DNA of 64,000 nucleotides from Candidatus Latescibacterota bacterium (GTDB lineage: Bacteria > Latescibacterota > UBA2968 > SICM01), in contig CBDCJO010000002.1 of NCBI GenBank assembly GCA_965217865.1, positions 5,632,001 to 5,696,000 on the forward strand, written 5' to 3'. How positions within the stretch are numbered: the stretch's first letter is position 1; each line of letters starts with the position of its first letter. This document shows positions 1 to 64,000 of this stretch, piece after piece. Under the pieces are notes generated by a model. The model was not told the origin of the DNA and made no database searches. It saw nothing but the letters and a program-made list of their open reading frames with translations. The translations under genes were made by a program, and so were the position numbers.

Positions 1-299
1 ATCTGACGAAGTCGCATATCGCTCGAAACCAATTCGGTCATCTGCTGCCGAAGCTCGAGGAGCTCATGATCCACTTCTTTCATCTGCGTGGCAAGGGATC
101 GGTTTTCTGCCTCCAGCATCGCGAATTCGGATTCCTGATTTAATCGAATATAATATCCGATGCCAAAGTAGAGCATGGCCGCGAAACAGAGGATCAAGAT
201 CCCACACATTCCCCGAATCGATCTTAAGGAAAGGCCATACTCCTTTACCCGGTTCTCGTCGTGCGGAATTACCATCAAGGTTAGATGCCTCTTTTTCAT
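1..299 (-). CDS. N-terminal part of a probable M23 (MepM/NlpD-like) peptidase, running off the window edge
   Basis: Frame not in the ORF track. ATG at 299 reads MKKRHLTLMVIPHDENRVKEYGLSLRSIRGMCGILILCFAAMLYFGIGYY...LEAENRSLATQMKEVDHELLELRQQM. The T-x-M-x-I-P-H start, one TM helix and a coiled coil are typical of these N-termini. The catalytic domain is outside the window. Confidence 0.7.
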   Translation of the reverse strand, partial: MKKRHLTLMVIPHDENRVKEYGLSLRSIRGMCGILILCFAAMLYFGIGYYIRLNQESEFAMLEAENRSLATQMKEVDHELLELRQQMTELVSSDMRLRQ

Positions 300-408
300 C
301 TTCCATCCTCATATAGGTGGGGACAGGGGCCGGGGGTTGGCCTTTTAACGCGTAATTCGAATCATTCAGGAAAGGGAGAAATATAGGAATGGCGACACAA
401 ACTCCGCC

Positions 409-437
409 AATTTAAGATTTTTCAATAATTTTGTCAA
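409..437 (-). promoter_or_regulatory. sigma70-type promoter for the M23-like gene
   Basis: Minus strand reads TTGACA-17 nt-TAAATT. Confidence 0.6.
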
Positions 438-699
438 CTAAAAATTGATGTAAAATTCAATTTTACAGAGACATATGGGCACTATGGGGGACGTTGTCAG
501 GGAATTATTGCGGGTGGATGGACCTCTTAACCACAACCTGTAGTGCCTTTCACCCTACTCCCATCAAGACTCGGCAATTAGAGTTAATTCAATTTTTTCC
601 GGCGGATCCCTCCCAAATTCACTTCCGATCAACAACTGAATTGATCCCAAGAGTGTCTTGAATGTCCTAAAACCCCTTTGTTTCCCCTTTTATTTCCCC

Positions 700-728
700 T
701 TGACACCCCCAATACCCCCGAGTAAATT
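700..728 (+). promoter_or_regulatory. sigma70-type promoter for the PhyH gene
   Basis: TTGACA-17 nt-TAAATT. Confidence 0.55.
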
Positions 729-766
729 GCCCGACCCCTTTATTTTCGGATCATTCGGGTGGGCCG

Positions 767-1549
767 ATGCGAACGCCTATGGAGAACCTTACTATCGACC
801 AAGCCCTGGTCGAGTTCGGGGTGACGCCGGAAACCCTAACCGCCACACAGCGGGATGAGCTCGATACCCTGGGTTACACCATCTTCCAGAACATGATCGA
901 CACCACATGGTTGGACGAACTGCGAGAGGCCTTCGAGCACATCCACGACGAAGAAGGGGATCTTGCGGGCATCGAGGTCGCCCGGCTTCCCGGCGTTCGC
1001 AGGCTGGCGGATCTGGTCAATAAATCAACGGCCTTCGACGGTGTTTGGCAGAACCCCCAGGTCCTGGCCGCGGCCCGCCACGTGATCGGTCGCCCGTTCA
1101 AGCTGCATTCTCTTAACGGCCACGATCCGCTGCCGGGGAACGGCGCTCAGAACCTCCACACCGACACTAAAGAAACGCGGGAGACCACGACGCAGTGCCA
1201 CGTGGTCAATTCAATGTGGATGCTCGACGACCTGACGCGGGAAAACGGCGCTACCCGTGTCGTGCCCGGAACTCATCGGAATTCGAACCCCCCCGAGGAG
1301 GTTCTCGACGACCCTGGAGCCCCGCACCCCGAAGAAACCTACCTGACTGGAAAGGCGGGTGACGTCGCCGTGTTCAACGCCCATCTCTGGCACGGTTGCT
1401 CCCGGAACCACACCGCGCGCACCCGACGCCTCCTCCACTGTGCGTTCATCGGCCGTGAATTGCAGCAGCAGACCGATCAGCGCCAATACCTGCGCGAACA
1501 AACCGCAAAACGCCTCGCACCCAAAGCGCGGGTTATCCTCGACGTCTAA
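767..1549 (+). CDS. Phytanoyl-CoA dioxygenase (PhyH) family Fe(II)/2-oxoglutarate oxygenase
   Basis: HxD (LHTD), ENGATRVVPGTH and GDVAVFNAHLWHG...R motifs. The start may be ATG 779. Confidence 0.9.
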   Translation: MRTPMENLTIDQALVEFGVTPETLTATQRDELDTLGYTIFQNMIDTTWLDELREAFEHIHDEEGDLAGIEVARLPGVRRLADLVNKSTAFDGVWQNPQVLAAARHVIGRPFKLHSLNGHDPLPGNGAQNLHTDTKETRETTTQCHVVNSMWMLDDLTRENGATRVVPGTHRNSNPPEEVLDDPGAPHPEETYLTGKAGDVAVFNAHLWHGCSRNHTARTRRLLHCAFIGRELQQQTDQRQYLREQTAKRLAPKARVILDV

Positions 1550-1674
1550 GTGATCTTCCAAAAACCGGATGGGTTGTACATTGCGGCCCCCAGGAAATGG
1601 TGTCTGAGAGGAACGACAAGGCACCTCCGATTAAGAATATAAACCGTCGATTCGGGAAGTATCCACGACCAAAC

Positions 1675-3618
1675 ATGGAATTTACGTCTAAAAAAAGGAC
1701 CGAAGCAAACCCTCGACTTTCTTCGGGGTTGACGGGACGGGCGGTCCTTATCGGCCTTGCGATGTGCAGCCTCCTGGTCTATCTGGACATCTCCATCCAG
1801 AGCCTGGGCAGGGCGGGGACATCCAGTCTGACGATAGACGGATTTGGCAACGGCGCGCTGTTCCTGCTGTTCAACCTGATCCTTGCCGTCGGATTGTTGA
1901 AACGTTTGGGAATCATTCGGTCGGGATTAAAACCGAGAGAACTGATGATCATCTTCTCCATGTTGCTCATCTCCTCGGTCATCCCGTCCATAACCTTCGT
2001 ACTGCTCCCGCATCTGGCGGGGTTTTCCACCTTCAGCGCCGACCCGTACCAAACGGGGAAACTCGTGGCCCCACTGCTCCCCGGGGGTCTGACCGTAACA
2101 GACTACGGGGCAGGAAAAGGCTTCTTCCAAGGCCTGGGATCCGCAGAGAGTGTCCCGTATAGGGCCTGGGCCGGACCCCTGGCCGCGTGGGGGGTGCTTT
2201 TCGGGGTACTCTATTTCACGATGATGGCGTTGATGGTGATCGTTCGGAAGCGATGGCTGGAACAGGAGCGGCTCTCGTTTCCGATGGCTCAGTTACCCTT
2301 GTCCCTGATCGAGGGAGAACCCGGGAGACGGCCTCTCCTGCGCAACGGGATATTCTGGTTCGGTTTTTCGCTACCGGCCTCTGTCGGATTGAACCGAATA
2401 CTCTCCTCGCTTCTTCCCTCCATCCCCCCAATCAACCTCTCCACCTACACCCGTTTATACCGCAATTCAGTCACGGTGTCGTTCTCGACAAATTTCCTCG
2501 TCTTGGGTATCAGTTATCTGGTCTCCCTGGAGATCCTGGGGAGCATCCTCCTCTTCAACCTGGTCGCGCACCTGCAACTATTCCTGATCATGTTCACGGG
2601 CAGCCCCATCCTTGACAGTCGGCCACGCCCTCCCCACGCCTATTATGCCCGCCTGCATCAGCAATCGATGGGAGCCCTTCTGGTGATGGTCGGATTCGGG
2701 CTGTTTGAGGCACGGGACCACCTGAGAGATGTGTTGCGAAAGGCCTTCGGATCGGCCGAGGAGGTGGACGACGGGGACGAGATGCTTTCTTACCGCACAG
2801 CGTTTTTCGGAACAATCGCGGGGATGGCCTTCACCTGCTGGTGGCTCGGGATGACAGGGATCTCCTGGTGGGTCGTGCCGATCTTCGTCGTCTTGATGCT
2901 GGTGACTTTCCTGGGCGCCACGCGTGTCCTGGCCGAGGCCGGGGTCGTATTATGGGCACCCATGAGTTCGGTACAGATTCTCCTCAATTCGGTGGGGGCA
3001 CAGTTACTCGGGGGATCCACTTTGGCCGGATTTCTCCTTGCCCATTCCTGGGCTTATCCCACACGGGCGAATATCATGGCCAGCGGATCCACGGCCATGA
3101 GGCTGATTAACCGGCGGGGCCAGCGATCCCGGCCTCTCCTCTATGTGTTCCTTGGGGCTCTTTTGATATCCGGTGCGACCGCTGTGGCCACGATGTTCTA
3201 TTTTTCCTACACCTTCGGAACCTATGGGTTGTACGGCAACACCGGCCATTCTGTGGTGATCAAGAAGCTCCTGAATTTCTACGGGGCGCTCCTCGGTGAT
3301 CCTTCCGAGGGGGAGCCCGTTCGTCTCGTATGGTCGGGGATCGGGGCCGCCGTCATGGGCTTCCTGATCTTTGCCAGGAGATATTTTTTCTGGTGGCCAT
3401 TTTTTCCGGTCGGTTATGTTGTTGGCAACCTGACCCAGACCTGGCCCTGGTGGCTCAACGTCTTCCTGGCGTGGATTGTCAAGCGTAACGTGTTGAGATA
3501 CGGTGGGCCGGCCCTCCACGGAAAGGCGCAAGCTTTCTTTCTGGGATTGATTATGGGAGAGGCGGTGATCAGGAGCGTGGATGATGTCCTGTATTTTCTC
3601 CAGTATCTTTTGAGTTGA
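1675..3618 (+). CDS. Polytopic membrane protein, DUF6785/DUF6784-like (putative transporter)
   Basis: About 650 aa with many TM helices. Family-like segments: VPYRAWAGPLAAW, IVRKRWLEQERLSFPMAQLP, WWPFFPVGY, LRYGG...FFLGLIMGE. The ORF is open from 1597; ATG 1675 was chosen as start. Confidence 0.75.
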   Translation: MEFTSKKRTEANPRLSSGLTGRAVLIGLAMCSLLVYLDISIQSLGRAGTSSLTIDGFGNGALFLLFNLILAVGLLKRLGIIRSGLKPRELMIIFSMLLISSVIPSITFVLLPHLAGFSTFSADPYQTGKLVAPLLPGGLTVTDYGAGKGFFQGLGSAESVPYRAWAGPLAAWGVLFGVLYFTMMALMVIVRKRWLEQERLSFPMAQLPLSLIEGEPGRRPLLRNGIFWFGFSLPASVGLNRILSSLLPSIPPINLSTYTRLYRNSVTVSFSTNFLVLGISYLVSLEILGSILLFNLVAHLQLFLIMFTGSPILDSRPRPPHAYYARLHQQSMGALLVMVGFGLFEARDHLRDVLRKAFGSAEEVDDGDEMLSYRTAFFGTIAGMAFTCWWLGMTGISWWVVPIFVVLMLVTFLGATRVLAEAGVVLWAPMSSVQILLNSVGAQLLGGSTLAGFLLAHSWAYPTRANIMASGSTAMRLINRRGQRSRPLLYVFLGALLISGATAVATMFYFSYTFGTYGLYGNTGHSVVIKKLLNFYGALLGDPSEGEPVRLVWSGIGAAVMGFLIFARRYFFWWPFFPVGYVVGNLTQTWPWWLNVFLAWIVKRNVLRYGGPALHGKAQAFFLGLIMGEAVIRSVDDVLYFLQYLLS

Positions 3619-3696
3619 TGTTAGTCACGGATCCCATCGTGTCGCTCCAACCATTCGGAAACCATAGGTGAGGGTGCTGGATCATTTCGTGATCAC

Positions 3697-3725
3697 AAAA
3701 AAAAAGCCCGGGGCGATCCCCGGGC
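3697..3725 (-). terminator. Intrinsic terminator of the cNMP-binding gene
   Basis: Stem GCCCGGGG/CCCCGGGC followed by a 9-nt U-run on the minus strand. Confidence 0.8.
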
Positions 3726-3762
3726 CAGCTAGGTAAATTATCGTAAGGCGTCCGGGTCAAAT

Positions 3763-4423
3763 TTATGCCTCGGCTTGCTCGGGTTTATCCTCAGCCCCTT
3801 TCCCTTCAGACTCCATACTTTCCATCTTTGGCACAGAACTCACACTTCCCATCTCCGGTACGGAACCCACGCTTTCCTGTTCAGCCTCGCTGCTTTGTTC
3901 TTCCGGGTCAGATCGTTGAGGGGTTTCCGAGGATTCGGCTTGTTTGAGGGAATCGAACTTTCGTTTAAAATCAGCGATCTGTCTGTTGTTTTCGCTGATC
4001 CGGTCCGTGAGCGTCCCGATTAGATTCTTAAAGATGATCAGTCCCGCGTCCGGCCATTTCTTCAGATAAAGATCGAACTTTAATTTCGAGAGCACCAGGG
4101 TGTTCGACTGTTATCGCCACCACCGTGGCCGTGCGTTGAAGCCCCGTGATGATTCCCATCTCACCAACCGTTACAATCGGGTCTATCGTTGCAAGCAGCA
4201 TGCCATCTCGTGTTTGAACGGCGAGTTGTCCAGTGAGGAGGATATACATCTCCGTGCTTTTGGACCCGGACTCACAAACCACCTGCTTAGGGGTGAAGAC
4301 CCTTGGTTCGATGGTTTTCAGGACTTCCATCACGTGAGCTGTCTGAAGCCCTTGGAACATCGGGATCTTTCCGATGATCCTTATAAATTTGTTTGAATGC
4401 GTATGCCTCATACGTGGGCTCAA
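3763..4423 (-). CDS. Cyclic-nucleotide-binding (Crp-like) domain protein with acidic tail, split by a frameshift near 4110
   Basis: IPMFQGL...MYILLTGQL...VGEMGIITGLQRTATVVA continues in another frame as QSNTLVLSKLKFDLYLK. ORFs 4028-4423 and 3763-4095 join into one domain. Confidence 0.8.
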
Positions 4424-4527
4424 TTCCCCGTTGTTAAAACTGAGGTGGGGAAAACTCGTATAACGCCCCTTGATAAGTATCGTCCGTTCTATACGAAACT
4501 GAAATCAGACCGGGGCCGTTCGGAGAT

Positions 4528-5601
4528 CTAACCCAGATCTCCAACCCGGATCTCCTTCCCCGTTCGCGCGGACTCATAGACCGCCAGATTGATCGCGACA
4601 GCGTTCCGAGCGCTCTCGCCCGTTATCTTTGGCGGCCTATCCTCCAGGATAGCGGAAACCATATCTTCCACCTGGATCTTGTGGCCCCGCCAGTTAAGCG
4701 CCATCGGGTCTGCCGAAATTCCTTTAACATTCTCCTTCTTCCCAAACTCTGCGAGAATATCGGCTTCTTCTGCATCCTCCGCCTCTTTGGAGTCCCCCTG
4801 GATCCGCCAGGTTCGAATGTTATCGTCCGTTTTTTCGATCGACCCGGTTTCTCCGTGCACGAACAGCTCCGTGGCCAGGCCCGGATAGGCGCAGGTCATC
4901 GTATTGATCGAACCGATGGCTCCGCTTTCGAACTTCAAAACCGCAGCCAATTTGTCCTCTGTTTCGATCCGGTGGGTGAAAACGGCCATGGTTCCAAAGA
5001 CCGATTCCACAGGCCCCATAAACCACTGGATGAGATCCACCGTATGTACACCTTGGTTCATCAGCGACCCCCCGCCGTCCCACTGCCAAGTCCCCCGCCA
5101 TTTATCCGCCGAATCATCGTAGTAGGATTGCGCACGCCACCATCGAAGGTCTCCGTGGCAGCCGATCATCCGTCCCAGCCGTCCATTGTCGATAGCTTCC
5201 TTGATCTTAAGGTTAACGGGATGAACGCGCGCCTGGAAAATCACCTGGAGCTTTTTTTTCGTTTGATGCGACGCGGCGATCATCGCGTCGATCCTGGAAA
5301 GTTTTATATCGGCTGGTTTCTCCGTGATGACGTGCTTTCCGGCCTCCATTGCAGAGATGGCCATATCCGCGTGCATCCCGCTGTAGGTACAGACGTTTAT
5401 GACCTCAACATCCCTGTCATTCAACATCTCTTCATATCGGGTATATCCTTTGACATGAAACTTTTCTGCGATCGGATTCAGCAGATTTTCATTCACGTCG
5501 CAGACGGCAACCAGCCTTGCACCTTTTGCATCCGAAATATCCGGACAGTGAAGCGCCCCCATTCCAAGACCGACAACCCCAAATCCGACCTCCTTACCCA
5601 T
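4528..5601 (-). CDS. Gfo/Idh/MocA family oxidoreductase
   Basis: GVVGLGMG Rossmann start, AGKHVITEKP and GGGSLMNQGVHTVD motifs. Confidence 0.93.
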   Translation of the reverse strand: MGKEVGFGVVGLGMGALHCPDISDAKGARLVAVCDVNENLLNPIAEKFHVKGYTRYEEMLNDRDVEVINVCTYSGMHADMAISAMEAGKHVITEKPADIKLSRIDAMIAASHQTKKKLQVIFQARVHPVNLKIKEAIDNGRLGRMIGCHGDLRWWRAQSYYDDSADKWRGTWQWDGGGSLMNQGVHTVDLIQWFMGPVESVFGTMAVFTHRIETEDKLAAVLKFESGAIGSINTMTCAYPGLATELFVHGETGSIEKTDDNIRTWRIQGDSKEAEDAEEADILAEFGKKENVKGISADPMALNWRGHKIQVEDMVSAILEDRPPKITGESARNAVAINLAVYESARTGKEIRVGDLG

Positions 5602-5650
5602 ACCCAGCTCCTCCTTTAAAAAGGACCATCGCTATTGAAACCAAGGGGTT

Positions 5651-5679
5651 ATAATAAGGGTTCGCTCTGAGCAAGTCAA
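5651..5679 (-). promoter_or_regulatory. sigma70-type promoter for the Gfo/Idh/MocA gene
   Basis: Minus strand reads TTGACT-17 nt-TATTAT. Confidence 0.6.
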
Positions 5680-5769
5680 GGCTAAAAGAAAATCCGGAGG
5701 TCGGAAACCGGAGTCAGACGGACTTGCGGCTCCGGACTCCGGACCCCGGAAATCTTGAAGACATTTCCC

Positions 5770-5798
5770 TTGCTTTCATACGATCTGGGGCCTAAGTT
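5770..5798 (+). promoter_or_regulatory. sigma70-type promoter for the M16C peptidase gene
   Basis: TTGCTT-17 nt-TAAGTT, followed by an AAGGAG RBS before ATG 5838. Confidence 0.45.
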
Positions 5799-5837
5799 TT
5801 TAGCCCTCAACCAAAGCAAGAATACCAAGGAGCAGGC

Positions 5838-8801
5838 ATGTCACGATACGATATCCCCCCCCCAACCCACAAACCTGGGGATGAAGACCACGGTTTCCGG
5901 GTCGAGGGAGTCAAAGTGCTGACCGACATTCGGGCACTATGTTATGAATGTACCCACCTGAAGACGGGAGCGAAGCTCCTCCATCTCCACTGTAACGACG
6001 AAGAGAACCTATACGGAATCGCCTTCCGGACTCCGCCTTCCGATTCTACTGGGGTGCCGCATATCCTGGAGCATTCGGTCCTGATGGGCTCGACGAAATA
6101 CCCGGTAAAAGACGCCTTCAACGAATTGAGCAAATCCACGCTGAATACCTTCCTAAATGCGATGACTTGGCCGGACAAGACCATTTATCCGATCTGCTCG
6201 GCGGTTCACTTGGATTACTTCAACCTGGCGGATGTGTACACCGATCTGGTCCTGAATCCCCTCATCACGGAGCAGACATTCCGTCAGGAAGGGCACCACA
6301 TCGAACTCGCTGATCCGAACGACCTGAATTCGGATCTGATCATATCAGGGGTGGTCTATAACGAGATGAAGGGGGTCTACTCCTCTCCTGAAAGTATCGT
6401 CTTCAAGGCCATTCAGGAACAACTGTACCCCGACAATACCTATGGGGTAGACTCCGGCGGAGATCCCGAAGTTATCCCTTCATTGACCTATGAACAATTT
6501 TGCGAGTTTCACCGGTCCTATTATTCCCCCGGAAACGCTCACTGGTACCTTTACGGCGATATACCCCTCGAACAACATCTGGCTTTCATAGGGGGAAGGC
6601 TAAAGGGATTTGAGCCGATCAAGATAAACTCCGCCATCCAGGAGCAGCCTCGCTGGAACCGACCAAGGAGATTTGAGGCCACTTATCCGATTGCAACCGA
6701 GGACGATCCCGGGCATAAAACCTTTATCAATGTATCCTGGATGCTCGATTCGATGAAAAAGCCAGAAAACGTAATTCTCTTCGACGTCCTCGAAGAAGCC
6801 CTTGTTGGAAACGCCGCCGGCCCTTTGCGAAAGGCCTTGATCGACTCAGGCCTGGGCCAGGACCTCAGCCCGATCACAGGCCACGACACGGATTTTCTTC
6901 AGCCCCTTTTTTCCGTGGGGTTGCGCGGGAGCGAACCGGATCACAGGGAGAAGGTAGAAAAATTGATCCTGGGAACCCTTGAGGAGATCGCCGACGTTGG
7001 ACTCGATCCCGAACTGCTGAATGCGGCATTTCACCAGATCGAGTTCGCGGGGAAAGAAATCCGGCCCCCTTTTCCCGTGATGCTTCTCGTACGGGCGGCT
7101 GGCCCGGCAAACTACGGGGGGGATCCCAAGTCCTGGCTGGAGTTCGGCCGGTTGATCGAAAATGTCCGGGGCAGCTACAAAGGCAATCCAAATCTTTTTT
7201 CCGGGCTGATACGCAAGTGGCTCATCGAAAATCCTCACCGTTTGCAGAGTGTAGTATCACCCAGCAAGACCCATTCTTCCGAACAGGAAACCGCCTTCAG
7301 GGAGAAAATGGCAAACCGCAGGGCATCGATGAGCGACCGGGATCTGAAACGCGTCCAGGTCGAAGCGGTTGCGCTGAAAAAAGCCCAGGAGACCCCGGAT
7401 CCCCCGGAGAACCTGGCTAAACTCCCAAAGCTGGACCTCGACGAAGTCCCCCGGCGTGTCAGGACCGTTCCCACAAACCGCCGTGAACACCAGGGGGTCT
7501 CCATCCTGGAACACGAAGTCTTTTCGAACGGGGTCGTTTATGTAGACCTAGCTTTCGATATCTCTGACCTCGACGATGAAGAGAGCCTGTATGTTCCCTT
7601 CCTGGGCAAGGCCACTACGGGGCTGGGGGCCTCCGGGTTGGATTACGTTCGTATGGCAACCCGCATCTCCGGCGCCACGGGCGGGATCGGAAGCGAACCT
7701 ATAGCCGGCCGGCATCTCAGGGGCGGTGGTATTTTTCAACTCCTGACCTTCAAGGGGAAGTCGTTGTTCAGGAACCTTGAGGAACTCACGGCTATCCTGC
7801 GAGACCTTTTGACCAGTTCCGATACCACGGACGAAAAACGGATCCGAGATCTCATCCTTGAGGCCCGAAACAACATATTCAGCGCAATCATTCCATGGGG
7901 TCATCTATTCGCTTTCTATCGCGCCGGGGCTTCCCTTAGCCTCTCCCGTTATCGCCTCGAACAGTGGAACGGTTCATCACAAATCCGCTTCCTAACAGAT
8001 CTGGTTCATAAAACAGAGGACGAAATTACCTGGATTGCCGAGAAAGTCGGTGCGCTCCAGAGGCGCCTGTTTAACCAGGGCAGGCTTCTGATCAACGCGA
8101 CGGGGGACCCTGAACTCCTCGAGGGGATCCGCCCCTATCTCGATGAGCTCATCGGGGCCTTCCCTGAGGGAAGCAAAGGCCCGCGAAAAAATGAGGTTCC
8201 CGATGTCCCGAAGTCCGTCGGTGTCTCAATCCCGTCTCAGGTGAATTACGTGGGCAGGGTCCTGTCCGTGGGAGACATCCTATCACCAACCGCTCCTGCG
8301 ATGGAAATGCTCGCCTCCATTCTCAGTTCGGATTTCCTCTATCAGAAGCTTCGGGTTCAGGGGGGTGCTTACGGAGGTTTCAGCTTCTACGGACCCTATG
8401 ACGGTCTGCTCCCGATGTTGAGTTATCGAGATCCCCGTCTGTTTGAGACCCTGTCTGTCTACGATCAAGTCTCGGAATTCATACGATCGGACTCGGTCAC
8501 CGAAGCACTCCTCGAACGGTCAAAACTGGGTGCGATCGGAAGCTTCGACAGGATCCTCTCCCCCGCCCAGCAGGGATCCACGGCCCTTAGCCATCACCTC
8601 CTCGGCGTGGAGGACGACGACCGCAAGGCTTTCCGCGATGGTCTGTTCGATGTCACGGTGGAAAGCATCCGGAACCAGGCCCTCCCGGTTGTCGAAGCTG
8701 CCTTGAAAAGGTCACCGAAGGCCGTTATCGCTTCAAAGGAGGCCATCGAAGGGGCAAACGAAATGCTCGATGAGCCTTTCCTGATTACTTCGCTGGAGTA
8801 G
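5838..8801 (+). CDS. M16C insulinase-family metallopeptidase (PreP/presequence protease-like)
   Basis: Inverted zinc motif HILEH, FLNAMTWPDKT, GVVYNEMKG, RVQGGAYGG, SYRDP; 987 aa. Confidence 0.95.
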   Translation: MSRYDIPPPTHKPGDEDHGFRVEGVKVLTDIRALCYECTHLKTGAKLLHLHCNDEENLYGIAFRTPPSDSTGVPHILEHSVLMGSTKYPVKDAFNELSKSTLNTFLNAMTWPDKTIYPICSAVHLDYFNLADVYTDLVLNPLITEQTFRQEGHHIELADPNDLNSDLIISGVVYNEMKGVYSSPESIVFKAIQEQLYPDNTYGVDSGGDPEVIPSLTYEQFCEFHRSYYSPGNAHWYLYGDIPLEQHLAFIGGRLKGFEPIKINSAIQEQPRWNRPRRFEATYPIATEDDPGHKTFINVSWMLDSMKKPENVILFDVLEEALVGNAAGPLRKALIDSGLGQDLSPITGHDTDFLQPLFSVGLRGSEPDHREKVEKLILGTLEEIADVGLDPELLNAAFHQIEFAGKEIRPPFPVMLLVRAAGPANYGGDPKSWLEFGRLIENVRGSYKGNPNLFSGLIRKWLIENPHRLQSVVSPSKTHSSEQETAFREKMANRRASMSDRDLKRVQVEAVALKKAQETPDPPENLAKLPKLDLDEVPRRVRTVPTNRREHQGVSILEHEVFSNGVVYVDLAFDISDLDDEESLYVPFLGKATTGLGASGLDYVRMATRISGATGGIGSEPIAGRHLRGGGIFQLLTFKGKSLFRNLEELTAILRDLLTSSDTTDEKRIRDLILEARNNIFSAIIPWGHLFAFYRAGASLSLSRYRLEQWNGSSQIRFLTDLVHKTEDEITWIAEKVGALQRRLFNQGRLLINATGDPELLEGIRPYLDELIGAFPEGSKGPRKNEVPDVPKSVGVSIPSQVNYVGRVLSVGDILSPTAPAMEMLASILSSDFLYQKLRVQGGAYGGFSFYGPYDGLLPMLSYRDPRLFETLSVYDQVSEFIRSDSVTEALLERSKLGAIGSFDRILSPAQQGSTALSHHLLGVEDDDRKAFRDGLFDVTVESIRNQALPVVEAALKRSPKAVIASKEAIEGANEMLDEPFLITSLE

Positions 8802-9120
8802 GTAACAGCGCGTTGATCTTTGCGGCCAGGATGAAGTCGTTTTCAGAAAGGCCTTCGATGGCGTGCGTCCAAAGGGTCATTTCAACCCGGTTGTAGTGGA
8901 CACAGAAATCCGGGTGATGGCCTTCGGATTCGGCGATTTCGGCCACTCGATTAATGAACCGCATCGCTCGCTTGAAGTTTTTAAACTTGATAACCCTCTT
9001 AAGCCTGTCCTGTCGAACCTCCCACTTCACGACCTCCTTGCACAGTTCGGAAATCCTTCCGGAATCCAGTTTTGGCACGCCCCTCTCGCAGGGCACGCAG
9101 GTTTTGCTTTTTAAATCCAC
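8785..9120 (-). CDS. phhB: Pterin-4-alpha-carbinolamine dehydratase
   Basis: CVPC N-terminus, AESEGHHPD, WTHAIEGLSENDFILAAKI; AAGGAG RBS before GTG. Confidence 0.93.
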   Translation of the reverse strand: MDLKSKTCVPCERGVPKLDSGRISELCKEVVKWEVRQDRLKRVIKFKNFKRAMRFINRVAEIAESEGHHPDFCVHYNRVEMTLWTHAIEGLSENDFILAAKINALLPTPAK

Positions 9121-9123
9121 CTA

Positions 9124-9259
9124 AATCTCCTTTTGCCCGAGTAGGGTTGAACCACCTTGAGGGCTGCGGTTAAGCCTTTCCCGATCCATGTGGGAAGGAC
9201 CTGACAGGAAATGACAGGTAAGCGGGTACTCCTAAACCTGTGGGGACATCTGCGGGAAT
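9124..9259 (-). ncRNA. Candidate structured RNA (6S-like rod or cis-regulatory leader) upstream of phhB
   Basis: Hand folding gives apical stem AGGUCCUUCCC/GGGAAAGGCUU, flanking pairings UAGG/CCUA and UGUCC/GGGCA and a central unpaired region. GAUGUCC and GGUUCAA recall 6S RNA. Not verified by a covariance model. Confidence 0.3.
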
Positions 9260-9341
9260 GACCCAATTTGCCTTTTGCAAGACTTATTGAATGAGGAAAT
9301 GTCGGATGGCGTAGAGTAATGGGGAAAAACTTTCGAGGGCT

Positions 9342-10385
9342 TCAACGCTCACCATCAGCTCCGGCTTCTCGTAAAAACTTGGCTGCGGCCTCAGGAGGGG
9401 TTGGATTGATGTAGAATCCCGTGCCCCACTCGAAACCCGCAACACGGGTCAACCTGGGGATGATTTCCAGATGCCAGTGAAAATCATAGGCCAGAGTCGC
9501 CCAGTAGCCAACTCGCCGGGGTTCCACCGAAGTGTTGGGCGCGGTGTGGAGGACAAAATTGTAAGGGGGGTCATTCAGGGTCAATTTCAACCGACCGAGG
9601 ACATCTCGAAGCGCGCTGGCAAGACTTTGAATCTGATCCTCTGAAATATGACTAAAATCGTGTGCGTGGTTCCGTGGTGACAGGACGATTTCGAAGGGGA
9701 ACCTTGAGGCATAGGGGGTGATCGCCACAAACTGACCATCATCATAAACGATACGCTCTCCCGAATCTATCTCCTGGCGGATCACGTCGCAGAAGAGGCA
9801 ACGCTCTTTCAGGATGTAGTGTTCCCGTGCCGCATCGAGTTCCTGGGCCACGATCTTTGGCGTGACCGGAGTAGCGATCACCTGGGTATGAGGATGGGAC
9901 AAAGATGCCCCAGCAGTAACTCCGTAATTCTTAAAAATCAAGACATAACGGAACCTCTGGTCCTTCATCAGGTCGATGAGTCTCTGCCGGTAGGCATGGA
10001 TCAGCTTTTCCAGGTGAGTCTGCTCCAGGTCCGAAAAGTTCAGATCATGCTTGGGGGTCTCGATCACCACCTCGTGCGCTCCGATCCCGTTCATACGATC
10101 GAACATACCGACCCCTTCCCGGCCTAGCTCACCTTCGATCCGTAGGGCCGCAAATTTATTGGAGACGACCCGAATGGTCCAACCCGGTCCGTTGGCCAGG
10201 CTGCCCGGGAGCCGGTCTGCAAGTATCTCGGGGGGGGTCTTATCTTCGTTCCCTTCACAGAAGGGGCAGAAACCCACTGGTGCATCCGATTCGCCGTCCT
10301 GGCTGTAATCGGAAGGTCTCCGTGCCCTTTCGGTTGCGATGATTACCCATCGCCTCTGGATCGGATCGTGCCGCAGTTCAGGCAT
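9342..10385 (-). CDS. galT: Galactose-1-phosphate uridylyltransferase (GalT/HIT family)
   Basis: MPELRHDP start, CPFCEGNE, GAHEVVIE, GASLSHPHTQ catalytic HPH and VAGFEWGTG. Confidence 0.93.
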   Translation of the reverse strand: MPELRHDPIQRRWVIIATERARRPSDYSQDGESDAPVGFCPFCEGNEDKTPPEILADRLPGSLANGPGWTIRVVSNKFAALRIEGELGREGVGMFDRMNGIGAHEVVIETPKHDLNFSDLEQTHLEKLIHAYRQRLIDLMKDQRFRYVLIFKNYGVTAGASLSHPHTQVIATPVTPKIVAQELDAAREHYILKERCLFCDVIRQEIDSGERIVYDDGQFVAITPYASRFPFEIVLSPRNHAHDFSHISEDQIQSLASALRDVLGRLKLTLNDPPYNFVLHTAPNTSVEPRRVGYWATLAYDFHWHLEIIPRLTRVAGFEWGTGFYINPTPPEAAAKFLREAGADGER

Positions 10386-10504
10386 GAGCCCTCCCAAAAG
10401 AACAAGGACGGGAGACTTGGTGTTGAAGGCTGGCTTCACAGCCCCAAATCCACAATCCCTGACCCGGTTTTCCTATCCCTTCCCCCGTCCCCAATCCCCT
10501 TTTT

Positions 10505-11689
10505 CTATTTAGCCCATCCTACGATCGAAAAGGTCTGCCGGAAGAAAACTTCCTGAGCCCCATTCTTTTCCACGCTGCCCCGTTTCCCCACTTCAAAGGA
10601 TAATTCGAAAATACCCCAATTCCTCTGGAATGGGATCCCGGCCCCCAGACTCACTCCGGTCTCACCTACCGCATCTTTTCCGCCGGGTAATCCCGCGTAC
10701 TGAAGGACTTTCCGTTTTACTCCAAACCGGAGAGGAATTCGAAAGGACTTGCCCAGGGGATCTTCTTCGCCTGTGATATAACTGATCCCAGCCGCAAAAC
10801 CGTACGCGTTTCGATAACGATTGGGATCGATATCCTCCCAGAGCGAAAATCTCATATCCGCCGCAGCCATCCACTTACCCTCGGGGTCACTGTAGGCTGC
10901 CCCCAAACCGAATGATGCAGGCAGGTCGACATCTATAGAGGACTTTTGGATAAGACCGAACCGTGTCTCCAGGACTTGGGTCTGTTCGAGAGTTGTCCTT
11001 GGGGTCAAAAAAGCCCCAAAACTGTAATGTTTCTTCGTATTATAGGCCATTCCCACGGTCCAGCGATTCCCTCTATTTTGACGGTCGACGACATCCACCG
11101 AAGGGAAGATACTGGGGTCCTCAAAAATCCGGGTCCAGGTCTCCTGAATCGTCCCGGTGATGATCGCGTCGAGATTTGCTCCTAAGAAAAGACGGTCCTC
11201 TTTGAGTCTGGCCCCCAATCCAAAAGAAATCGCATGGATCCCTCCACGCATCTGAAGTTTCACCGTATCCGGTGCTCCCCCCCCCAAATCCAACTCAGAG
11301 AAGTCGAAGTTGACAGCCGTCACCGGCTCGACCCCAAATCTGAAGACAATCCCCTTGGGATGAGGCAAGACAATCCGGAAATAGCCCAGGTCTCCTTCTG
11401 TAAGCCGATTTTCAGCGAAGCGGTCCTTTGCCTTGCGCACTTCGGTGCGGAAAAGGACCGACATCCCAACATTTCGGAAGGACCCGAGCACCGCGGGATT
11501 CTCACGAACGAAGTTGCGGCCGTCAAGAACTGCTATCCCCACACCGCCCATGCCACTCGAACGGCCATCGGGACCCCACACTTCATCACCCTGTCCGATT
11601 CCAGAGAAGATCGTGGCCGAACATCCTTCCCGAACATTGAATAGGATGAGCATCGCCATCAAGCCTGCGATGACCGTTATCTTCCACAT
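10505..11689 (-). CDS. Outer-membrane beta-barrel protein (FadL/PorV-like)
   Basis: Signal peptide, GRSSGMGGVGIA...ENPAVLG N-terminal motif, amphipathic strands and aromatic C-terminal strand. Confidence 0.7.
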   Translation of the reverse strand: MWKITVIAGLMAMLILFNVREGCSATIFSGIGQGDEVWGPDGRSSGMGGVGIAVLDGRNFVRENPAVLGSFRNVGMSVLFRTEVRKAKDRFAENRLTEGDLGYFRIVLPHPKGIVFRFGVEPVTAVNFDFSELDLGGGAPDTVKLQMRGGIHAISFGLGARLKEDRLFLGANLDAIITGTIQETWTRIFEDPSIFPSVDVVDRQNRGNRWTVGMAYNTKKHYSFGAFLTPRTTLEQTQVLETRFGLIQKSSIDVDLPASFGLGAAYSDPEGKWMAAADMRFSLWEDIDPNRYRNAYGFAAGISYITGEEDPLGKSFRIPLRFGVKRKVLQYAGLPGGKDAVGETGVSLGAGIPFQRNWGIFELSFEVGKRGSVEKNGAQEVFFRQTFSIVGWAK

Positions 11690-11732
11690 AGAATCCTCTT
11701 ATAAAAGGCTCGAAGCCGGGATACCTGCGCCC

Positions 11733-12920
11733 TCACTCTCTTCCCGGCGGAAGAGAGTAGACGATCGTTAATTTCGGATTTTTAAATACCAACCATGTCA
11801 GGAGATCCTCTGTTCCGACGGAGCGGAGAACCAATCCATCATTGGGAACCCGTTCCGAGGTCCAATCCTGGACAATGAAAGGCCCCATTTCAAACCGGGT
11901 TCCAGTCTCCCCTACCAGGATCGTTATCCCCAGCCCGGGCACAAGGAGAGAATCTCCGGTTGTCGAATCGATAAGAAGGCGATCCACCTGCATGGAAAAC
12001 GTAATGGGAAAAGACTCAACCCGTGCAATATCCATCTCCAATAACGCTGAATTGATAGTCGCCTCAACGGGAAGGCTCTCAGGAAAAGAAAATACCATGT
12101 GTGTCCAGAATCGGATTCCAGATCCTACGATAAGTGCCGAGGGTTCCGGTCCCGAAGCCACTAGGGAACCGTAGTATGTGTCCGTAGTCGAAATAAAGGA
12201 AAATTTTTGAGGCACGTTATCGGGCCCGGGTACGGTCAGTTCGATAGAGGGGCGTCTTTCTAAATCATCTCCAAAAGCATTTGAGGAAACCCAGGAGGTC
12301 AAAAACTGTCCGCCGGATGCAGCCTGGAGGGCGATGGACACGGTATCCGGATCCCCTGCCCCCTCTGCCAAACCGAGCTTGGAAAGTACAAAAGACGGTG
12401 CCAGATCGATGACCGTGGTATCCCCACTCTGGATCACATCGGAGGGATCAATTCTGGCGAGAGATGGAGGGGTCTGGAGGGTTCCAGTCGTATCGGTGAA
12501 TGATGACAGGTCATCCCAAGGGGAAAGTGTCTCCCATAAGGTGAGGGTACCCTCCCCCGAGCTCTCCTCCACCCTCCTGTAAAGCAGGATCCTGGCCTGC
12601 TCAATCGTAAGATCAACCCCGCCTGTGAACGCAACCAACGAATCGGTTGGGATGGTAAATTGGACCAACGTCGTTACGCCGATCCCGTTTAATTCACCCG
12701 CCCTTATACTCGGCCTGAACCCGTTCTGGGTCGGTTCAAAACCTTGAAACTCTGAGAACTGCCGGACGGGCGTGATTCCCTCTATACGGACAACCGATCC
12801 GGCATCCCTACGGTTTACCAGTCCAGTTCCTACGGGGTTTCCGCCCCCCCCTCCGCAACCCAAAAAGAGGGCCATAACACCCAGGATGATGTATTTAGCG
12901 GAGAAAGTTAATCGCTGCAC
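11733..12920 (-). CDS. Uncharacterised lipoprotein (DUF4270-like context)
   Basis: Lipobox LFLGC then NPVGTGLV; C-terminal PKLTIVYS; lies between a glucan synthase and a beta-barrel gene. Confidence 0.6.
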   Translation of the reverse strand: MQRLTFSAKYIILGVMALFLGCGGGGGNPVGTGLVNRRDAGSVVRIEGITPVRQFSEFQGFEPTQNGFRPSIRAGELNGIGVTTLVQFTIPTDSLVAFTGGVDLTIEQARILLYRRVEESSGEGTLTLWETLSPWDDLSSFTDTTGTLQTPPSLARIDPSDVIQSGDTTVIDLAPSFVLSKLGLAEGAGDPDTVSIALQAASGGQFLTSWVSSNAFGDDLERRPSIELTVPGPDNVPQKFSFISTTDTYYGSLVASGPEPSALIVGSGIRFWTHMVFSFPESLPVEATINSALLEMDIARVESFPITFSMQVDRLLIDSTTGDSLLVPGLGITILVGETGTRFEMGPFIVQDWTSERVPNDGLVLRSVGTEDLLTWLVFKNPKLTIVYSLPPGRE

Positions 12921-12980
12921 GATTTCTCTCCAAAGGGAACAACCGTGATTTGTCGCAAAGAACCCTTATGGTCTTCATGG

Positions 12981-14720
12981 TTACTCTGCCCGTTCAAGTC
13001 CGGGAAGAAAGTATTCCTCGGCCACAACATCCCAGCTCATCTTGGAAGCGATACGGAAACCTTCAGCAAGGACTCTTTCGAGATCCTTCTTCGAGCGGGG
13101 AAGGCGTTCAAACACCATCTCTGCCACCTCCCGGCTATTCTGCGCCTCGATCCCGTCGCGAACGTACTGACCCAGTACCTTCAGATCTTCGAAGGACAGT
13201 TCGATCCCTCTCGGAAGTTGAGTATAATCGGCTACTATCGTGCGATCGGTTGATTCCTTACCTGCTGCCCGTTCCAGAAATCCGACGCATCCGCAGACAT
13301 TGCTCACCACACAGATCCCCCCGAAGCTGAGCGGTTCCACCTGGGCAATTCCAAAAGGCTCGTAGATCGACTGCCCGAATTCGAGGTCCGACCCCTTTCG
13401 GAGATCCATAAATACCATCCCCTCGGGCATCCGTTCACCGCATCTTTCCCTGTCCCATCCGAACTGGTTGACAAATATCACCTGAATGGCCTTTGCCCGC
13501 TTGTTGAAATCTTCCGCGCCAGCGTTGAAATCAGCCTCGTAACCGACCAGGTCCGGAAAACCGTCCCGGTGATTGACCGGCCAACCGTATTCAGATTCCA
13601 TCTTCCGGACATCTTTTTGATCGCGAGGGCCGACAATCGTGGACAAAATGAACAGGACCGCCGTTTCACCCGAATTCGCAAATTTTTCATCAAGGTGTTC
13701 CAGGACCCGGATGTCGCGCCAGAGGGCCTTGCTCGGGACCAGCCGGGTAACGTGTGTGAACACGAAATCGGGCCGATGGCCCAATAATCTTTCGGCATAC
13801 TCTTGAAGTTTCTGCTTTGAGTCGACCTTCTCTTCCATGGTAATCCGGAACGCAGGAACCCCGTTGTAGACAAGATCAACCTGGACACCGTCAAAAGATT
13901 TACCCATAAAGCCCAGTTCCTTCACGATGTAATCCCCAACCGCAAACCGATTATCGCAGAGGGTGGATCTTTCAATCAGGGCATGTTTATAAAAATGAGT
14001 CTGATCTCCGAATACATCCTCGACGTACTTTCCGTCTTCCAACGCTCGATCCATCAAGTTGTAGAACCGCGTGTCGTGCCCGATGTGCCCTTCCACAAGC
14101 GGCCGCATAGTGGCAACTTCGTGAGCGTAAAAGATGGTACGGAAATTTTCGTCCCCCGCAAGAATGGCTTTCAACGCAAGGGGCATCCCCATGTATTCGT
14201 GGGAGATGATGAAGCGCTTCCCTTCCTCATCCTTCGTCAAGGACTTAAGGGCCGCATAGCCCGGTTCGGCCAGACAAACATAAAGCTGATAATCATCAGA
14301 GGAATCATATCGGTCCGACTCGATTCCAAACTTTCGGTAGAGGTTATATTTGAAATTTGCCTCGATCCTGGGTTCCAGTTCAGAGGGATCGATCAACAAT
14401 ATCTCGGGATGGACCGTAACTCCCGCACCCGCATCAGATAAATTTCGGATTCCATAGACCAGGTTTACATTATATCGATCCTCCAATGCGGACATCTGAT
14501 CGTGAATACCACGCCGATCCACGCCCGTTATGGAAGAATACCATACCTCTCCGTTCTTTTCGATCGCTTTCTCGTCGTCGAAAGAAAAGAGGGGACCAAG
14601 CAAGATCGTTCGTCCAACCGATTCCTGATACCGCCTCGAAGTAAGGAGCCCCTGCAACACGGCCCCGATCCCACCAACCTTGTGAAGTGCCTCGTGCGTA
14701 ACGTGAATGACGGTTTTCAT
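12981..14720 (-). CDS. GT-B glycosyltransferase, GT3-like glycogen/alpha-glucan synthase
   Basis: HEALHKVGGIGAV (KVGG motif), ISHEYMG, VYNGV and SIYEPFG resemble GT3 synthases. The ORF is open from 14762. Confidence 0.7.
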   Translation of the reverse strand: MKTVIHVTHEALHKVGGIGAVLQGLLTSRRYQESVGRTILLGPLFSFDDEKAIEKNGEVWYSSITGVDRRGIHDQMSALEDRYNVNLVYGIRNLSDAGAGVTVHPEILLIDPSELEPRIEANFKYNLYRKFGIESDRYDSSDDYQLYVCLAEPGYAALKSLTKDEEGKRFIISHEYMGMPLALKAILAGDENFRTIFYAHEVATMRPLVEGHIGHDTRFYNLMDRALEDGKYVEDVFGDQTHFYKHALIERSTLCDNRFAVGDYIVKELGFMGKSFDGVQVDLVYNGVPAFRITMEEKVDSKQKLQEYAERLLGHRPDFVFTHVTRLVPSKALWRDIRVLEHLDEKFANSGETAVLFILSTIVGPRDQKDVRKMESEYGWPVNHRDGFPDLVGYEADFNAGAEDFNKRAKAIQVIFVNQFGWDRERCGERMPEGMVFMDLRKGSDLEFGQSIYEPFGIAQVEPLSFGGICVVSNVCGCVGFLERAAGKESTDRTIVADYTQLPRGIELSFEDLKVLGQYVRDGIEAQNSREVAEMVFERLPRSKKDLERVLAEGFRIASKMSWDVVAEEYFLPGLERAE

Positions 14721-14762
14721 AATCTCACTTGTGGGTTCCGGATCTCCAACCTCGATATTCAC

Positions 14763-15101
14763 TCAACTCACAAACATATTGATGACCCAGCTCACCAGGC
14801 TGATCATGAACGCGCCCTTCACGGCAGTCCAGAGCCCGTCGATATAGAACCCATCCACAAAATACGCGACACTCCACAGAATCAGACCGTTTATGAGAAA
14901 TGTGATCAATCCCAACGAAAGGATAAAAAAGGGAAGTGTAACGATAAACAGGACCGGCTTGACGAAGGAATTGACGATCCCGAGCATAAATGCGACAACC
15001 AAGATCGTAACCGTCGATTCGTACCGGATCCCGGAAAAAAGATAGGAAGCGACCAACACAGCAAGAGCTGTGACTGCCCAGCGAATGAGAAAACTAACCA
15101 T
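14763..15101 (-). CDS. YvlD-like four-TM membrane protein (phage holin superfamily IV)
   Basis: FLIRW...LGIVNSFVKPVLFIVTLPFFILSLGL...INGLIL family pattern. Confidence 0.88.
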   Translation of the reverse strand: MVSFLIRWAVTALAVLVASYLFSGIRYESTVTILVVAFMLGIVNSFVKPVLFIVTLPFFILSLGLITFLINGLILWSVAYFVDGFYIDGLWTAVKGAFMISLVSWVINMFVS

Positions 15102-15102
15102 G

Positions 15103-15180
15103 ATTTCGGATTGTGGATTGCAGAATGTGGATTGAAGCAAAACCCAACCTTCCAAAACCCGCAATCCCTGATCCGCAAAT
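15103..15180. repeat. Degenerate heptamer repeats in inverted arrangement
   Basis: GATTTCG GATTGTG GATTGCA GAATGTG GATTG ... CCGCAATCCCTGATCCGCAAAT in the intergenic gap. Confidence 0.55.
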
Positions 15181-15184
15181 GCTT

Positions 15185-15805
15185 TTAATAGAGCTTGTCG
15201 ATAACCACATTCACATCCTTCTGCCCGGGTTTCACCAGGTCCTTGAACACACCGTCCATATCCCCCTTCATAGGGGGCCCCGCGAGTCCGTCCTGGTCGA
15301 TTCGCACCACGATGTACATCTCGTCGATATCCGCGAATACAAGCCCTTCCCCGAACATCGGTAACACATCCGGTTGACCTAAACTGTACCTGTGAGGAAA
15401 ATTGTGTATGTGCAACCGTTGAACGGCGTAAGGCGGGGGCCCACCCTGTTTACGCTCTCTCGCCATGAGAAAGATCACTGCGTGGGAAGGAATTCGATCT
15501 GCAAGCTGGGGGGAAACGGTAATAATCCCAGATACCGACGCTTCCGAGGAGGAAGCCGCCAAACCGACTGAACCCTGACCTCCTTCCGATCTCCGTTGGC
15601 CCATCGGGGTCATTGCCCTTGGCGAACGATTCCTGGGGGAAATATTCTTCCCCGACCCGCCCGTCTTTGCCATTGCGGACCGAGGGGGAGAATCCGCCTT
15701 ACCCCTCTCGAAGTTCTGGCTACAACCAACCCCGCAGGTCAGTACAATAAGACACAAATTCCCAAATTTCCTCACCAGGACTCCCAATGACTCTGAATCA
15801 CCCAT
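15185..15805 (-). CDS. Putative lipoprotein with a CcmI/CycH C-terminal Ig-like domain
   Basis: SVSGIITVSPQLA...VIFLMAR...PPYAVQRL...FPHRYSL...VVRIDQDG...GDMDG...VNVVIDK. The LTCGVGC lipobox suggests a later GTG start. Confidence 0.65.
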   Translation of the reverse strand: MGDSESLGVLVRKFGNLCLIVLTCGVGCSQNFERGKADSPPRSAMAKTGGSGKNISPRNRSPRAMTPMGQRRSEGGQGSVGLAASSSEASVSGIITVSPQLADRIPSHAVIFLMARERKQGGPPPYAVQRLHIHNFPHRYSLGQPDVLPMFGEGLVFADIDEMYIVVRIDQDGLAGPPMKGDMDGVFKDLVKPGQKDVNVVIDKLY

Positions 15806-15865
15806 AAAAACCGGGTCGCGTCGAACGTCGCGACCCTAAGAATCCAAGAAACCGGTATTTAGTTG

Positions 15866-15894
15866 AATATATCCAGATCGTATGATGATGTCAA
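15866..15894 (-). promoter_or_regulatory. Near-consensus sigma70 promoter for the minus-strand cluster 15805 to 8785
   Basis: Minus strand reads TTGACA-17 nt-TATATT. Confidence 0.7.
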
Positions 15895-16099
15895 GACCTC
15901 AGGTCCATCGGGGAAATCATCTTTTAACTGACCGATTTGCGATAAAATCAAATTTTTAACGCCCGGACTCCTGATCGGTTCAGTCAGGATCAACGATGCC
16001 CTTAAAAAGAGCACACAAAGTGTCTAATCTAGACCCAATAGCGGAGGTCGCTGATGTCCTTAACACGGAAAAAGAAGCGATGGGTCGTTTACCTTACAC

Positions 16100-16128
16100 A
16101 AAAAAACGGGCGACCAAAAGGGTCGCCC
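16100..16128 (-). terminator. Intrinsic terminator downstream of the giant surface-protein gene
   Basis: Stem GGGCGACC/GGTCGCCC plus a 7-nt U-run on the minus strand. Confidence 0.75.
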
Positions 16129-16142
16129 TGATCGCTGTGGCT

Positions 16143-16172
16143 GTAGGGGCGCACCTGCGTGTGCGCCCCTGC
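16143..16172. repeat. GTAG-type REP palindrome
   Basis: GTAGGGGCGCACCTGCGTGTGCGCCCCTGC: GTAG tetranucleotide plus a GC-rich hairpin, as in RAYT-associated REPs. Confidence 0.7.
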
Positions 16173-19100
16173 GTGTCCCGCCCGTCCCAGGCGATTGTGT
16201 AGAAACCTGTGGGCTGGAGTTCGTTCACAAGCTGCGCCACCTGCTGACCCAGGATGTTGTAGACCAGGATCGAGACCCGGGCATCCTCCGGGATCCCATA
16301 GCGGATCGTGGTGATCGGGTTGAACGGATTTGGATAGTTATGCTTCAGGAGGACCTGATTCGGAAGCAGGGACAGTCTTGCGGACGAAAGGTCGCCTGGT
16401 ATCCGCATCTCTCCCTCTGAATCCAGCAAAACCATCTCCGACACCTCTGCGTGCGGCTCCAGAGAGGAGACTTTCACCCGGAACCGCAGGTCGGCCAGGT
16501 TTGTTTCTTCCGAGGCTTCCCCTTCCGCCCCTTCCGACTCCTCCGCTTCGCTCACAATTCCCTCCCCGTAGTTCAAGATCACCGCTTCATTGATATCGGG
16601 CCTGATGACCTTTGCCAACAAGAAGATCGTCTCGTTGCCCGAACTGTCCTCCGAGATTACACGGTACTCGTAGGTCGTCCCGGACAACAGCCCCTCAAGA
16701 TCGATCCGTTGATCCAGGCCGGGATCCCCCGGGTCCGAGCCCATAAAGTCCGTTTCCCCGCTCTCTCGGTACTCCACCCGGGGCGTGCTCTCTTCGTCCA
16801 CGGACCAGAGCACCGTGACCGCGGTCTCCCCGATCCCCTCGACCCTTGGAACCCCCAGGACAACCGGGCTCTGCGTATCTCCCTCTGTCGTAAAACTCCG
16901 GACCGCCCCCTCCGCTCTCCCGCCCCTTCCGTCACCCGCGACCACGTGCCAGGTATAGACGGTGCTCTCTGAAAGGGGTCCGATCGAAAACACGTTTTCG
17001 ATCGTGCTCCCCACCTGCAACCGTTCACAAACAGGTCGTACGTGGTCGAGTCCCCCTCCGGGTCCGTCGCAGCCTCCCAGGTCAGGGTTGGATTCAGCGA
17101 AACGCCTGTCTCCCCCTCCCCGGGTGCGAGAGAAACCGGAGCCGTGGGGGAAAGGTTCGGGTCAACGACGATCAGGTCGTCGACCGTATGGGTGTCCGTA
17201 CCGGCCGGACCCGTGACCACAAGGGACACCGTAAAGCTTCCATCAGCCGTATAGGTGTGGGCCGGACTCTGATCCTCCGAACCGGTCCCGCTTAGCGCCA
17301 CGATCGCAGGAGTTTCCGCCCTGTGAACGATCGACAGCGATGCGGATTTCTCCCCCTCCGAATCGGGGGTGAAGCTCACCACGACAGGGACACTTTCGCC
17401 CGGCTGCACGGTGAACGTGGTCGCACTGACCGTGAACGCATCCCCATCGTCTCCGGTAACCGCGATATCCGAGACCACCAGCTCAGCGTCCCCGGAATTC
17501 CCGATCGTAAACGTTATCTCCGAGGCCCCCCCCACCTTCGTGTCCTCCATCTCCAGGACCGTCACCGAAAGGTTGATGATCGGGGCCGGCTCGGGCGGCT
17601 GTTCTGTCCCGGTCCCGGTCAACGCGAGCTCCAGCGGACTCCCTGCCGCGTCGTGGGAGATCGAGAGCGTCGCGGACTTCTCTCCCTCGTCAACCGGAGA
17701 GAACGTCACCGTCACCGTGGCGTTGTCCCCCGGGGCAATCGTGATCGTGACCTGGCTAACCGAGAATGCCTCGGAATCCGGGCCCGATACCGTCACCGCA
17801 GAGACATCCAGCGGGGCTGTCCGCGAGTTGCTCAGAATGAGCGAGAGAGACTTATCCCCACCGACCTGCACGTCCCCGAACGGGAGCGCCGCTGCGGAGG
17901 CCGTGATCGCCGGTGCGGCCGCGATCCCGGTGCCGGTCAGCGACACGGTCGTCGGACTCCCCGGGGCATTGTGCGAGATCGAAAGACTGGCGGATTTCCC
18001 GCCCGCGGTTGAGGGTGTAAATGTCACCGCAAAAACCGCAGCCGGCGCCCCTGCAGCGATTGTGGCCGTGATCGGAGAAACGGAGAAATGCGCCTGATCC
18101 GTCCCACCCACCGTGATCCCCGTGATGGAAAGATCCGCGTTGCCCGTGTTGGAAACCGAGAGAGAAAGCGCATTGCTCTGGGCCACCTGTACGTTCCCGA
18201 ATGCAAGATTCGTAGTGGAAAGAGATATGACTGGTACAGGAGGAGGTGGAGCGGTCGTCCCGTTGCCGGACAAGGCAATCGATGAGGGGCTCCCCGCGGC
18301 GTTGTGGGCTATCGACAGAGAAGCCGACTTCGCGCCAGCAGAGGTCGGTATAAACGTAACCGTAAAAACCGCAGCCGACGGCCCTGCAGCGATTGTGGCC
18401 GTGGTCGAAGAAACCGAGAACTGCGCCGCATCCGTCCCAGTCACTGTGATGCCCGTAACCGATAGCGTATCTGTCCCTGTGTTGGAAATCGATAAGGAGA
18501 GTGGCTTGCTCTGGCCGATTTGCACGTCCCCGAAAGGCAGAGGGGACGGAGAGATGGATATGACCGGTGCGATGGACCCCGCGGCCTCGCCCGAGGCCCC
18601 GCTCAGGTTCCCGGTGCTGTCAACAGCCGCAATCTTGAAGTAGAAGCTCCCGGCGGTCAATCCAATGTTTGTATATGATGTCCCGGGTTGGTCCACGCGA
18701 GCGATCGAATCCGGCGACGCGGGTGTAAATCCCGCAGTATTGCTTCGGTAGATGATGTAGTGGGAGAGATCAAGGTCCGTATTGGCCGTCCAGGTAAGGG
18801 CCATCTGGTTGTTCCCGACAGCAGCCGTCAGACCCGAGGGTGCGGCCGGCGGGGTCGTGTCGATCCCCGTCCCGGACAAGGAGACGGTTTTCGTCGGGGC
18901 CGTCGCGTCGTTGCTGGTGATCGTAAGGGTCCCCGTCTTCGAGCCCGTCGAAGTCGGCGCGAAAGTCACGGTCACCGTCGAGCTGTCCCCGCCGTTGATG
19001 TTGAAGCTCGGGGGCACCACAGGCGAGACGCTAAACTGATCCGAATCGTCCGTAAGACCCGATACGGTGAGCGTAAGGTCCCCGTCGTTCTTGATCTGAA

Positions 19101-19189
19101 ACGTTGCCTGTGCGGACCCTCCCTTCTCAACGTTCCCGAACGAAAGGGTTGACTCGGAAAGGGAGATTGTGGGTTCGGCAACCTGGTTC

Positions 19190-22100
19190 AGATAGACCAC
19201 GTTTGGAGAGCTGTTCCCCACCGCGATGTCCAGGTCTCCATCTCCGTCCACATCTCCTAACGCCAAGGATTTCGTATTGTCGTTGGTGGGTCCGAAGGTG
19301 GCGGACGTGGGGAAGCTTCCCGTTCCATCGTTCAGATAAGCCACATTCTGTTCGTTACCGTTCCCCACTGCGATATCCAGATCGCCGTCGTTATCCGCGT
19401 CTCCAATCGCAAAGGCATACGTGTTGTCCCCGCTTCCGAAGTTTTGAGATGTGCCGAATCCAGGCGTGCTGTTCCCGTCATTCAGATAAACCACGTTCTG
19501 TCCGCCGGTGCTGTTTCCCACGACGATATCCAGATCCCCATCCCCTTCAACGTCTCCTAATGCAACAGTCTGCGTTGCATCGTTCGTCGGACCGAAGTTC
19601 GTTCCCGTGGCAGGGAAGCTCCCCCCTCCGTCGATATACACCACATTCTGTTCGCCGTTGTTCCCCACCACAAGGTCCGGGTCCCCGTCCCCATCAACGT
19701 CCCCAACGATCACAGCTGTCGTCGCATCATTGGTTGGGCCAAAGTCGTCGGATGTGGGGAAAGCCCCATTCCCATCGTTGAAGTAGGCCACGTTCTGGGC
19801 GCTGCTGTTCCCCACGGCCAGATCGATATCCCCATCGTTGTCCAGGTCCCCGGATGCAACCGAAGACGACAAGTCGGACCCTGTCCCGAAGGCGTTGGAG
19901 AACCTGGAGAAGTCGGCCGGACCAATCCCTGCGGCAACGAGGAACTTCCACACGTAAGGGGCGATGGCCTCCCCGCCTGTTGATTGGACCCCGGAAGTCA
20001 GTGAGGCCTGGACTTCCTCGCCCGGCTTGAAATCCGCGGCCGGATCGAAGCTGATCACGGTCGTCCCCCCACCCCCATATGTCCCCGATCGCTCTCCGGT
20101 CAAGGTCCCGTGCACAACAAACGTGCTCGCGGTTCCGGCGTTCATGGCCTGGTTGAAAGTCGCGGTCACATTCGCCCCCACTAAGGCATCGATGTCGTTC
20201 TTCGGAGGGGCCACCGGACTCGGCGGAGGGATGGTGGTGGTTAAATTGTGGAACACCGAGAGGGTGCTGGATGAAAAATTTAGAACCCCCAGGTCGGGTT
20301 TTCCGTCTCCGTCCAGATCTCCAATTGCCACGCCATAAGGGCTAGTTCCAGTTGTGAAGTCGACTTTGCTGGCGAATGAGATCGTGCCGGAACTGCCCGT
20401 GTTGCGAAATATCGACACGGTGTTTGTACCGGAGTTGGGGGCCGCCATATCCAGCTTGTTGTCTCCATCCAGATCTCCAATTATAAGATAAGACGGATTG
20501 GTTCCGGTTGTGAAGTCGATTTTTGCAGCAAAAGAACTGGCGTCGATGGTACCGGCGGTGCTGGTGTTTCTTATGACCGATATGTTGTTCCCATCGAAGT
20601 TTGTGACGGCCAGATCGGATTTGCCGTCGCCGTCGAGATCGCCAATCGCAATCCGGTCGGGCCCTGTTCCGGCTGTGAAGTCGACTTTTGTAGCGAATGA
20701 GGAGGTTGTAATGGAACCCGACGTACTGGTATTGCGGAGCACCGATATCGTCGTTCCAGCGCCGCTACCATAATTTGTGAGAGCGATATCCCGTTTTCCA
20801 TCTCCGTCCAAGTCGCCAATGGCCAGACCACTGGGATCGGTTCCGGTTGTGAAGTCGACTTTTGCGGCAAAAGAGATGGTTCCGGACGTGCTGGTGTTGT
20901 GGAAAACCGAGACTGTATTTGAGACGGCATTCGTAGCGGCCAGATCGGGTTTTCCATCGCCGTCGAGGTCGCCGAGGACCAGAATACGCGGCGTTGTTCC
21001 CGGGGTGAGATCGACTTTTGTAGCAAAAGAAGAACCATTGATTGCCCCGCTCGCACTCGTATTGCGGAAGACAGAGAGGGTGTTGGCACTGAGGTTCGTG
21101 GTGGCGATGTCGGGTTTTCCATCGCCGTCAATATCCCCGATGATCGGTTCTATAGGTCCATTATCTGTTGTAAAGTCGACTTTCGCAGCCAGGGTGGTGG
21201 GATCGATCGCGGAGACGGAGGCCGTGAAAGTGGGCAGGAAGAACTGTGTGGAGATGGCCGTCCGGTTGTTCACCGTCACACTGATCGGACCGAACGTGGC
21301 GCCGGTCGGCACCGTGACCGTCAGGGAGGTCGCCGAAGCCGCCGTGACCGTGCCTTTGATCCCACCGATAAACACGGTGTTGTTGGCAGGTGTGGCATCG
21401 AAGTTCGTGCCGGTGATGGTCACCGAGGCGCCCGCAGCGGCTGACGTGGGCGTAAACGATGTGATCGTGGGCAATGCGGTGGTGAGGGTAAGGTTGTGGA
21501 AGATGGATACGGTGTTCGAATTCCCATTCGTCGCGACCAATTCGGGTTTTCCATCGCCATCCAGATCAGCAATGGCTACAAACCGCGGAGAGGTTCCAGT
21601 GGTGAAGTCGACTTTTGTGGCAAAGGAATTGGCATCAATGGTTCCGCTTGTGCTCGTGTTGCGAAACACAGACAGCGTATTTGCACTCTGATTCGTCACT
21701 GCCAGGTCGGGTTTTCCATCGCCATCGAGGTCACCAATGGCCACAGTCGATGAACCCGTTCCAGCAGTGAGGTCAACTTTTGTGGCAAAGGAATTGGCAT
21801 CAATGGTTCCGCTTGTGCTCGTGTTGCGATAGATTGATACGGTGTTTGAACTGAAGTTGGCCACGGCCAATTCGGGTTTTCCATCGCCATCGAGATCACC
21901 AATGGCCACGAACGATGGAAAGGTTCCTGCGGTGAAGTCAACTTTTGTGGCAAGGGAATTGGCATCAATGGTTCCGCTTGTGCTCGTATTGCGATAGATC
22001 GATATGTTGTTCGCAGTTCCATTTGCCGTGACCACATCTGGTTTTCCATCCCCATCGAGATCGCCAATCGCCACCGCCCGTCGATCAGTTCCCGTTGTAA

Positions 22101-22280
22101 AATCGATTTTTGTGGCAAAAGAGTTTGCATCGATGGTTCCCGATGTGCTCGTGTTGCGATATACAGACATGGTATTCGAGTTGTTATTGGCCAAGATCAA
22201 ATCGGATTTTCCATCGCCATCTATATCGCCTATTGCCGCGCTTCGTGGAGAAGTTCCAGTGGTGAAGTCTACTTTGGCAG
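19190..22280 (-). repeat. FG-GAP/VCBS-type repeats (about 17 copies) plus two IPT/TIG units
   Basis: Recurrent AIGDLDGDGKPD...NTSTSGTIDANSFATKVDFTTGT and GDVDGDGDLDIAVGN units. Confidence 0.9.
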
Positions 22281-23189
22281 ATAGGGTCAATGCGTCGATG
22301 CCTGAGACTGTGGCTGTGAAAGTGGGCAGGAAGAAAGCATCCGAGATAGCGGTACGATTGTTGACTTGAACAGTGATTGGGGCGAACGTCGCGCCTGTCG
22401 GAACGGTGACGGTGAGCTGCGTTGTTGTAGCCGCAGTGACGGTGGCTTTTGTTGCGCCGAAGAAGACGGTGTTGTTGGCCGGGGTGGTATCGAAGTTGGT
22501 TCCGGTGATGGTGACGGAGGAGCCGACGACCCCCGAGGTGGGGGTGAAAGAGGTAATGGTGGGTGGATTCATCGCTGCTTCGAGCCCCATCATTCCGGCG
22601 GAATAGCTCTTATAGAAAAACTCACTGGCGCTGATGGTTAGTCCGTTGTTTGTCGCGAAATCGCCGCTACTGGACGCAAAGGTGATCGCGTCGAACCGGT
22701 CACCGTCGGACGGCGTGAAGCTGTTGATCAGAGTGACATTAAGCGTGCCGTCGAGTGTGGCTGTTCCACTGACCGCAAGCTGGTCGTACTCGGTGCTCAC
22801 AGTCGTACCGCCGATCTCGGAGTTCAGCGTTCCCGCGGAGGTCTGCGTGTAGTTTGCCCCCCCCGCCGACCGTAAAGCCGCTTCCCGATCCCACGGTCAG
22901 TGTTCCGGCATTGCTGATCGCACCCGCGCTCGTGAAGTTCGCGCCGTTCTTGATCTCGAAGCTGCCCCCGGATGCGTTGGTGGCGAAGTTGGCCAGGCCG
23001 GTTCCGCTCTGGATCTGGGCGCTCGCACCGTCAAGGATGATGGTCGCGGCGTTTGTGACTATGTCGGCCCCAGTGAAATTGAAAGTGGACTGGATGTCGT
23101 AGGTGCCGCCTGTCAGGGTCTGGGCGGAGAAGTTGGAGAAGCTTCCCGTAATGTCGATCGTGCCGGTCTGTACGTCCACCGTACCTGTA

Positions 23190-26100
23190 TTGTTGAACGG
23201 ATTAGCGATGGTGGAAGTCCCCGTGCCCGCAGACTTGCGAAACGTGCCGCTGTTGTTGAAGGTCCCAGCTGTGCCGGCATTCCAGTTCAGGAGGTTATTG
23301 CTCGTGAGATTGAACAGCGCACCGCTCTGGTTGTTCAGAACGGATGAGTTGTTCATGTAGAAAGTCCCCGCGGTCCAGGTCATCGTGCCGTTGTTGTTCA
23401 GCGTGGCCGTGTCGAGGAAGTCGCTGCTCGTAGATAGGGTGAGGATCCCGTCGTTCGTGAAAGTCGTGCCGTTGAGGGTGTTACCCGACAAAGTAAGTCC
23501 GTTCCCGGTGAAGTTGAACGTCGCACCACCCCCGGTCGCCGTGAAGGTGCCTGTGTTTTCCAATGTCCCGCTGATCGTGCCGGAAAAAGATCCCGAGAAC
23601 GAGTGGACCCCACTGTGGGTGACTGTCGCGCCGGAGGAGACCGTATAGGTCCCCCCCCCGTGTGGGTCCCACCCCCCGTGAAAGAGAGCGTCCCGGACTG
23701 GCCTTCGATCGCTCCACCGGTGTTGTTGAATATATCAACGATAGTGGAAATGCCTGCGCCCGCAGACTTGCGGAAGGTTCCTGTGTTGTTGAAAGTCCCT
23801 GTTCCAGTGGCACTCCAGCTCATGGTGTTATCGCTTTGCATATCGAAAAGCGCCCCACTCAGGTTATTCAGAACCGCAGGGCTGTTGATATAGAAGGTAC
23901 CCCCCGTCCAGGTGATCGTCCCGCTGTTATCGAGCGTACGGGTGTCCAGGGTACTGGTGCCGGTGGGAACGGTGAGGGTCGCTCCGGATTGAATCGTGGT
24001 GACACCTGAGCCCGACATCGTGCCTGCAGACCAGTTCATACTCCCTGTCACCGTAATGGTGTCCCCCCCCGTGACCGTGCCCCCGGTGACCTCGAAGTTC
24101 GAGGTGGAAAGACCACTGTTTACCGTCAGGGTGGCCCCGCCCACACGAACCGGACCCGCCCCGGGAAGCGTGACTCCCGCATTGAAAGTATGAGAACCCG
24201 TACTGAAATTGAGAAGCGCCCCGGAGGACACGTCGAAGGCCCCGGTGCTGGTCCCTCCCGAACTCATCACCACGGTCCCCGTCTGGACTTCTACCGTACC
24301 TGTATTGTTGAACGGATCGTCGATGCTCGAAGTCCCCGTGCCCGCTGACTTGCGGAACGTGCCGCTGTTGTTGAAGGTCCCTGCTGTACCGGCACTGACC
24401 GACATGGTGTGGTTGCCCGTGAGGTCGAACAGCGCACCGCTCTGGTTATTCAGAACCGCGGAGTTATTCATGTAGAAAGTCGCGGCTATCCAGGTCATCG
24501 TCCCGTTGTTGTTCAACGTGGCCGTGTCGAGGATGTTGGTGCCCGCAGACAGGGTGATAATCCCATCGTTCGTGAAGGTCGTGCCGTTGAGGGTGTTACC
24601 GGGCAAGCTGAGTCCATTCCCAATGAAGTTGAACGTCGCACCTCCTCCGGTGGCCGTAAATGTGCCCGTGTTTTCCAATGTCCCGCTGATCGTGCCGGAA
24701 AATGATCCCGAGAACGAGTGGACCGCACTGTGGGTGACTGTCGCACCGGAGGAGACCGTATAGGTCCCCCCCGTGTGTGTCCCACCCCCCGTGAACGAGA
24801 GCGTCCCGGACTGGCCTTCGATCGTGCCACCCGTGTTGTTGAATATATCAACGATGGTGGAAGTGCCTGCGCCCGCAGACTTGCGGAAGGTTCCTGTGTT
24901 GTTGAAAGTCCCTGTTCCAGTGGCACTCCAGCTCATGGTGCTATTGCTTTGCATATCGAAAAGCGCACCGCTCAGGTTGTTCAGAACCGCAGGGCTGTTG
25001 ATATAGAAGGTGCCCCCAGTCCAGGTGATCGTCCCGCTGTTATCGAGCGTACGGGTGTCCAGGGTACTCGTGCCCGTGGGAACGGTGAGGGTCGCTCCGG
25101 ATTGGATCGTGGTGACACCCGACCCCGACATCGTGCCTGCAGACCAGTTCATACTCCCTGTCACCGTAATGGTGTCCCCCCCCGTGACCGTGCCCCCGGT
25201 GAGCTCGAAGTTCGAGGTGGAAAGCCCACTGTTTACCGTCAGGGTGGCCCCACCCACACGAACCGGACCCACCCCGGGAAGCGTGACGCCCGCGTTGAAA
25301 GTATGAGAACCCGCGCTGAAATTGAGAAGCGCCCCGGAGGACACGTCGAAGGAGCCTGTGCTGGTACCCGATGAGGTGAACAACATCGTACCGGATTGCA
25401 CCTGGACGCTGTCCGTGTTATTGAACGGGTTACTGATGGTGGAAGTCCCCGTGCCCGCAGACTTGCGGAACGTGCCGCTGTTGTTGAAGGTCCCTGCTGT
25501 ACCGGCACTGACCGACATGAGGTGGTCGCCCGTGAGGTCGAACAGCGCACCGCTCTGGTTGTTCAGAACTGATGAGTTGTTCATGTAGAAAGTCGCGGCT
25601 ATCCAGGTCATCGTGCCGTTGTTGTTCAGCGTGGCCGTGTCGAGGATGTTGGTACCCGCAGACAGGGTGATAATCCCATCGTTTGTGAAAGTCGTGCCGT
25701 TGAGGGTGTTACCGGGTAAGGTAAGTCCATTTCCAATGAAGTTGAACGTGGCACCCCCCCCCGGTCGCCGTGAATGTGCCCGTGTTTTCCAATGTCCCGC
25801 TGATCGTGCCGGAAAATGATCCCGAGAAGGAGTGGACCGCACTGTGGGTGACTGTCGCGCCGGAGGAGACCGTATAGGTGCCACCCGTGTGGGTCCCACC
25901 CCCCGTGAACGAGAGCGTCCCGGACTGGCCTTCGATCGTTCCACCGGTGTTGTTGAATATATCAACGATGGTGGAAGTGCCTGCGCCCGCAGACTTGCGG
26001 AAGGTTCCTGTGTTGTTGAAAGTCCCTGTTCCAGTGGCACTCCAGCTCATGGTGTTATTGCTTTGCATATCGAAAAGAGCACCACTCAGGTTGTTCAGAA

Positions 26101-27400
26101 CCGCAGGGCTGTTGATATAGAAGGTACCCCCGGTCCAGGTGATCGTCCCGTTGTTGTCGAGCGTACGGGTGTCCAGGGTACTGGTGCCGGTGGGCACGGT
26201 GAGGATCGCTCCGGATTGGATCGTGGTGACACCCGACCCCGACATCGTGCCTTGCAGACCAGTTCATACTCGAGGTGGAAAGCCCACTGTTTACCGTCAG
26301 AGTGGCCCCGCCCACACGAACCGGACCCGCCCCGGGAAGCGTGACTCCCGCGTTGAAAGTATGAGAACCCCCGGTATAGTTGAGAAGCGCCCCGGAGGAC
26401 ACGTCAAAGACGCCAGTGCTGGTCCCTCCCGAACTCATCACCACGGTCCCCGTCTGGACTTCTACCGTACCTGTATTGTTGAACGGATCGTCGATGCTGG
26501 AAGTCCCCGTACCCGCAGACTTGCGGAACGTGCCGCTGTTGTTGATGGTCCCTGCTGTACCGGCACTCCAGCTCAGGGTGTTGTCGCTCGTGAGATCGAA
26601 CAGCGAACCGCTCTGGTTGTTCAGAACTGCGGAGTTGTTCAGGTAGAAAGTCCCTGCTGTCCAGGTCATCGTGCCGTTGTTGTTCAGCGTGGCCGTGTCG
26701 AGGATGTGGGTGCCCGTAGACAGGGTGATGATCCCGTCGTTGGTGAAGGTCGTGCCGTTGAGGGTGCTACCGGGCAAAGTAAGTCCATTTCCAATGAAGT
26801 TGAACGTCGCACCACCCCCGGTGGCCGTGAAGGTCCCCGTGGTTTGCAAAGTGCCGCTGATCGTGCCGGAAAAAGATCCCGAGAACGAGTGAACCGCACT
26901 GTGGGTGACTGTCGCGCCGGAGGAGACCGTATAGGTACCCCCAGTGTGGGTCCCATCCCCCGTGAACGAGAGCGTCCCGGACTGACCTTCGATCGTTCCA
27001 CCGGTGTTGTTGAAGGTATCAGCGACGGTGGACGTGGTCCCCCCCGCGGACTTGCGGATCGTGCCCGTGTTGTTGAAGGTCCCTGCTAAACCGACACTCC
27101 AACTCAGGAGGTTATTGCTTTGCATATCGAACAGCGCACCGCTCAGGTTGTTCAGAACTGCAGAGTTGTTCAGGTAGAAGGTCCCACCGGTCCAGGTGAT
27201 CGTCCCGCTGTTATCGAGCGTACGGGTATCCAGGGTACTGGTGCCGGCGGACAGGGTAAGGGTAGCGCCGGACTGAATAATGGTGCTATCTGACCCCGAC
27301 ATCGTGCCGCTCGACCATACCATGATGCTTGTCACAGTCAGGGTCCCGGCTCCCGTCAGTGTACCACCCGAAACCGTAAAGGAGTCGTTGACCGTGGAAG
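23190..27400 (-). repeat. About four near-identical 1113-bp (371-aa) tandem units
   Basis: Anchor GACATCGTGCC at 24014, 25127, 26241 and 27298 (spacings 1113, 1114, 1057). Each unit has two GTFNNxGTFRKSAGxGTSxI sub-repeats. Confidence 0.9.
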
Positions 27401-27801
27401 CAGCCGCGATGGAGATGCTGCCGCCTGAAAGGACCAATTTTTCGTCGCTGGTCAGGCTGTTGATCGTGGTGGTGCCCGAGGCGTGAGTTATTGTGGGCGT
27501 CCCGCCAACGCTGATCGTGACATCGTCGGATACGCCCGGGAGGACATCCCCGCTCCAGTTGATCGCGTCGCTCCAGGAGACACCGTCGCCCCCGCCGTCC
27601 CAGGAGATGGCCGCTGCAGCGGCTAAGGTGGGGAGGAGGAGGGAGAAGCAGATTGAAGATTGAAGATTGAAGACCGGACAGACTTAGGCGAGATAAGAAT
27701 TGGTTTGGAAGGCGGTTTTTGTGGAGAAGGGTGTTCATGTGACCAACGTATTCATGAAATGAAGGCCTTAGGTAGTCAAATAACGCCTTCTCTTACATAA
27801 T

Positions 27802-27825
27802 ATTATGTGACGAATGTCACATAAT
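27802..27825. promoter_or_regulatory. Perfect CRP-family palindrome upstream of the giant gene
   Basis: ATTATGTGAC-GAAT-GTCACATAAT contains TGTGA-N6-TCACA, 64-87 bp upstream of ATG 27738. Confidence 0.7.
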
Positions 27826-28167
27826 GGAATACATAAAAGACATACCAATCCAATAAACAAAAAGACCCATCCCAACCGCCTGTGATCTTACCAGGGAGGC
27901 CTTTAGATGGGCAAAACAATCATTGAAAACATCCGGTCTGGTGAAATTCATCTCGGGTTCCGCCGAACTTTCCTAATGCTTGTACCTACAGGGCTTATCT
28001 ACAAAAGACAAGGTACCTTCACTTAGGAATCAGGTCAAGTATATTCTGTGGACATGGACAGGAATTGAAGATCGAGATTCGGCGGCAATGGCATACCTAT
28101 ATGCGCACCCTTCACCCCTGTTCGCCATCGGGTCTGAGAAAGATCCTCAGATAGACCTATTACCTTA

Positions 28168-28275
28168 GAGATTAGGTTGGAGAGGCTCGGTTTTCGGGTG
28201 CTGCGATTTACTGACGGTGATGTCAAGCAGATCTCGAAGGCGACCTGCATGGGGATAGATGAGAATGGGATATGA
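28168..28275 (+). pseudogene. C-terminal remnant of a DUF559/Vsr-like endonuclease
   Basis: Reads EIRLERLGFRVLRFTDGDVKQ, the family's C-terminal motif; the 5' part is absent. Confidence 0.6.
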
Positions 28276-28397
28276 CCCACCCCGCCCCGGCTTAAGTCAC
28301 GCCGGGGCACCCCTCCCAAGAGGGGATTTTGGTTGGCGTTTCTTGGAATACGCCATGAAAATGAAAATCCCCTCCTTGGAGGGGATTTAGGGGTGGG
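28275..28397. repeat. CCCCTCC-N-GAGGGG palindromic repeats in inverted pair
   Basis: CCCCTCCCAAGAGGGGATT and AATCCCCTCCTTGGAGGGGATTTAGGGGTGGG, of the kind that usually flanks DUF559 genes. Confidence 0.55.
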
Positions 28398-28536
28398 TCT
28401 GATGAGGATGGAGTCCGGAATTGGAAAGATGAGAATGGGATATTGGTTGCGGCTGAGTGAAACGAAGCCCGCGATAGGTCTGACCCTAAATCGAATTCTG
28501 GTTATTCGTCACGATCATACTGAAAAGGATGGCCTC

Positions 28537-28564
28537 GTAGGGGGACGGCATGCCGTGCCCCTAC
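28537..28564. repeat. GTAG-type REP palindrome
   Basis: GTAGGGGGACGGCATGCCGTGCCCCTAC. Confidence 0.7.
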
Positions 28565-28586
28565 CTAACAGAATTCAAAATTCTTC

Positions 28587-28632
28587 TTGACATTCATATC
28601 CTTCTATTTTTATATTTAGCCTCACCAAAACA
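28587..28632 (+). promoter_or_regulatory. Promoter of the metal locus with overlapping candidate DtxR/MntR-family operator
   Basis: TTGACA-18 nt-TATATT runs directly into TTTAGCCTCACCAAAA, an imperfect TTTAG-N6-CTAAA-type palindrome. Confidence 0.55.
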
Positions 28633-28719
28633 TTTAATGGGATATTTCTAACTCATTTTTATCAGAAAGAACTAATTCTGATTTCATTCCCTGAAATAAT
28701 CAAACTAGAAGGAAACCCA

Positions 28720-28948
28720 GTAAATCACCCCGCCCAAAGGGCGGGGCATTAACCACTCCCCTCCCCAAACAGATCCAACTGTAGGGGCCCTTTCTGCTCT
28801 TGAAGATGAAACCGAATATATCCTCTGATCACTTTAGAAGTTACCTTTTCGACTACGGTACGGACAAAACAGCCTTTTAGCTTACCCTCAGCAAGCTAAA
28901 CTTTTCCTCCCCTTCCAAAGGAAGGGGTATCCAAGTTCAAATACTTTC
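28720..28948 (+). mobile_element. Non-autonomous IS200/IS605-superfamily element (ISC/IscB-type ends, omega-RNA-like interior)
   Basis: Left end GTAAATCACCCCGCCCAAAGGGCGGGGC and right subterminal hairpin TTCCTCCCCTTCCAAAGGAAGGGGTATCC. No ORF and no TSD. The 3' flank is ATGA. Confidence 0.75.
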
Positions 28949-30169
28949 ATGAACAAATCCATGTTGCTCAAATATTTTAATCTGGGATGCCTCCTGTTAT
29001 TCATCTCTCTTTCAGGATGTGGCCTTCTTACCAAGGCCCCGCTGGACCCGGACACACTGGAGGCTCCCTTCGAGGGAATGACAAATACCCTTAACGCAGC
29101 ATTTGGCAGGGGAGACGAAAATTTCGATCACGTCTTCACGATTAATGAGGGCCTCGGCCCCATCTTCAACCAGGCGGCTTGTTCCTCCTGTCACCCCGGG
29201 GATGGGAGAGGAAACCCGGAAGTCGGGCTGCTGATTCGTTTCAGCCGGGGAAGTGACCTGATTCCGCTCCTGGGAGGCCAGCAGCTTCAGAACCGGGCAA
29301 TCCCGGGGGTTAGTCCCGAGACACTCCCTCCCGGCGTGGACACCTCCCCTCGACTGCCCCCACCGGTGTTCGGTGTGGGTTTGATCGAGACCATTCCTGA
29401 GCAGACTATCCTCCAATTGGCAGACCCGGACGACCTGGATGGAGACGGCATATCCGGCCGACCCAACATGGTCTTTTCCCCTGACTGGGTCCCTTCAACC
29501 GAAGTTGGTAGCGGCCCGGGTCCACAACTGGGCCGCTTTAGCAGAAAAGCCCAGGTGTCCTCGCTGCTCCAACAGATCGCGGAGGCGTATCACCAGGATA
29601 TGGGGATCACAAACGACTTTCTGCCGGTCGAGAACTACAACCCCCAGACCGCGGGTGCGGTCTCTTCCGGAGACAAGGTCCCGGACCCCGAGATACCAGC
29701 CAGCGTTGTGTTCGAAACCGTCACATACGTCAGACTCCTGGCCCCACCGCGTCGAGGTGAGATCACCGAAGAGGTCCGGAGGGGAGAGACACTGTTTACG
29801 AGCATGGCGTGTCACCTGTGCCACGTCCCAACGCTCCGCACCGGACCCAGCACCGTCCCGCAGCTCAACAATGTCGAAATCAATCCCTACTCGGACTTCC
29901 TGATTCACGATATGGGTCCGGAACTAGCCGACCACCGCCCCGATGGAGATGCCGACGGATTCGAATGGAGAACCGCCCCCCTATGGGGCACCAGGCTTGT
30001 CGCAGAAAATCTGGGTGGAAAGCCCTTTTACCTCCACGACGGCCGAACCTCCGACCTTTCAGAGGCCATAAGGCTCCACGGCGGGGAGGCGAAAAATGCC
30101 AGGAACGCATTTATAGCGCTTACTCAGGGTGACCAGCAGGCCGTTCTGGCCTTCCTCGGCTCCTTGTGA
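28949..30169 (+). CDS. Di-heme oxidoreductase (DHOR) family c-type cytochrome lipoprotein
   Basis: Lipobox LSGC, GLGPIFNQAACSSCH, DPDDLDGDGISGR, CHLCH, WRTAPLWG, YLHDGR. Confidence 0.92.
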   Translation: MNKSMLLKYFNLGCLLLFISLSGCGLLTKAPLDPDTLEAPFEGMTNTLNAAFGRGDENFDHVFTINEGLGPIFNQAACSSCHPGDGRGNPEVGLLIRFSRGSDLIPLLGGQQLQNRAIPGVSPETLPPGVDTSPRLPPPVFGVGLIETIPEQTILQLADPDDLDGDGISGRPNMVFSPDWVPSTEVGSGPGPQLGRFSRKAQVSSLLQQIAEAYHQDMGITNDFLPVENYNPQTAGAVSSGDKVPDPEIPASVVFETVTYVRLLAPPRRGEITEEVRRGETLFTSMACHLCHVPTLRTGPSTVPQLNNVEINPYSDFLIHDMGPELADHRPDGDADGFEWRTAPLWGTRLVAENLGGKPFYLHDGRTSDLSEAIRLHGGEAKNARNAFIALTQGDQQAVLAFLGSL

Positions 30170-30176
30170 GAGGCGA

Positions 30177-30599
30177 GTGAACCTTTCACGTCGATCATTC
30201 CTGATACAGGCCGGGGTTGCGGCCATCCCCCTGGTTCCCGGGTGCGCCACGATTGGACTCGCCACGCATAGGGTCCCCCTCGAGGAGGGCAAGGCCACGA
30301 TTCAGATCAAGGATTTCCCCGAGCTATCGGTGATGGGAGGTGGGATCAAGATTAGGGCAGGGGGATTGGCGGACCCGATCTTCCTGGTCCATCTTGATCA
30401 TGCTCGATATATCGCCCTCTCAGCAGTTTGCACCCACCTGGGGTGTCTTGTTCGAAAACAAAATACCTCCTTCCGTTGCCCGTGCCACGGTTCGACTTAT
30501 GACCTGGAGGGAAACGTCTTGCGGGGGCCGGCTCAAGAGCCTATGACGCCTTTGAGGACGGAGGTCGATGAAACTAAGGTGACCATATTTTTTGGTTGA
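30177..30599 (+). CDS. Tat-exported Rieske [2Fe-2S] lipoprotein
   Basis: SRRSFL twin-Arg motif, VPGC lipobox, CTHLGC and CPCHGS boxes; GTG 30177 follows GAGG. Confidence 0.9.
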   Translation: MNLSRRSFLIQAGVAAIPLVPGCATIGLATHRVPLEEGKATIQIKDFPELSVMGGGIKIRAGGLADPIFLVHLDHARYIALSAVCTHLGCLVRKQNTSFRCPCHGSTYDLEGNVLRGPAQEPMTPLRTEVDETKVTIFFG

Positions 30600-30644
30600 A
30601 TATCCTCAGGAAATCAGGAGGATTTAATAAAAAAAGGAATTCCC

Positions 30645-31901
30645 ATGATTTCAAGGAATCTAAAAACAGGCATACTCCTCTTTTATACGGCGGTTTTCGC
30701 AGGATGGGGAACCCCCGCTGAGAGTCAGGAAGTGAATACCGCGGACGATGCCCAGGCCGGAGCAACCCGATCGGTGGAAGGAATCTCGTCCGCCGACACT
30801 GTGTTTTCTTCCCGTCGCGGAAAGCCCGTCATTCGGGGCGGGTACGCGGACAAACCCTTCATCACCCGACTGGGCGGCCGAACGACGATCGGTGGCTATG
30901 CGGAAGCCGAATTTCGCTACGATCAGGTGGCAGGGATCACAGAGGAGGCGACCTTCGTGCCCCGTCGATTCAACCTCTTCACCTATTCCGCGGTATCCGA
31001 CAGGGTGAGCATTGGGTCGGAGCTTGAAATCGAGGAGATGGGGGAGGAGATCAAGCTGGAATATGCCACCATCGACTTCATCGTCCACGAAGCCGTGAGT
31101 TTCAGGGGCGGGGTGATCCTCTCCCCCCTCGGGAAATTTAACCTTGCCCACGACGCCCCATTTAACGATCTTGTCGATCGTCCTCTTGTCTCGACGGAGA
31201 TCATCCCGACGGCACTGTCCGAGCCCGGAATGGGACTGTTCGGGGCGCTCTATCCTTCCGAAGCGTCACGGATCACCTACGAAATCTATGGCGTAAACGG
31301 TTTCAATGAGGGACTTCTCGAAGACAGCGACAGGACCACGCTCCCAAACGGCAAGGGGACGGTCGAGGATAACAACAACCACCCTTCATTTGTGGGACGC
31401 GTCTCCATCAGTCCCAGAGAGGGGATCGAACTGGGGGGATCCTTCCACGCAGGACCCTATAACGTCTATGAAGTGGAGGGATTGAAAGTGGCAGAGCGCC
31501 AAAACCTCTCGATCTTCGCGATCGATTACGAACTCCGTCACGATCGCTGGGAGCTTCTCGGGGAATACGCACGGGCTCACGTGGATATTCCGAACGCCAT
31601 ATCCGACCTGTTCGCAAGGCGCCAGCAGGGCATCTATGCCCAGGTCAACAGTCACTTCGGGAGAGGGTTTTTTCCTGATCTGCCCCATTCCTTGTTTACG
31701 GGAACCTTCCGTTACGATTTTGTCGATTTCGATTCCGAGGCCACGGGTGATTCACAATGGAAACTCACCTTCGGCCTGAACTTCAGGCCCACCGAGGATA
31801 CCGTCTTCAAACTGAACTATATCCGGGGCCGGGAGACGGATGCGGTGCCGCTCTCCGTGGATAGTGCGGCCTTTCTATTCGGGGTCGCAACATATTTTTA
31901 A
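30645..31901 (+). CDS. Outer-membrane porin-like beta-barrel
   Basis: Signal peptide, IGGYAE, SELEIEE...LEYA, EIIPTALSEPG and a C-terminal GVATYF barrel signal. Confidence 0.8.
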   Translation: MISRNLKTGILLFYTAVFAGWGTPAESQEVNTADDAQAGATRSVEGISSADTVFSSRRGKPVIRGGYADKPFITRLGGRTTIGGYAEAEFRYDQVAGITEEATFVPRRFNLFTYSAVSDRVSIGSELEIEEMGEEIKLEYATIDFIVHEAVSFRGGVILSPLGKFNLAHDAPFNDLVDRPLVSTEIIPTALSEPGMGLFGALYPSEASRITYEIYGVNGFNEGLLEDSDRTTLPNGKGTVEDNNNHPSFVGRVSISPREGIELGGSFHAGPYNVYEVEGLKVAERQNLSIFAIDYELRHDRWELLGEYARAHVDIPNAISDLFARRQQGIYAQVNSHFGRGFFPDLPHSLFTGTFRYDFVDFDSEATGDSQWKLTFGLNFRPTEDTVFKLNYIRGRETDAVPLSVDSAAFLFGVATYF

Positions 31902-31987
31902 CCCCGTGAGGTCGGCAGTCGTGAAACCGAAAGGACGACGCTCCGTATCACGTTTTACTTTTCACGTTTGAAGTATGGAGTCCTTAG

Positions 31988-32674
31988 ATGATGGAGCAGG
32001 AGACGAAGGAGAACGGAGGAAAGCTCACCCACGCCATTGAAGACTATCTTAAATTCATTTTTAAACTTCAGGCGTCCGGGGAGAAGGTCACGACATCCGC
32101 CATCGCGGAACGAATGCACGTGTCCGCGGCCTCCGTCACCAGCATGATAAAAAAGCTGGCCGAGGCGAACCTGCTGACCCATACCCCCTATCACGGGGTC
32201 GATTTGACCCCCGGAGGAAAGAAGATCGCCCTCGAGATCATCCGGCATCATCGCCTCCTGGAGCTTTACCTGGCCGATACCCTCGGTTTCAGCTGGGACA
32301 CCGTCGATGAGGAGGCCGAAAGGCTCGAGCACGTTATCTCCGAGGAATTCGAAGCAAAAATCGACAAGGCCCTCGGGAACCCGACCATCGATCCCCACGG
32401 CTCGTCCATTCCGACTGAGAATGGGAATATGGATCAGGTCGATTGCGTACAGTTGTCCAGTCTGCAAAAAGGTCGTCGTGCAATCATCCGCCAGGTCAGC
32501 GATCGAGACCCCGATATGCTGCGCTACATGGCCAGTATCGGGCTCCATCTCGAAACACCCGTCGAAGTCATCGACAGGGCCCCCTTCAACGGCCCGGTAA
32601 CCATCGGGGTCGGGACGGACCAGCACGCCATTGGTCTGGAACTGGCGGATCATATTTTTGTTACCGTATCATGA
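31988..32674 (+). CDS. DtxR/MntR-family metal-dependent repressor with C-terminal FeoA domain
   Basis: IEDYLKFIF, TTSAIAERMHVSAASVT, RHHRLLELYL, EAERLEHVIS, DPHGSSIP. Confidence 0.95.
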   Translation: MMEQETKENGGKLTHAIEDYLKFIFKLQASGEKVTTSAIAERMHVSAASVTSMIKKLAEANLLTHTPYHGVDLTPGGKKIALEIIRHHRLLELYLADTLGFSWDTVDEEAERLEHVISEEFEAKIDKALGNPTIDPHGSSIPTENGNMDQVDCVQLSSLQKGRRAIIRQVSDRDPDMLRYMASIGLHLETPVEVIDRAPFNGPVTIGVGTDQHAIGLELADHIFVTVS

Positions 32675-32801
32675 AATTCAATATCGGCTCACCTCCGAAG
32701 CGGTGGGGATCCGACGGGTCTGCCCGACGTTATCTTCCCTTCTTAATAACTCTTAAAGTCGGGCTAAAATATATCCTTCATTCAAAAAATAGGGTTCCTC
32801 T

Positions 32802-34004
32802 ATGATTGATCCTCTCGGTGTCCTGCTGGTTGCCTGTGCGATCACGGCAGTGGGATGCGCGCTGTTCTGGCGCGGGCGCAGCTTTTTCGGGCGTCTGCAG
32901 CGCGTCCACCGGATGATAACTAAAGCGGACTCCAAATCACGTCGAGGTTTTCTCCTGGCAGGCGGAGCATCCCTTCTTGGGGTATTGGGGGTCGGCGGAC
33001 GGCGTGCCTTTGGCCCTGCGATCCCTTCCTCCATTGGCCTTGTTGCGCAAGCAGAAGGGCAGGAGGCAGTAAAATCAGAAGTGGGATTGCATGCCCATCG
33101 TATGGGCACAGTCGGAGAGATTCAACCGGGTGACTTCGACCCGATGCGCTATTTGACCGCGTGGAACTTTAATGATTTGGCTCCTGAAGAACGCGAGAAC
33201 TACTACCGGGAAACGCCACGACCCAACGGGACGCTCCTGCGGGAATATGAGTTTGTGGCCGTGGACAAAGAGATTGAAATTGCACCCGGGGTCTTTTTCC
33301 CTGCATGGACATATAACGGGCAGGTTCCGGGTCCCACCATTCGCGCCACCGAAGGTGACCACGTCCGCATTCGCTTCCGCAATCAGGGCTCCCATCCGCA
33401 CACCATCCACTTTCACGGCTGGCATCGCCCCGAGATGGACGGGGCATTTCCGGATCAGTTTGTCTATCCCGGGGATGAATTTCTTATCGAATTTGATGCC
33501 GACCCTGTTGGAATCCACCTCTATCATTGCCACTCCCTGCCGCTAAAACGCCATATCCATAAGGGACTGTACGGCAATTATATTGTGGATCCACGGGAAC
33601 CGAGACCTCCCGCTCGAGAGTTGATCATAATGATGAATGGCTTTGATACGAACTTTGACGGCGAAAACGAAATCTATGCGGCCAATACCGTTGCCTTTTA
33701 CTACATGAATCATCCGATTCAGGTCAAAGTTGGCGAACTGGTGCGCGTGTATCTGGTCAATGTCACGGAATTTGACCCGGTTAACTCGTTCCATCTTCAC
33801 GGAGCGTTTTTCGATGTGTATCGGACGGGGACGCGCCTGCACACGGATGAGTTCACCGATACGGTTATGATGTGTCAGGGGGAACGGGCGATCCTGGAAG
33901 TAACGCTCCGGTATCCGGGGCGTTACATGATTCATGCGCATCAGTCCGAGGTCGCCGAGCTGGGATGGATGGGTATCATTCAGGCCGTAAGCTCTTCAGT
34001 GTGA
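32802..34004 (+). CDS. Two-domain multicopper oxidase (type C-like), Tat substrate
   Basis: SRRGFL. Domain 1 has HTIHFHG and HCHSLPLKRHIHKGL (type-1 Cu site). Domain 2 has FHLHG and IHAHQ (no type-1 Cys). The true start may be ATG 32913. Confidence 0.9.
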   Translation: MIDPLGVLLVACAITAVGCALFWRGRSFFGRLQRVHRMITKADSKSRRGFLLAGGASLLGVLGVGGRRAFGPAIPSSIGLVAQAEGQEAVKSEVGLHAHRMGTVGEIQPGDFDPMRYLTAWNFNDLAPEERENYYRETPRPNGTLLREYEFVAVDKEIEIAPGVFFPAWTYNGQVPGPTIRATEGDHVRIRFRNQGSHPHTIHFHGWHRPEMDGAFPDQFVYPGDEFLIEFDADPVGIHLYHCHSLPLKRHIHKGLYGNYIVDPREPRPPARELIIMMNGFDTNFDGENEIYAANTVAFYYMNHPIQVKVGELVRVYLVNVTEFDPVNSFHLHGAFFDVYRTGTRLHTDEFTDTVMMCQGERAILEVTLRYPGRYMIHAHQSEVAELGWMGIIQAVSSSV

Positions 34005-34026
34005 TACGTAAAAGGAGTAAGAAGCA

Positions 34027-35274
34027 ATGAACGTGGATCCTCATCGCGAATCCAGAGATACATCACATCACGAGAAGAAAAGTCTATCGTCCTGGGTTTT
34101 CATCTTTTTACCACTTGTCCTGCTTGGCATTTTGATCGTCATTCTGCAGACCTACGGCCCCGGCAAAGCCTTGCGTAGCCATTTCCCGCCCGTGGAGGAG
34201 ATCGCGTTTCAGCGCATTGTGCTCCGGGACCAAGAGGCGGCCGATAAACGCCCGAAAGAGATCATTTTGCACATCCTCAACGATGGTCCCAGTGAGACGA
34301 CCGTAGCGCAGGTGATGGTGGATGAAGCGTATTGGCCCTTCGAGATCAGGCCAAAGGCAACACTCAAGCACCTGGAGAGTGCTCAGGTTCATCTGTTTTA
34401 TCCCTGGGTGGAGGGGGAGACACACGAAGTCACACTCATCACCTCAACAGGCCTGACTTTCAGCGAAGAGATCGAAGTTGCCGTAGAATCTCCGAGCCCC
34501 AATTGGACCTATCTGGGTATCTTTTCCCTGTTAGGGGTCTATGTGGGTGTGATTCCCGTTTTCATAGGGCTGCTCTGGTTTCCGGCCATGCAAAATGTGA
34601 GCGCAAGAGGGCTGCATTTCCTCCTGAGCTTAACCGTGGGATTGCTGGTCTTTCTTGCAGTGGACGCGCTCCACGAAGCCCTTGAAGTCGCCGAGGAATT
34701 GCCGGAGGCCTATGAGGGTGTTGCGCTGGTCACGGCCGGATTTGCAGGCTGCTTGCTGCTTCTGATGACCATTTCTCGATGGGCGCGCACTCAGGCGGCC
34801 CAACGCGGTGAGACATTCCAACGGATGGTACTTGCCTACATGATTGCATTTGGGATCGGCTTACACAACTTGGGAGAGGGGCTTGCCATCGGTTCGGCAT
34901 ATGCGCTTGGGAATATCGCACTGGGAGGATTATTGGTGATCGGTTTTGCCGTTCATAATACGACCGAGGGTTTCGCCATCGTGGCTCCGGTTGCGAAACA
35001 GCGGGTCGCTTTTCGCAACTTTATCTGGATGGGAGCTCTTGCGGGTGTGCCGACGATTCTGGGCGTGTGGATCGGCGGCTTTACCTATTCGGCGGTCTGG
35101 TCCGTGCTGTTTCTCAGCATCGGAGCAGGCGCGATTGTGCAGGTCATTTATGTCATCCTATGTCAGATGGCACGCCAACCCGAAGACGCGGGGGTGCTGA
35201 CGCCCCACAATTTTGGCGGCTTGTTGGTGGGTTTTTTGATTATGTACTCGACAGGGCTTCTGGTCACGTTCTGA
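34027..35274 (+). CDS. ZIP (GufA-like) divalent metal transporter with N-terminal extracytoplasmic domain
   Basis: IGLHNLGEGLAIG and HNTTEGFAI metal-binding helices; N-terminal TM plus about 110-aa soluble domain. Confidence 0.92.
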   Translation: MNVDPHRESRDTSHHEKKSLSSWVFIFLPLVLLGILIVILQTYGPGKALRSHFPPVEEIAFQRIVLRDQEAADKRPKEIILHILNDGPSETTVAQVMVDEAYWPFEIRPKATLKHLESAQVHLFYPWVEGETHEVTLITSTGLTFSEEIEVAVESPSPNWTYLGIFSLLGVYVGVIPVFIGLLWFPAMQNVSARGLHFLLSLTVGLLVFLAVDALHEALEVAEELPEAYEGVALVTAGFAGCLLLLMTISRWARTQAAQRGETFQRMVLAYMIAFGIGLHNLGEGLAIGSAYALGNIALGGLLVIGFAVHNTTEGFAIVAPVAKQRVAFRNFIWMGALAGVPTILGVWIGGFTYSAVWSVLFLSIGAGAIVQVIYVILCQMARQPEDAGVLTPHNFGGLLVGFLIMYSTGLLVTF

Positions 35275-35305
35275 ATCCTTTGTCGTCACCTCTTAAAAAG
35301 AGGGA

Positions 35306-35719
35306 ATGGAGATGTTCGGTCCCAGTTTTCGACACAGAATTTCTCAGGTAATTGGCTTTGCTCTCCTTTTAATAGGTATTACACTTGTCGCTGTCGAGGC
35401 GATGCGGGATAGGCCAAATGTCACTTTCGAGGTCGTTGCGGAAAATCTGGTTTTCAGGGGAAATAACCCGACACTTTATGCGAGGCCCGGCTCAAAAGTA
35501 AAACTGATCTTCCGCAATGAATCGCGTGGCATCGAACACCATCTCGCAGTAGAGGGGCTCAACGTGGAAACTGACATTCTTCTACCTGGAGAGCGTGAGG
35601 AGATCAGCTTCTCAGTGCCGCTGCGAGATACGGTCCTGACCTATGCCTGTATGCTGCACCCAATGATGAAGGGTAAATTCGTAGTGGGAAATCCGGATAT
35701 CACTAGCGCATCCCGATAA
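35306..35719 (+). CDS. Membrane-anchored cupredoxin-domain protein
   Basis: N-terminal TM; IEHHL...YACMLHPMMKG type-1 copper ligands. Confidence 0.85.
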   Translation: MEMFGPSFRHRISQVIGFALLLIGITLVAVEAMRDRPNVTFEVVAENLVFRGNNPTLYARPGSKVKLIFRNESRGIEHHLAVEGLNVETDILLPGEREEISFSVPLRDTVLTYACMLHPMMKGKFVVGNPDITSASR

Positions 35720-35776
35720 AACCCTACATAAAAGCCAGTCAGAAAGGTTAAAATGCAGCCAAGTGATACTAACCCG

Positions 35777-35870
35777 AAGGCGGTTTACAAGCTTCAAAAG
35801 GGCCGCGGATCCGGGAGACATGGTGAAGATGTCTGTGATCGCCGAGAAGATGAAGGTGTCCTCAGCTTCT
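35777..35870 (+). pseudogene. 5' remnant of a second DtxR-family gene
   Basis: KAVYKLQ, then after a frame change VKMSVIAEKMKVSSAS, matching KFIFKLQ...VTTSAIAERMHVSAAS of the intact copy at 31988. Confidence 0.7.
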
Positions 35871-36040
35871 TGGATGGTTCATAGAGTTCGAACGCTGCCT
35901 CACACTTGGCTTCAGAAAGCATCCATCGACAGCTCTCTCACGCCTTTTCACGTCTCTTCACCTCCCTTCTCCTGAACTTTTCGATTGTCAGTTTTTTGTC
36001 AAAATTGTGACACGGCACGAACCATTATGGAATGGAGCGT

Positions 36041-36199
36041 ATGCTCTTCAGCCTGGTTCACAACCCCTGTTCGACGACGATCTATACCATCTGGAAGGAG
36101 ATCGGGAGCGTCAAGTGGACCGCTGTCTCCTCACTCCTGCCCGTAGTGATGGGCCTCATGATCTGCTTTTTTGTTGCCCAGGTGTGGGGATTATTTTAG
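36041..36199 (+). pseudogene. feoB: 3' remnant of a FeoB-type ferrous iron permease
   Basis: Below the ORF-track cutoff. MLFSLVHNPCSTTIYTIWKEIGSVKWTAVSSLLPVVMGLMICFFVAQVWGLF* matches the FeoB C-terminal PCxxT...KE.G..KW pattern. Confidence 0.75.
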
Positions 36200-36242
36200 G
36201 AAAGCTAAGAGCAAACCTATTCAATCCGGGTAAATCCTGACC

Positions 36243-36273
36243 AGGGGCGGATCACGTCGATCCGCCCCTTTTT
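36243..36273 (+). terminator. Intrinsic terminator closing the metal locus
   Basis: AGGGGCGGATC-ACGTC-GATCCGCCCCT followed by a T-run. Confidence 0.85.
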
Positions 36274-36333
36274 ATTTATATAGAATAAGAATTTACGGGC
36301 GGAATTCCAGGTTACATCATACCCTGGCCTCTA

Positions 36334-36362
36334 TTGACACATTAGGGGAACTTGCTTACATT
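36334..36362 (+). promoter_or_regulatory. sigma70 promoter of the protease-map operon
   Basis: TTGACA-17 nt-TACATT. Confidence 0.65.
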
Positions 36363-36368
36363 GTTTTA

Positions 36369-37913
36369 ATGGTCTTATCTTTTTTATTTATTGGGTTAAT
36401 CCTGTTTTTCTGTCCAACCCGAATCCTTGCAACCGGTGTTCTCCACCTGGAGACGCTCGGGGACCACAAGTGGGCGACCTGCGGTACTCCTGAGCTCATG
36501 GCCGCACATGCCAACCGGGATCTGCTCCCGGAGAAGACCCGTCGCGGTCTTTCCCTTTTTCAGACAAGGCCTTCGACTCAAAGTCAATACACCAGCCCAT
36601 CAGGACAGTTCCGTATACACTATGATACGAACGGCACCCATGCCGTTGAGCAGACCGACCTGACCGGCAATAGTGTGCCGGACTACGTGGATGCGGTCGC
36701 TGCCACCGCGGACAGCACATGGTCCTTTCAGGTCGGCCAACTCGGGTATCAATCTCCCCGAACGGACAATACTGCCGGGGGCGGACGAGATGAGGTCGAT
36801 ATCTATATCCGGGAATTTGGTTCCCGGGGATTTTACGGGATCGCATATCCTGTTAACAACACCGGCCTCATCGCTTCCGGGTACCTGGAAATCGACAACA
36901 ACTATACCGACGAAATCTATCCGAGCCAGGGATTAGCGGGTCTCAGGGTGACCATAGCCCACGAATTCTTTCACGTCATTCAGTTCGGTTATTACAGTTC
37001 TTTCGATGCAGCCTGGTGGCAGGAGAGCACCGCCACCTGGATGGAGGATATCGCATACCCCGAGGTCAACGACTACTACCAGTACCTGCCCGACTTTTTT
37101 ATCGACCCCACTATTTCCCTTGATCGGTTCCTTTTTCGTGATCGTCATCCTTTCGGCTCAACTGTATTTATTCACAACCTGAATTCCGTGTTCGGTCCTT
37201 CGGTCATCCGAACCTCCTGGGAACAGCTTGGCGTCCAGAAGAACTGGAGCCTCGGCCTGATCGACGAAGTCCTGACCGGTGGGTTCGACCAGGTCCTTCC
37301 CAGGTTCGCAACCTGGAACTATTTTACGGAGACACGTAGCCTCCCCGGTTACTATCCTGAAGCGTCCGCCTATCCGCTTATCCTGGTACAAGACATATCC
37401 CTGAGGTTCGGACAGTCCACGACAACGAGCGGCCAGATGGACCATCTTGCGGCCGACTATATTCGAATTGAACCGCCCTCCTTTGAACCCGGTGGTCTGT
37501 CCGTCAACCTGACCCTCGATACCCGCGCGAAATGGAAAGTCTCCGCCCTGCTTGTCGGATCCGGAGGCTTCGAGATTATGGAGGAGACCGGAAGGGAATT
37601 CCGAATACCGATGTGGAATCAGTACAAAGAGATCGTCATCATACCTGTGTGCCTTACTCAAACGGGGTCGGGCTATACGTATCAGGTAAGGGCAGAGGTC
37701 CGGGGCGACATCCTCAAACCCGCGAGTGCCATCGGTGACTTTATCCGGAACGGGATAGTCGATTTCGATGATTTCTTCCTTTTCGTCAATGGTTTCGGAA
37801 AGACGGCGGCGGATTCCGATTTCAACGTAATCTTCGACCTCAACGGGGACGGGGCCATAGACCTCGACGATTTTTTCATCTTCGCCGATCATTTCGGGGA
37901 AAGTACCACATAA
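36369..37913 (+). CDS. Secreted zinc metalloprotease (MXAN_6640-like) with C-terminal EF-hand/dockerin-like tail
   Basis: CGT propeptide, FRIHY, AHEFFHVIQ...WWQESTATWMED; tail GDFIRNGIVDFDDFF...DLNGDGAIDLDDFF. Confidence 0.85.
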   Translation: MVLSFLFIGLILFFCPTRILATGVLHLETLGDHKWATCGTPELMAAHANRDLLPEKTRRGLSLFQTRPSTQSQYTSPSGQFRIHYDTNGTHAVEQTDLTGNSVPDYVDAVAATADSTWSFQVGQLGYQSPRTDNTAGGGRDEVDIYIREFGSRGFYGIAYPVNNTGLIASGYLEIDNNYTDEIYPSQGLAGLRVTIAHEFFHVIQFGYYSSFDAAWWQESTATWMEDIAYPEVNDYYQYLPDFFIDPTISLDRFLFRDRHPFGSTVFIHNLNSVFGPSVIRTSWEQLGVQKNWSLGLIDEVLTGGFDQVLPRFATWNYFTETRSLPGYYPEASAYPLILVQDISLRFGQSTTTSGQMDHLAADYIRIEPPSFEPGGLSVNLTLDTRAKWKVSALLVGSGGFEIMEETGREFRIPMWNQYKEIVIIPVCLTQTGSGYTYQVRAEVRGDILKPASAIGDFIRNGIVDFDDFFLFVNGFGKTAADSDFNVIFDLNGDGAIDLDDFFIFADHFGESTT

Positions 37914-37916
37914 AGG

Positions 37917-38744
37917 ATGATCTCTCTCAAAAACCCCCAGGAGATTGAACTGATTCGGGCGAACTGCCGGCTCGTCGCCGAGGCTCACCGTGCGATCCGG
38001 GAGCTTATCGTCCCGGGGACCACTACGGCGGAATTGGACCAGATCGTAGAGCGTCTCATCCGGGCCCAGGGGGCCGACCCGGCCTGGAAAGGTTACCACG
38101 GTTATCCTGCAACCATCTGTGCGTCGGTCAACGCGCAGATTGTCCACGGGGTTCCCGGCCAGGTTCCATTGCAAGACGGGGACATTATTGGAATTGATAT
38201 CGGTTCCCGGATGAGGGGCTTCTATGGAGATCAGGGCTATACCTATCCGGTCGGACACGTCTCGGAGGAGACCTGGAGGTTGATGCGGATCACCCTGGAA
38301 TCACTCTACAAGGGGATCGATCAGGCCCGCCCCGGCAACCGTCTCGAGGACATAACCGGACAGATCCAGAGATGGGTAGAATCGCACGGCTACTACATCG
38401 TCCGGAATTTTGTCGGGCACGGGATTGGGAGAAAACTGCACGAGGAACCCCAGATTCCAAATTATGCCCCTCTGGAGAAGAATCCCAGATTGAAACCCGG
38501 GATGGTCTTTTGCATCGAACCGATGGTTAACATGGGCACTGAGGAAGTCGTCGTCGCATCCGATAATTGGACGGCCGCAGCCGCGGACGGCCTCCCTTCG
38601 GCGCACTACGAACACATCATCGTTATCACTTCGGATGAACCCGAGATTTTAACCGAGGCTCTCGAGGACGAGACCCCGTCCCTGGAGCGGATACGACTTT
38701 CGAAGGCGGTTGACGAAGGGGCGGTCACGGAATTTTCAAAATAA
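37917..38744 (+). CDS. map: Methionine aminopeptidase type I
   Basis: CASVNAQIVHGVP, DIG...GD, GHGIGRKLHEEP, IEPM, SAHYEH. Confidence 0.96.
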   Translation: MISLKNPQEIELIRANCRLVAEAHRAIRELIVPGTTTAELDQIVERLIRAQGADPAWKGYHGYPATICASVNAQIVHGVPGQVPLQDGDIIGIDIGSRMRGFYGDQGYTYPVGHVSEETWRLMRITLESLYKGIDQARPGNRLEDITGQIQRWVESHGYYIVRNFVGHGIGRKLHEEPQIPNYAPLEKNPRLKPGMVFCIEPMVNMGTEEVVVASDNWTAAAADGLPSAHYEHIIVITSDEPEILTEALEDETPSLERIRLSKAVDEGAVTEFSK

Positions 38745-38796
38745 AACAAGGGGTTCGGGTTCGTCTTACGTTTGCCTTTCCCGTTTCACATTTTTT

Positions 38797-39573
38797 ATGA
38801 TCAAACTGACTTTTCTCGGCACCGGTACCTCTCATGGGGTTCCGATGATCGGATGTGACTGCAGGGTGTGCACCTCTCCGGATCCGAGAAACAACAGGAC
38901 ACGGACATCGGCATTCGTTCAGTATAATAACAGATGCGTCTTGATCGATACTGCGCCCGAGCATCGCCTCCAGGCCATCCGAAACGGAATCAAGCAGGTG
39001 GATGCCCTCCTTTTCACGCATACCCACGCGGATCACATTTACGGTTTGGACGACGTTCGGCGTTACTCGCAAATGGACGGAAAGGCCGTCCCCTGTTACG
39101 GATCCCCTGAGACCATCGACACCATCCGCCGGTATTTCGAGTATGCCTTCACAGACACCCCTCCAGGAGGGGGAAAACCTCAACTCGACATGAATCCCAT
39201 CGATGATAGAACGCCCCTGTCCCTGTTCGGGATCGATATCCTGCCGATACCTGTGTATCACGGGGAGACCCCTGTCCTCGGGTTTCGGTTCAACGGGGTG
39301 GCTTATGTCACGGACACCAACCGAATTCCGCCTTCATCATTCGATCTCTTGAAGGACCTCGATGTCCTCGTCCTGGACGCGCTTCGGCCCAGACCCCACA
39401 TCACGCATTTCAGCATCTATCAGGCCCTCGAGGTCGTAGACCGGCTCAGGCCTAAGGAGGCCTACTTTGTGCACATGACCCACCACGTTGAGCACGAAGA
39501 GACCAACGCTTATCTGAGTGAGATGACGGACAGTGTGTCGCTGGCATACGACGGACTGACGATAGAGGTATGA
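38797..39573 (+). CDS. MBL-fold metallo-hydrolase, PhnP-like
   Basis: FLGTGTSHGVPMIGCDCRVC, THTHADHIYG, HMTH, LAYDG. Confidence 0.92.
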   Translation: MIKLTFLGTGTSHGVPMIGCDCRVCTSPDPRNNRTRTSAFVQYNNRCVLIDTAPEHRLQAIRNGIKQVDALLFTHTHADHIYGLDDVRRYSQMDGKAVPCYGSPETIDTIRRYFEYAFTDTPPGGGKPQLDMNPIDDRTPLSLFGIDILPIPVYHGETPVLGFRFNGVAYVTDTNRIPPSSFDLLKDLDVLVLDALRPRPHITHFSIYQALEVVDRLRPKEAYFVHMTHHVEHEETNAYLSEMTDSVSLAYDGLTIEV

Positions 39574-39595
39574 ACCTTTCTCTCGATTAACCCAA

Positions 39596-41302
39596 ATGGC
39601 TAACGATCCCCGACAATTCGCAAGGTCACTGATCTCCCGCGAAAGAGGGATGGTTTTCATCGACCGCGGGGGGGCCGACCTCCGAATCGCCCTGGCTTAT
39701 CCCAACGTCTATCACCTGGGAATGTCAAACCTGGGTTTTCAGTCGATGTATAAGCACTTTAACCTGATGCCGGGGGTGGCCTGTGAACGCGTCTTCCTGC
39801 CGGATGCGGAGGAAGAGAGGACCCTCATCAGGCAACGGAAACCCCTGACGTCATTCGAGTGCGGCCGAAAGATTTCCGACTTCGACATCTTCGCTTTTTC
39901 CGTGTCTTTTGAGAACGATTATGTAAATCTTCTCAAGCTCCTGGATCTTTCTCATATACCGTTCCTGGCGAAGGACCGGAGCGAGGTCCATCCTCTTGTC
40001 CTGATCGGCGGGGCGGTGACCTTTATCAACCCCGAACCCCTTGCGGACTTCGCTGATGTGATCATCATCGGGGAAGGTGAAGAGACCTCCGATCGATATC
40101 TGGAACAGTTTAGGCAAGACAGAGGTCGGAAGCGAACGACGCACTTGCGGGAAGTGATGACGATTCCAGGGGTCTATGTACCGTCATTCACATCCACATA
40201 CGCTGAGAAGGAAGCGGCTGAACACCATCAGGAGGCCCATAACCTCCTCTCACCTACTCCCGTGGAGAAGCAGCAGCGTCCGGATCTTTCCGAACATATC
40301 GCCCACTCCGCCATCGTCACGGATCAAACGGAATTCAGCGATATATTCCTTATCGAAATTTCGCGAGGATGTCCCCGCCACTGCCGTTTTTGCGCAGTGA
40401 GCTACATCTACCCGAAGTTCCGAACCGTTTCGGCCGAACATATCCTTAAAATCGTCGGAGACTGCCGTTCCCGATACGGTGTGGACAATAACCCCGGGTT
40501 CGATCGAGTCGGGCTTGTCTCTTCCGCCATCTGTGACTACCAGGAAACGGACGCCCTTTGTGAAGGGCTTCTCGACATGGGCCTGAAGGTTTCCGTCTCT
40601 TCACTCCGGATCGACCTCCTCACCCAGGGCCTCCTGAACGCCTTGGCGAGATCCGGTCAGCGGACGATGACCATCGCCCCGGAGGCCGGCAGTTATCGCC
40701 TCCGAAAGGCCATAAAAAAAACCATGACCGACGAACAGATCCTGGACGGAGCGGGACGTGCTCTGGACGTGGGCATCCAGCATCTCAAGATCTACGCAAT
40801 GGTCGGTCTTCCCACCGAAACGGAGGAGGATCTGGCTGCCCTTGTCGATCTGACGCATAAACTCAGAAAGCTGATGTACGATCGTCAGGGACCACGACCG
40901 GGCCGACTGAGCCTTAGCGTCAATCCGTTCATCCCCAAACCCCTCACGCCTTTCCAGTGGTCCCGAATGGAGCCGCTCCGGGAGATCAAGCGACGGATGC
41001 GATTTCTCGAACGGGGGATCGGAAAGAACGCAGAGATCCACGTTGAGAATTACCGATCGGCTTATCTTGAAGGGATCCTCTCCCGGGGGGGCCGTGAGAT
41101 GAGCGATTTTCTGATAGCGATCCACCGGTTCGAAGGTGACTGGAAGCGCGCTGTCAGGGAAATCGATCTCAACGTCGATGCGTATCTTGACGAACGTCCC
41201 GACCGAACCGCTGTTCAGCCATGGGACTTCATCTATTACGACGGCGAACGCAACAAACTGGATCGAGAGCTGAATCGCGCGCTCAAGTTGACCGATTCAT
41301 GA
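39596..41302 (+). CDS. B12-binding-like/TIM-barrel radical SAM protein (conserved uncharacterised family)
   Basis: YPNVYHLGMSNLGF, RGCPRHCRFC (CxxxCxxC), IAPEAGS, FIPKPLTPFQW. Confidence 0.88.
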   Translation: MANDPRQFARSLISRERGMVFIDRGGADLRIALAYPNVYHLGMSNLGFQSMYKHFNLMPGVACERVFLPDAEEERTLIRQRKPLTSFECGRKISDFDIFAFSVSFENDYVNLLKLLDLSHIPFLAKDRSEVHPLVLIGGAVTFINPEPLADFADVIIIGEGEETSDRYLEQFRQDRGRKRTTHLREVMTIPGVYVPSFTSTYAEKEAAEHHQEAHNLLSPTPVEKQQRPDLSEHIAHSAIVTDQTEFSDIFLIEISRGCPRHCRFCAVSYIYPKFRTVSAEHILKIVGDCRSRYGVDNNPGFDRVGLVSSAICDYQETDALCEGLLDMGLKVSVSSLRIDLLTQGLLNALARSGQRTMTIAPEAGSYRLRKAIKKTMTDEQILDGAGRALDVGIQHLKIYAMVGLPTETEEDLAALVDLTHKLRKLMYDRQGPRPGRLSLSVNPFIPKPLTPFQWSRMEPLREIKRRMRFLERGIGKNAEIHVENYRSAYLEGILSRGGREMSDFLIAIHRFEGDWKRAVREIDLNVDAYLDERPDRTAVQPWDFIYYDGERNKLDRELNRALKLTDS

Positions 41303-42168
41303 TCTTCGAGCAACCACAGCCTTTAATGGCCCCGCGCGTTTCGCGACACGATTTTATCCAGGAAATGCCGGCGGGGTTGGATAGCTTGTTGATGGGGAAT
41401 GGTCGAGTAACCGCCTCCTTTAAAGCGCTCCCGGGTGGATTCACCATGGAGGTCGCCGGGTTGGACGAAATGAACTCCGCTGATGACCCCCCGGATGCTG
41501 AGCCGGTAGGCCGGATAACACTTCAATTGAACGGTCCGGGGTCAGATCCCTTAAGTCCCCGGGCCCCTGCCCATCTCCGCCTGTACGACGCGACCATACT
41601 CTCGGTTCTCCCGGGGGGAAATGAAATCGAATCATTCGTTGCCGCACGCCGAAATCTGATCGTCACCCACATACGTTCCAGGTATCCGACCCCCCTCCCG
41701 GCAACGCTCGAATTCGTCAAACATCCATTCCGGAGCGCACCACCCCAGTTTAGCATTGACGGACCGTTTCGTTACCTTCATCAGAACGGCCCGGACCTCT
41801 TCTCAGGAGTAATGTGCGGATTTGTCTTTGGGTCACGGTCTCAGGCGAAAATCGGTAAGGATGGGATCGTCACCTCTTTCGAGGTACCCCCCCAAGGAGA
41901 ATGCCTGATCCTGGCGGGCGTGTCCGCAACCTGCGCCGGCCCCGATCCGACACAGAGTGCCCGGACGGAAGTCGAAGGTGGCCTTCCTCACGGCTATCTC
42001 CTTCTCCAGCGTGAACACGCCGTCTGGTGGGAGAAATTCTGGTCGAGGTCCGAACCCGGAATACCGGACCGCGGTTCGGAATCGGATTATATCCGAAATC
42101 TCTATCGGATCGCGTGTGGGGTCAATCCAGACCCAAAGGTCCAAGATCATCATAACCCAACCTCCTGA
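41299..42168 (+). CDS. Hypothetical protein resembling the N-terminal part of GH95-like glycoside hydrolases, without the catalytic barrel
   Basis: LMGNG near the start and HAVWWEKFWSRS...YIRNLY near the end; ATGA overlap with the upstream stop. Confidence 0.45.
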   Translation: MIFEQPQPLMAPRVSRHDFIQEMPAGLDSLLMGNGRVTASFKALPGGFTMEVAGLDEMNSADDPPDAEPVGRITLQLNGPGSDPLSPRAPAHLRLYDATILSVLPGGNEIESFVAARRNLIVTHIRSRYPTPLPATLEFVKHPFRSAPPQFSIDGPFRYLHQNGPDLFSGVMCGFVFGSRSQAKIGKDGIVTSFEVPPQGECLILAGVSATCAGPDPTQSARTEVEGGLPHGYLLLQREHAVWWEKFWSRSEPGIPDRGSESDYIRNLYRIACGVNPDPKVQDHHNPTS

Positions 42169-42181
42169 CTCATCGAAAGGA

Positions 42182-42634
42182 ATGGAAATGGAGATCAAGC
42201 AGATGACCTCTCCCGAGGTGAAGGCAGAGATCGACGCCAACCCCGACGCGATCTACCTGGACGTTAGAACAGAGATGGAGTTCCAGATGGGCCATCCCGA
42301 AGGGGCGATTAACATTCCCGTGGTATTCCCCGACCCGGCCACGGGCGGGATGAAACTGAATCCCGATTTCCTGCCGGTGGTCGAGAAGATCCTTCCTCGA
42401 GAGAAGCAGATCTTCTGTGGTTGTCAAATGGGCGGACGATCTCAGAAGGCTGCAGAAATCCTGGCCCAGGAAGGGTATACAAATTTGGCGAACGTTAAGG
42501 GGGGGTTCGGAGGCGCCAGGGATATGAGCGGCAACGTCGTTGTTCCAGGCTGGCAGGCATCAGACCTTCCGGTGTCGGGAGACAGCAGCGATGAAGTCTC
42601 ATACTCAGGCTTAAAGAAGAAAGCAGGCCTCTAA
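42182..42634 (+). CDS. Rhodanese-like domain protein
   Basis: YLDVRTEMEFQMGHPEGAINIP, CQMGGRS active loop, VKGGF...W. Confidence 0.92.
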   Translation: MEMEIKQMTSPEVKAEIDANPDAIYLDVRTEMEFQMGHPEGAINIPVVFPDPATGGMKLNPDFLPVVEKILPREKQIFCGCQMGGRSQKAAEILAQEGYTNLANVKGGFGGARDMSGNVVVPGWQASDLPVSGDSSDEVSYSGLKKKAGL

Positions 42635-42709
42635 TTCATTCGTGGGTAATAAACGTTAGTCCACGTCGTTGATGACCCTCGTCTCGGTATTTTATCGGGG
42701 TGAAATCAA

Positions 42710-43048
42710 ATGGTCTATGAACATCGGAGTTACGATATTGAACCGGATATGCTGGATCAGTATGTCGCATGGGCAAACGAAAAAGCCCTGCCCCTGCTGA
42801 TCGGAAAATTCGGGTTCGATGTGGTGGGATTCTGGAAAAAAACGGGGACACCGCCGGAAATCGAGGAGGAATCACCGGCAAACATCGTTTGGATCATCCG
42901 GTGGGAAAACGAAGAAAAGAGAAACGAGGCGTGGAAACACGTGAGAGCGAGCGGGGAATGGAAAGCGATTCGGGAAAATGCCCCACCTTACTGGATAAAG
43001 ATCGACAGCAAGTTCGTGGCGCCGATTGCAGGGTCGCCGATGCAATAA
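42710..43048 (+). CDS. NIPSNAP family protein
   Basis: YEHRSYDI...GFDVVGFW...WIIRWEN...AW...SPMQ. Confidence 0.88.
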   Translation: MVYEHRSYDIEPDMLDQYVAWANEKALPLLIGKFGFDVVGFWKKTGTPPEIEEESPANIVWIIRWENEEKRNEAWKHVRASGEWKAIRENAPPYWIKIDSKFVAPIAGSPMQ

Positions 43049-43195
43049 TATAATCCGGACTCTCAGTCATTTGACGCGTAACCTTTTGACATCGGTCTCG
43101 GGATTATCTTTTGGACATCTTAGGTTTGACTCCGATCATCTTTTGGCCTATAGACTCTGGAGTCTTTCGGCTCAAAACTCCGACTGTCCCTTTCC

Positions 43196-44014
43196 CTATC
43201 CGCTCCGTTTCAACTTTCCCGTACGTTTCGCGTGCATCTCAGCAAGGTGAAAAATCCAGAACCCGATCGGGACCAGCACCGCACCGGTGATCACCAGAAT
43301 TCCAAGATCCCCCTGGATATCCCCAAGGGTAGCGCCGTCCAGGAATACAGCTCGGATCGATCTCAATGCGTAAGTACCGGGGGAGATCACTGAAAGGGGC
43401 TGAAGCCAACCCGGCAACACGCTCACATCGTAGTAAATCCCGGACACAAGTGCGACAAACGTCCCCAAAATCTCCGTTGCCTGGGCGCCCTTCTCAGGGG
43501 CCATCAACGGAAAAGTGGCCGCGATCAAGCCCAGCCCAAGAAAAGAGAATCCTCCCACAACCAGAACCAACCCCGCCAGGACCAGGTCCGCCCCTCCGAA
43601 ACTCAGATCGAAAAATAACGTCGCAAGCACCAGGACAATGAGCGCCCGGAGAATGCCATAAATAATCGCATAACTGCATTGCCCCACGAGGTGTGTCATT
43701 CTGTATATCGGCGCCATGAATGTGAATTCGATCGTACCCTCCCACCGCTCCCAGGCCACGGCATCAGCGGTTTCGTAAAACAGCAGCCTGAGAAAATTCC
43801 AGAACATCGCACCAACGATCAGAAACAGGATGAAGTGTTGGACCTTGGCCGGATCATCTCCACCCATAAACTTTCCAATCAGGCCGATGGTGAGGACATG
43901 TACGACGTTCCAAACGACGAACACCACTTCCATATGGGCATAGCGCTTCGCAAGGTTGAAATTTCGTTCCACGAAGGCCATAGAGGCCTTCAATTCATCC
44001 ACCAGAGATTGCAT
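43196..44014 (-). CDS. ABC-2 type exporter permease
   Basis: WERWEGTIE, SGIYYDVSVLPGWLQ...PGTYAL; six TM helices. Confidence 0.88.
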   Translation of the reverse strand: MQSLVDELKASMAFVERNFNLAKRYAHMEVVFVVWNVVHVLTIGLIGKFMGGDDPAKVQHFILFLIVGAMFWNFLRLLFYETADAVAWERWEGTIEFTFMAPIYRMTHLVGQCSYAIIYGILRALIVLVLATLFFDLSFGGADLVLAGLVLVVGGFSFLGLGLIAATFPLMAPEKGAQATEILGTFVALVSGIYYDVSVLPGWLQPLSVISPGTYALRSIRAVFLDGATLGDIQGDLGILVITGAVLVPIGFWIFHLAEMHAKRTGKLKRSG

Positions 44015-44180
44015 CCTCTTCCCCTTTCATATGAACATTAAGTCCAAGTTTCGTCCTCATTTCCCACCCCCTCATGTTCCAAGCTTGCCGTAAGTAGTCC
44101 CGAACGTAGTGAGGAGCGTATCGAAGGGACCCAAGTCCCCCACACCCTCTAACGCCGGAATTCACGCTTCACGGTCTTTA

Positions 44181-44672
44181 TTACTCCTCATCCAGCTCCA
44201 CCAGCTCCTTACCCGTCAATTCGATGAAGATCTCCTCCATCGATGCCTCTTCCTTACCGACCCGATCTCTGAGCTCCCTAAGCGTCCCCTGGACAACGCT
44301 CAGGTTCTCCCATACCGAAAGTTTTTTGAAGAAAGCCGCATCCACCGAAACCCGATTAATGTTACGACGAACGGCCAGGGAGTCGGCCATCACGTCCTGT
44401 CCGAAAATCCTGATTTCCCCTTCATCCGGAATGATCAGCGTGGATAGCATCCGGACAAGGGTCGATTTTCCAGAGCCATTTGGTCCCAGAACCCCATAAA
44501 TCTCACCCCTTTGTATGGAAAAACTGACCCGGTCCACCGCGGTTACCCGCCTCTTTGCCCCCCTCCTGAACAAACCCTTCAACCCCGATGGAACCCCGTC
44601 TTCATCCCGCTCCTCAAAGTGCTTGCTCACGTCTTTACAAAAAACTGCGGGAGTGTTTGTTAGGTCATCCAC
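44181..44672 (-). pseudogene. ABC ATP-binding subunit with in-frame internal deletion
   Basis: Walker A GPNGSGKST is present. LSVWENL joins directly to the C-terminal GTLRELR...SMEEIFIELTG. Signature motif, Walker B and H-loop are missing. Confidence 0.8.
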
Positions 44673-44927
44673 CTCTCTTTTCTCCTAGGGTCTGTAAGTT
44701 ACCTTCACCTGTAACTGATCACAAACAGAAAGCCGCAAGAGACGTCCTGCGGCCTCGATAATTTCAGAACCGAAAACATATTCGAGATCCAAATGCAAGT
44801 CAAGCCTAAAATACCCTAATAATCACGTGAAACAGCGAATTTATCTTGACATCCATAGAATCTCGTGCGTTTTTGAGTTACTGATTCTGCTTTGACCTTG
44901 TATAAAAAGATTGGAGGAAAAGTCAAG

Positions 44928-46661
44928 ATGATCCTCTCGATAGAGACGCCAACCTCTCCCCCTTCCTGGGCCCTCTTAGAAAGGGAGCTGATTCGAGCCC
45001 AGACCCTGGCTTGTGAAGAGTTCTTCGAACGTTATTTCGACGAGCGCGGCTACCTCATCTGTGTTCCCCGCTGGGGCGGGGATGACGGACCGGACGATGC
45101 CATCGAAAATCTAACCGGCTGGTCCCTCCTCCACACCCTTGGAGGTCCGGATGCCATCCTGAACATGTACAAGAAGGCGTGGGAGGGTCACCTCCGTCAG
45201 TATACGGAAGCAAAGACCGTGGATGTGCCCTTCGCCCGGGAGGGAATGTACTACAAGGAGTTTCCTGTCCTGTTCGACTGGCTCCACAACGGCGAGGGAC
45301 TCACCGTCTTCAACCTCCAGGGCCTGTCGGATCCCTACGAGATCGAATTCGAGAAACGGGTGAGGCGTTTCGCGGGATTTTATATGAACGAAGACCCCCA
45401 GGCTCCCAATTATGACCCAAAGCACAAAATCATCCGAAGCATGTTCAACGGGAGTCGGGGGCCCCTGTTGCGAAAGGCCACTCCCCTGGACTGGGCGGGA
45501 GATCCGATCGAGGTCGAGGACAGGTTCATCCTGTTGCACGGGGAGCGAAACTATCAGGAAATGCTCGGACACTTCGAGGACTACACGGATATCGTGGGTG
45601 ACCATCCCCTGAACCTGGCGGCCACGACCCTGGCGCTGAATGGTTATGCGCTCACCGGTGAGGACAAGTATAAAAATTGGCTGCTCGAGTACGTGGATGC
45701 CTGGGTCGAGCGAACAGCCGCGAATGACGGCATTATCCCGTCGAACATCGGATTGGACGGAACGATCGGGGGTGAATGCGACGGAAAGTGGTATGGCGGA
45801 TGCTACGGTTGGGGGTTCACCGTAGTCGTGCCTCAGACAGGGGCATTGGCAGACCGTCCCTGCATCCCCCGGGGAATCGCGGGGTTCGGCAACGCCCTCC
45901 TGCTCACCGGGGACCAGGGTTACGTGGATGTCTGGGGCAATATGATCGACAAAATAAACGCCAACAAAAAGACGATCGAAGGCCAGGTCATGTATCCGCA
46001 TATGCACGGCGATGAGGGATGGTACAGTTATACGCCGCAGCCCTATAGCGAAGGCGCCCTGGATGTCTACTTCTGGTCGATGGATCCCAAGGATTTAAAA
46101 CGCCTTCCGACCACCGGATGGATCGGGTTTCTCGCCGGAGAGGAACCGGAATACCCCGAGGCTGCCTTGAAAGACGAATTCGAAAATGTGCGGAAGAGAG
46201 TTCAGGCGATGCGCGAGGACCCGACGGCACCCGACACCCGAATGTCGGACAACCCGCTGAGATTCAACCCCGCGACCGTCGGCGTGTTGATCGAGTTGAT
46301 GCTTGGGGGACTCATACCCCGCCACGGCGAACCCCTGCACTGTCGGGTTCGTTATTTCGATCCCGCGAAACGTCGAGCCGGGATTCCAGAGGACCTTGGC
46401 GCGCTCGTGGAGAACATGTCCGACCAAGAAGTGACCCTCAACCTGGTCAATATCAACCAGGTTGAAGAGCGAACCCTCGTTATTCAGAGCGGTGCCTATG
46501 CCGAACACCAGATGACCGGGGTCTCGATCGGGGACAGGGAGGTCGAGCTAGATGACTCATCCTTTACGGTCCGCCTCGCCCCCGGAGCAGGCGGCCGGAT
46601 AAAGATCAGGATGAAACGGTACGCGAACCCGCCGACTTTCGCTTTTCCCTGGGACCGGTAG
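44928..46661 (+). CDS. Conserved hypothetical protein, probable alpha/alpha-barrel enzyme
   Basis: GGAGG RBS. RWGGDDGPDDAIE, DWLHNGEG, GIIPSNIGLDG...WYGG.YGW and RYFDP.KRRAGIPED look conserved; function unknown. Confidence 0.7.
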   Translation: MILSIETPTSPPSWALLERELIRAQTLACEEFFERYFDERGYLICVPRWGGDDGPDDAIENLTGWSLLHTLGGPDAILNMYKKAWEGHLRQYTEAKTVDVPFAREGMYYKEFPVLFDWLHNGEGLTVFNLQGLSDPYEIEFEKRVRRFAGFYMNEDPQAPNYDPKHKIIRSMFNGSRGPLLRKATPLDWAGDPIEVEDRFILLHGERNYQEMLGHFEDYTDIVGDHPLNLAATTLALNGYALTGEDKYKNWLLEYVDAWVERTAANDGIIPSNIGLDGTIGGECDGKWYGGCYGWGFTVVVPQTGALADRPCIPRGIAGFGNALLLTGDQGYVDVWGNMIDKINANKKTIEGQVMYPHMHGDEGWYSYTPQPYSEGALDVYFWSMDPKDLKRLPTTGWIGFLAGEEPEYPEAALKDEFENVRKRVQAMREDPTAPDTRMSDNPLRFNPATVGVLIELMLGGLIPRHGEPLHCRVRYFDPAKRRAGIPEDLGALVENMSDQEVTLNLVNINQVEERTLVIQSGAYAEHQMTGVSIGDREVELDDSSFTVRLAPGAGGRIKIRMKRYANPPTFAFPWDR

Positions 46662-46749
46662 GGACATATCGATACCGCTCGAGTTCGTAGTTCAACCCTT
46701 CATTCCAACACCCAACCGTTCCTTGTTCCATGGCGTCCTTGGAACGATT

Positions 46750-46780
46750 AAAAAAACCCGGCACCTTTTCGGAGCCGGGT
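46750..46780 (-). terminator. Intrinsic terminator of the Nif11-type peptide gene
   Basis: Stem ACCCGGC/GCCGGGT with a U-run on the minus strand. Confidence 0.7.
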
Positions 46781-46831
46781 CAATCATCCGTTTGAAATCC
46801 CTCTGATCTATTCAAACTGACGTTTCCCTCC

Positions 46832-47065
46832 TTATGTCTTCTCGATAAACCAGCTTCCCCCCGCCACCATCGCCAGTTCCAATCCGGAGAAATCACCTCC
46901 AACCTCGTCCAGTACCGAGTGCCAGTCCTCCGTGGTGAATTCGAATCCAAACTGTTTGGCCATCTCCACAAAATCCAGGTCCTTGCCCCCCGAACGAATC
47001 TGTTCCTGGAGGTTTTCGCTGGAATTGACGGCCTCCCTGAATTTCAGAACCGCATCCGTGCCCAT
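46832..47065 (-). CDS. Nif11-like leader peptide RiPP precursor
   Basis: F.EAVNSSENLQEQI...VEMAKQFGFEFTTEDW...FSGLELAMVAGG|SWFIEKT; purine-rich RBS and own terminator. Confidence 0.85.
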   Translation of the reverse strand: MGTDAVLKFREAVNSSENLQEQIRSGGKDLDFVEMAKQFGFEFTTEDWHSVLDEVGGDFSGLELAMVAGGSWFIEKT

Positions 47066-47231
47066 TTTCGACCCCCTTTCCTGAAGGAAGGGTTGCTTCT
47101 CATCTTATAGATGGAAGCCATCTTTCAAACTTGGGGAGAGTAATTTCCGCGGTCGTCTGAAGTCAAAGTTTATGACCATCTAAAATTTCGATACTTTTGA
47201 CATTTATGGATGTGACTCAGATCACAATCCC

Positions 47232-48515
47232 TTAATTACCGGATTCCGGCCTTCCGTCGGACATAAAGGCGCCTTCCTTCTTCACCCGCTTAAAGACTTG
47301 CTCGAATTCCGCAGATCCATCCTCGTGCCACCGTTCGAATGAGATCCCTCGCACCGTCCCTTCCTCGTACCCGATAAGCCGAGACACGCCGGAATTCTCT
47401 GCGCTGATACTTCGCGGGTTGGGATCCCCAATCGTATAAAATCGGTGCCCTCCCGGCAGGTGGAGCACCCCGATGAATCTGGGCATTTCTACGTGCTTGC
47501 GACCTGCGGCCTTGGCGAGGGCCTCCTCGTCGACTTCGACGCCCAGACCGGGTCCCTCCGGGACTCTTGAAAAACCCTCAACCACCGGGATCTTCTCACG
47601 GGTGATATCCTCGTCGTACTGGTCCGTCAGCGTAATGATATGGGCGGTCGCTGTGGGCAAAACCGCAGCCTGGTGCAGGGTGAAAGCCCTCATCAGGGTG
47701 TTTCCCGACTGTTGGATGATCGTCTGGATGTTCGCGCGGCCCAGTCCGAATCCGGTAACCAAAGTATCTCCAATCCCAACTCCTCCGACCATGTAGATAT
47801 CAGCCATCCCCAGGAGGACTTCCTGTACGCCCCCCATTTGGGGGTAGTGAAAAATCAAAGGGATGCAGGTTTTCTCACGAAACCTTCGCCAACCGTCTAT
47901 ATCGCTTGCCAAAATAGGGTCTTCTATGAAACCGACGATCGGATGGTTCTCTTCTATTTCCTTGACCAGAGGAAGTACCGCACCCAGTGTGCGGTTGCGG
48001 TTGAAGTCCCAGTGGATCCGAAATCCGGGCGGGGCCACCTTTTCCGCAACCCGGGTCTGCTCTATCACATCGTAAAGTGGGCTTGAGTGCATCTTGAAGA
48101 CGGTGTAACCCTGCGCCACAGCCCGCTTAATCTCTTGGCCGAATACCTCAGGGGGACATGGGCGGGTCCAGGCCGCCACCGGCACCGCGTCTCTCACCTT
48201 CTGACCCATCAGCTTGTATGCGGGAACCTCGAGGTATTTCCCCATCACGTCGTAGAGGGCCATGCCCACGGCGAGATGGAAGTTGTTGTGGATGAAATCG
48301 AACGGATTCCGGCCGATCAGGGGTTCAATTTCCGAATCCGGCACAGGATCAGGCTTGTCCTCCCAGTCCCCGTAACCCGTCAGGCCGTTATCGGTGGAGA
48401 CTTTGACCACCAGATGTTGATCGATGTCGTACATGCGGGCACGGCCGTCCGGGGTGTCATAGCGCTTGGCCAGGGGCATCGAGACGGGGATCATCTCAAT
48501 ATCTGTGATTTTCAT
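47232..48515 (-). CDS. Mandelate racemase/muconate lactonizing enzyme family protein
   Basis: MALYDVMGK.LEVPAYKLMG, FKMH, HWDFN, IEDP, VPEGPGLGVEVDE. Confidence 0.88.
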   Translation of the reverse strand: MKITDIEMIPVSMPLAKRYDTPDGRARMYDIDQHLVVKVSTDNGLTGYGDWEDKPDPVPDSEIEPLIGRNPFDFIHNNFHLAVGMALYDVMGKYLEVPAYKLMGQKVRDAVPVAAWTRPCPPEVFGQEIKRAVAQGYTVFKMHSSPLYDVIEQTRVAEKVAPPGFRIHWDFNRNRTLGAVLPLVKEIEENHPIVGFIEDPILASDIDGWRRFREKTCIPLIFHYPQMGGVQEVLLGMADIYMVGGVGIGDTLVTGFGLGRANIQTIIQQSGNTLMRAFTLHQAAVLPTATAHIITLTDQYDEDITREKIPVVEGFSRVPEGPGLGVEVDEEALAKAAGRKHVEMPRFIGVLHLPGGHRFYTIGDPNPRSISAENSGVSRLIGYEEGTVRGISFERWHEDGSAEFEQVFKRVKKEGAFMSDGRPESGN

Positions 48516-48602
48516 GGATCTGGTCCTTCCTGATTAACTTTCTTATATCTCCTGGCATCCAATCCTTGACTTTTGAATTTGACTTTCGACCTTCGACTAT
48601 CT

Positions 48603-49739
48603 TTACCAGTTCGTATATGAACCATCATCCCTTCTATATCCCACGCCTCCCCCCTTTCGACCCGGACCGTCTTCCAAAATAGCCTCCTCGTTTATCTCGA
48701 TCCCAAGCCCCGGTCCTTCCGGGGGAGTCAGGTACCCGTCGGAAAACGGAACCTGAACAGGAAAAACATCCGTCAATGACGACCCCGGGGGGCGCGGCAA
48801 TTCCTGAACCCCCACCAGCGGGGAAGCCAGGCAAAGATGCAGGCAGGCCGCGGTTGAAACCGGTCCGAGCGGATTGTGTGGGGCCAGTGCGATATAGTGG
48901 GTCTCACACCAACCCGCGATCTTCCGGGCTTCGGTCAATCCCCCAGCGATACAGACATCCAGCCGGCAGTAATCCATCAGGTCCTCTTCGATGACCTCCC
49001 TGAAAGCCCATTTGCCCGCAAACTGTTCCCCCACGGCTATCGGAACAGAGGTCCGCTGCCGGATCAGTTTAAGGCTCGCGGGGTTTTCGCTACGAAGCGG
49101 GTCTTCGATAAAAAATGGCCGATAGGCCTCCACCCCCCTGCAGAAATCGATGCTGGCCGGTGGGTCCAGACGGGTGTGGACGTCAACGAGGATTTCGACC
49201 TTATCTCCAAGGGCCTCTCGTACCGCCTTCACCTGTTCGATTCCGAAAGGCACGGCACGGGAGGGCTCCAGGAGTCCGCCGCCCCGGGGATCTTCCAGGC
49301 CCCAGCGGACGAACTTCCAACCCGCCTCCGCAGTCTCCCGGCAGCTTGTCACCAGTTCTTCGATATCCTCTCCTCCATTGTGCGGGTAACAGACCACCCG
49401 GTCCCGCGTTCTTCCACCCAGAAGGTCGTAGACGGGGACTCCCCACGCCTTGCCCTTCAGGTCCCAGAGAGCGATATCCACGGCGCTCAGGGCAGCTGTC
49501 TGTACCAGGCCTCCCGGGAAAAACCCGCCTCGGAACATCACCTGCCAGAGGTGTTCGATGCGGGTCGGATCCTGGCCAATAAGATCCGGTTCGAACGAAC
49601 GGATGGTCTCCGCCACGGCACCCCCGCGCATCTTCAATCCCGCCTCCCCGATACCCGTTATCCCTTCATCGGTCTCAACCTTCACAAAGATAAAGTTATA
49701 GCCCGGAGCGATAAACGGTTTCAACCCTGTGATCTTCAT
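48603..49739 (-). CDS. Acid-sugar dehydratase of the enolase superfamily (DgoD-like)
   Basis: DIALWDLKGK, DVHTR, IEDP, VGEQ, APHNPLGP. Confidence 0.9.
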   Translation of the reverse strand: MKITGLKPFIAPGYNFIFVKVETDEGITGIGEAGLKMRGGAVAETIRSFEPDLIGQDPTRIEHLWQVMFRGGFFPGGLVQTAALSAVDIALWDLKGKAWGVPVYDLLGGRTRDRVVCYPHNGGEDIEELVTSCRETAEAGWKFVRWGLEDPRGGGLLEPSRAVPFGIEQVKAVREALGDKVEILVDVHTRLDPPASIDFCRGVEAYRPFFIEDPLRSENPASLKLIRQRTSVPIAVGEQFAGKWAFREVIEEDLMDYCRLDVCIAGGLTEARKIAGWCETHYIALAPHNPLGPVSTAACLHLCLASPLVGVQELPRPPGSSLTDVFPVQVPFSDGYLTPPEGPGLGIEINEEAILEDGPGRKGGGVGYRRDDGSYTNW

Positions 49740-49980
49740 GTTCTCGACCTCCGTTCTCCGGACATCTACCCGGGAGGAGTCGATATCATTGGAACCACGA
49801 AAGGGATTATTCTTGACTCGACATATGCACCTTGCTACTTTGTATTTTCAAATCGACAGACGAACATCATACGTTCTTAAGTGCGCCATGTCAAGAACTC
49901 GTCTGTGTTATCCGAATCGCGCTTGCGAGAAGCACTCTTTTTTCCGTTTTCCGTCTGCCGTTTCACGTTTCACAGGTTTT

Positions 49981-50559
49981 ATGATGTCCAGAATATTCGA
50001 TCCCGAACGCAAATCTCGACTGGATGATCCCGAACGGGCCCAATGGCAAAAACCGGACGATGTCGTGGCCGCCCTCGGCTTGGAAACAGGAGACATCGTA
50101 GGGGACATCGGCGCAGGTACAGGATACTTCGCCTTCCGCATCGGGCAACAGGTCGGTCCCTCCGGAAAGGTCTATGCCCTGGACCTCCAGGAGAAGATGC
50201 TGAGCAGCCTGAAAGAAAGAATCGCAACCGCCGGCGTAACCAACGTCATCCCGGTCTTAACAGGTCCGGTGGATACAAGTCTTCCCGATGGCTCCATGGA
50301 TCTCGTGTTCGTGGCTAACGTCGCCCACGAATTCGAAGACCTTGATGCAGGCATGCGGGAATGGTCGCGTATCCTACGGCCCGAAGGCAAACTGGTGATA
50401 GTGGACTGGAAACCGGAAGAGACGCCTAAGGGTCCGCCTCTCGATCACCGCCTCTCACCTGAGCGGATCGAACGTAGTTCCGCCTCGGCAGGTTTTTCAC
50501 ATGGGGGAAGCGTGGACGCTCTCCCCTACCACTATTTTCTGACCTTTAACAAACGGTGA
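49981..50559 (+). CDS. Class I SAM-dependent methyltransferase
   Basis: ERAQWQKPD, DIGAGTGYF, ILRPEGKLVIVDW, GPPLDHR. Confidence 0.9.
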   Translation: MMSRIFDPERKSRLDDPERAQWQKPDDVVAALGLETGDIVGDIGAGTGYFAFRIGQQVGPSGKVYALDLQEKMLSSLKERIATAGVTNVIPVLTGPVDTSLPDGSMDLVFVANVAHEFEDLDAGMREWSRILRPEGKLVIVDWKPEETPKGPPLDHRLSPERIERSSASAGFSHGGSVDALPYHYFLTFNKR

Positions 50560-50563
50560 TGAT

Positions 50564-51770
50564 GTGGCTTCTCCCGTTACTATCAAGGACCTTCAGACCA
50601 TCCTGACCGCACCCGATGGCTCCCGTTTGATCGTGGTGAAAATCATCACTTCGGAACCCGGCCTCTACGGCCTGGGATGCGCAACATTCACTCAGCGGTT
50701 TCAGGCGGTCCGAGCTGCCATCCACGAGCACATTCGACCGTTCGCCATCGGCAGGGACGTGGATCGCATCGAAGACATCTGGCAGTCCGTGATGGTCAAC
50801 GGCTACTGGAGAAACGGTCCGGTCCTGAACAACGCCATCTCCGGCCTGGACATGGCCCTCTGGGACATCAAAGGCAAGCGGGCGGCGATGCCCCTATACC
50901 AGCTGCTCGGCGGCAAATGTCGGGAAGCCGCCGCGGTTTACCGTCACGCGGATGGGAAGGACAAAGGGGAGGTGGAGGAGGACGTTCGAAAGTTCATGAC
51001 GCAGGGTTACCGCTACATCCGCGTCCAGGTCGGCGGATACGGTGGAATAGCTGCGGAACTCCACAAACCGGAGGGTGCTCTTGAGGGGGTCTACTTCGAT
51101 CCCCGTGAATACGCCCGGAAGGTCCTGGACACGATCAGACCATATCCGGGAAAGCGTGGGTCCCGCAATAGAGCTGCTTCACGACATTCACGAGCGTCTG
51201 CAGCCCATCGACGCGGTGGGGCTTGCCAAGGACCTGGAACCCTACAGACTGTTCTTCCTCGAAGATCCTCTAGCTCCGGAGGATCTGGAGTGGTTCCGGA
51301 ACATCCGGACCCAGTGCGCCACACCCATCGCCATGGGCGAATTATTCAACAATCCCAGGGAGTGGACCCCCTTGATCCAGGATCGCCTGATTGACTTCAT
51401 CAGGATGCACATCAGCCAGATGGGAGGTATCACCCCTGCCCGAAACGTCGCGGCCTTTGCAAACATGTACGGCATCCGGACAGCCTGGCACGGCCCGGGG
51501 GATGTCTCCCCGGTGGGACACGCAGCCAACCTGCACCTGGATCTCTGGGCGCCCAATTTCGGCGTCCAGGAATGGTCCGGGTTCTCCGACCTGGTCTGCG
51601 AGATGTTTCCCGGAATCCCGGAGGTCCGGGACGGATACATGTACCCGAACGATCGCCCCGGTCTTGGAATCGATATCGATGAAAAGCTGGCCTCAAAATA
51701 TCCGTGTAAGAACTATGTCGATCAATGGAGCCAAACCAGACTTCCCGATGGGACACCCGTACGTCCCTGA
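50564..51770 (+). CDS. RspA/ManD-like mannonate dehydratase-family enolase, +1 frameshift near 51137
   Basis: GLGCATFTQR, YWRNGPV, then in another frame LLHDIHERL, LEDP, AWHGPGDVSPVG. Confidence 0.88.
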
Positions 51771-51842
51771 AACTGGAAAAATTCACCTGACGGTCAAGAT
51801 CCTCCAGCCAGGACGGATCTTTTGTAATGAGGGAGAACTTGA

Positions 51843-52727
51843 ATGGCAAAGCGCAAAGTCGTTCTCACGGGCGGGGCAGGATATGTCGCCGGCCGAATGC
51901 TTCCTGAACTTCGAAAACGCTACGACCTGACACTCCTCGATATCAAGACAAAAAACCGCGATGGTGAAGAGGTTGAGGGCGTCAATATAGCCGATCTTGT
52001 CAACAACGACAGGGAAGGATACAGAGGACATTTTCGCGGTGCCGATGCAGTGATCCACTGTGGATGGATCAGACACTCAGAACCGGGAGATAATTTCTGG
52101 GTCGAAAGGGACAACATCACCATGGCCTATAATGTCTACCAGACTTCCCTTGAGGAAAGCGTCCGGCGCGTGGTGGTCATCAGCTCCAATCATGCTGCGG
52201 ACTTCTACGAGCGATTGATCTGGTCGGATCAGATGGGCTACGATGTAACCCCTGACCTGCCTCCCCTCTCTGATAATTTCTACGGATGGGGCAAGGCGGC
52301 CTATGAACTTCTGGGATTCGTCTTCGCCAGCGGAGGAGCGACCCGGGACCACCTGTCCCACTTTAAACTGGGAGGCCATCCGGGGCTTCAAAATGTTCAG
52401 ATCCGGATCGGATCACCCAAGGAGAAAATAATCCTCGCCTGCGAGCCGGACGATTTGAAAACCTTTCACCGTTACCTGGGGGCCTATTTGAGTGCCCGGG
52501 ACCAGGTACAGCTCATCGTGAAGAGCATCGAGACCGAAAACATCGAGAACGAACACGGGGTGCCGTTTCAAATATTTTATGGGATCAGCGGAAATACCCA
52601 CAGCTTCTGGAACATCACCAACGCCCGGAAAGTGATCGGATATGCGCCGCAGGACGACAGCCAGATTAGATTCTCAGAAAAGGTTACGGAAATCATCACC
52701 GCCGCGAAAAAAGAAGGGCAACACTAA
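51843..52727 (+). CDS. NAD-dependent epimerase/dehydrogenase (uronate dehydrogenase-like SDR)
   Basis: TGGAGYVA, SSNHA, YGWGK (YxxxK), IGYAPQDD. Confidence 0.85.
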   Translation: MAKRKVVLTGGAGYVAGRMLPELRKRYDLTLLDIKTKNRDGEEVEGVNIADLVNNDREGYRGHFRGADAVIHCGWIRHSEPGDNFWVERDNITMAYNVYQTSLEESVRRVVVISSNHAADFYERLIWSDQMGYDVTPDLPPLSDNFYGWGKAAYELLGFVFASGGATRDHLSHFKLGGHPGLQNVQIRIGSPKEKIILACEPDDLKTFHRYLGAYLSARDQVQLIVKSIETENIENEHGVPFQIFYGISGNTHSFWNITNARKVIGYAPQDDSQIRFSEKVTEIITAAKKEGQH

Positions 52728-52736
52728 CCAATCGAC

Positions 52737-53957
52737 TTGTCCCCCCAAATATCTCATAGAGCATTGGCGCTTGTCGAATCACCGACCCTTGCCCTTTTTG
52801 CCAGGGTAAATGACCTCAAGGCGAAAGGCCAAGATGTCATCGAGTTTTATATCGGCGAGCCTGATTTCGGAATCCCGCCAAACGTAGCATCATCCATAAA
52901 AGACGCGATTGACCTGGGTAAAACCAACTATACACACCAGGCCGGCCTTCCGGAACTGAGAGAGGCGATCTCCGCCTATTACGATGCGCAGTTCGGTTTG
53001 AAGTTCGCCATAGATGATATCGTAGTGACCGCGGGGCCCAAAGATACGATCTACAAGTTGATGGGCACAATCGTAGACCCGGGTGATAAAGTCATCGTTA
53101 TGGATCCCCACTGGGAGGCTTATGGGGAGCAGGTCGGTTTCTTCGAAGGCTGTAATATTTTTGTACCTCGAGACAGGGATGATCTGAGCTACAGGCTCGA
53201 CTATCTCGAGGATGCCTTGCGGCAAAGGCCGAAGGCCCTGGTCCTCAACGATCCGGACAACCCGACCGGATACAAGGCGGGAACCGAGGAACTGGAGGCG
53301 ATCGCCGCCATGGCGAAAAGGTACGGTGTGATTGTCCTCTCCGATGAGATCTACTGGTTGCACTGCTATGATACAGAGTTCAAAAGCATCGCACATTTTT
53401 ATCCGGAGGGAACCATCGTACTGAGCGGAGTCTCCAAGGCCTGGGCGGGGACCGGTTTAAGGCTGGGATTCGCCATGTTTCCCGAAGAACTGCGCCACGT
53501 TTCAGGTTACATGTCCAGGTTCACCGGCCAGGCCTCGTCAAGCGTCAACACGCCGACTCAATGGGGGTTTTGCGAGGCGTTCTCCAACCCGGCGACCAGG
53601 ATATGGGAGAGGAAGATGGTGGAAGAGTTCAAAAGCAGAAGGGACATCGTAGAAGAAATCATAGGGGATATGTTGGGATATGCGCTTGGAGGGGCTTTCT
53701 ATGCCGCGCCGAAAACCCCGATTAACGGGCTGGAATTTTCTGAGAGACTGCTGCGGGAAGAACACGTGTGCGTCCTCCCTTTATCGACACTTACCTCAGG
53801 CGATCATGGATATTTCGAAGATAGGGTGAGGATCGCGTACGTAACCGATAAAGAGACATTAAAAGAGGGATTGTCCAGATTCAGGAGATTTTCGGAATCC
53901 ATAACCTCTCCGAAGAAACAAGAATTTACCGAAGAGACGAAGCGGATTTCCGGTTAA
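52737..53957 (+). CDS. PLP-dependent aminotransferase class I/II (aspartate aminotransferase-like)
   Basis: IGEPDF, GLPELREAI, NDPDNPTG, SDEIY, SKAWAGTGLRLG. Confidence 0.93.
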   Translation: MSPQISHRALALVESPTLALFARVNDLKAKGQDVIEFYIGEPDFGIPPNVASSIKDAIDLGKTNYTHQAGLPELREAISAYYDAQFGLKFAIDDIVVTAGPKDTIYKLMGTIVDPGDKVIVMDPHWEAYGEQVGFFEGCNIFVPRDRDDLSYRLDYLEDALRQRPKALVLNDPDNPTGYKAGTEELEAIAAMAKRYGVIVLSDEIYWLHCYDTEFKSIAHFYPEGTIVLSGVSKAWAGTGLRLGFAMFPEELRHVSGYMSRFTGQASSSVNTPTQWGFCEAFSNPATRIWERKMVEEFKSRRDIVEEIIGDMLGYALGGAFYAAPKTPINGLEFSERLLREEHVCVLPLSTLTSGDHGYFEDRVRIAYVTDKETLKEGLSRFRRFSESITSPKKQEFTEETKRISG

Positions 53958-53966
53958 GATGGGGGC

Positions 53967-55157
53967 GTGTCCTTGGGAAGCCGCACGTCATCGGCGCGAG
54001 TGATCACGGCAGGATGTTTCTTCGCCCTCTTCCTCTTCGGTTTTGAGGACAACCTGAAGGGTCCCACCCTACCCCTCCTCCTTCGGGACCTCAACTTCAC
54101 CTACTCGTCGGTAGGAACGATCCTCCTGGGCGGAGCCCTTGGATTCTTAACGTCTGTCCTTCTGACGGGCGCGCTTTCCGATATCATCGGTAAAAAACCC
54201 GTAATATTCGTCGCTTCGGTCGCCCTCTTCATCGGTGTAGCGACATACACCGGTTTCAGTTCATTCTGGACATTATTCCTGGGTATGATCGTCATAGGAT
54301 TTGGTTTTGGTTCACTGGAGATCGGAGGGCATGCGATTGTCATCGATATCCATCACGGGGAGAAGGGGAAATACCTCAACCTTTTGTCGTTTTCTTACGG
54401 GGTCGGTGCGATTACCGCTTCCCAGTTCGCAGGTTGGTTGGTTGCCGGGGGATTCGGTTGGCGCGAGGTCTATCGGCTCAGCGTTATACCTGTGGTTCTG
54501 CTTACTATCTATTTCTTGTTTGTCAAATACACCGACGATAAAACATCAACACCCGGGGGTTTGGATTTCAGGAAGATCGGTCGATCGGCCTTTTCCTGGA
54601 GGATGGTGACCTTATATTTCCTGATGAGTTCGAGTACCGCCATCGAAACAGGCCTGAGTTCCTGGATCGTTGAGTTCCTTCAAAAAGTTAAATATCAGTC
54701 AATCCTTCAAAGCTCGACGTTTCTGTCCCTTTTCTTTGCCTTCCTGACTGCCGGGAGATTATTCGGGAGCCTCCTGGTTGAGGGAATCGGTTACATTCGG
54801 ATCATGCTTTACGCCGCCATCGCTTCAGTTGTCTGTGTCTCCGTGGGCACATTCGCCCCGGTTGAAACAGTCTTCTTACTTCCGTTGACTGGATTCTTTA
54901 TCTCGATCATGTTCCCCACCATAACCGCAACGGTCTCGGATCTCCACAGTCAGAATGTCGGTACGGTTTTAGGCCTCCTTTTTGCCTTCGCCGGACTCGG
55001 AGCGATGCTCGGTCCGTGGGCAGTCGGAGTTTTTAGCGATCTTTTAGGGATACATCTGGGTTTTGGCGTGAATCTTGTCTTTTGCCTGGCCATGGTCATC
55101 TTACTGTTAATGCTTTTCCTAACCGGGGAGAAGACGGAAGCGCCAAAAGCGGCTTGA
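53967..55157 (+). CDS. MFS transporter (FucP/TsgA-like)
   Basis: About 12 TM helices; GALSDIIGKK motif A. Confidence 0.9.
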   Translation: MSLGSRTSSARVITAGCFFALFLFGFEDNLKGPTLPLLLRDLNFTYSSVGTILLGGALGFLTSVLLTGALSDIIGKKPVIFVASVALFIGVATYTGFSSFWTLFLGMIVIGFGFGSLEIGGHAIVIDIHHGEKGKYLNLLSFSYGVGAITASQFAGWLVAGGFGWREVYRLSVIPVVLLTIYFLFVKYTDDKTSTPGGLDFRKIGRSAFSWRMVTLYFLMSSSTAIETGLSSWIVEFLQKVKYQSILQSSTFLSLFFAFLTAGRLFGSLLVEGIGYIRIMLYAAIASVVCVSVGTFAPVETVFLLPLTGFFISIMFPTITATVSDLHSQNVGTVLGLLFAFAGLGAMLGPWAVGVFSDLLGIHLGFGVNLVFCLAMVILLLMLFLTGEKTEAPKAA

Positions 55158-55675
55158 CCTTGTTACTGTTTTACTGTCAAACGAAAGATCAACATATTCA
55201 GTTCAGAAACAAACTCTCGTGACAAGCCGACCCCGGTGGATCATTCCCTCGGGGTTTTCGATTTTACGAGTTCCGCTCAAGGCCATCGGCGCGAGGGAGA
55301 GGGATCATTTTCTTACGCCTACGAGCCAGCCACTCTTATAAATGCCAGAAATAGAACTCAATTTTCCACGCGCGTGGAAAATTGGTCAAGCCATAAGGAT
55401 ACTCTTGCCTCCGCCAAGGTCCGTTAGAATTATTTAATCTATTGTAATATATGAGTTAACATGCTTCCGCTCTTTCCGTTTCCCTTCCATTTCCATCAAT
55501 TTTACTCCTATTTCCTGCCATTACCGGAGAAATCTTCCTTTCCCGCCTTTTGTTGAAAGATTTATCAGATTTTAATCAAAGTTACAATTATATTGCATAA
55601 TAACGATATTATTTTAAATAATCCTTGATTAATTTATTAAATTGAATCATATTTTATAAAATTAGGAGAACTGAT

Positions 55676-56056
55676 ATGCGAAAATTGATTGAACATTGCC
55701 CCGCATGCGGTGGTGAGCTACTTGTGACCCAGATGAGTTGTGCGTCCTGTGAAACGGTCATTCAGGGTCGGTATAAGCCATGTAATTTCTGTCACTTATC
55801 CCCTGAAAGCCTCCTCTTCCTCGAAAGCTTCGTCAGGAACCGGGGAAATGTGAAGGAGATGGAACGGGAGCTGGAGGTTTCCTATTCAACCGTCCGGGGA
55901 AAACTTAATGAGGTTATCCAGGAGATGGGCTTCGAGATCAAACCTGTGGAGTACGAGGAGACAATTTCCCGCAGGAGGGAGATCCTGGACCAGCTCGATC
56001 GGGGAGAGATTAAGGCCACCGAAGCTTCGGAGATGATTTCGCAGCTAAATCAATAG
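55676..56056 (+). CDS. DUF2089 family protein (Zn ribbon + HTH + SHOCT-like tail)
   Basis: CPACG...CASCET, GNVKEMERELEVSYSTVRGKL, RREILDQLDRGEI. Confidence 0.92.
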   Translation: MRKLIEHCPACGGELLVTQMSCASCETVIQGRYKPCNFCHLSPESLLFLESFVRNRGNVKEMERELEVSYSTVRGKLNEVIQEMGFEIKPVEYEETISRRREILDQLDRGEIKATEASEMISQLNQ

Positions 56057-56097
56057 AGAAGGCCTTTTGATTACCCCTTTTGGAATAGGAGCTCCAA

Positions 56098-56406
56098 ATG
56101 AAGGAAGAACGAATCAAGATCCTGCGGATGGTTGCCGAGGGCAAGATCACCCCGGAAGAAGGGGAGCAGCTTATGGATGCACTCGATGGAGGAAAACAGG
56201 AAAAAGCCCGCCCCAATGCCTCACATACAACGAAATTGTCGTTCGAGAAAACCTTTGAAAATATGTTTGGCATGAAGTGGCCTTTTGAGGAAGAAACCCA
56301 TTTCGATATTATGGATGGTGATCCGAAATGGCCTTTTGGTGAGGGCGGTCCATTTGGTCGTGAGGTTCCGTTCGCTAAAAAAAAGAATAGAAAGGACACT
56401 CCGTGA
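56098..56406 (+). CDS. SHOCT-like domain protein
   Basis: MKEERIKILRMVAEGKITPEEGEQLMDAL. Confidence 0.8.
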   Translation: MKEERIKILRMVAEGKITPEEGEQLMDALDGGKQEKARPNASHTTKLSFEKTFENMFGMKWPFEEETHFDIMDGDPKWPFGEGGPFGREVPFAKKKNRKDTP

Positions 56407-56768
56407 GCGAAGAACGCACCAAGATCCTGAAGATGCTCGAAGAGGGAAAGATCACCGTTGATGAGGCAACAAAACTCATCGAAGCCGTAGACGACATCGG
56501 GTCATCAAATCAAGGGAAATCAGGGGATAAGGCGAGATTTGTTCGCGTCCGGATATGGGATGACGGCGGGGAGAAAGTCAAAGTGAACGTCCCCCTTGCT
56601 CTTGCCAGAACCGTCTTCCGCGCTATTCCCCCATCTGCGCGTCAGCAGATCGACCTGCATGGGGTGGATCTCGAACAACTCCTGAACGGGGTCATGGATA
56701 ACCTGAAACCCGGAAAACTCGTCGAGATTCAGGACGGAGGGAAGGGCGTGGAGGTGGTCATTGAGTGA
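56403..56768 (+). CDS. SHOCT-like domain protein (DUF2089-associated)
   Basis: SEERTKILKMLEEGKITVDEATKLIEAV...KVKVNVPL...VEVVIE. Confidence 0.85.
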   Translation: MSEERTKILKMLEEGKITVDEATKLIEAVDDIGSSNQGKSGDKARFVRVRIWDDGGEKVKVNVPLALARTVFRAIPPSARQQIDLHGVDLEQLLNGVMDNLKPGKLVEIQDGGKGVEVVIE

Positions 56769-57576
56769 AGGCCTTCGAACACAACAGGCGAACCGGGTCC
56801 TGAACGCCATCAACCGAGGCGAGATCTCGGCGACCCAGGGTCTGAAGGCCCTTCAGTTTTCACGGCTGGAAAAATCCCGGGGACGAACCTGGCTTACCCT
56901 CTGGCTCCGATTCGACTTTAGGACGCGAGAACGAGAAATCCGGCTCTTGATACCTCTCATTGCTATCGGTCCATTAATTCTTTTTCGGAATTATGCACTT
57001 GACAAAGGCGAGTCTTTCTTCGCCTTAATCAAGCGTGGTCACTATGGCGTTTTTCATCAGCTTAGCAAGAGACACTTGCAGCGATATTTAGCTGAAAAGT
57101 CAACAGGAACTTGCCGCGTGGCAAGTATACATAAATATAGGTATTTTTTCTGGAAGCGCAACTAATTAATAACCGAAATCGCCATGCCCAAACAGCAACC
57201 CAAACAGCAAGAAAGTCAGGACACTGAAGCTGTCCTGCGGATAGCCCTCAATACACTCCCGCCAAAGCCCAAGAAAAAGAAACGGCCACAAGGCAAAAAG
57301 GCCAAGTGACCGGGGGATGTTCTGAACGGGTCTTATCTGATTCAGTCAATTATTGTGCTTTGTAAAGTGCATAATTCCGTTCTTTTTTTCTTCATCGCCT
57401 TCCTTCCTCTTGCGGCATTGGGGGTGATATTCCTTAGGAGACACGAAATCTGGGGCACTTTTGGGCGGATCCTCATGGTCATATTCAGCCTGTCAAAGGC
57501 CCTTCTTTTCTATGGACGCGGAATGGGTGTCCGGGTGAAAGACCGAGAAACTGAGGTAGGGTTCTGGTTGTCGTAG
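56761..57576 (+). pseudogene. SHOCT-like membrane protein (137 aa reconstructed) interrupted by an IS1595 derivative
   Basis: Removing 56986-57387 joins ...LIAIGPLILF to FFIAFLPLAALGVIF... in frame. Confidence 0.8.
56986..57379 (+). mobile_element. Internally deleted IS1595-family element, 394 bp
   Basis: TIR CGGAATTATGCACTT(G/T)ACAAAG at both ends; 8-bp TSD TTCTTTTT at 56978-56985 and 57380-57387; transposase remnant ESFFALIKRGHYGVFHQLSKRHLQRYLAE. Confidence 0.92.
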
Positions 57577-57596
57577 CGTTCAAAAAAGGGGCTGAC

Positions 57597-59654
57597 ATGA
57601 ACGAAGATCGGATCAATATCCTACACATGGTCGCCGATGGCAAGATCAACGCCGAGGAGGGGGATCAACTTCTGGAGGCGTTTGACCAAGAGGGACCAAA
57701 CACCCTTTCACAATCCCTTTCCGGTGATAAGAAGAACGGTGAGGACGCTAATCCTTTTTCACAGGAGAGGTTTGGGAAGGAAGGGATATTCGGATGGTTG
57801 TTTGGAGAGGGAGGGCTTTGGGGAGGAGGGCGTCAATTCCAGACAGAAGAATCGCGAACCCTTGATGCGAGGGGCTATTCCTTGGTAACCTTGGAAAATA
57901 CGAACGGAAACATCGTTGTCGAAGGCGTTGAGGGGGACTCTTTAGTTATGCACGTCGTTAAGAAGGTAAAAGCCCTCTCGAAAGAGGATGCGAAGGAACG
58001 CCTCGACGCAATCCGGATATCCGTTCTGGAAGAGAAGCCTTCGATCACCATCACGACTGACGCCTCGAACCTAAAATCCACGAGAAACTACAGCGTAGAC
58101 TATCGCATACATGCCCCGAAGAAAATGGCTGAGACGATTGGAAATAGGAATGGAAATATCTCAGTCTCAGACGTCGATGCGAGGGAAGCACGAATTGTCC
58201 GTCGTTTGCGTCGGAAGCAGTGGTGCAGTCAGGTCAAGCCTATGATGTCTGGGGGAAACATCCACTACGAGATGAGTGGGAAGGCCGAGGCGATCACGTG
58301 TGGGGGGATCGGCGCGTTTCACCACCTGGTCCGCAGGGTTGGGCTGGTGAAAGAGATTGACCGTCATCTTCATCTTTTGAAAGTGCATTTGCCCTGTCAC
58401 GAATCAGACCACGTTCTGAACATCGCCTACAATGCGCTGGTTGGTGGTCAACGCCTTGAAGACATTGAGCTGCGCCGGCAGGATGCCACGTTCCTGAACG
58501 CTTTGGGCGCTCAGCGTCTCCCGGATCCGGCCACAGCAGGCGACTTTACACGTCGTTTCCGGCCATCGGATATCGAGACGTTGATGGATTGCATCAACCG
58601 GGTGCGCACCCGGATCTGGAAAAAGCGCGCCAGGGGCGAACTCAAAGAAGCCCTCATCGACATCGACGGCACCCTGGCCACCACTCTCGGAGAACGCAAG
58701 CAGGGCATGGCCCTGTCATACAACGGTATCTGGGGATACCATCCTCTCGTGGTCTCTCTGGCGAACACCAGGGAGGTGTTGTTTCTTGTGAATCGACCCG
58801 GCAATGTGCCCAGCCACGACGGTGCCGTAAAGTGGATCGATCGCGCCATCGCGCTGGTCGCCCCTTTCGCCAAACGCATCTGCCTGCGCGGAGACACCGG
58901 CTTCTCACTCACCCGGCACTTCGATCGTTGGTCGGAAAAGGTCGACTTCGTCTTCGGCATGGATGCTTACCGGGGATTGGTCAAGATCGCCAAATCCCTG
59001 TCACAGAGCGATTGGGAGCCCTTTGAACGACAACCCAAATACCAGGTCAAGACCTCCCAGAGACAGAAACGCGAGAACGTGAAAGCCCGGATCATCCGGG
59101 AGCGCGGCTTCAAAAACATCCGACTTGCCAGTGAACGTGTTGCCGGGGTTTCGTATCGTCCTGCTCGATGCAGGAAGACCTGTCGACTCGTGATCCTCGA
59201 AAAGAACCTGAGCGTCGAACGCGGCGAAAACGCCCTGTTCGATGACAAGCGCTGTTTCTTCTACATTACCACCCGAAAAGATCTTACGGCCGCGGAAATC
59301 GTGAGGCTGGCCAATCGACGGTGCGATCAGGAAAACGTGATTGAACAACTCAAGAACGGGGTCAACGCCATGCGGATGCCCGTCGACAACCTGATGAGCA
59401 ACTGGGCTTACATGGTCATGACCGCCCTGGCGTGGAACCTCAAAGCCTGGTTCGCGTTGATGATCCGAAAGCGTGAGCGTCGCGATCAACTTCTGAGAAT
59501 GGAGTTTCGCGCCTTCCTCCAGAATCTGATCTGGATCCCTTGCCAGATCGTGACCCGGGGAAGACAGATCATCTATCGTGTCTTGGGCTACAACCGGTGG
59601 ATGACTGACTTCTTCCCGGCCTGGAACAGAATCAGATGGCTCAAACCGGCCTGA
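57597..59654 (+). CDS. In-frame fusion of a SHOCT + truncated DUF4097 protein with an IS1380-family transposase
   Basis: About 195 aa of NEDRINILHMVADGKI...ENTNGNIVVEG...NRNGNISVSDV, then HESDHVLNIAYN, IDIDGT, RGDTGFS, QENVIEQLKNG. Confidence 0.88.
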   Translation: MNEDRINILHMVADGKINAEEGDQLLEAFDQEGPNTLSQSLSGDKKNGEDANPFSQERFGKEGIFGWLFGEGGLWGGGRQFQTEESRTLDARGYSLVTLENTNGNIVVEGVEGDSLVMHVVKKVKALSKEDAKERLDAIRISVLEEKPSITITTDASNLKSTRNYSVDYRIHAPKKMAETIGNRNGNISVSDVDAREARIVRRLRRKQWCSQVKPMMSGGNIHYEMSGKAEAITCGGIGAFHHLVRRVGLVKEIDRHLHLLKVHLPCHESDHVLNIAYNALVGGQRLEDIELRRQDATFLNALGAQRLPDPATAGDFTRRFRPSDIETLMDCINRVRTRIWKKRARGELKEALIDIDGTLATTLGERKQGMALSYNGIWGYHPLVVSLANTREVLFLVNRPGNVPSHDGAVKWIDRAIALVAPFAKRICLRGDTGFSLTRHFDRWSEKVDFVFGMDAYRGLVKIAKSLSQSDWEPFERQPKYQVKTSQRQKRENVKARIIRERGFKNIRLASERVAGVSYRPARCRKTCRLVILEKNLSVERGENALFDDKRCFFYITTRKDLTAAEIVRLANRRCDQENVIEQLKNGVNAMRMPVDNLMSNWAYMVMTALAWNLKAWFALMIRKRERRDQLLRMEFRAFLQNLIWIPCQIVTRGRQIIYRVLGYNRWMTDFFPAWNRIRWLKPA

Positions 59655-59864
59655 CTGCCATGTCAGCACCTGTCGTCGTAACATCACAGGGACAAGTCCG
59701 TCCACCCCGGCTAAAACACGTCCGCAAACTCAGTTAATTAGACAATCGCATGCCGAAACAATCACAAAAACAGCCCAGACATCATCTCCACCAAGTCACA
59801 AGTCTGAAATGCTCCGAAATCTTGTATAACACACCGCTCAACAAGCCTATTCGCTTATTTTAGG
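58180..59864 (+). mobile_element. IS1380-family element lacking its left end
   Basis: DDE transposase body; probable right end CGCTTATTTTAGG next to ACTAG. No matching left end at the fusion junction; the left boundary is approximate. Confidence 0.8.
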
Positions 59865-59878
59865 ACTAGTGGGGTGTC

Positions 59879-62722
59879 GTGGCTGAGAGGAATGTGAAAA
59901 AGATACCGCTAAGGGTTTCAGGTGGAAAAGGACTGAATTACAGATCCTGGCCAGTCACACAGGGCATTCCCTTCGAAGAAGGTGATCTGAAGCGGGGCAC
60001 AGCGGTCCGAGTCGTGGACCACGAAGGGAATCCTTATCCCACGCAATCATCCTGTCTTGCGGCGTGGGATAAGGACCTCAAACACGTCAGATGGCTTCTG
60101 CTGGATTTTCAGGCCGATTTCCGAGACGAAGACGAAGGGGCTTATTTCCTGGAATACGGGGAGGGTATTGAGTCGCCGAAGCATCCATCAAGCATCCGCG
60201 TGGATCAGGTGGGTGACCATCTCCAGGTGGAAACCGGCCCGATGAGGATCCAGATTAGAAATCGATTCGAGGCATGGAAGAAACCCAAGGCAGACCTCTT
60301 CGGTTCCTGTCTCTTGAAAAGCGGAGACGAATGGCACGATCTGTTCGGCCGTAATCCGGGTCCATATTTGTACATGAAGGATCATCGCGGCTTTCTATAT
60401 GATTCCTTCACCTCAGCCCCATTCCACACTGTTTCAATCGAAGAATCAGGACCCATCAGGACATCGATCTGTATCAAGGGATTTCACGCCATGCGGAACG
60501 GCCCCAGGTTCTGCCCCTATATCCTGAGGATTCATCTCTTCGCGGGTAAGACCGACTTGAGGATCCAACACACCTTTGTCTTCGATCAGGAACCCCACCA
60601 GATCGAACTGTCTGCAATCGGGATGCGCTTTCCCCTGGCTTTGGGAGACGATCTTGAAGCATCCGTGGCCGGAAGCCCATCTCCAAACAATGTGAGTGAT
60701 TGGAAGGGGTTACGACTCCTCCAGCGGGACGACAAACACTACGCGGTGGATCTGGACGAAAAGAAACTGGCAGAAGGAGAGAGATCGTCCGGATGGGCGA
60801 GTTTAAATGGGAGCCGGGGATCCGTTGTGGCTGTGGTGAAAGATTTCTGGAAGGAATATCCGAAAGGACTCGGGCTCTATCGGGACGGGATGGACCTGGA
60901 GATTTGGCCGGAAGCCCATCGGGAAAATCTCAGTTTCACAACGCCCTTCGAAGAGCCGGCCATATATTTCAAGGGAACCAGGGATGAAGAAGAGTTCAAA
61001 CGCCTTCTGGCAGAAAAACCCACCGCGCCGCTGAACCTCAAGAGCGTGGATGTCCAGACGGAGGAGGATGTGCTCTGGATCGAAGAGATGATGGAGAAAC
61101 ACGGAAAGGGGCGCACCGCCTCCCATTGCGATACGTGGACGAGCAACGGTGTCGGGGCCGCCAAGACCACTGAGTTTTACATCCGGCTGGATACAGAACA
61201 AACCAATGATTCCGAAGCGGAGGCGTTGGCTTCTATAGTCCAGGAGCCTCTTATCGCCCCTGCGGATCCGGCTTATGCATGCGCCACAGACGCCTTCGGC
61301 CCTTATTATCACGCGGGAGATCCCCGGTTCCGTCAGGTGGACGAGGGGCTCGACTACCTCATCGATTCAGTGGCGATAGAGCCGATAGAACGGTGTCGAC
61401 TGTACGGCATGATGCGCTATGGGAACATGGTCTGCTCCCATTCCACCGGGCCGAATACCTCCTATGTGCTTTTCAAGGACACGGATCCCGAAAAGGCGCT
61501 CCGGTATGTGGGTCCTTACAACAATGAAGCCAACGATCAGATCATGGCCGTTTGGGGAAACTTCCTCCGAACCGGTCGGCGCGATCATCTTTTTCTGGCC
61601 CAGGCCTACAGTCGAAATGTCGCAGACGTGGGGACCATTCATGCGCATCCCAGCCGTCCCGGGTCCGTGGGACTGAACCACTACCACACCGCCCACCAAT
61701 GGGGCGGAACGCCGAGTCCCTCTCATACGCTGGTTGCGGGGACCCTGATCGACTACTGCGTCACCGGGAACAGGCGCATGCTGGAAGTCGCGGAGGAGGT
61801 GGCCGACTGGGCGGTCCGAAACCAGGAGGACTGCGGCATCATCTCGTGTCGGAACGGCAGGCTCCACCGTGAGTTCACCGGTCCGCTATGGTGTCTTTTG
61901 GAAGTCTACAGGGTGACCTGGAAGGAGTCCTACGGGGACCTGGCCCGGCGTTCCTTGAACTGGTTTCTGCGGACACTGAAAAACGGGCGCTACCCCACCA
62001 GCGTCTACACCCGTGGTGTGCGCGGAGACGAAGCGGACATTGAGCCCATTGATCACCTTCATCACCATGCACGAAACATCTCTCATATCCTGAGCTACGC
62101 CCATCGTCTGTTCAACAGCAAGGCCTTGTGCGATCACATCATCGCAGAGGCGAACTATCTCCTCTGGGACAGCTTCACCGACAACTTCGTAACCGCCGAA
62201 ATGGCCCGGAAGATGCTGACTGAGCGATCCCTCCTCTGGAAAGTGGACGAGGAATTCTACTGGACCCAGTGGAAAGCCTCTCATGGAATCGATGACCTTC
62301 CAATTCTTTGCCTTGCTTATCAAATCACAGGAGACATGAAATACGCAGCCATGTGCAAGGACCACCTGGAAGGATACTTCAAAAGGCTGGTCGAACGTTG
62401 CCGGAATTACATGGACTGGAGGTTCACCTGGTTGACATTTGGCTCGTATGTCCCCCGGCTAATGAAAGCTGTCGCTGAAGCCTTGAATAACGATCCCAAG
62501 GCCCTTGCCCGGGCGGAAAAGGAATGGAAGGAGAAGCGAGCCGGGTTGGGGCGCCCTGTATACACAGGACCCGGTGTCGATCTGACCCGGGACAATATGA
62601 ACAGTGCGGCTGTTATCGCCAACCGGCCCCCGGAAGATCTGCCCCGTGAGGCCCCGCCGCGCTCCTATGAGCCGATCACATCTCTCGGTAAGGTCAGCAC
62701 CGAGGACCATGCCGAAAACTAG
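59879..62722 (+). CDS. Large hypothetical protein resembling the PcRGLX/YetA (exo-rhamnogalacturonan lyase-like) family
   Basis: WPVTQGIPF...TQ...W.....VRWLLLDF N-terminal pattern, IEESGPIR, DFWKEYPKG, YGMMRYGN. Confidence 0.6.
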   Translation: MAERNVKKIPLRVSGGKGLNYRSWPVTQGIPFEEGDLKRGTAVRVVDHEGNPYPTQSSCLAAWDKDLKHVRWLLLDFQADFRDEDEGAYFLEYGEGIESPKHPSSIRVDQVGDHLQVETGPMRIQIRNRFEAWKKPKADLFGSCLLKSGDEWHDLFGRNPGPYLYMKDHRGFLYDSFTSAPFHTVSIEESGPIRTSICIKGFHAMRNGPRFCPYILRIHLFAGKTDLRIQHTFVFDQEPHQIELSAIGMRFPLALGDDLEASVAGSPSPNNVSDWKGLRLLQRDDKHYAVDLDEKKLAEGERSSGWASLNGSRGSVVAVVKDFWKEYPKGLGLYRDGMDLEIWPEAHRENLSFTTPFEEPAIYFKGTRDEEEFKRLLAEKPTAPLNLKSVDVQTEEDVLWIEEMMEKHGKGRTASHCDTWTSNGVGAAKTTEFYIRLDTEQTNDSEAEALASIVQEPLIAPADPAYACATDAFGPYYHAGDPRFRQVDEGLDYLIDSVAIEPIERCRLYGMMRYGNMVCSHSTGPNTSYVLFKDTDPEKALRYVGPYNNEANDQIMAVWGNFLRTGRRDHLFLAQAYSRNVADVGTIHAHPSRPGSVGLNHYHTAHQWGGTPSPSHTLVAGTLIDYCVTGNRRMLEVAEEVADWAVRNQEDCGIISCRNGRLHREFTGPLWCLLEVYRVTWKESYGDLARRSLNWFLRTLKNGRYPTSVYTRGVRGDEADIEPIDHLHHHARNISHILSYAHRLFNSKALCDHIIAEANYLLWDSFTDNFVTAEMARKMLTERSLLWKVDEEFYWTQWKASHGIDDLPILCLAYQITGDMKYAAMCKDHLEGYFKRLVERCRNYMDWRFTWLTFGSYVPRLMKAVAEALNNDPKALARAEKEWKEKRAGLGRPVYTGPGVDLTRDNMNSAAVIANRPPEDLPREAPPRSYEPITSLGKVSTEDHAEN

Positions 62723-62967
62723 ACGGTTTTCGCTCAGCCGCAACCATCTCGATCCGGAAGACATTATGATATTTTAGAACGCCGTCGTGCTCCCTCTTGT
62801 TTCAACCTTCAATCGGCGATCATCAATTTTTCCTGGCCTTTGGCCTCCGACCTCTGATGCCTGACTTTTGCAATTTCCATTTCCAATCCCCCATTGACTT
62901 CCCCAACGTCGGCGATTAAATTGTCCTTCGTTCCGCTATTGCGAATCCCGCAACCAGGAGTGCCCAG

Positions 62968-63743
62968 ATGATCACGAAACACAATGTTCATTTCCTGACA
63001 CACGGCTATACAATCATTCCGAACGCCCTTTCACCCGATGAGTTCAAGCGGGGCGCAAGAGGCATTCGACCGAGCTGCCGAGAAGCCGATGACAGAATGG
63101 AAGCAAAAAGTATCGCAAGGTAAGGCCCCGGAGTATTTTAACATCGACAACATCTTTGACGCGGATGACATCTTCGTGGAGCTTGTAAACCACCCCGCAA
63201 CGTTCCCGGTCGTCCGAGGGGCCATCGGAGAAGACGTTCAGCTCGAAGGCGCGTCGGGACGAATTTACCCGCCGGGCCCCACCATACTCTCCCTGGCATC
63301 GGGATACCCACGGCTTTCTGGGAGTGGATTTAGATAATTCACCCAGCTTTCGTGCGAAACTCCACTATTTCCTGGCAGACGTCCCTGAAAATCGGGGTTG
63401 CCTGGGATATGTCCCGGGAAGCCATCGTTTCCCCCCCGCGGACATGCCTCAAGTCGAGCAGCAAGAGGATATGCCCGGACACGTCAGGTTAGCCATGAAG
63501 GCCGGGGACGCCCTTTTGATACACATCCACGGATGGCATACGGTGTTTCCGAACACCAGCGACCAGCCCAGAAAGTCGTTGATCTTCACATATTCCCATT
63601 TCTGGATGAAACAGAGCGAAACTGCTAGGCCCACCCACCTCCAAAAATATCTGGCCGATCCTGTCAAGAGCCAGCTATTCGGAGTGGGCGATCCCGTCAA
63701 GAGCTACAAAGGCCAAAGGCTTTCCGCGATCTCGAAGGCATGA
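62968..63743 (+). CDS. PhyH-family dioxygenase with two frameshifts (near 63052 and 63283)
   Basis: MITKHNVHFLTHGYTIIPNALS / AQEAFD...LVNHP / YSPWHRD...GCLGYVPGSH...AGDALLIHIHGWH...R across three frames; AGGAG RBS. Confidence 0.85.
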
Positions 63744-63774
63744 TGTTGCAACCCCCATATTGGGAGCCGAGAAG

Positions 63775-64000
63775 GTGAAAGACGAAAAGAAGACAAAGGC
63801 ACAGCTCATAGACGAATTGGCGGGATTGCGCCAGAGAATATCCCGATTGGAAGATCGAGAGGGGGATCCGAAGAAGGCCGAGGAGATCTTGCGAGAAGGC
63901 GAGGGGAAAGAGGAAAATTCCCGCGCTCAGGAACAACTGCAAACCATCGTAGAAGCGATCCCGATACCTCTGCTGATCACTCGAGATCGGGACGGCCAAA
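63775..64000 (+). CDS. N-terminus of a probable PAS-domain signalling protein, running off the window edge
   Basis: VKDEKKTKAQLIDELAGLRQRISRLE coiled-coil start, then QLQTIVEAIPIPLLITR. Confidence 0.7.
   Translation, partial: MKDEKKTKAQLIDELAGLRQRISRLEDREGDPKKAEEILREGEGKEENSRAQEQLQTIVEAIPIPLLITRDRDGQ

Follow-up and report, generated by a model that had tools for sequence, protein, structure and literature searches.

A gene-less IS200-type element splits the Shine-Dalgarno sequence from the start codon in a metal operon of a Latescibacterota bacterium

The stretch of DNA analysed here (the window; 64,000 nucleotides from a Candidatus Latescibacterota bacterium) carries at positions 28720..28948, on the minus strand, a 229-bp non-autonomous IS200/IS605 element, which separates the Shine-Dalgarno (SD) sequence of a metal operon from the start codon of its first gene. 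Judged from its sequence, this element is a PATE (palindrome-associated transposable element), an internal-deletion derivative of an IS200-type element whose only gene is tnpA. The assignment is supported by identical copies in the same genome, by alignment to the parent and by a contig of a related strain which skips exactly these bases. We think it probable that the element is a recent selfish insertion of this gene-less derivative, which likely knocks down the gene behind it and is not an evolved switch. It lies between SD and ATG since its target, TTCAT, is ATGAA read backwards.

The boundaries of the element were found to be exact on inspection of the sequence: AAGGAAACCCA ends at 28719, the 229 nt begin with GTAAATCACCCCGCCCAAAGGGCGGGGC at 28720, and ATGAAC follows from 28949. 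The list of open reading frames contains none of at least 80 aa inside the element, and its predicted DNA fold (-32.2 kcal/mol) beats those of 200/200 shuffled sequences (z -3.93). Its own genome (G000, 96% complete) contains 43 matches to it. Pairing of the ends gave 33 elements, of which 15 are identical 229-bp copies, 12 are of 604-605 bp, four of 317 bp, one of 531 bp and one of 62-63 bp; besides these there are lone ends, truncated at one side. All five forms have common ends. The 15 identical copies occupy 14 distinct sites, and their identity points to a very recent burst of copying. The 604-605-bp copies encode a 148-aa Y1 transposase, TnpA, on the minus strand relative to the orientation used in a preliminary description of this DNA, and the minus strand is the functional orientation of the element. 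The tnpA gene passes the models PF01797 and NF033573 (146 bits against a cut-off of 55); stop-free tnpA frames of this family number 13 in G000, and complete copies with an open frame number 12.

On alignment to the 605-bp parent, the 229-bp form was observed to consist of parent positions 1-79 and 456-605 (identity 75/79 and 134/150), the intervening 376 bp, made up of the 5' region and tnpA, being deleted. Since all 229 nt map to the two ends of a tnpA-only parent, we assign the element to the PATEs: it is free of protein-coding capacity, it keeps IS200/IS605 ends, and it is present in multiple dispersed copies, of which the 15 identical ones suggest mobilisation in trans. Both ends carry subterminal hairpins and terminal inverted repeats are absent, as in the IS200/IS605 (Y1 HUH) elements. 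On every feature examined, its sequence places it in the IS200/IS605 family and the PATE class, and not among the ISC, IS605 or IS1341 elements. The preliminary description had recognised an ORF-less member of the IS200/IS605 family without target duplication, and the ends, the parent and the empty sites agree with it in this. Copies with identical flanks were seen as a pair (G000:C2:1073451 and C2:3766953) preceding a 478-aa NEW3-domain gene, and as a trio of 317 bp (C1:651918, C2:2231 and C2:3293845) within a larger repeat; such flanks indicate duplication after insertion or an assembly repeat.

Along the minus strand, TTCAT adjoins a left end that carries guide GATA and its hairpin; towards the right end come guide AATG, a hairpin and TTAC, with a T beyond the boundary. 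The target TTCAT (28949..28953, minus strand; ATGAA on the plus strand) is left in the flank and contains the start codon of the downstream gene. The left guide GATA (28928..28931, minus strand) lies at the foot of the left hairpin, and its predicted pairing with the TCAT of the target follows from the sequence, from co-variation and from the pairing rule described for IS608 (PMC5934647). The left subterminal hairpin itself, CCCCTTCCAAAGGAAGGGG at 28909..28927, has 8 bp and a 3-nt loop in the sequence and fold, and it holds AAGGAAGGGG on the plus strand. A second left-end hairpin of 11 bp, with T runs on both sides, was identified at 28876..28900 by a terminator scan and by folding. It is followed on the minus strand by a decayed 3' remnant of tnpA (28751..28869, from the parent alignment), by the guide AATG (28747-28750) with the right hairpin (28728-28746; together 28728..28750, supported by the sequence, the fold and the right-end test below), and by the right cleavage site TTAC (28720-28723) with a flanking T at +1 (28719..28723, minus strand; the A at 28719 on the plus strand is host-derived).

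GATA/TCAT and AATG/TTAC are thus complementary tetranucleotides, with each guide placed 5' of a hairpin. ATGA was observed directly after all the paired copies in G000 (33/33) and after 4/4 lone left ends, and ATGAA after 30/33; on the other strand, TCAT adjoins 37/37 left ends. This bears out the expectation of the preliminary description that further copies would be followed by ATGA. An A precedes 32 of the 33 copies and remains in empty sites: where copies lie inside other repeats of G000, the paralogous sites that lack them have the sequence A^ATGAA and show no duplication. The flanking A was considered as a part of the element and is ruled out by these sites. Insertion is therefore 3' of a fixed 4-5-nt target and leaves no duplication, as in the IS200/IS605 family.

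In IS608, guide bases 1-2 are described as pairing crosswise with target bases 1-2, with a preferred base at +1 (PMC5934647). We scored the guide/target rule on relatives fetched with the transposase. Under the IS608 rule the fourth bases pair as well. At left ends, the word predicted by the guide was found 13-18 nt before it in 59/68 scored loci (87 were examined, 19 had no hairpin call, and one duplicate and one partial locus had been excluded beforehand), whereas shuffled guides reached 16.3 on average and 29 at most. At right ends the rule fits 44/50 scored loci (88 examined), where shuffles gave a mean of 22.2 and a maximum of 34. These counts are not p-values, because the loci are related and because the spacing window for left ends was widened after two earlier offset settings. 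Four different targets (TTAT, TCAC, TTAC and TCAT) obey the rule, and T is found at +1 in 41 of the 44 relatives with a fitting right cleavage site. From this co-variation of guide and target, we conclude that ATGA is the transposase target; that is, as read from the sequences, the ATGA flank is the TnpA target TTCAT seen from the other strand, and does not point to the TAM of an IscB nuclease, as had been suggested earlier. In addition, the right hairpin begins no more than 14 nt from the end of tnpA in 45/50 scored relatives, so the family is tnpA-only, with no room for iscB or tnpB.

Among the relatives, three elements of another genome (L059, L074 and L079, in G033) have the guide GATG and insert beside GTGA (target TCAC), with an open frame of 495 codons or more directly adjoining the one at L074. 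G000 itself also retains 87 bp from the right end of a diverged sister element (L086:2055-2141; G000:C2:1972555), about 75% identical, with the guide GAAG and the cleavage site TCAC. The GC skew, which was examined for a lagging-strand bias, is mosaic.

The element is situated in the leader of an operon whose first gene, an intact 406-aa di-haem oxidoreductase-like gene (DHOR, PF06537; 28949..30169, plus strand), is single-copy. The remainder of the operon (30129..35719, plus strand) encodes Rieske and beta-barrel proteins, an MntR/DtxR-family repressor, a multicopper oxidase, a ZIP-like transporter and a cupredoxin-like protein; the mntR, oxidase and ZIP genes are likewise single-copy in G000. 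The DHOR protein is 76% identical over residues 1-406 to its ortholog in a genome of the same family (G001), and DHOR is followed by the Rieske and/or the barrel gene in 12/12 relatives examined. Upstream, a sigma-70-type promoter match, TTGACA-18-TATATT (28587..28616, plus strand), is kept in same-family relatives. The orphaned SD, AAGGA (28709..28713, plus strand), was identified by pairing with the 16S tail, and it aligns with the GGAGG of G001 and a second same-family genome (G002). In the empty allele it stands 6 nt from the ATG, and the insertion puts it 235 nt away.

In order to describe what this displacement means for initiation, we computed the pairing of both leaders with the genome's own anti-SD sequence. 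The empty leader gave -6.2 kcal/mol, which is of median strength (52% of 1500 sampled genes are as strong), whereas the filled leader gave 0. Only 3.2% of the 1500 genes are as weak, a figure which is partly circular because the gene caller picks starts partly by their SD. The positions, the hairpins and the adjoining ATGA given in the preliminary description were all confirmed, as was its observation that removal of 28720-28948 restores a normal SD while the present state has no well-spaced one. Replacement of the lost signal by the element was considered and rejected: its sequence contains neither a replacement SD nor an upstream start in frame, and the frame ending at the overlapping TGA, through which translation could be coupled, has no start in it either. 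AAGGAAGGGG brings no replacement SD, since it lies more than 20 nt upstream of the ATG and is paired in the hairpin. The fold places three strong hairpins in the leader. The hairpin at 28876-28900 has only four T on the plus strand, and in the terminator scan it scores on the minus strand only (one site found, 0.9 expected by chance). Based on these predictions, translation of DHOR is likely lowered by the insertion, and the hairpins may add polarity on the downstream genes.

Several features were noticed around this leader. A TTAG-N6-CTAA palindrome, which we take to resemble a DtxR/MntR operator, recurs upstream of DHOR orthologs (L053, L057, L058, L062, L173 and L175), and a degenerate version overlaps the -10 box in the window (28615-28632). 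Upstream of the promoter, at 28100-28570, there are several other multi-copy palindromic intergenic repeats, which show high contig depth and matches in G001 and G002. Further upstream lies a very large surface-protein region, repetitive and rich in Gly/Thr/Ser (16657-27738, minus strand), which is split over several frames (460, 880, 274 and 2047 aa); its frameshifts may reflect decay or assembly errors in repeats.

By analogy with IS608 and ISDra2, the two hairpins of the element, on single-stranded DNA, would be bound by TnpA from any of the 12 complete 605-bp copies; base pairing of guide GATA with TCAT would direct insertion to the 3' side of TCAT, without duplication. With the SD so displaced and no signal supplied in its place, DHOR translation would fall, and polarity may be added downstream. 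The intact ends and the 12 complete tnpA copies make scarless excision plausible; it could restore the original allele, presumably at a low and unregulated rate, and we found no TnpB or IscB that would cut the emptied site. The knock-down is likely to be a by-product of the recent copying burst.

It may instead be asked whether the insertion is nearly neutral, the operon being almost unaffected because the A/U-rich 3' end of the element lets ribosomes initiate even though no SD is present. Distant DHOR orthologs (L175 and L176) have no clear SD, which makes SD-free translation possible, and predicted accessibility around the ATG is practically the same in the two states (unpaired fraction 0.50 vs 0.48). 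The gene is intact and single-copy, and the filled allele occurs in runs of two studies. Against this, an intact frame is to be expected anyway after so recent an insertion, the SD is conserved in both same-family orthologs, the anti-SD pairing has dropped to a value that few sampled genes share, and three strong hairpins now stand in the leader. We therefore regard near-neutrality as unlikely.

The state of the site in relatives and strains bears on the remaining readings. G001 and G002 share the promoter and the leader, in which GGAGG precedes the ATG and the element is missing; the DHOR ortholog is likewise free of it in 9/9 genome loci and 80/80 metagenome homolog loci. An exact 24-mer of the DHOR gene start gave no match in the metagenome contigs. 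For strains, we compared assembled contigs from six of 21 listed runs (X1, X2, X3, X4, X7 and X8). In X7, a contig of 3137 bp passes directly from 28719 to 28949 and so leaves out exactly 229 bases. It differs from the window at 78 of about 1435 positions (5.4%) and hence comes from a sister strain that is about 95% identical. Together with the in-genome paralogs and the two same-family genomes, it provides the empty sites that were called for at the outset. A conserved UTR, with neither further copies nor an empty allele, had been named as the finding that would speak against a mobile element; such a reading is excluded by the 15 copies and the element-free orthologs. Contigs free of differences cross an element junction in X1 (28925-30200), X3 (28926-29010) and X2 (28567-28724), these three runs coming from two studies, one of them possibly the source of the window. 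A relative of about 90% identity is also present in X2 and X3; it lacks the element and has a different spacer.

The preliminary description proposed a reversible translation-off switch, in which filled and empty cells coexist and excision by TnpA reactivates the metal operon often enough to matter. The family mechanism allows for this: the ends and guides are intact and identical to those of 14 other copies, 12 complete tnpA copies are available, no TnpB or IscB was found that would cut the empty site, and the exact empty junction occurs in nature (X7). For ISDra2, excision is described as restoring a gene at about 2e-3, and ten-fold more after irradiation (PMC2806898). The empty junction of X7, though, is found in a strain of about 95% identity and is thus the ancestral allele. 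A 229-base skip was not seen in the contigs of X1, X2, X3, X4 and X8, of which X4 and X8 cover the junctions poorly, and uncovered bins in X1, X4 and X8 do not count as absence. Phase variation would place both alleles in one clonal population; the strain-identical contigs show only the filled one, and since contigs drop rare variants, a small excised subpopulation would be missed. No link of excision to metal status was found, and start codons are not enriched among the insertion sites (see below). What stands of the proposal is that excision is mechanistically possible; excision was not seen in the strain contigs, and we consider a working switch to be quite improbable.

In order to determine whether start codons are preferred, the elements were removed in silico and genes were called with a hexamer-model caller built for this analysis, which uses an SD term in start choice and gave 5644 genes. 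The 30 distinct insertion sites comprise 3 starts, 21 intergenic sites and 6 sites in genes; a fourth start was added manually and belongs to a 72-aa HTH_17 gene that has AGGAG. AATGAA coincides with a start at 4.2% of all its 2918 sites and at 10.8% of the non-coding-plus-start sites. Relative to the latter, the starts give p 0.49 (3/30) or 0.26 (4/30), and relative to all sites p 0.13 (3/30) or 0.037 (4/30, with the hand-added site). Coding sites are avoided (6/30 vs 61%, p 7e-6), and start-codon targeting is not supported, as the counts are those expected once this avoidance is allowed for. ATGAA is the commonest gene start (660/5644), so occasional insertions at start codons are to be expected. 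The idea that ATGA targeting draws such elements to start codons is thus not upheld, there being no excess beyond coincidence of the motif (p 0.26-0.49).

At the HTH_17 (excisionase-like) gene, a 229-bp copy lies between AGGAG and the ATG (L010:1502-1949; G000:C2:1022735), and a second copy is located 1.7 kb away (G000:C2:1024411). A complete 605-bp copy stands directly before the ATG of a 539-aa GDSL-lipase-domain gene (L024:2107 onward; G000:C1:554698).

Another possibility is a selected knock-down at a hot spot, in which silencing of a metal-uptake operon or loss of a surface protein is favoured in this niche and the ATGAA is hit independently in several lineages. A 1777-bp contig of X8, about 95.5% identical, aligns from exactly 28949 to 29575 and continues as one contig for 1150 bases upstream of the ATG, which were aligned to neither the leader nor the element. 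This break may be a different insertion at the same site, but another context or a rearrangement fits it equally well. The X2 contig stops at 28724, one base before a T/C difference between the 229- and 605-bp types, so that both types may occupy the site; it may equally be an ordinary graph merge, as the contig of X3, a run on the same sample, breaks at 28708. In three runs it is the filled allele that was assembled, although a clonal lineage fixes hitch-hiking insertions without selection, and both X7 and the relative of about 90% in X2 and X3 are empty. Selection at a hot spot is accordingly a doubtful reading. Its strongest form, in which the ATGAA start is a recurrent TnpA-reversible off-switch, hit independently in this strain and perhaps in that of X8, with populations toggling the operon by excision, is in our judgement just as speculative and carries a low probability.

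Finally, we searched for the proteins and RNA of the RNA-guided systems. TnpB (PF01385, PF07282), whose gene marks the IS605 and IS1341 groups, was not found in G000, in searches which each detected 8/14 controls. A full-length IscB was also not found, as NF040563 matches an HNH stretch only, with at most 55 bits against a cut-off of 175, and RRXRR gave no match in G000 and in 0/41 genomes, in searches run without a positive control, which carry no weight by themselves. Rfam returned nothing significant on the element (best E 0.29), and the place of an omega-RNA scaffold is taken by the tnpA coding remnant, which extends up to the right hairpin. Neither an iscB or isrB gene nor a parent bearing one, as in the ISC and IscB-IsrB (OMEGA) elements, was found, the parent being tnpA-only. 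Four HNH matches of the IscB model fall in frames of 410-421 aa. The one such locus that was opened (L168:523-1746) has a 407-aa frame which, by its motifs, reads as a DNA methylase with an HNH tail, and its neighbour is a transposase-like frame. That the element is an ISC/IscB-type remnant bearing an omega-RNA, with ATGA as the TAM of an IscB that maintains it in trans, is very improbable and on the sequence data largely refuted: ISC and IS605B elements with N|ATGA targets are on record (PMC4810608) and TTCAT is the TAM of the ISGst5 IscB (PMC10055086), but all 229 nt map to the tnpA-only parent, whose relatives leave no room for a second gene behind tnpA, and the Rfam, IscB-model and L168 results argue against such an origin. 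The label 'ISC/IscB-type' used earlier is hence unsupported, and of the genes that were to be sought with matching ends, tnpA was found and full-length IscB was not.

Taken as the recent insertion of a tnpA-only derivative, the locus offers a clean natural case in which a TTCAT-targeting IS200/IS605 element severs a gene from its ribosome-binding site without damage to the frame, and a sister strain supplies the matching empty allele. Its ATGA flank needs no IscB. The family, tnpA-only and with four guide/target pairs that co-vary, adds modestly to what is known of natural TnpA retargeting. If toggling or repeated insertion at this start codon were true, it would amount to transposon-driven phase variation at translation initiation. 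In the literature searched, which covered few subscription journals, we found no IS200/IS605 element described as a switch that works by parting an SD from its start codon.

Among the known systems, ISC1-1_MA, ISC2-1_MS and IS605B-1_MA are described with the same N|ATGA target word and cut position and no duplication (Kapitonov et al., PMC4810608); they encode IscB or TnpB, whereas the present family encodes only TnpA or nothing. TTCAT is also described as the motif beside ISGst5 and the TAM of its IscB (PMC10055086). As described, IS608 (PMC5934647) and ISDra2 (PMC2806898) share with our element the subterminal hairpins, the 4-nt guides 5' of each and insertion 3' of a fixed target. They differ in the target, which is TTAC or TTGAT in these two and TCAT/TTCAT here, in the preferred +1 base (C in IS608, G in ISDra2, T here) and in the lack of tnpB here. 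Both excise scarlessly, while excision of the present element would follow from the family mechanism. IS200 (tnpA-only, 707 bp; PMC4513863) has the same single tnpA gene and two inverted repeats in its left end, one of them described as a bidirectional terminator. Unlike IS200, the parent found here has 605 bp, the guide/target anatomy of IS608 and a strict TTCAT, and its terminator is only predicted. The closest in kind are the PATE-like ISGst derivatives of Geobacillus stearothermophilus (PMC10055086) and a 271-nt ends-only element of Halanaerobium hydrogeniformans (PMC7290912), which are likewise short and protein-free, with two IS200/IS605 hairpin ends and a gene remnant, an autonomous partner in the genome and no target duplication. 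As reported in those sources, their parents bear tnpB or iscB, whereas the parent here is tnpA-only and thus no omega-RNA is carried; the present PATE further differs from them in its 15 identical copies and in that this copy splits an SD from its start codon.

Follow-up and report, generated by a model that had tools for sequence, protein, structure and literature searches.

A multicopper oxidase-ZIP cassette flanked by mntR-feoB operon remnants in a Latescibacterota bacterium

The seven co-oriented genes described here, which lie in a 64-kb stretch of DNA (the window), belong to two separately conserved modules and not to one conserved system. Module A consists of DHOR, Rieske, and porin genes, and module B consists of genes for a multicopper oxidase (MCO), a ZIP permease, and, optionally, a cupredoxin. 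Because module B lies between the 5' end of mntR and the 3' end of feoB, the sequences indicate that it replaced an mntR-feoB operon, and this replacement is what is new here. On balance, we think that the modules are separate units sharing a DNA box and that module B probably took over the operon's import of metal, likely Mn(II) and secondarily Fe(II).

RESULTS

Genes and gene remnants in the window

The first-pass annotation had listed seven co-oriented genes with metal-binding motifs. ORF calls and family searches confirmed that the genes and the motifs were real (Table 1); the gaps between them were 7, 45, 86, 127, 22, and 31 nt in the 5' to 3' direction. The list had overlooked, however, that the MCO ORF opens with 37 codons derived from the 5' end of another gene, and it had also overlooked the dtxR and feoB remnants 3' of the cupredoxin gene. 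Contigs from three of the four sequencing runs examined (X4, X7, and X10; one of the runs may itself be the source sample) spanned the DtxR-MCO junction, which ruled out a misassembly. X7 and X2 contigs lacked 230 to 250 nt between 28712 and 28964, so the promoter-like site would be about 100 nt before the DHOR start in those strains. X7 and X10 contigs lacked 35721-35825, and one X10 contig had DHOR and MCO head to head. The host genome (G000) is 96% complete. Gene content of the compared loci was determined with tblastn and Pfam because simple ORF prediction produced shadow ORFs where loci were GC rich.

Table 1. Positions of genes, gene remnants, and candidate regulatory sites in the window
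Feature	Coordinates	Strand	Remarks
Promoter-like site, sigma70 type, 11/12 consensus matches	28587..28616	+	Sequence pattern; putative promoter
Candidate DtxR-family box TTTAG-N6-CTAAA, one mismatch	28615..28630		Overlaps -10 element
DHOR/DUF1111 di-heme c lipoprotein, module A	28949..30169	+	PF06537; predicted bCcP/MauG-superfamily fold
Small Rieske [2Fe-2S] protein, module A	30177..30599	+	GTG start; predicted Tat lipoprotein
Predicted outer-membrane beta-barrel, Porin_O_P-like, module A	30645..31901	+	Acid-rich, C-terminal Phe
DtxR/MntR-family repressor with FeoA domain	31988..32674	+	Mn-type primary site
Weak promoter-like site and degenerate box 32753-32768 (two mismatches)	32743..32770	+	May be chance
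MCO ORF	32802..34004	+	5' scar 32802..32912, then MCO proper from ATG 32913
ZIP permease, module B	34027..35274	+	N-terminal anchor; extracytoplasmic domain of ~110 aa
Membrane-anchored type-1 cupredoxin, module B	35306..35719	+	H78/C115/H118/M121
Frameshifted dtxR-family gene remnant	35753..35875	+	E 3e-4; longer in G049/G050
3' scar, final 55 feoB codons	36029..36196	+	73% to G001 FeoB membrane part, E 6.5e-22
Intrinsic-terminator-like hairpin at the end of the unit	36243..36279	+	Sequence pattern

Module B in the slot of an mntR-feoB operon

The 5' scar, which is in frame with MCO, corresponded to the start of an mntR with twin FeoA domains and contained one hydrophobic helix. Module B was thus flanked by the first 37 and last 55 codons of an operon that was intact in relatives. 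In G002, the order was Rieske-porin-dtxR-mntR(twin FeoA)-feoB(N)-feoB(C); in G001, the same order followed DHOR and included one extra gene. The regulators of G001, G002, and G036 had two FeoA domains. The same scars were found in G078, G049, and G050, the cassettes being 84 to 93% identical across three families and two classes. All 23 cassette-free family relatives kept the twin-FeoA/FeoB operon, whereas G000, G078, G049, and G050 lacked it. The twin-FeoA regulator itself was present in 21 of 22 family-f4 genomes and in both family-f1 relatives, and it was absent from the same four genomes.

In G078, module B occupied the slot before dtxR-HExxH-map where five f4 relatives carry mntR-feoB. 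The feoB remnant in G078 was 88% identical to relative G095 but only 71 to 77% identical to the feoB remnants found beside the other cassettes. Judged by these sequences, the G078 swap was demonstrably in place and separate. The 5' scars of G000 and G078 were 72% identical, and that of G078 was 53 to 62% identical to intact operons; this 5' scar may have had one origin. For that reason, and because G049 and G050 belong to the same genus, the four genomes do not represent four independent events. All three module B genes were intact in the four genomes, whereas the scars were decaying, and the cassette ZIPs showed 88 to 92% protein identity versus 78 to 86% at fourfold sites.

No FeoB was found anywhere in the G000, G049, and G050 genomes, so module B may be their iron route; G078 retained a second FeoB, and G000 had three NRAMP-family matches. 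FeoB_C was absent from 3 of 6 ZIP carriers versus 13 of 162 other genomes (Fisher p 0.012, a value overstated by kinship). P. gingivalis co-encodes a twin-FeoA MntR with the Mn-transporting FeoB2 (PMC4805248), and by gene plan the lost operon resembled the PgMntR-FeoB2 operon described there: a DtxR-family twin-FeoA regulator plus feoB. It differed from that description in two respects: feoB was split into two genes, and the regulator had a hydrophobic helix at its N terminus and a Glu at the position of PgMntR Cys108. The window itself keeps remnants of it only.

Separate conservation of the two modules

None of the 23 DHOR-porin loci, 16 of which had at least 6.5 kb of downstream DNA, contained an MCO, ZIP, or cupredoxin gene. 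MCO was directly upstream of ZIP in 62 of the 63 ZIP loci having upstream DNA, and the 65 ZIP loci yielded DHOR once and a Rieske match in no case. Module A was common and divergent across the class, whereas module B was a recently spread cassette found in 4 of 168 genomes of the phylum. Module B was also found on plasmids (148 records) and in two groups that lack an outer membrane, Gram-positive bacteria and haloarchaea. The five plasmid loci that were read had a RefSeq mntR divergent from MCO-ZIP (two loci), TMEM165/GDT1 nearby (two), and a heavy-metal P-type ATPase (four). Some plasmid copies had a Rieske gene as the third gene, and some plasmid MCO-ZIP loci were among copper genes. At locus L134, module B ran on into a ZnuA/TroA ABC system, and at locus L173, MCO-ZIP was head to head with an iron-type porin-imelysin-DHOR operon.

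The first-pass annotation had proposed one seven-gene electron relay and had called for a neighborhood survey of its families. The two halves did co-occur outside the window, with module A 2.7 to 14 kb from module B in G078, G049, and G050, but elsewhere they recurred separately; their separate conservation and different histories did not support one relay. The order and orientation of A and B varied among the four scarred genomes, with transposases or cadA between them, and in G049, DHOR was frameshifted and one porin copy had a stop while module B was intact. Module A is near B mainly because it often flanks the mntR-feoB slot that B took, which is a simpler cause than a joint system. A is close to B in every scarred genome, and DHOR and MCO are head to head in the X10 contig, so there may nevertheless have been selection for co-location.

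Module B proteins

The best structure matches of the MCO were PDB 7RAB/7RAC and 3GDC (E 1.5e-104 and 6e-99), which, like it, are two-domain proteins and have the same copper-ligand pattern in the alignment. Numbered from 32802, the T1 site (H200/C243/H251/L256) was in domain 1 only, N328 and A379 occupied the T1 positions of domain 2, and the trinuclear His residues (H203, H205, H242, H244, H331, H333, H378, and H380) were invariant in 33 of 33 sequences. We take a T1 site in domain 1 only, together with eight interdomain His, to mark a two-domain MCO of type C. The protein had a twin-arginine signal, with predicted Tat export, and at least 15 invariant acidic residues. The copper nitrite reductase NirK was rejected as an identity on the basis of TIGR02376 (108.7 versus the 296.3-bit cut-off) and of eight His versus a three-His T2 site. 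JGI 'manganese oxidase' labels on MCO relatives were automatic and were given no evidential weight.

The ZIP protein scored 34.7 bits against PF02535, slightly below the 35.1 cut-off, and aligned to BbZIP over residues 159-406 (E 4e-5). The ligands in its transport motifs, HNLGEG and HNTTEG (H280/N281/E284 and H310/N311/E314), were invariant in 38 of 38 sequences. RefSeq names the plasmid relatives 'ZIP family metal transporter'. The outer (extracytoplasmic) domain was conserved, with D99/E100 invariant, and was present in 510 clusters (50% identity); an Atlas search with this domain gave scores that were all below 0.8. The cupredoxin had type-1 ligands and scored below the PF13473 cut-off. 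A single clean MCO-ZIP fusion of 730 aa was found (P0084, one sequence from one contig); P0062, P0057, P0131, P0150, P0246, and P0264 were read as frameshift artefacts or read-throughs.

Regulator and DNA box

The repressor had the primary site D19/E111/E114/H115, as opposed to the Met/Cys/Glu/His alternative, and the regulators neighboring other A and B loci had the same ligand pattern (with Asn for Asp in four). Asp/Glu/Glu/His-type sites are Mn-specific in the DtxR family according to section 19 of PMC4805248. The nearest solved relatives were 5ZR4, 8PVT (the Mn sensor DR2539), SloR, and ScaR (E 4e-46 to 1e-26), compared with a best E of 2e-25 for IdeR/DtxR structures; NF047407 gave 201 bits versus a cut-off of 350. 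The repressor was 72 to 75% identical to its G001 and G002 counterparts and was inherited together with module A.

A DtxR-family box, TTTAG-N6-CTAAA, was common to modules A and B and occurred in 26 of 50 upstream regions versus 0.6 in shuffles; the N6 spacing was picked after seeing the results, and five other spacings gave 0 to 4 of 50. The window's own boxes were degenerate. The box before DHOR had the best score in the 64-kb window yet ranked 11th among the 35 sites of at least 15 bits in a genome-wide weight-matrix scan, which revealed no coherent regulon. The same box is bound by the iron-responsive TroR (PMC10783522) and the Mn-responsive DR2539 (bioRxiv 2024.02.12.579695). The DtxR/MntR-controlled metal-uptake role that had been suggested initially was supported.

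Module A proteins

DHOR matched PF06537 with 216 bits (cut-off, 22), had CxxCH motifs at residues 78 and 288, and is a predicted lipoprotein based on a lipobox-like LSGC. An alignment-based structure prediction reached a pLDDT of 92.8; a single-sequence AlphaFold model reached 32.6 and was therefore not used. The six top VIA-align matches of the model were di-heme peroxidases (Z 14.3 to 16.3; next unrelated match, <5), and Foldseek matched it to peroxidase-fold structures (E 3e-6). The rmsd to bCcP, MauG, MbnH, and BthA was 3.2 to 4.1 Å over 221 to 245 residues at 12 to 23% identity, which suggests a fold in common. In the searches made, this is the first structural assignment for a family without a PDB sequence match. 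Gln114 was found in 22 of 22 short-class sequences and Glu124 in 59 of 62, which is suggestive only with regard to peroxidase activity; their spacing is, we assume, that of the di-heme peroxidase catalytic pair. Where N. europaea CcP has a Met, presumably a heme ligand, DHOR has the invariant His377, and a bis-His heme 2 is therefore predicted.

The Rieske protein matched PF00355, had the cluster motifs CTH/CPCH, and carried a twin-arginine signal; R5, R6, C23, and the cluster ligands were invariant in 19 of 19 sequences. A bc1/b6f Rieske subunit was rejected (TIGR01416, 55.9 versus the 97.4-bit cut-off; none of the seven genes encodes a cytochrome b). A search with the window's porin gave no Pfam match over the cut-off, PF07396 included. 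Its language-model feature (Atlas) score was 0.97 to Porin_O_P clusters holding 14 to 75% PF07396, and it had 58 D+E versus 37 K+R. The porin label is a well-supported lead given the likeness to these clusters and the C-terminal Phe.

Imelysin-DUF1111(DHOR)-DUF1513 operons have a metal-uptake setting, and the imelysin-DUF1111 operon of Leptospira is induced by iron chelation (PMC3143127, bioRxiv 10.1101/072470, PMC13066512). Module A shares with the operons so described a DHOR lipoprotein and the metal-uptake setting. It differs in that Rieske and porin replace imelysin and DUF1513, in its shorter DHOR (about 406 versus 460 to 490 aa), and in its DtxR-type box. The absence of imelysin and Ftr1 that had been remarked on at first held when profile searches were extended to the whole G000 genome: neither imelysin (PF09375) nor FTR1 (PF03239) was found (controls positive in 4/14 for each).

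DISCUSSION

Under the scheme that we favor, the DtxR/MntR protein would repress the unit while its metal is plentiful. The ZIP would carry a divalent ion inward, since its transport site is the ordinary divalent one; our best reading of the sequences is that Mn(II) is a more likely cargo than Fe(II). Mn is favored by the ligands and nearest structures of the repressor, the MntR-FeoB2 pairing in P. gingivalis, the second FeoB that G078 kept after losing the operon, the neighbors of the plasmid loci, and the ABC system at L134, whereas the box of TroR, the genomes without FeoB, and L173 would also suit iron. Working at the periplasmic mouth of the ZIP, the oxidase exported by Tat and the membrane-anchored cupredoxin would hand electrons from reduced metal to O2. 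Most likely they would oxidize Fe(II) or Cu(I) as competitors, which would let a promiscuous importer function in air (two COX1 genes are present in the host). Module A would be a separate envelope unit (porin, Rieske, and peroxidase-fold di-heme protein) serving whichever inner-membrane importer is present, FeoB, NRAMP, or MCO-ZIP, and direct A-to-B electron transfer would be unnecessary.

A Fet3/Ftr1-like module B, in which cupredoxin and MCO oxidize Fe(II) and the ZIP outer domain captures and passes on the iron, is possible but less probable. It would suit a cassette that takes the place of a FeoB, the FeoB_C distribution, the Leu axial ligand and acidic residues of the MCO, D99/E100 of the ZIP, the divergent imelysin operon at L173, the box of the iron-sensing TroR, and the P0084 fusion. 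That fusion is a single sequence, however, the others look like artefacts, the ZIP transport site is unchanged, and the regulators carry Mn-type ligands; in addition, ZIPs are listed as divalent-ion carriers and ferric permeases as rare (PMC11817551). The model first proposed, in which the seven products together make up a single periplasmic relay (DHOR, Rieske, cupredoxin, and MCO) setting the Fe or Mn oxidation state for the ZIP, seems unlikely. It would agree with the presence of one strong promoter-like site ahead of DHOR and one terminator-like hairpin downstream of the feoB remnant, and with the shared box, the proximity of A and B, the X10 contig, and the plasmid Rieske genes, but each half is widespread alone, their arrangement varies, module B stays intact beside the damaged A genes of G049, and it occurs in organisms without an outer membrane.

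Copper uptake, with the MCO turning Cu(I) to Cu(II) for import by the ZIP along the lines suggested for MCO1 and its permease in archaea, seems quite improbable given DtxR/MntR control, not copper sensors, and the replaced feoB operon. Its chemistry fits a divalent carrier, some plasmid loci are among copper genes, and Cu-limited N. viennensis shows a modest rise of the archaeal pair, although the authors call their model unvalidated (PMC7785015). It is very improbable that module B is a mobile passenger that recombined into feoB, destroyed it, and supplies nothing instead: the same slot was taken in at least two separate events, and the three genes are conserved while the scars decay. The plasmid records and the identity across classes would be expected of a passenger, and the NRAMP-family genes of G000 could cover the loss.

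The MCO-ZIP pair is not wholly new; an archaeal MCO1-ZIP permease pair is reportedly the subject of Kerou 2016. The combination that had seemed unrecognized is indeed uncharacterized in the literature searched, but oxidase-assisted uptake has been proposed for MCO1 and the adjacent ZIP permease (NVIE_000600/000590) of ammonia-oxidizing archaea (PMC7785015, PMC7819960). There, Cu-limited N. viennensis shows log2 changes of 0.81 for MCO1 and 1.33 for the permease, and MCO lineage 1 is described as restricted to the genomes of thaumarchaea (PMC7785015). As in that description, the module B MCO has two domains with T1-T3 sites and a Leu axial ligand, lacks an additional blue-copper domain, and is encoded next to a ZIP. 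Unlike the archaeal pair, module B is bacterial, includes a cupredoxin with its own gene, comes with a DtxR/MntR repressor and box, and shows signs of having replaced a FeoB operon, an indication of Mn/Fe and not of Cu. FtrABCD, Fet3p/Ftr1p, and EfeUOB are oxidase-permease systems. Module B resembles Fet3p/Ftr1p and EfeUOB in combining an exported oxidase (with or without cupredoxin), an inner-membrane permease, and a metal sensor (PMC11817551, PMC3143127). It differs from all three in using as permease a ZIP, whose transport site is divalent, and in having an MCO with two domains, not three; FTR1 and EfeO/imelysin were not found in G000.

A bolder and tentative idea is that MCO-ZIP-cupredoxin is a third kind of oxidase-coupled importer, in which the oxidase and a ZIP permease form one physical machine, that it spreads by recombining into and replacing FeoB operons, and that DHOR-Rieske-porin is an interchangeable outer-envelope front end for a FeoB, NRAMP, or MCO-ZIP machine. 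The pair is widespread, and the archaeal copper proposal is the sole hypothesis for it. Repeated in-place replacement of mntR-feoB amounts to a natural complementation experiment, and it suggests that the MCO-ZIP pair is likely able to stand in for a FeoB-type Mn/Fe importer. It also poses a chemical puzzle, namely, why a divalent-ion carrier almost never occurs without its oxidase.

Anatomy of the seven-gene locus

The seven ORFs described in the first-pass annotation were all present and were separated by short intergenic gaps. Pfam, NCBIfam, and PDB searches confirmed the DHOR, Rieske, DtxR, two-domain MCO, ZIP, and cupredoxin labels, with the ZIP score slightly below the Pfam cut-off; the porin label was based on a C-terminal Phe, weak barrel matches, and Atlas features (score 0.97). 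The reported lack of imelysin and FTR1 was borne out, as a search of the window's genome (G000; 96% complete, 9% contamination) gave no match to either. Contigs from three of the four sequencing runs compared spanned the dtxR-mco junction, with 0 to 10 differences. An insert of 230 to 250 nt between the promoter and DHOR was missing from the contigs of runs X7 and X2 and is thus recent. The genome carried two COX1 genes. The broken frames of the large surface-protein gene (see the table) were either assembly errors or true frameshifts.

Coordinates of features in the window (bare numbers) and at other loci
Feature	Position	Strand	Description
Surface-protein gene	16657-27683	-	Very large, repetitive, several overlapping frames; Gly/Thr-rich repeats, FG-GAP-like and Ig-like stretches (judged by eye)
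Palindromic repeats	28270-28950		Several; very high depth in sequencing runs compared
Twin-arginine part of MCO	32913		Begins at this ATG
3' scar	36029-36196		Last 55 codons of feoB; 73% identity
HExxH protein, then methionine aminopeptidase	36369-38744		HExxH protein of MXAN_6640 family, with dockerin domain
Superoxide dismutase (L225)	G000:C2:5618035		Genome's single Fe/Mn superoxide dismutase match; 14 kb before window, ~43 kb from locus
386-aa protein	L046:3536-4693		Between Rieske and porin; G001 alone
CCP_MauG di-heme peroxidase gene	L048:8292-11176		Immediately upstream of short-class DHOR; no Rieske, no porin
Porin-imelysin-DHOR operon	L173:16-5079		Head to head with MCO-ZIP
feoA-feoB-porin (second class)-PepSY_TM-ApbE operon	L195:3242-9480		G001:C6

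Modules A and B are conserved separately

The gene-neighborhood survey showed that the seven genes were real but did not form a single conserved unit: DHOR, Rieske, and porin (module A) and MCO and ZIP with an optional cupredoxin (module B) each recurred alone. DHOR matches were found in 32 of the 41 genomes of the relatives search, self included. We counted 23 A loci, defined as fetched loci with DHOR followed by porin; DHORs of the long class and loci lacking a porin match were set aside. Rieske lay between the two genes in 20 of the 23, and none of the 23 carried MCO, ZIP, or cupredoxin; in 16, the downstream sequence covered reached 6.5 kb or more. MCO was immediately upstream of ZIP in 62 of the 63 metagenome ZIP loci having upstream DNA. 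The full set of 65 ZIP loci, in which many contigs were short and several came from one lineage, contained a cupredoxin match in 12, DtxR in 25, DHOR in 1, and a Rieske match in none. The single seven-gene electron relay proposed earlier was therefore not borne out, and we consider it unlikely.

Within the phylum, 6 of 168 genomes had a B-type ZIP. The same type was also found on 148 plasmid records, whose hosts were alphaproteobacteria, actinobacteria, cyanobacteria, bacilli, and haloarchaea. MCO preceded ZIP in all five plasmid loci read, and the third gene was Rieske in two and cupredoxin in one. At 50% identity, 510 clusters carried the ZIP outer domain, in which D99, E100, Y102, and W103 were invariant. 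Among the 96 matches listed with a tail of at least 60 residues, the ZIP membrane domain followed in 83, and most of the others appeared truncated or frameshifted. That the two genes are almost always adjacent, that ZIP has an outer domain of its own, and that one clean MCO-ZIP fusion exists (database protein P0084) suggest that MCO and ZIP may be closely coupled. P0001 to P0010 (one named from Planctomycetes), which were closely related to MCO (67-72%), carried an AhpC/TSA redoxin domain fused at the C terminus.

Module B occupies the former mntR-feoB slot

In G001 and G002, the family relatives of G000, the genes after porin and dtxR were a DtxR-family gene of 339 aa, whose product has two FeoA domains, and a split feoB. 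The window retained the first 37 codons of this twin-FeoA gene, in frame with MCO, as a 5' scar; a broken dtxR piece lay between cupredoxin and the feoB end. The same cassette and the same two scars were found in G078 (family f4), G049, and G050. Although the genomes belong to three families and two classes, their cassette cores shared 84-93% DNA identity. Identity was 78-86% at fourfold-degenerate sites of ZIP and only 59-77% in the scars (scar comparison without G049). Of the 168 genomes, 51 had the twin-FeoA regulator. Among them were 21 of the 22 genomes of G078's family and both G000 relatives, whereas all four scarred genomes lacked it. FeoB_C was found in 152 of the 168 genomes searched and was missing from G000, G049, and G050.

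Five f4 relatives had the order mntR-feoB(N)-feoB(C)-dtxR-HExxH protein-map, and G078 had mco-zip-cup-feoB end-dtxR-HExxH protein-map, with a feoB end 88% identical to that of G095. So at least the G078 swap occurred in place, separately from the G000 swap; the 5' junction of the scarred genomes may have a single origin. Throughout family f4, the feo slot ended downstream at the HExxH protein and methionine aminopeptidase pair. At loci L215, L216, L217, L224, and L202, a cadA/zntA-like ATPase gene was head to head with either the twin-FeoA mntR-feoB operon or what replaced it, an arrangement that echoes plasmid loci and hints that Mn import may be coupled to export of Zn/Cd.

A lack of co-occurrence of the two halves elsewhere, which the first-pass annotation had named as counting against it, was not observed: A lay 2.7-14 kb from B in three genomes. 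In G078, A was 5.5 kb from B on the opposite strand, with a cadA-like ATPase and a transposase in between; it was 2.7 kb downstream in G049, where DHOR was frameshifted, and ~14 kb downstream in G050. Because A also bordered the intact mntR-feoB slot in G001, G002, G077, and G079 (and lay within 8 kb in G036), A-B adjacency was largely inherited from this slot. The association of A with FeoB was not universal: FeoB_C lay within 7 kb of at least 6 of 50 best-class porin matches versus at least 25 of 48 second-class matches. These counts are lower bounds, based on 49 of the listed FeoB positions, picked by shared contig; a further 52 positions fell outside the list. At L067, the genes downstream of A were dtxR and an NRAMP fragment; at L050, A was divergent from dtxR; and on plasmids of Bacteroidota, it lay beside ferritin or exporters of heavy metals. 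In one 1777-nt contig of run X10, the start of DHOR and an MCO of 88% identity lay ~0.4 kb apart and pointed opposite ways, which is another arrangement of the modules. The L195 operon suggests flavin-dependent reductive iron uptake.

A regulatory box shared by the modules

Of 50 upstream regions, 26 carried TTTAG-N6-CTAAA with at most one mismatch, N6 being the best of six spacings tried. The box was present in 15 of the 23 regions of A and in 11 of the 27 that comprised B, regulators, and feo controls; shuffles gave means of 0.56 and 0.65 (200 each). The window box overlapped the -10 of a promoter match (11/12). At L173, a perfect box lay between the porin-imelysin-DHOR operon and MCO-ZIP. 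This sequence is the site of both Mn-sensing DR2539 (bioRxiv 2024.02.12.579695) and iron-sensing TroR (PMC10783522), so the motif names the regulator family and not the metal.

Proposed functions and metal of the modules

The ZIP transport site was of the ordinary divalent type and was invariant in 38 of 38. An oxidase yields higher-valent ions, which are not known as ZIP cargo (PMC11817551). The divalent site and the oxidase product together lead us to favor an oxidase that would clear Fe(II) or Cu(I) competitors from the ZIP mouth over one that would channel an oxidized ion. Cupredoxin, or Rieske on some plasmids, may be the electron shuttle for this oxidase.

We estimate an even chance that Mn is the main cargo of B. 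The repressor had a D/E/E/H site and its nearest structures fell among Mn sensors, G078 kept another FeoB, and B had mntR, TMEM165, or TroA-type neighbors. The lost operon also followed the PgMntR/FeoB2 plan (PMC4805248). Fe is a tentative candidate, favored by three B carriers without FeoB and by the L173 MCO-ZIP facing an imelysin operon. Cu or Zn is unlikely; a Cu cargo would follow the archaeal model of PMC7785015, whose authors term it unvalidated.

The predicted DHOR structure (pLDDT 92.8, pTM 0.91) had the bCcP/MauG fold, Gln114 and Glu124 were conserved, and His377 aligned with a Met of a CcP. By the ligand roles in such proteins, heme 1 is predicted to be of the peroxidase type and heme 2 to be bis-His. 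The Rieske lipoprotein is the likely redox partner of DHOR, and A might remove peroxide during metal entry or act directly in metal redox. The 386-aa protein of G001 had no match in Pfam or NCBIfam; with its C-terminal Phe and an N-terminal CxxCH lying within a Cyc2-like motif, it is a possible cytochrome-porin fusion.

Comparison with known systems

B resembles Fet3/Ftr1 and EfeUOB as an oxidase-permease pair but lacks FTR1, and A does not belong to the imelysin-DUF1111 operons described in PMC3143127, bioRxiv 10.1101/072470, and PMC13066512. The locus is real and its interpretation partly revised. The first-pass annotation did not recognize the combination as characterized. Our literature search, which covered main texts and few subscription papers (regulon tables in supplements might list these genes), found neither DHOR-Rieske-porin nor an MntR-MCO-ZIP unit of bacteria described, and no account of FeoB being replaced; PMC8749426 contributed just the existence of Mn-type FeoBs. 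The MCO-ZIP gene pair was already published for archaea (PMC7785015, PMC7819960). The finding of value is the repeated replacement of FeoB.
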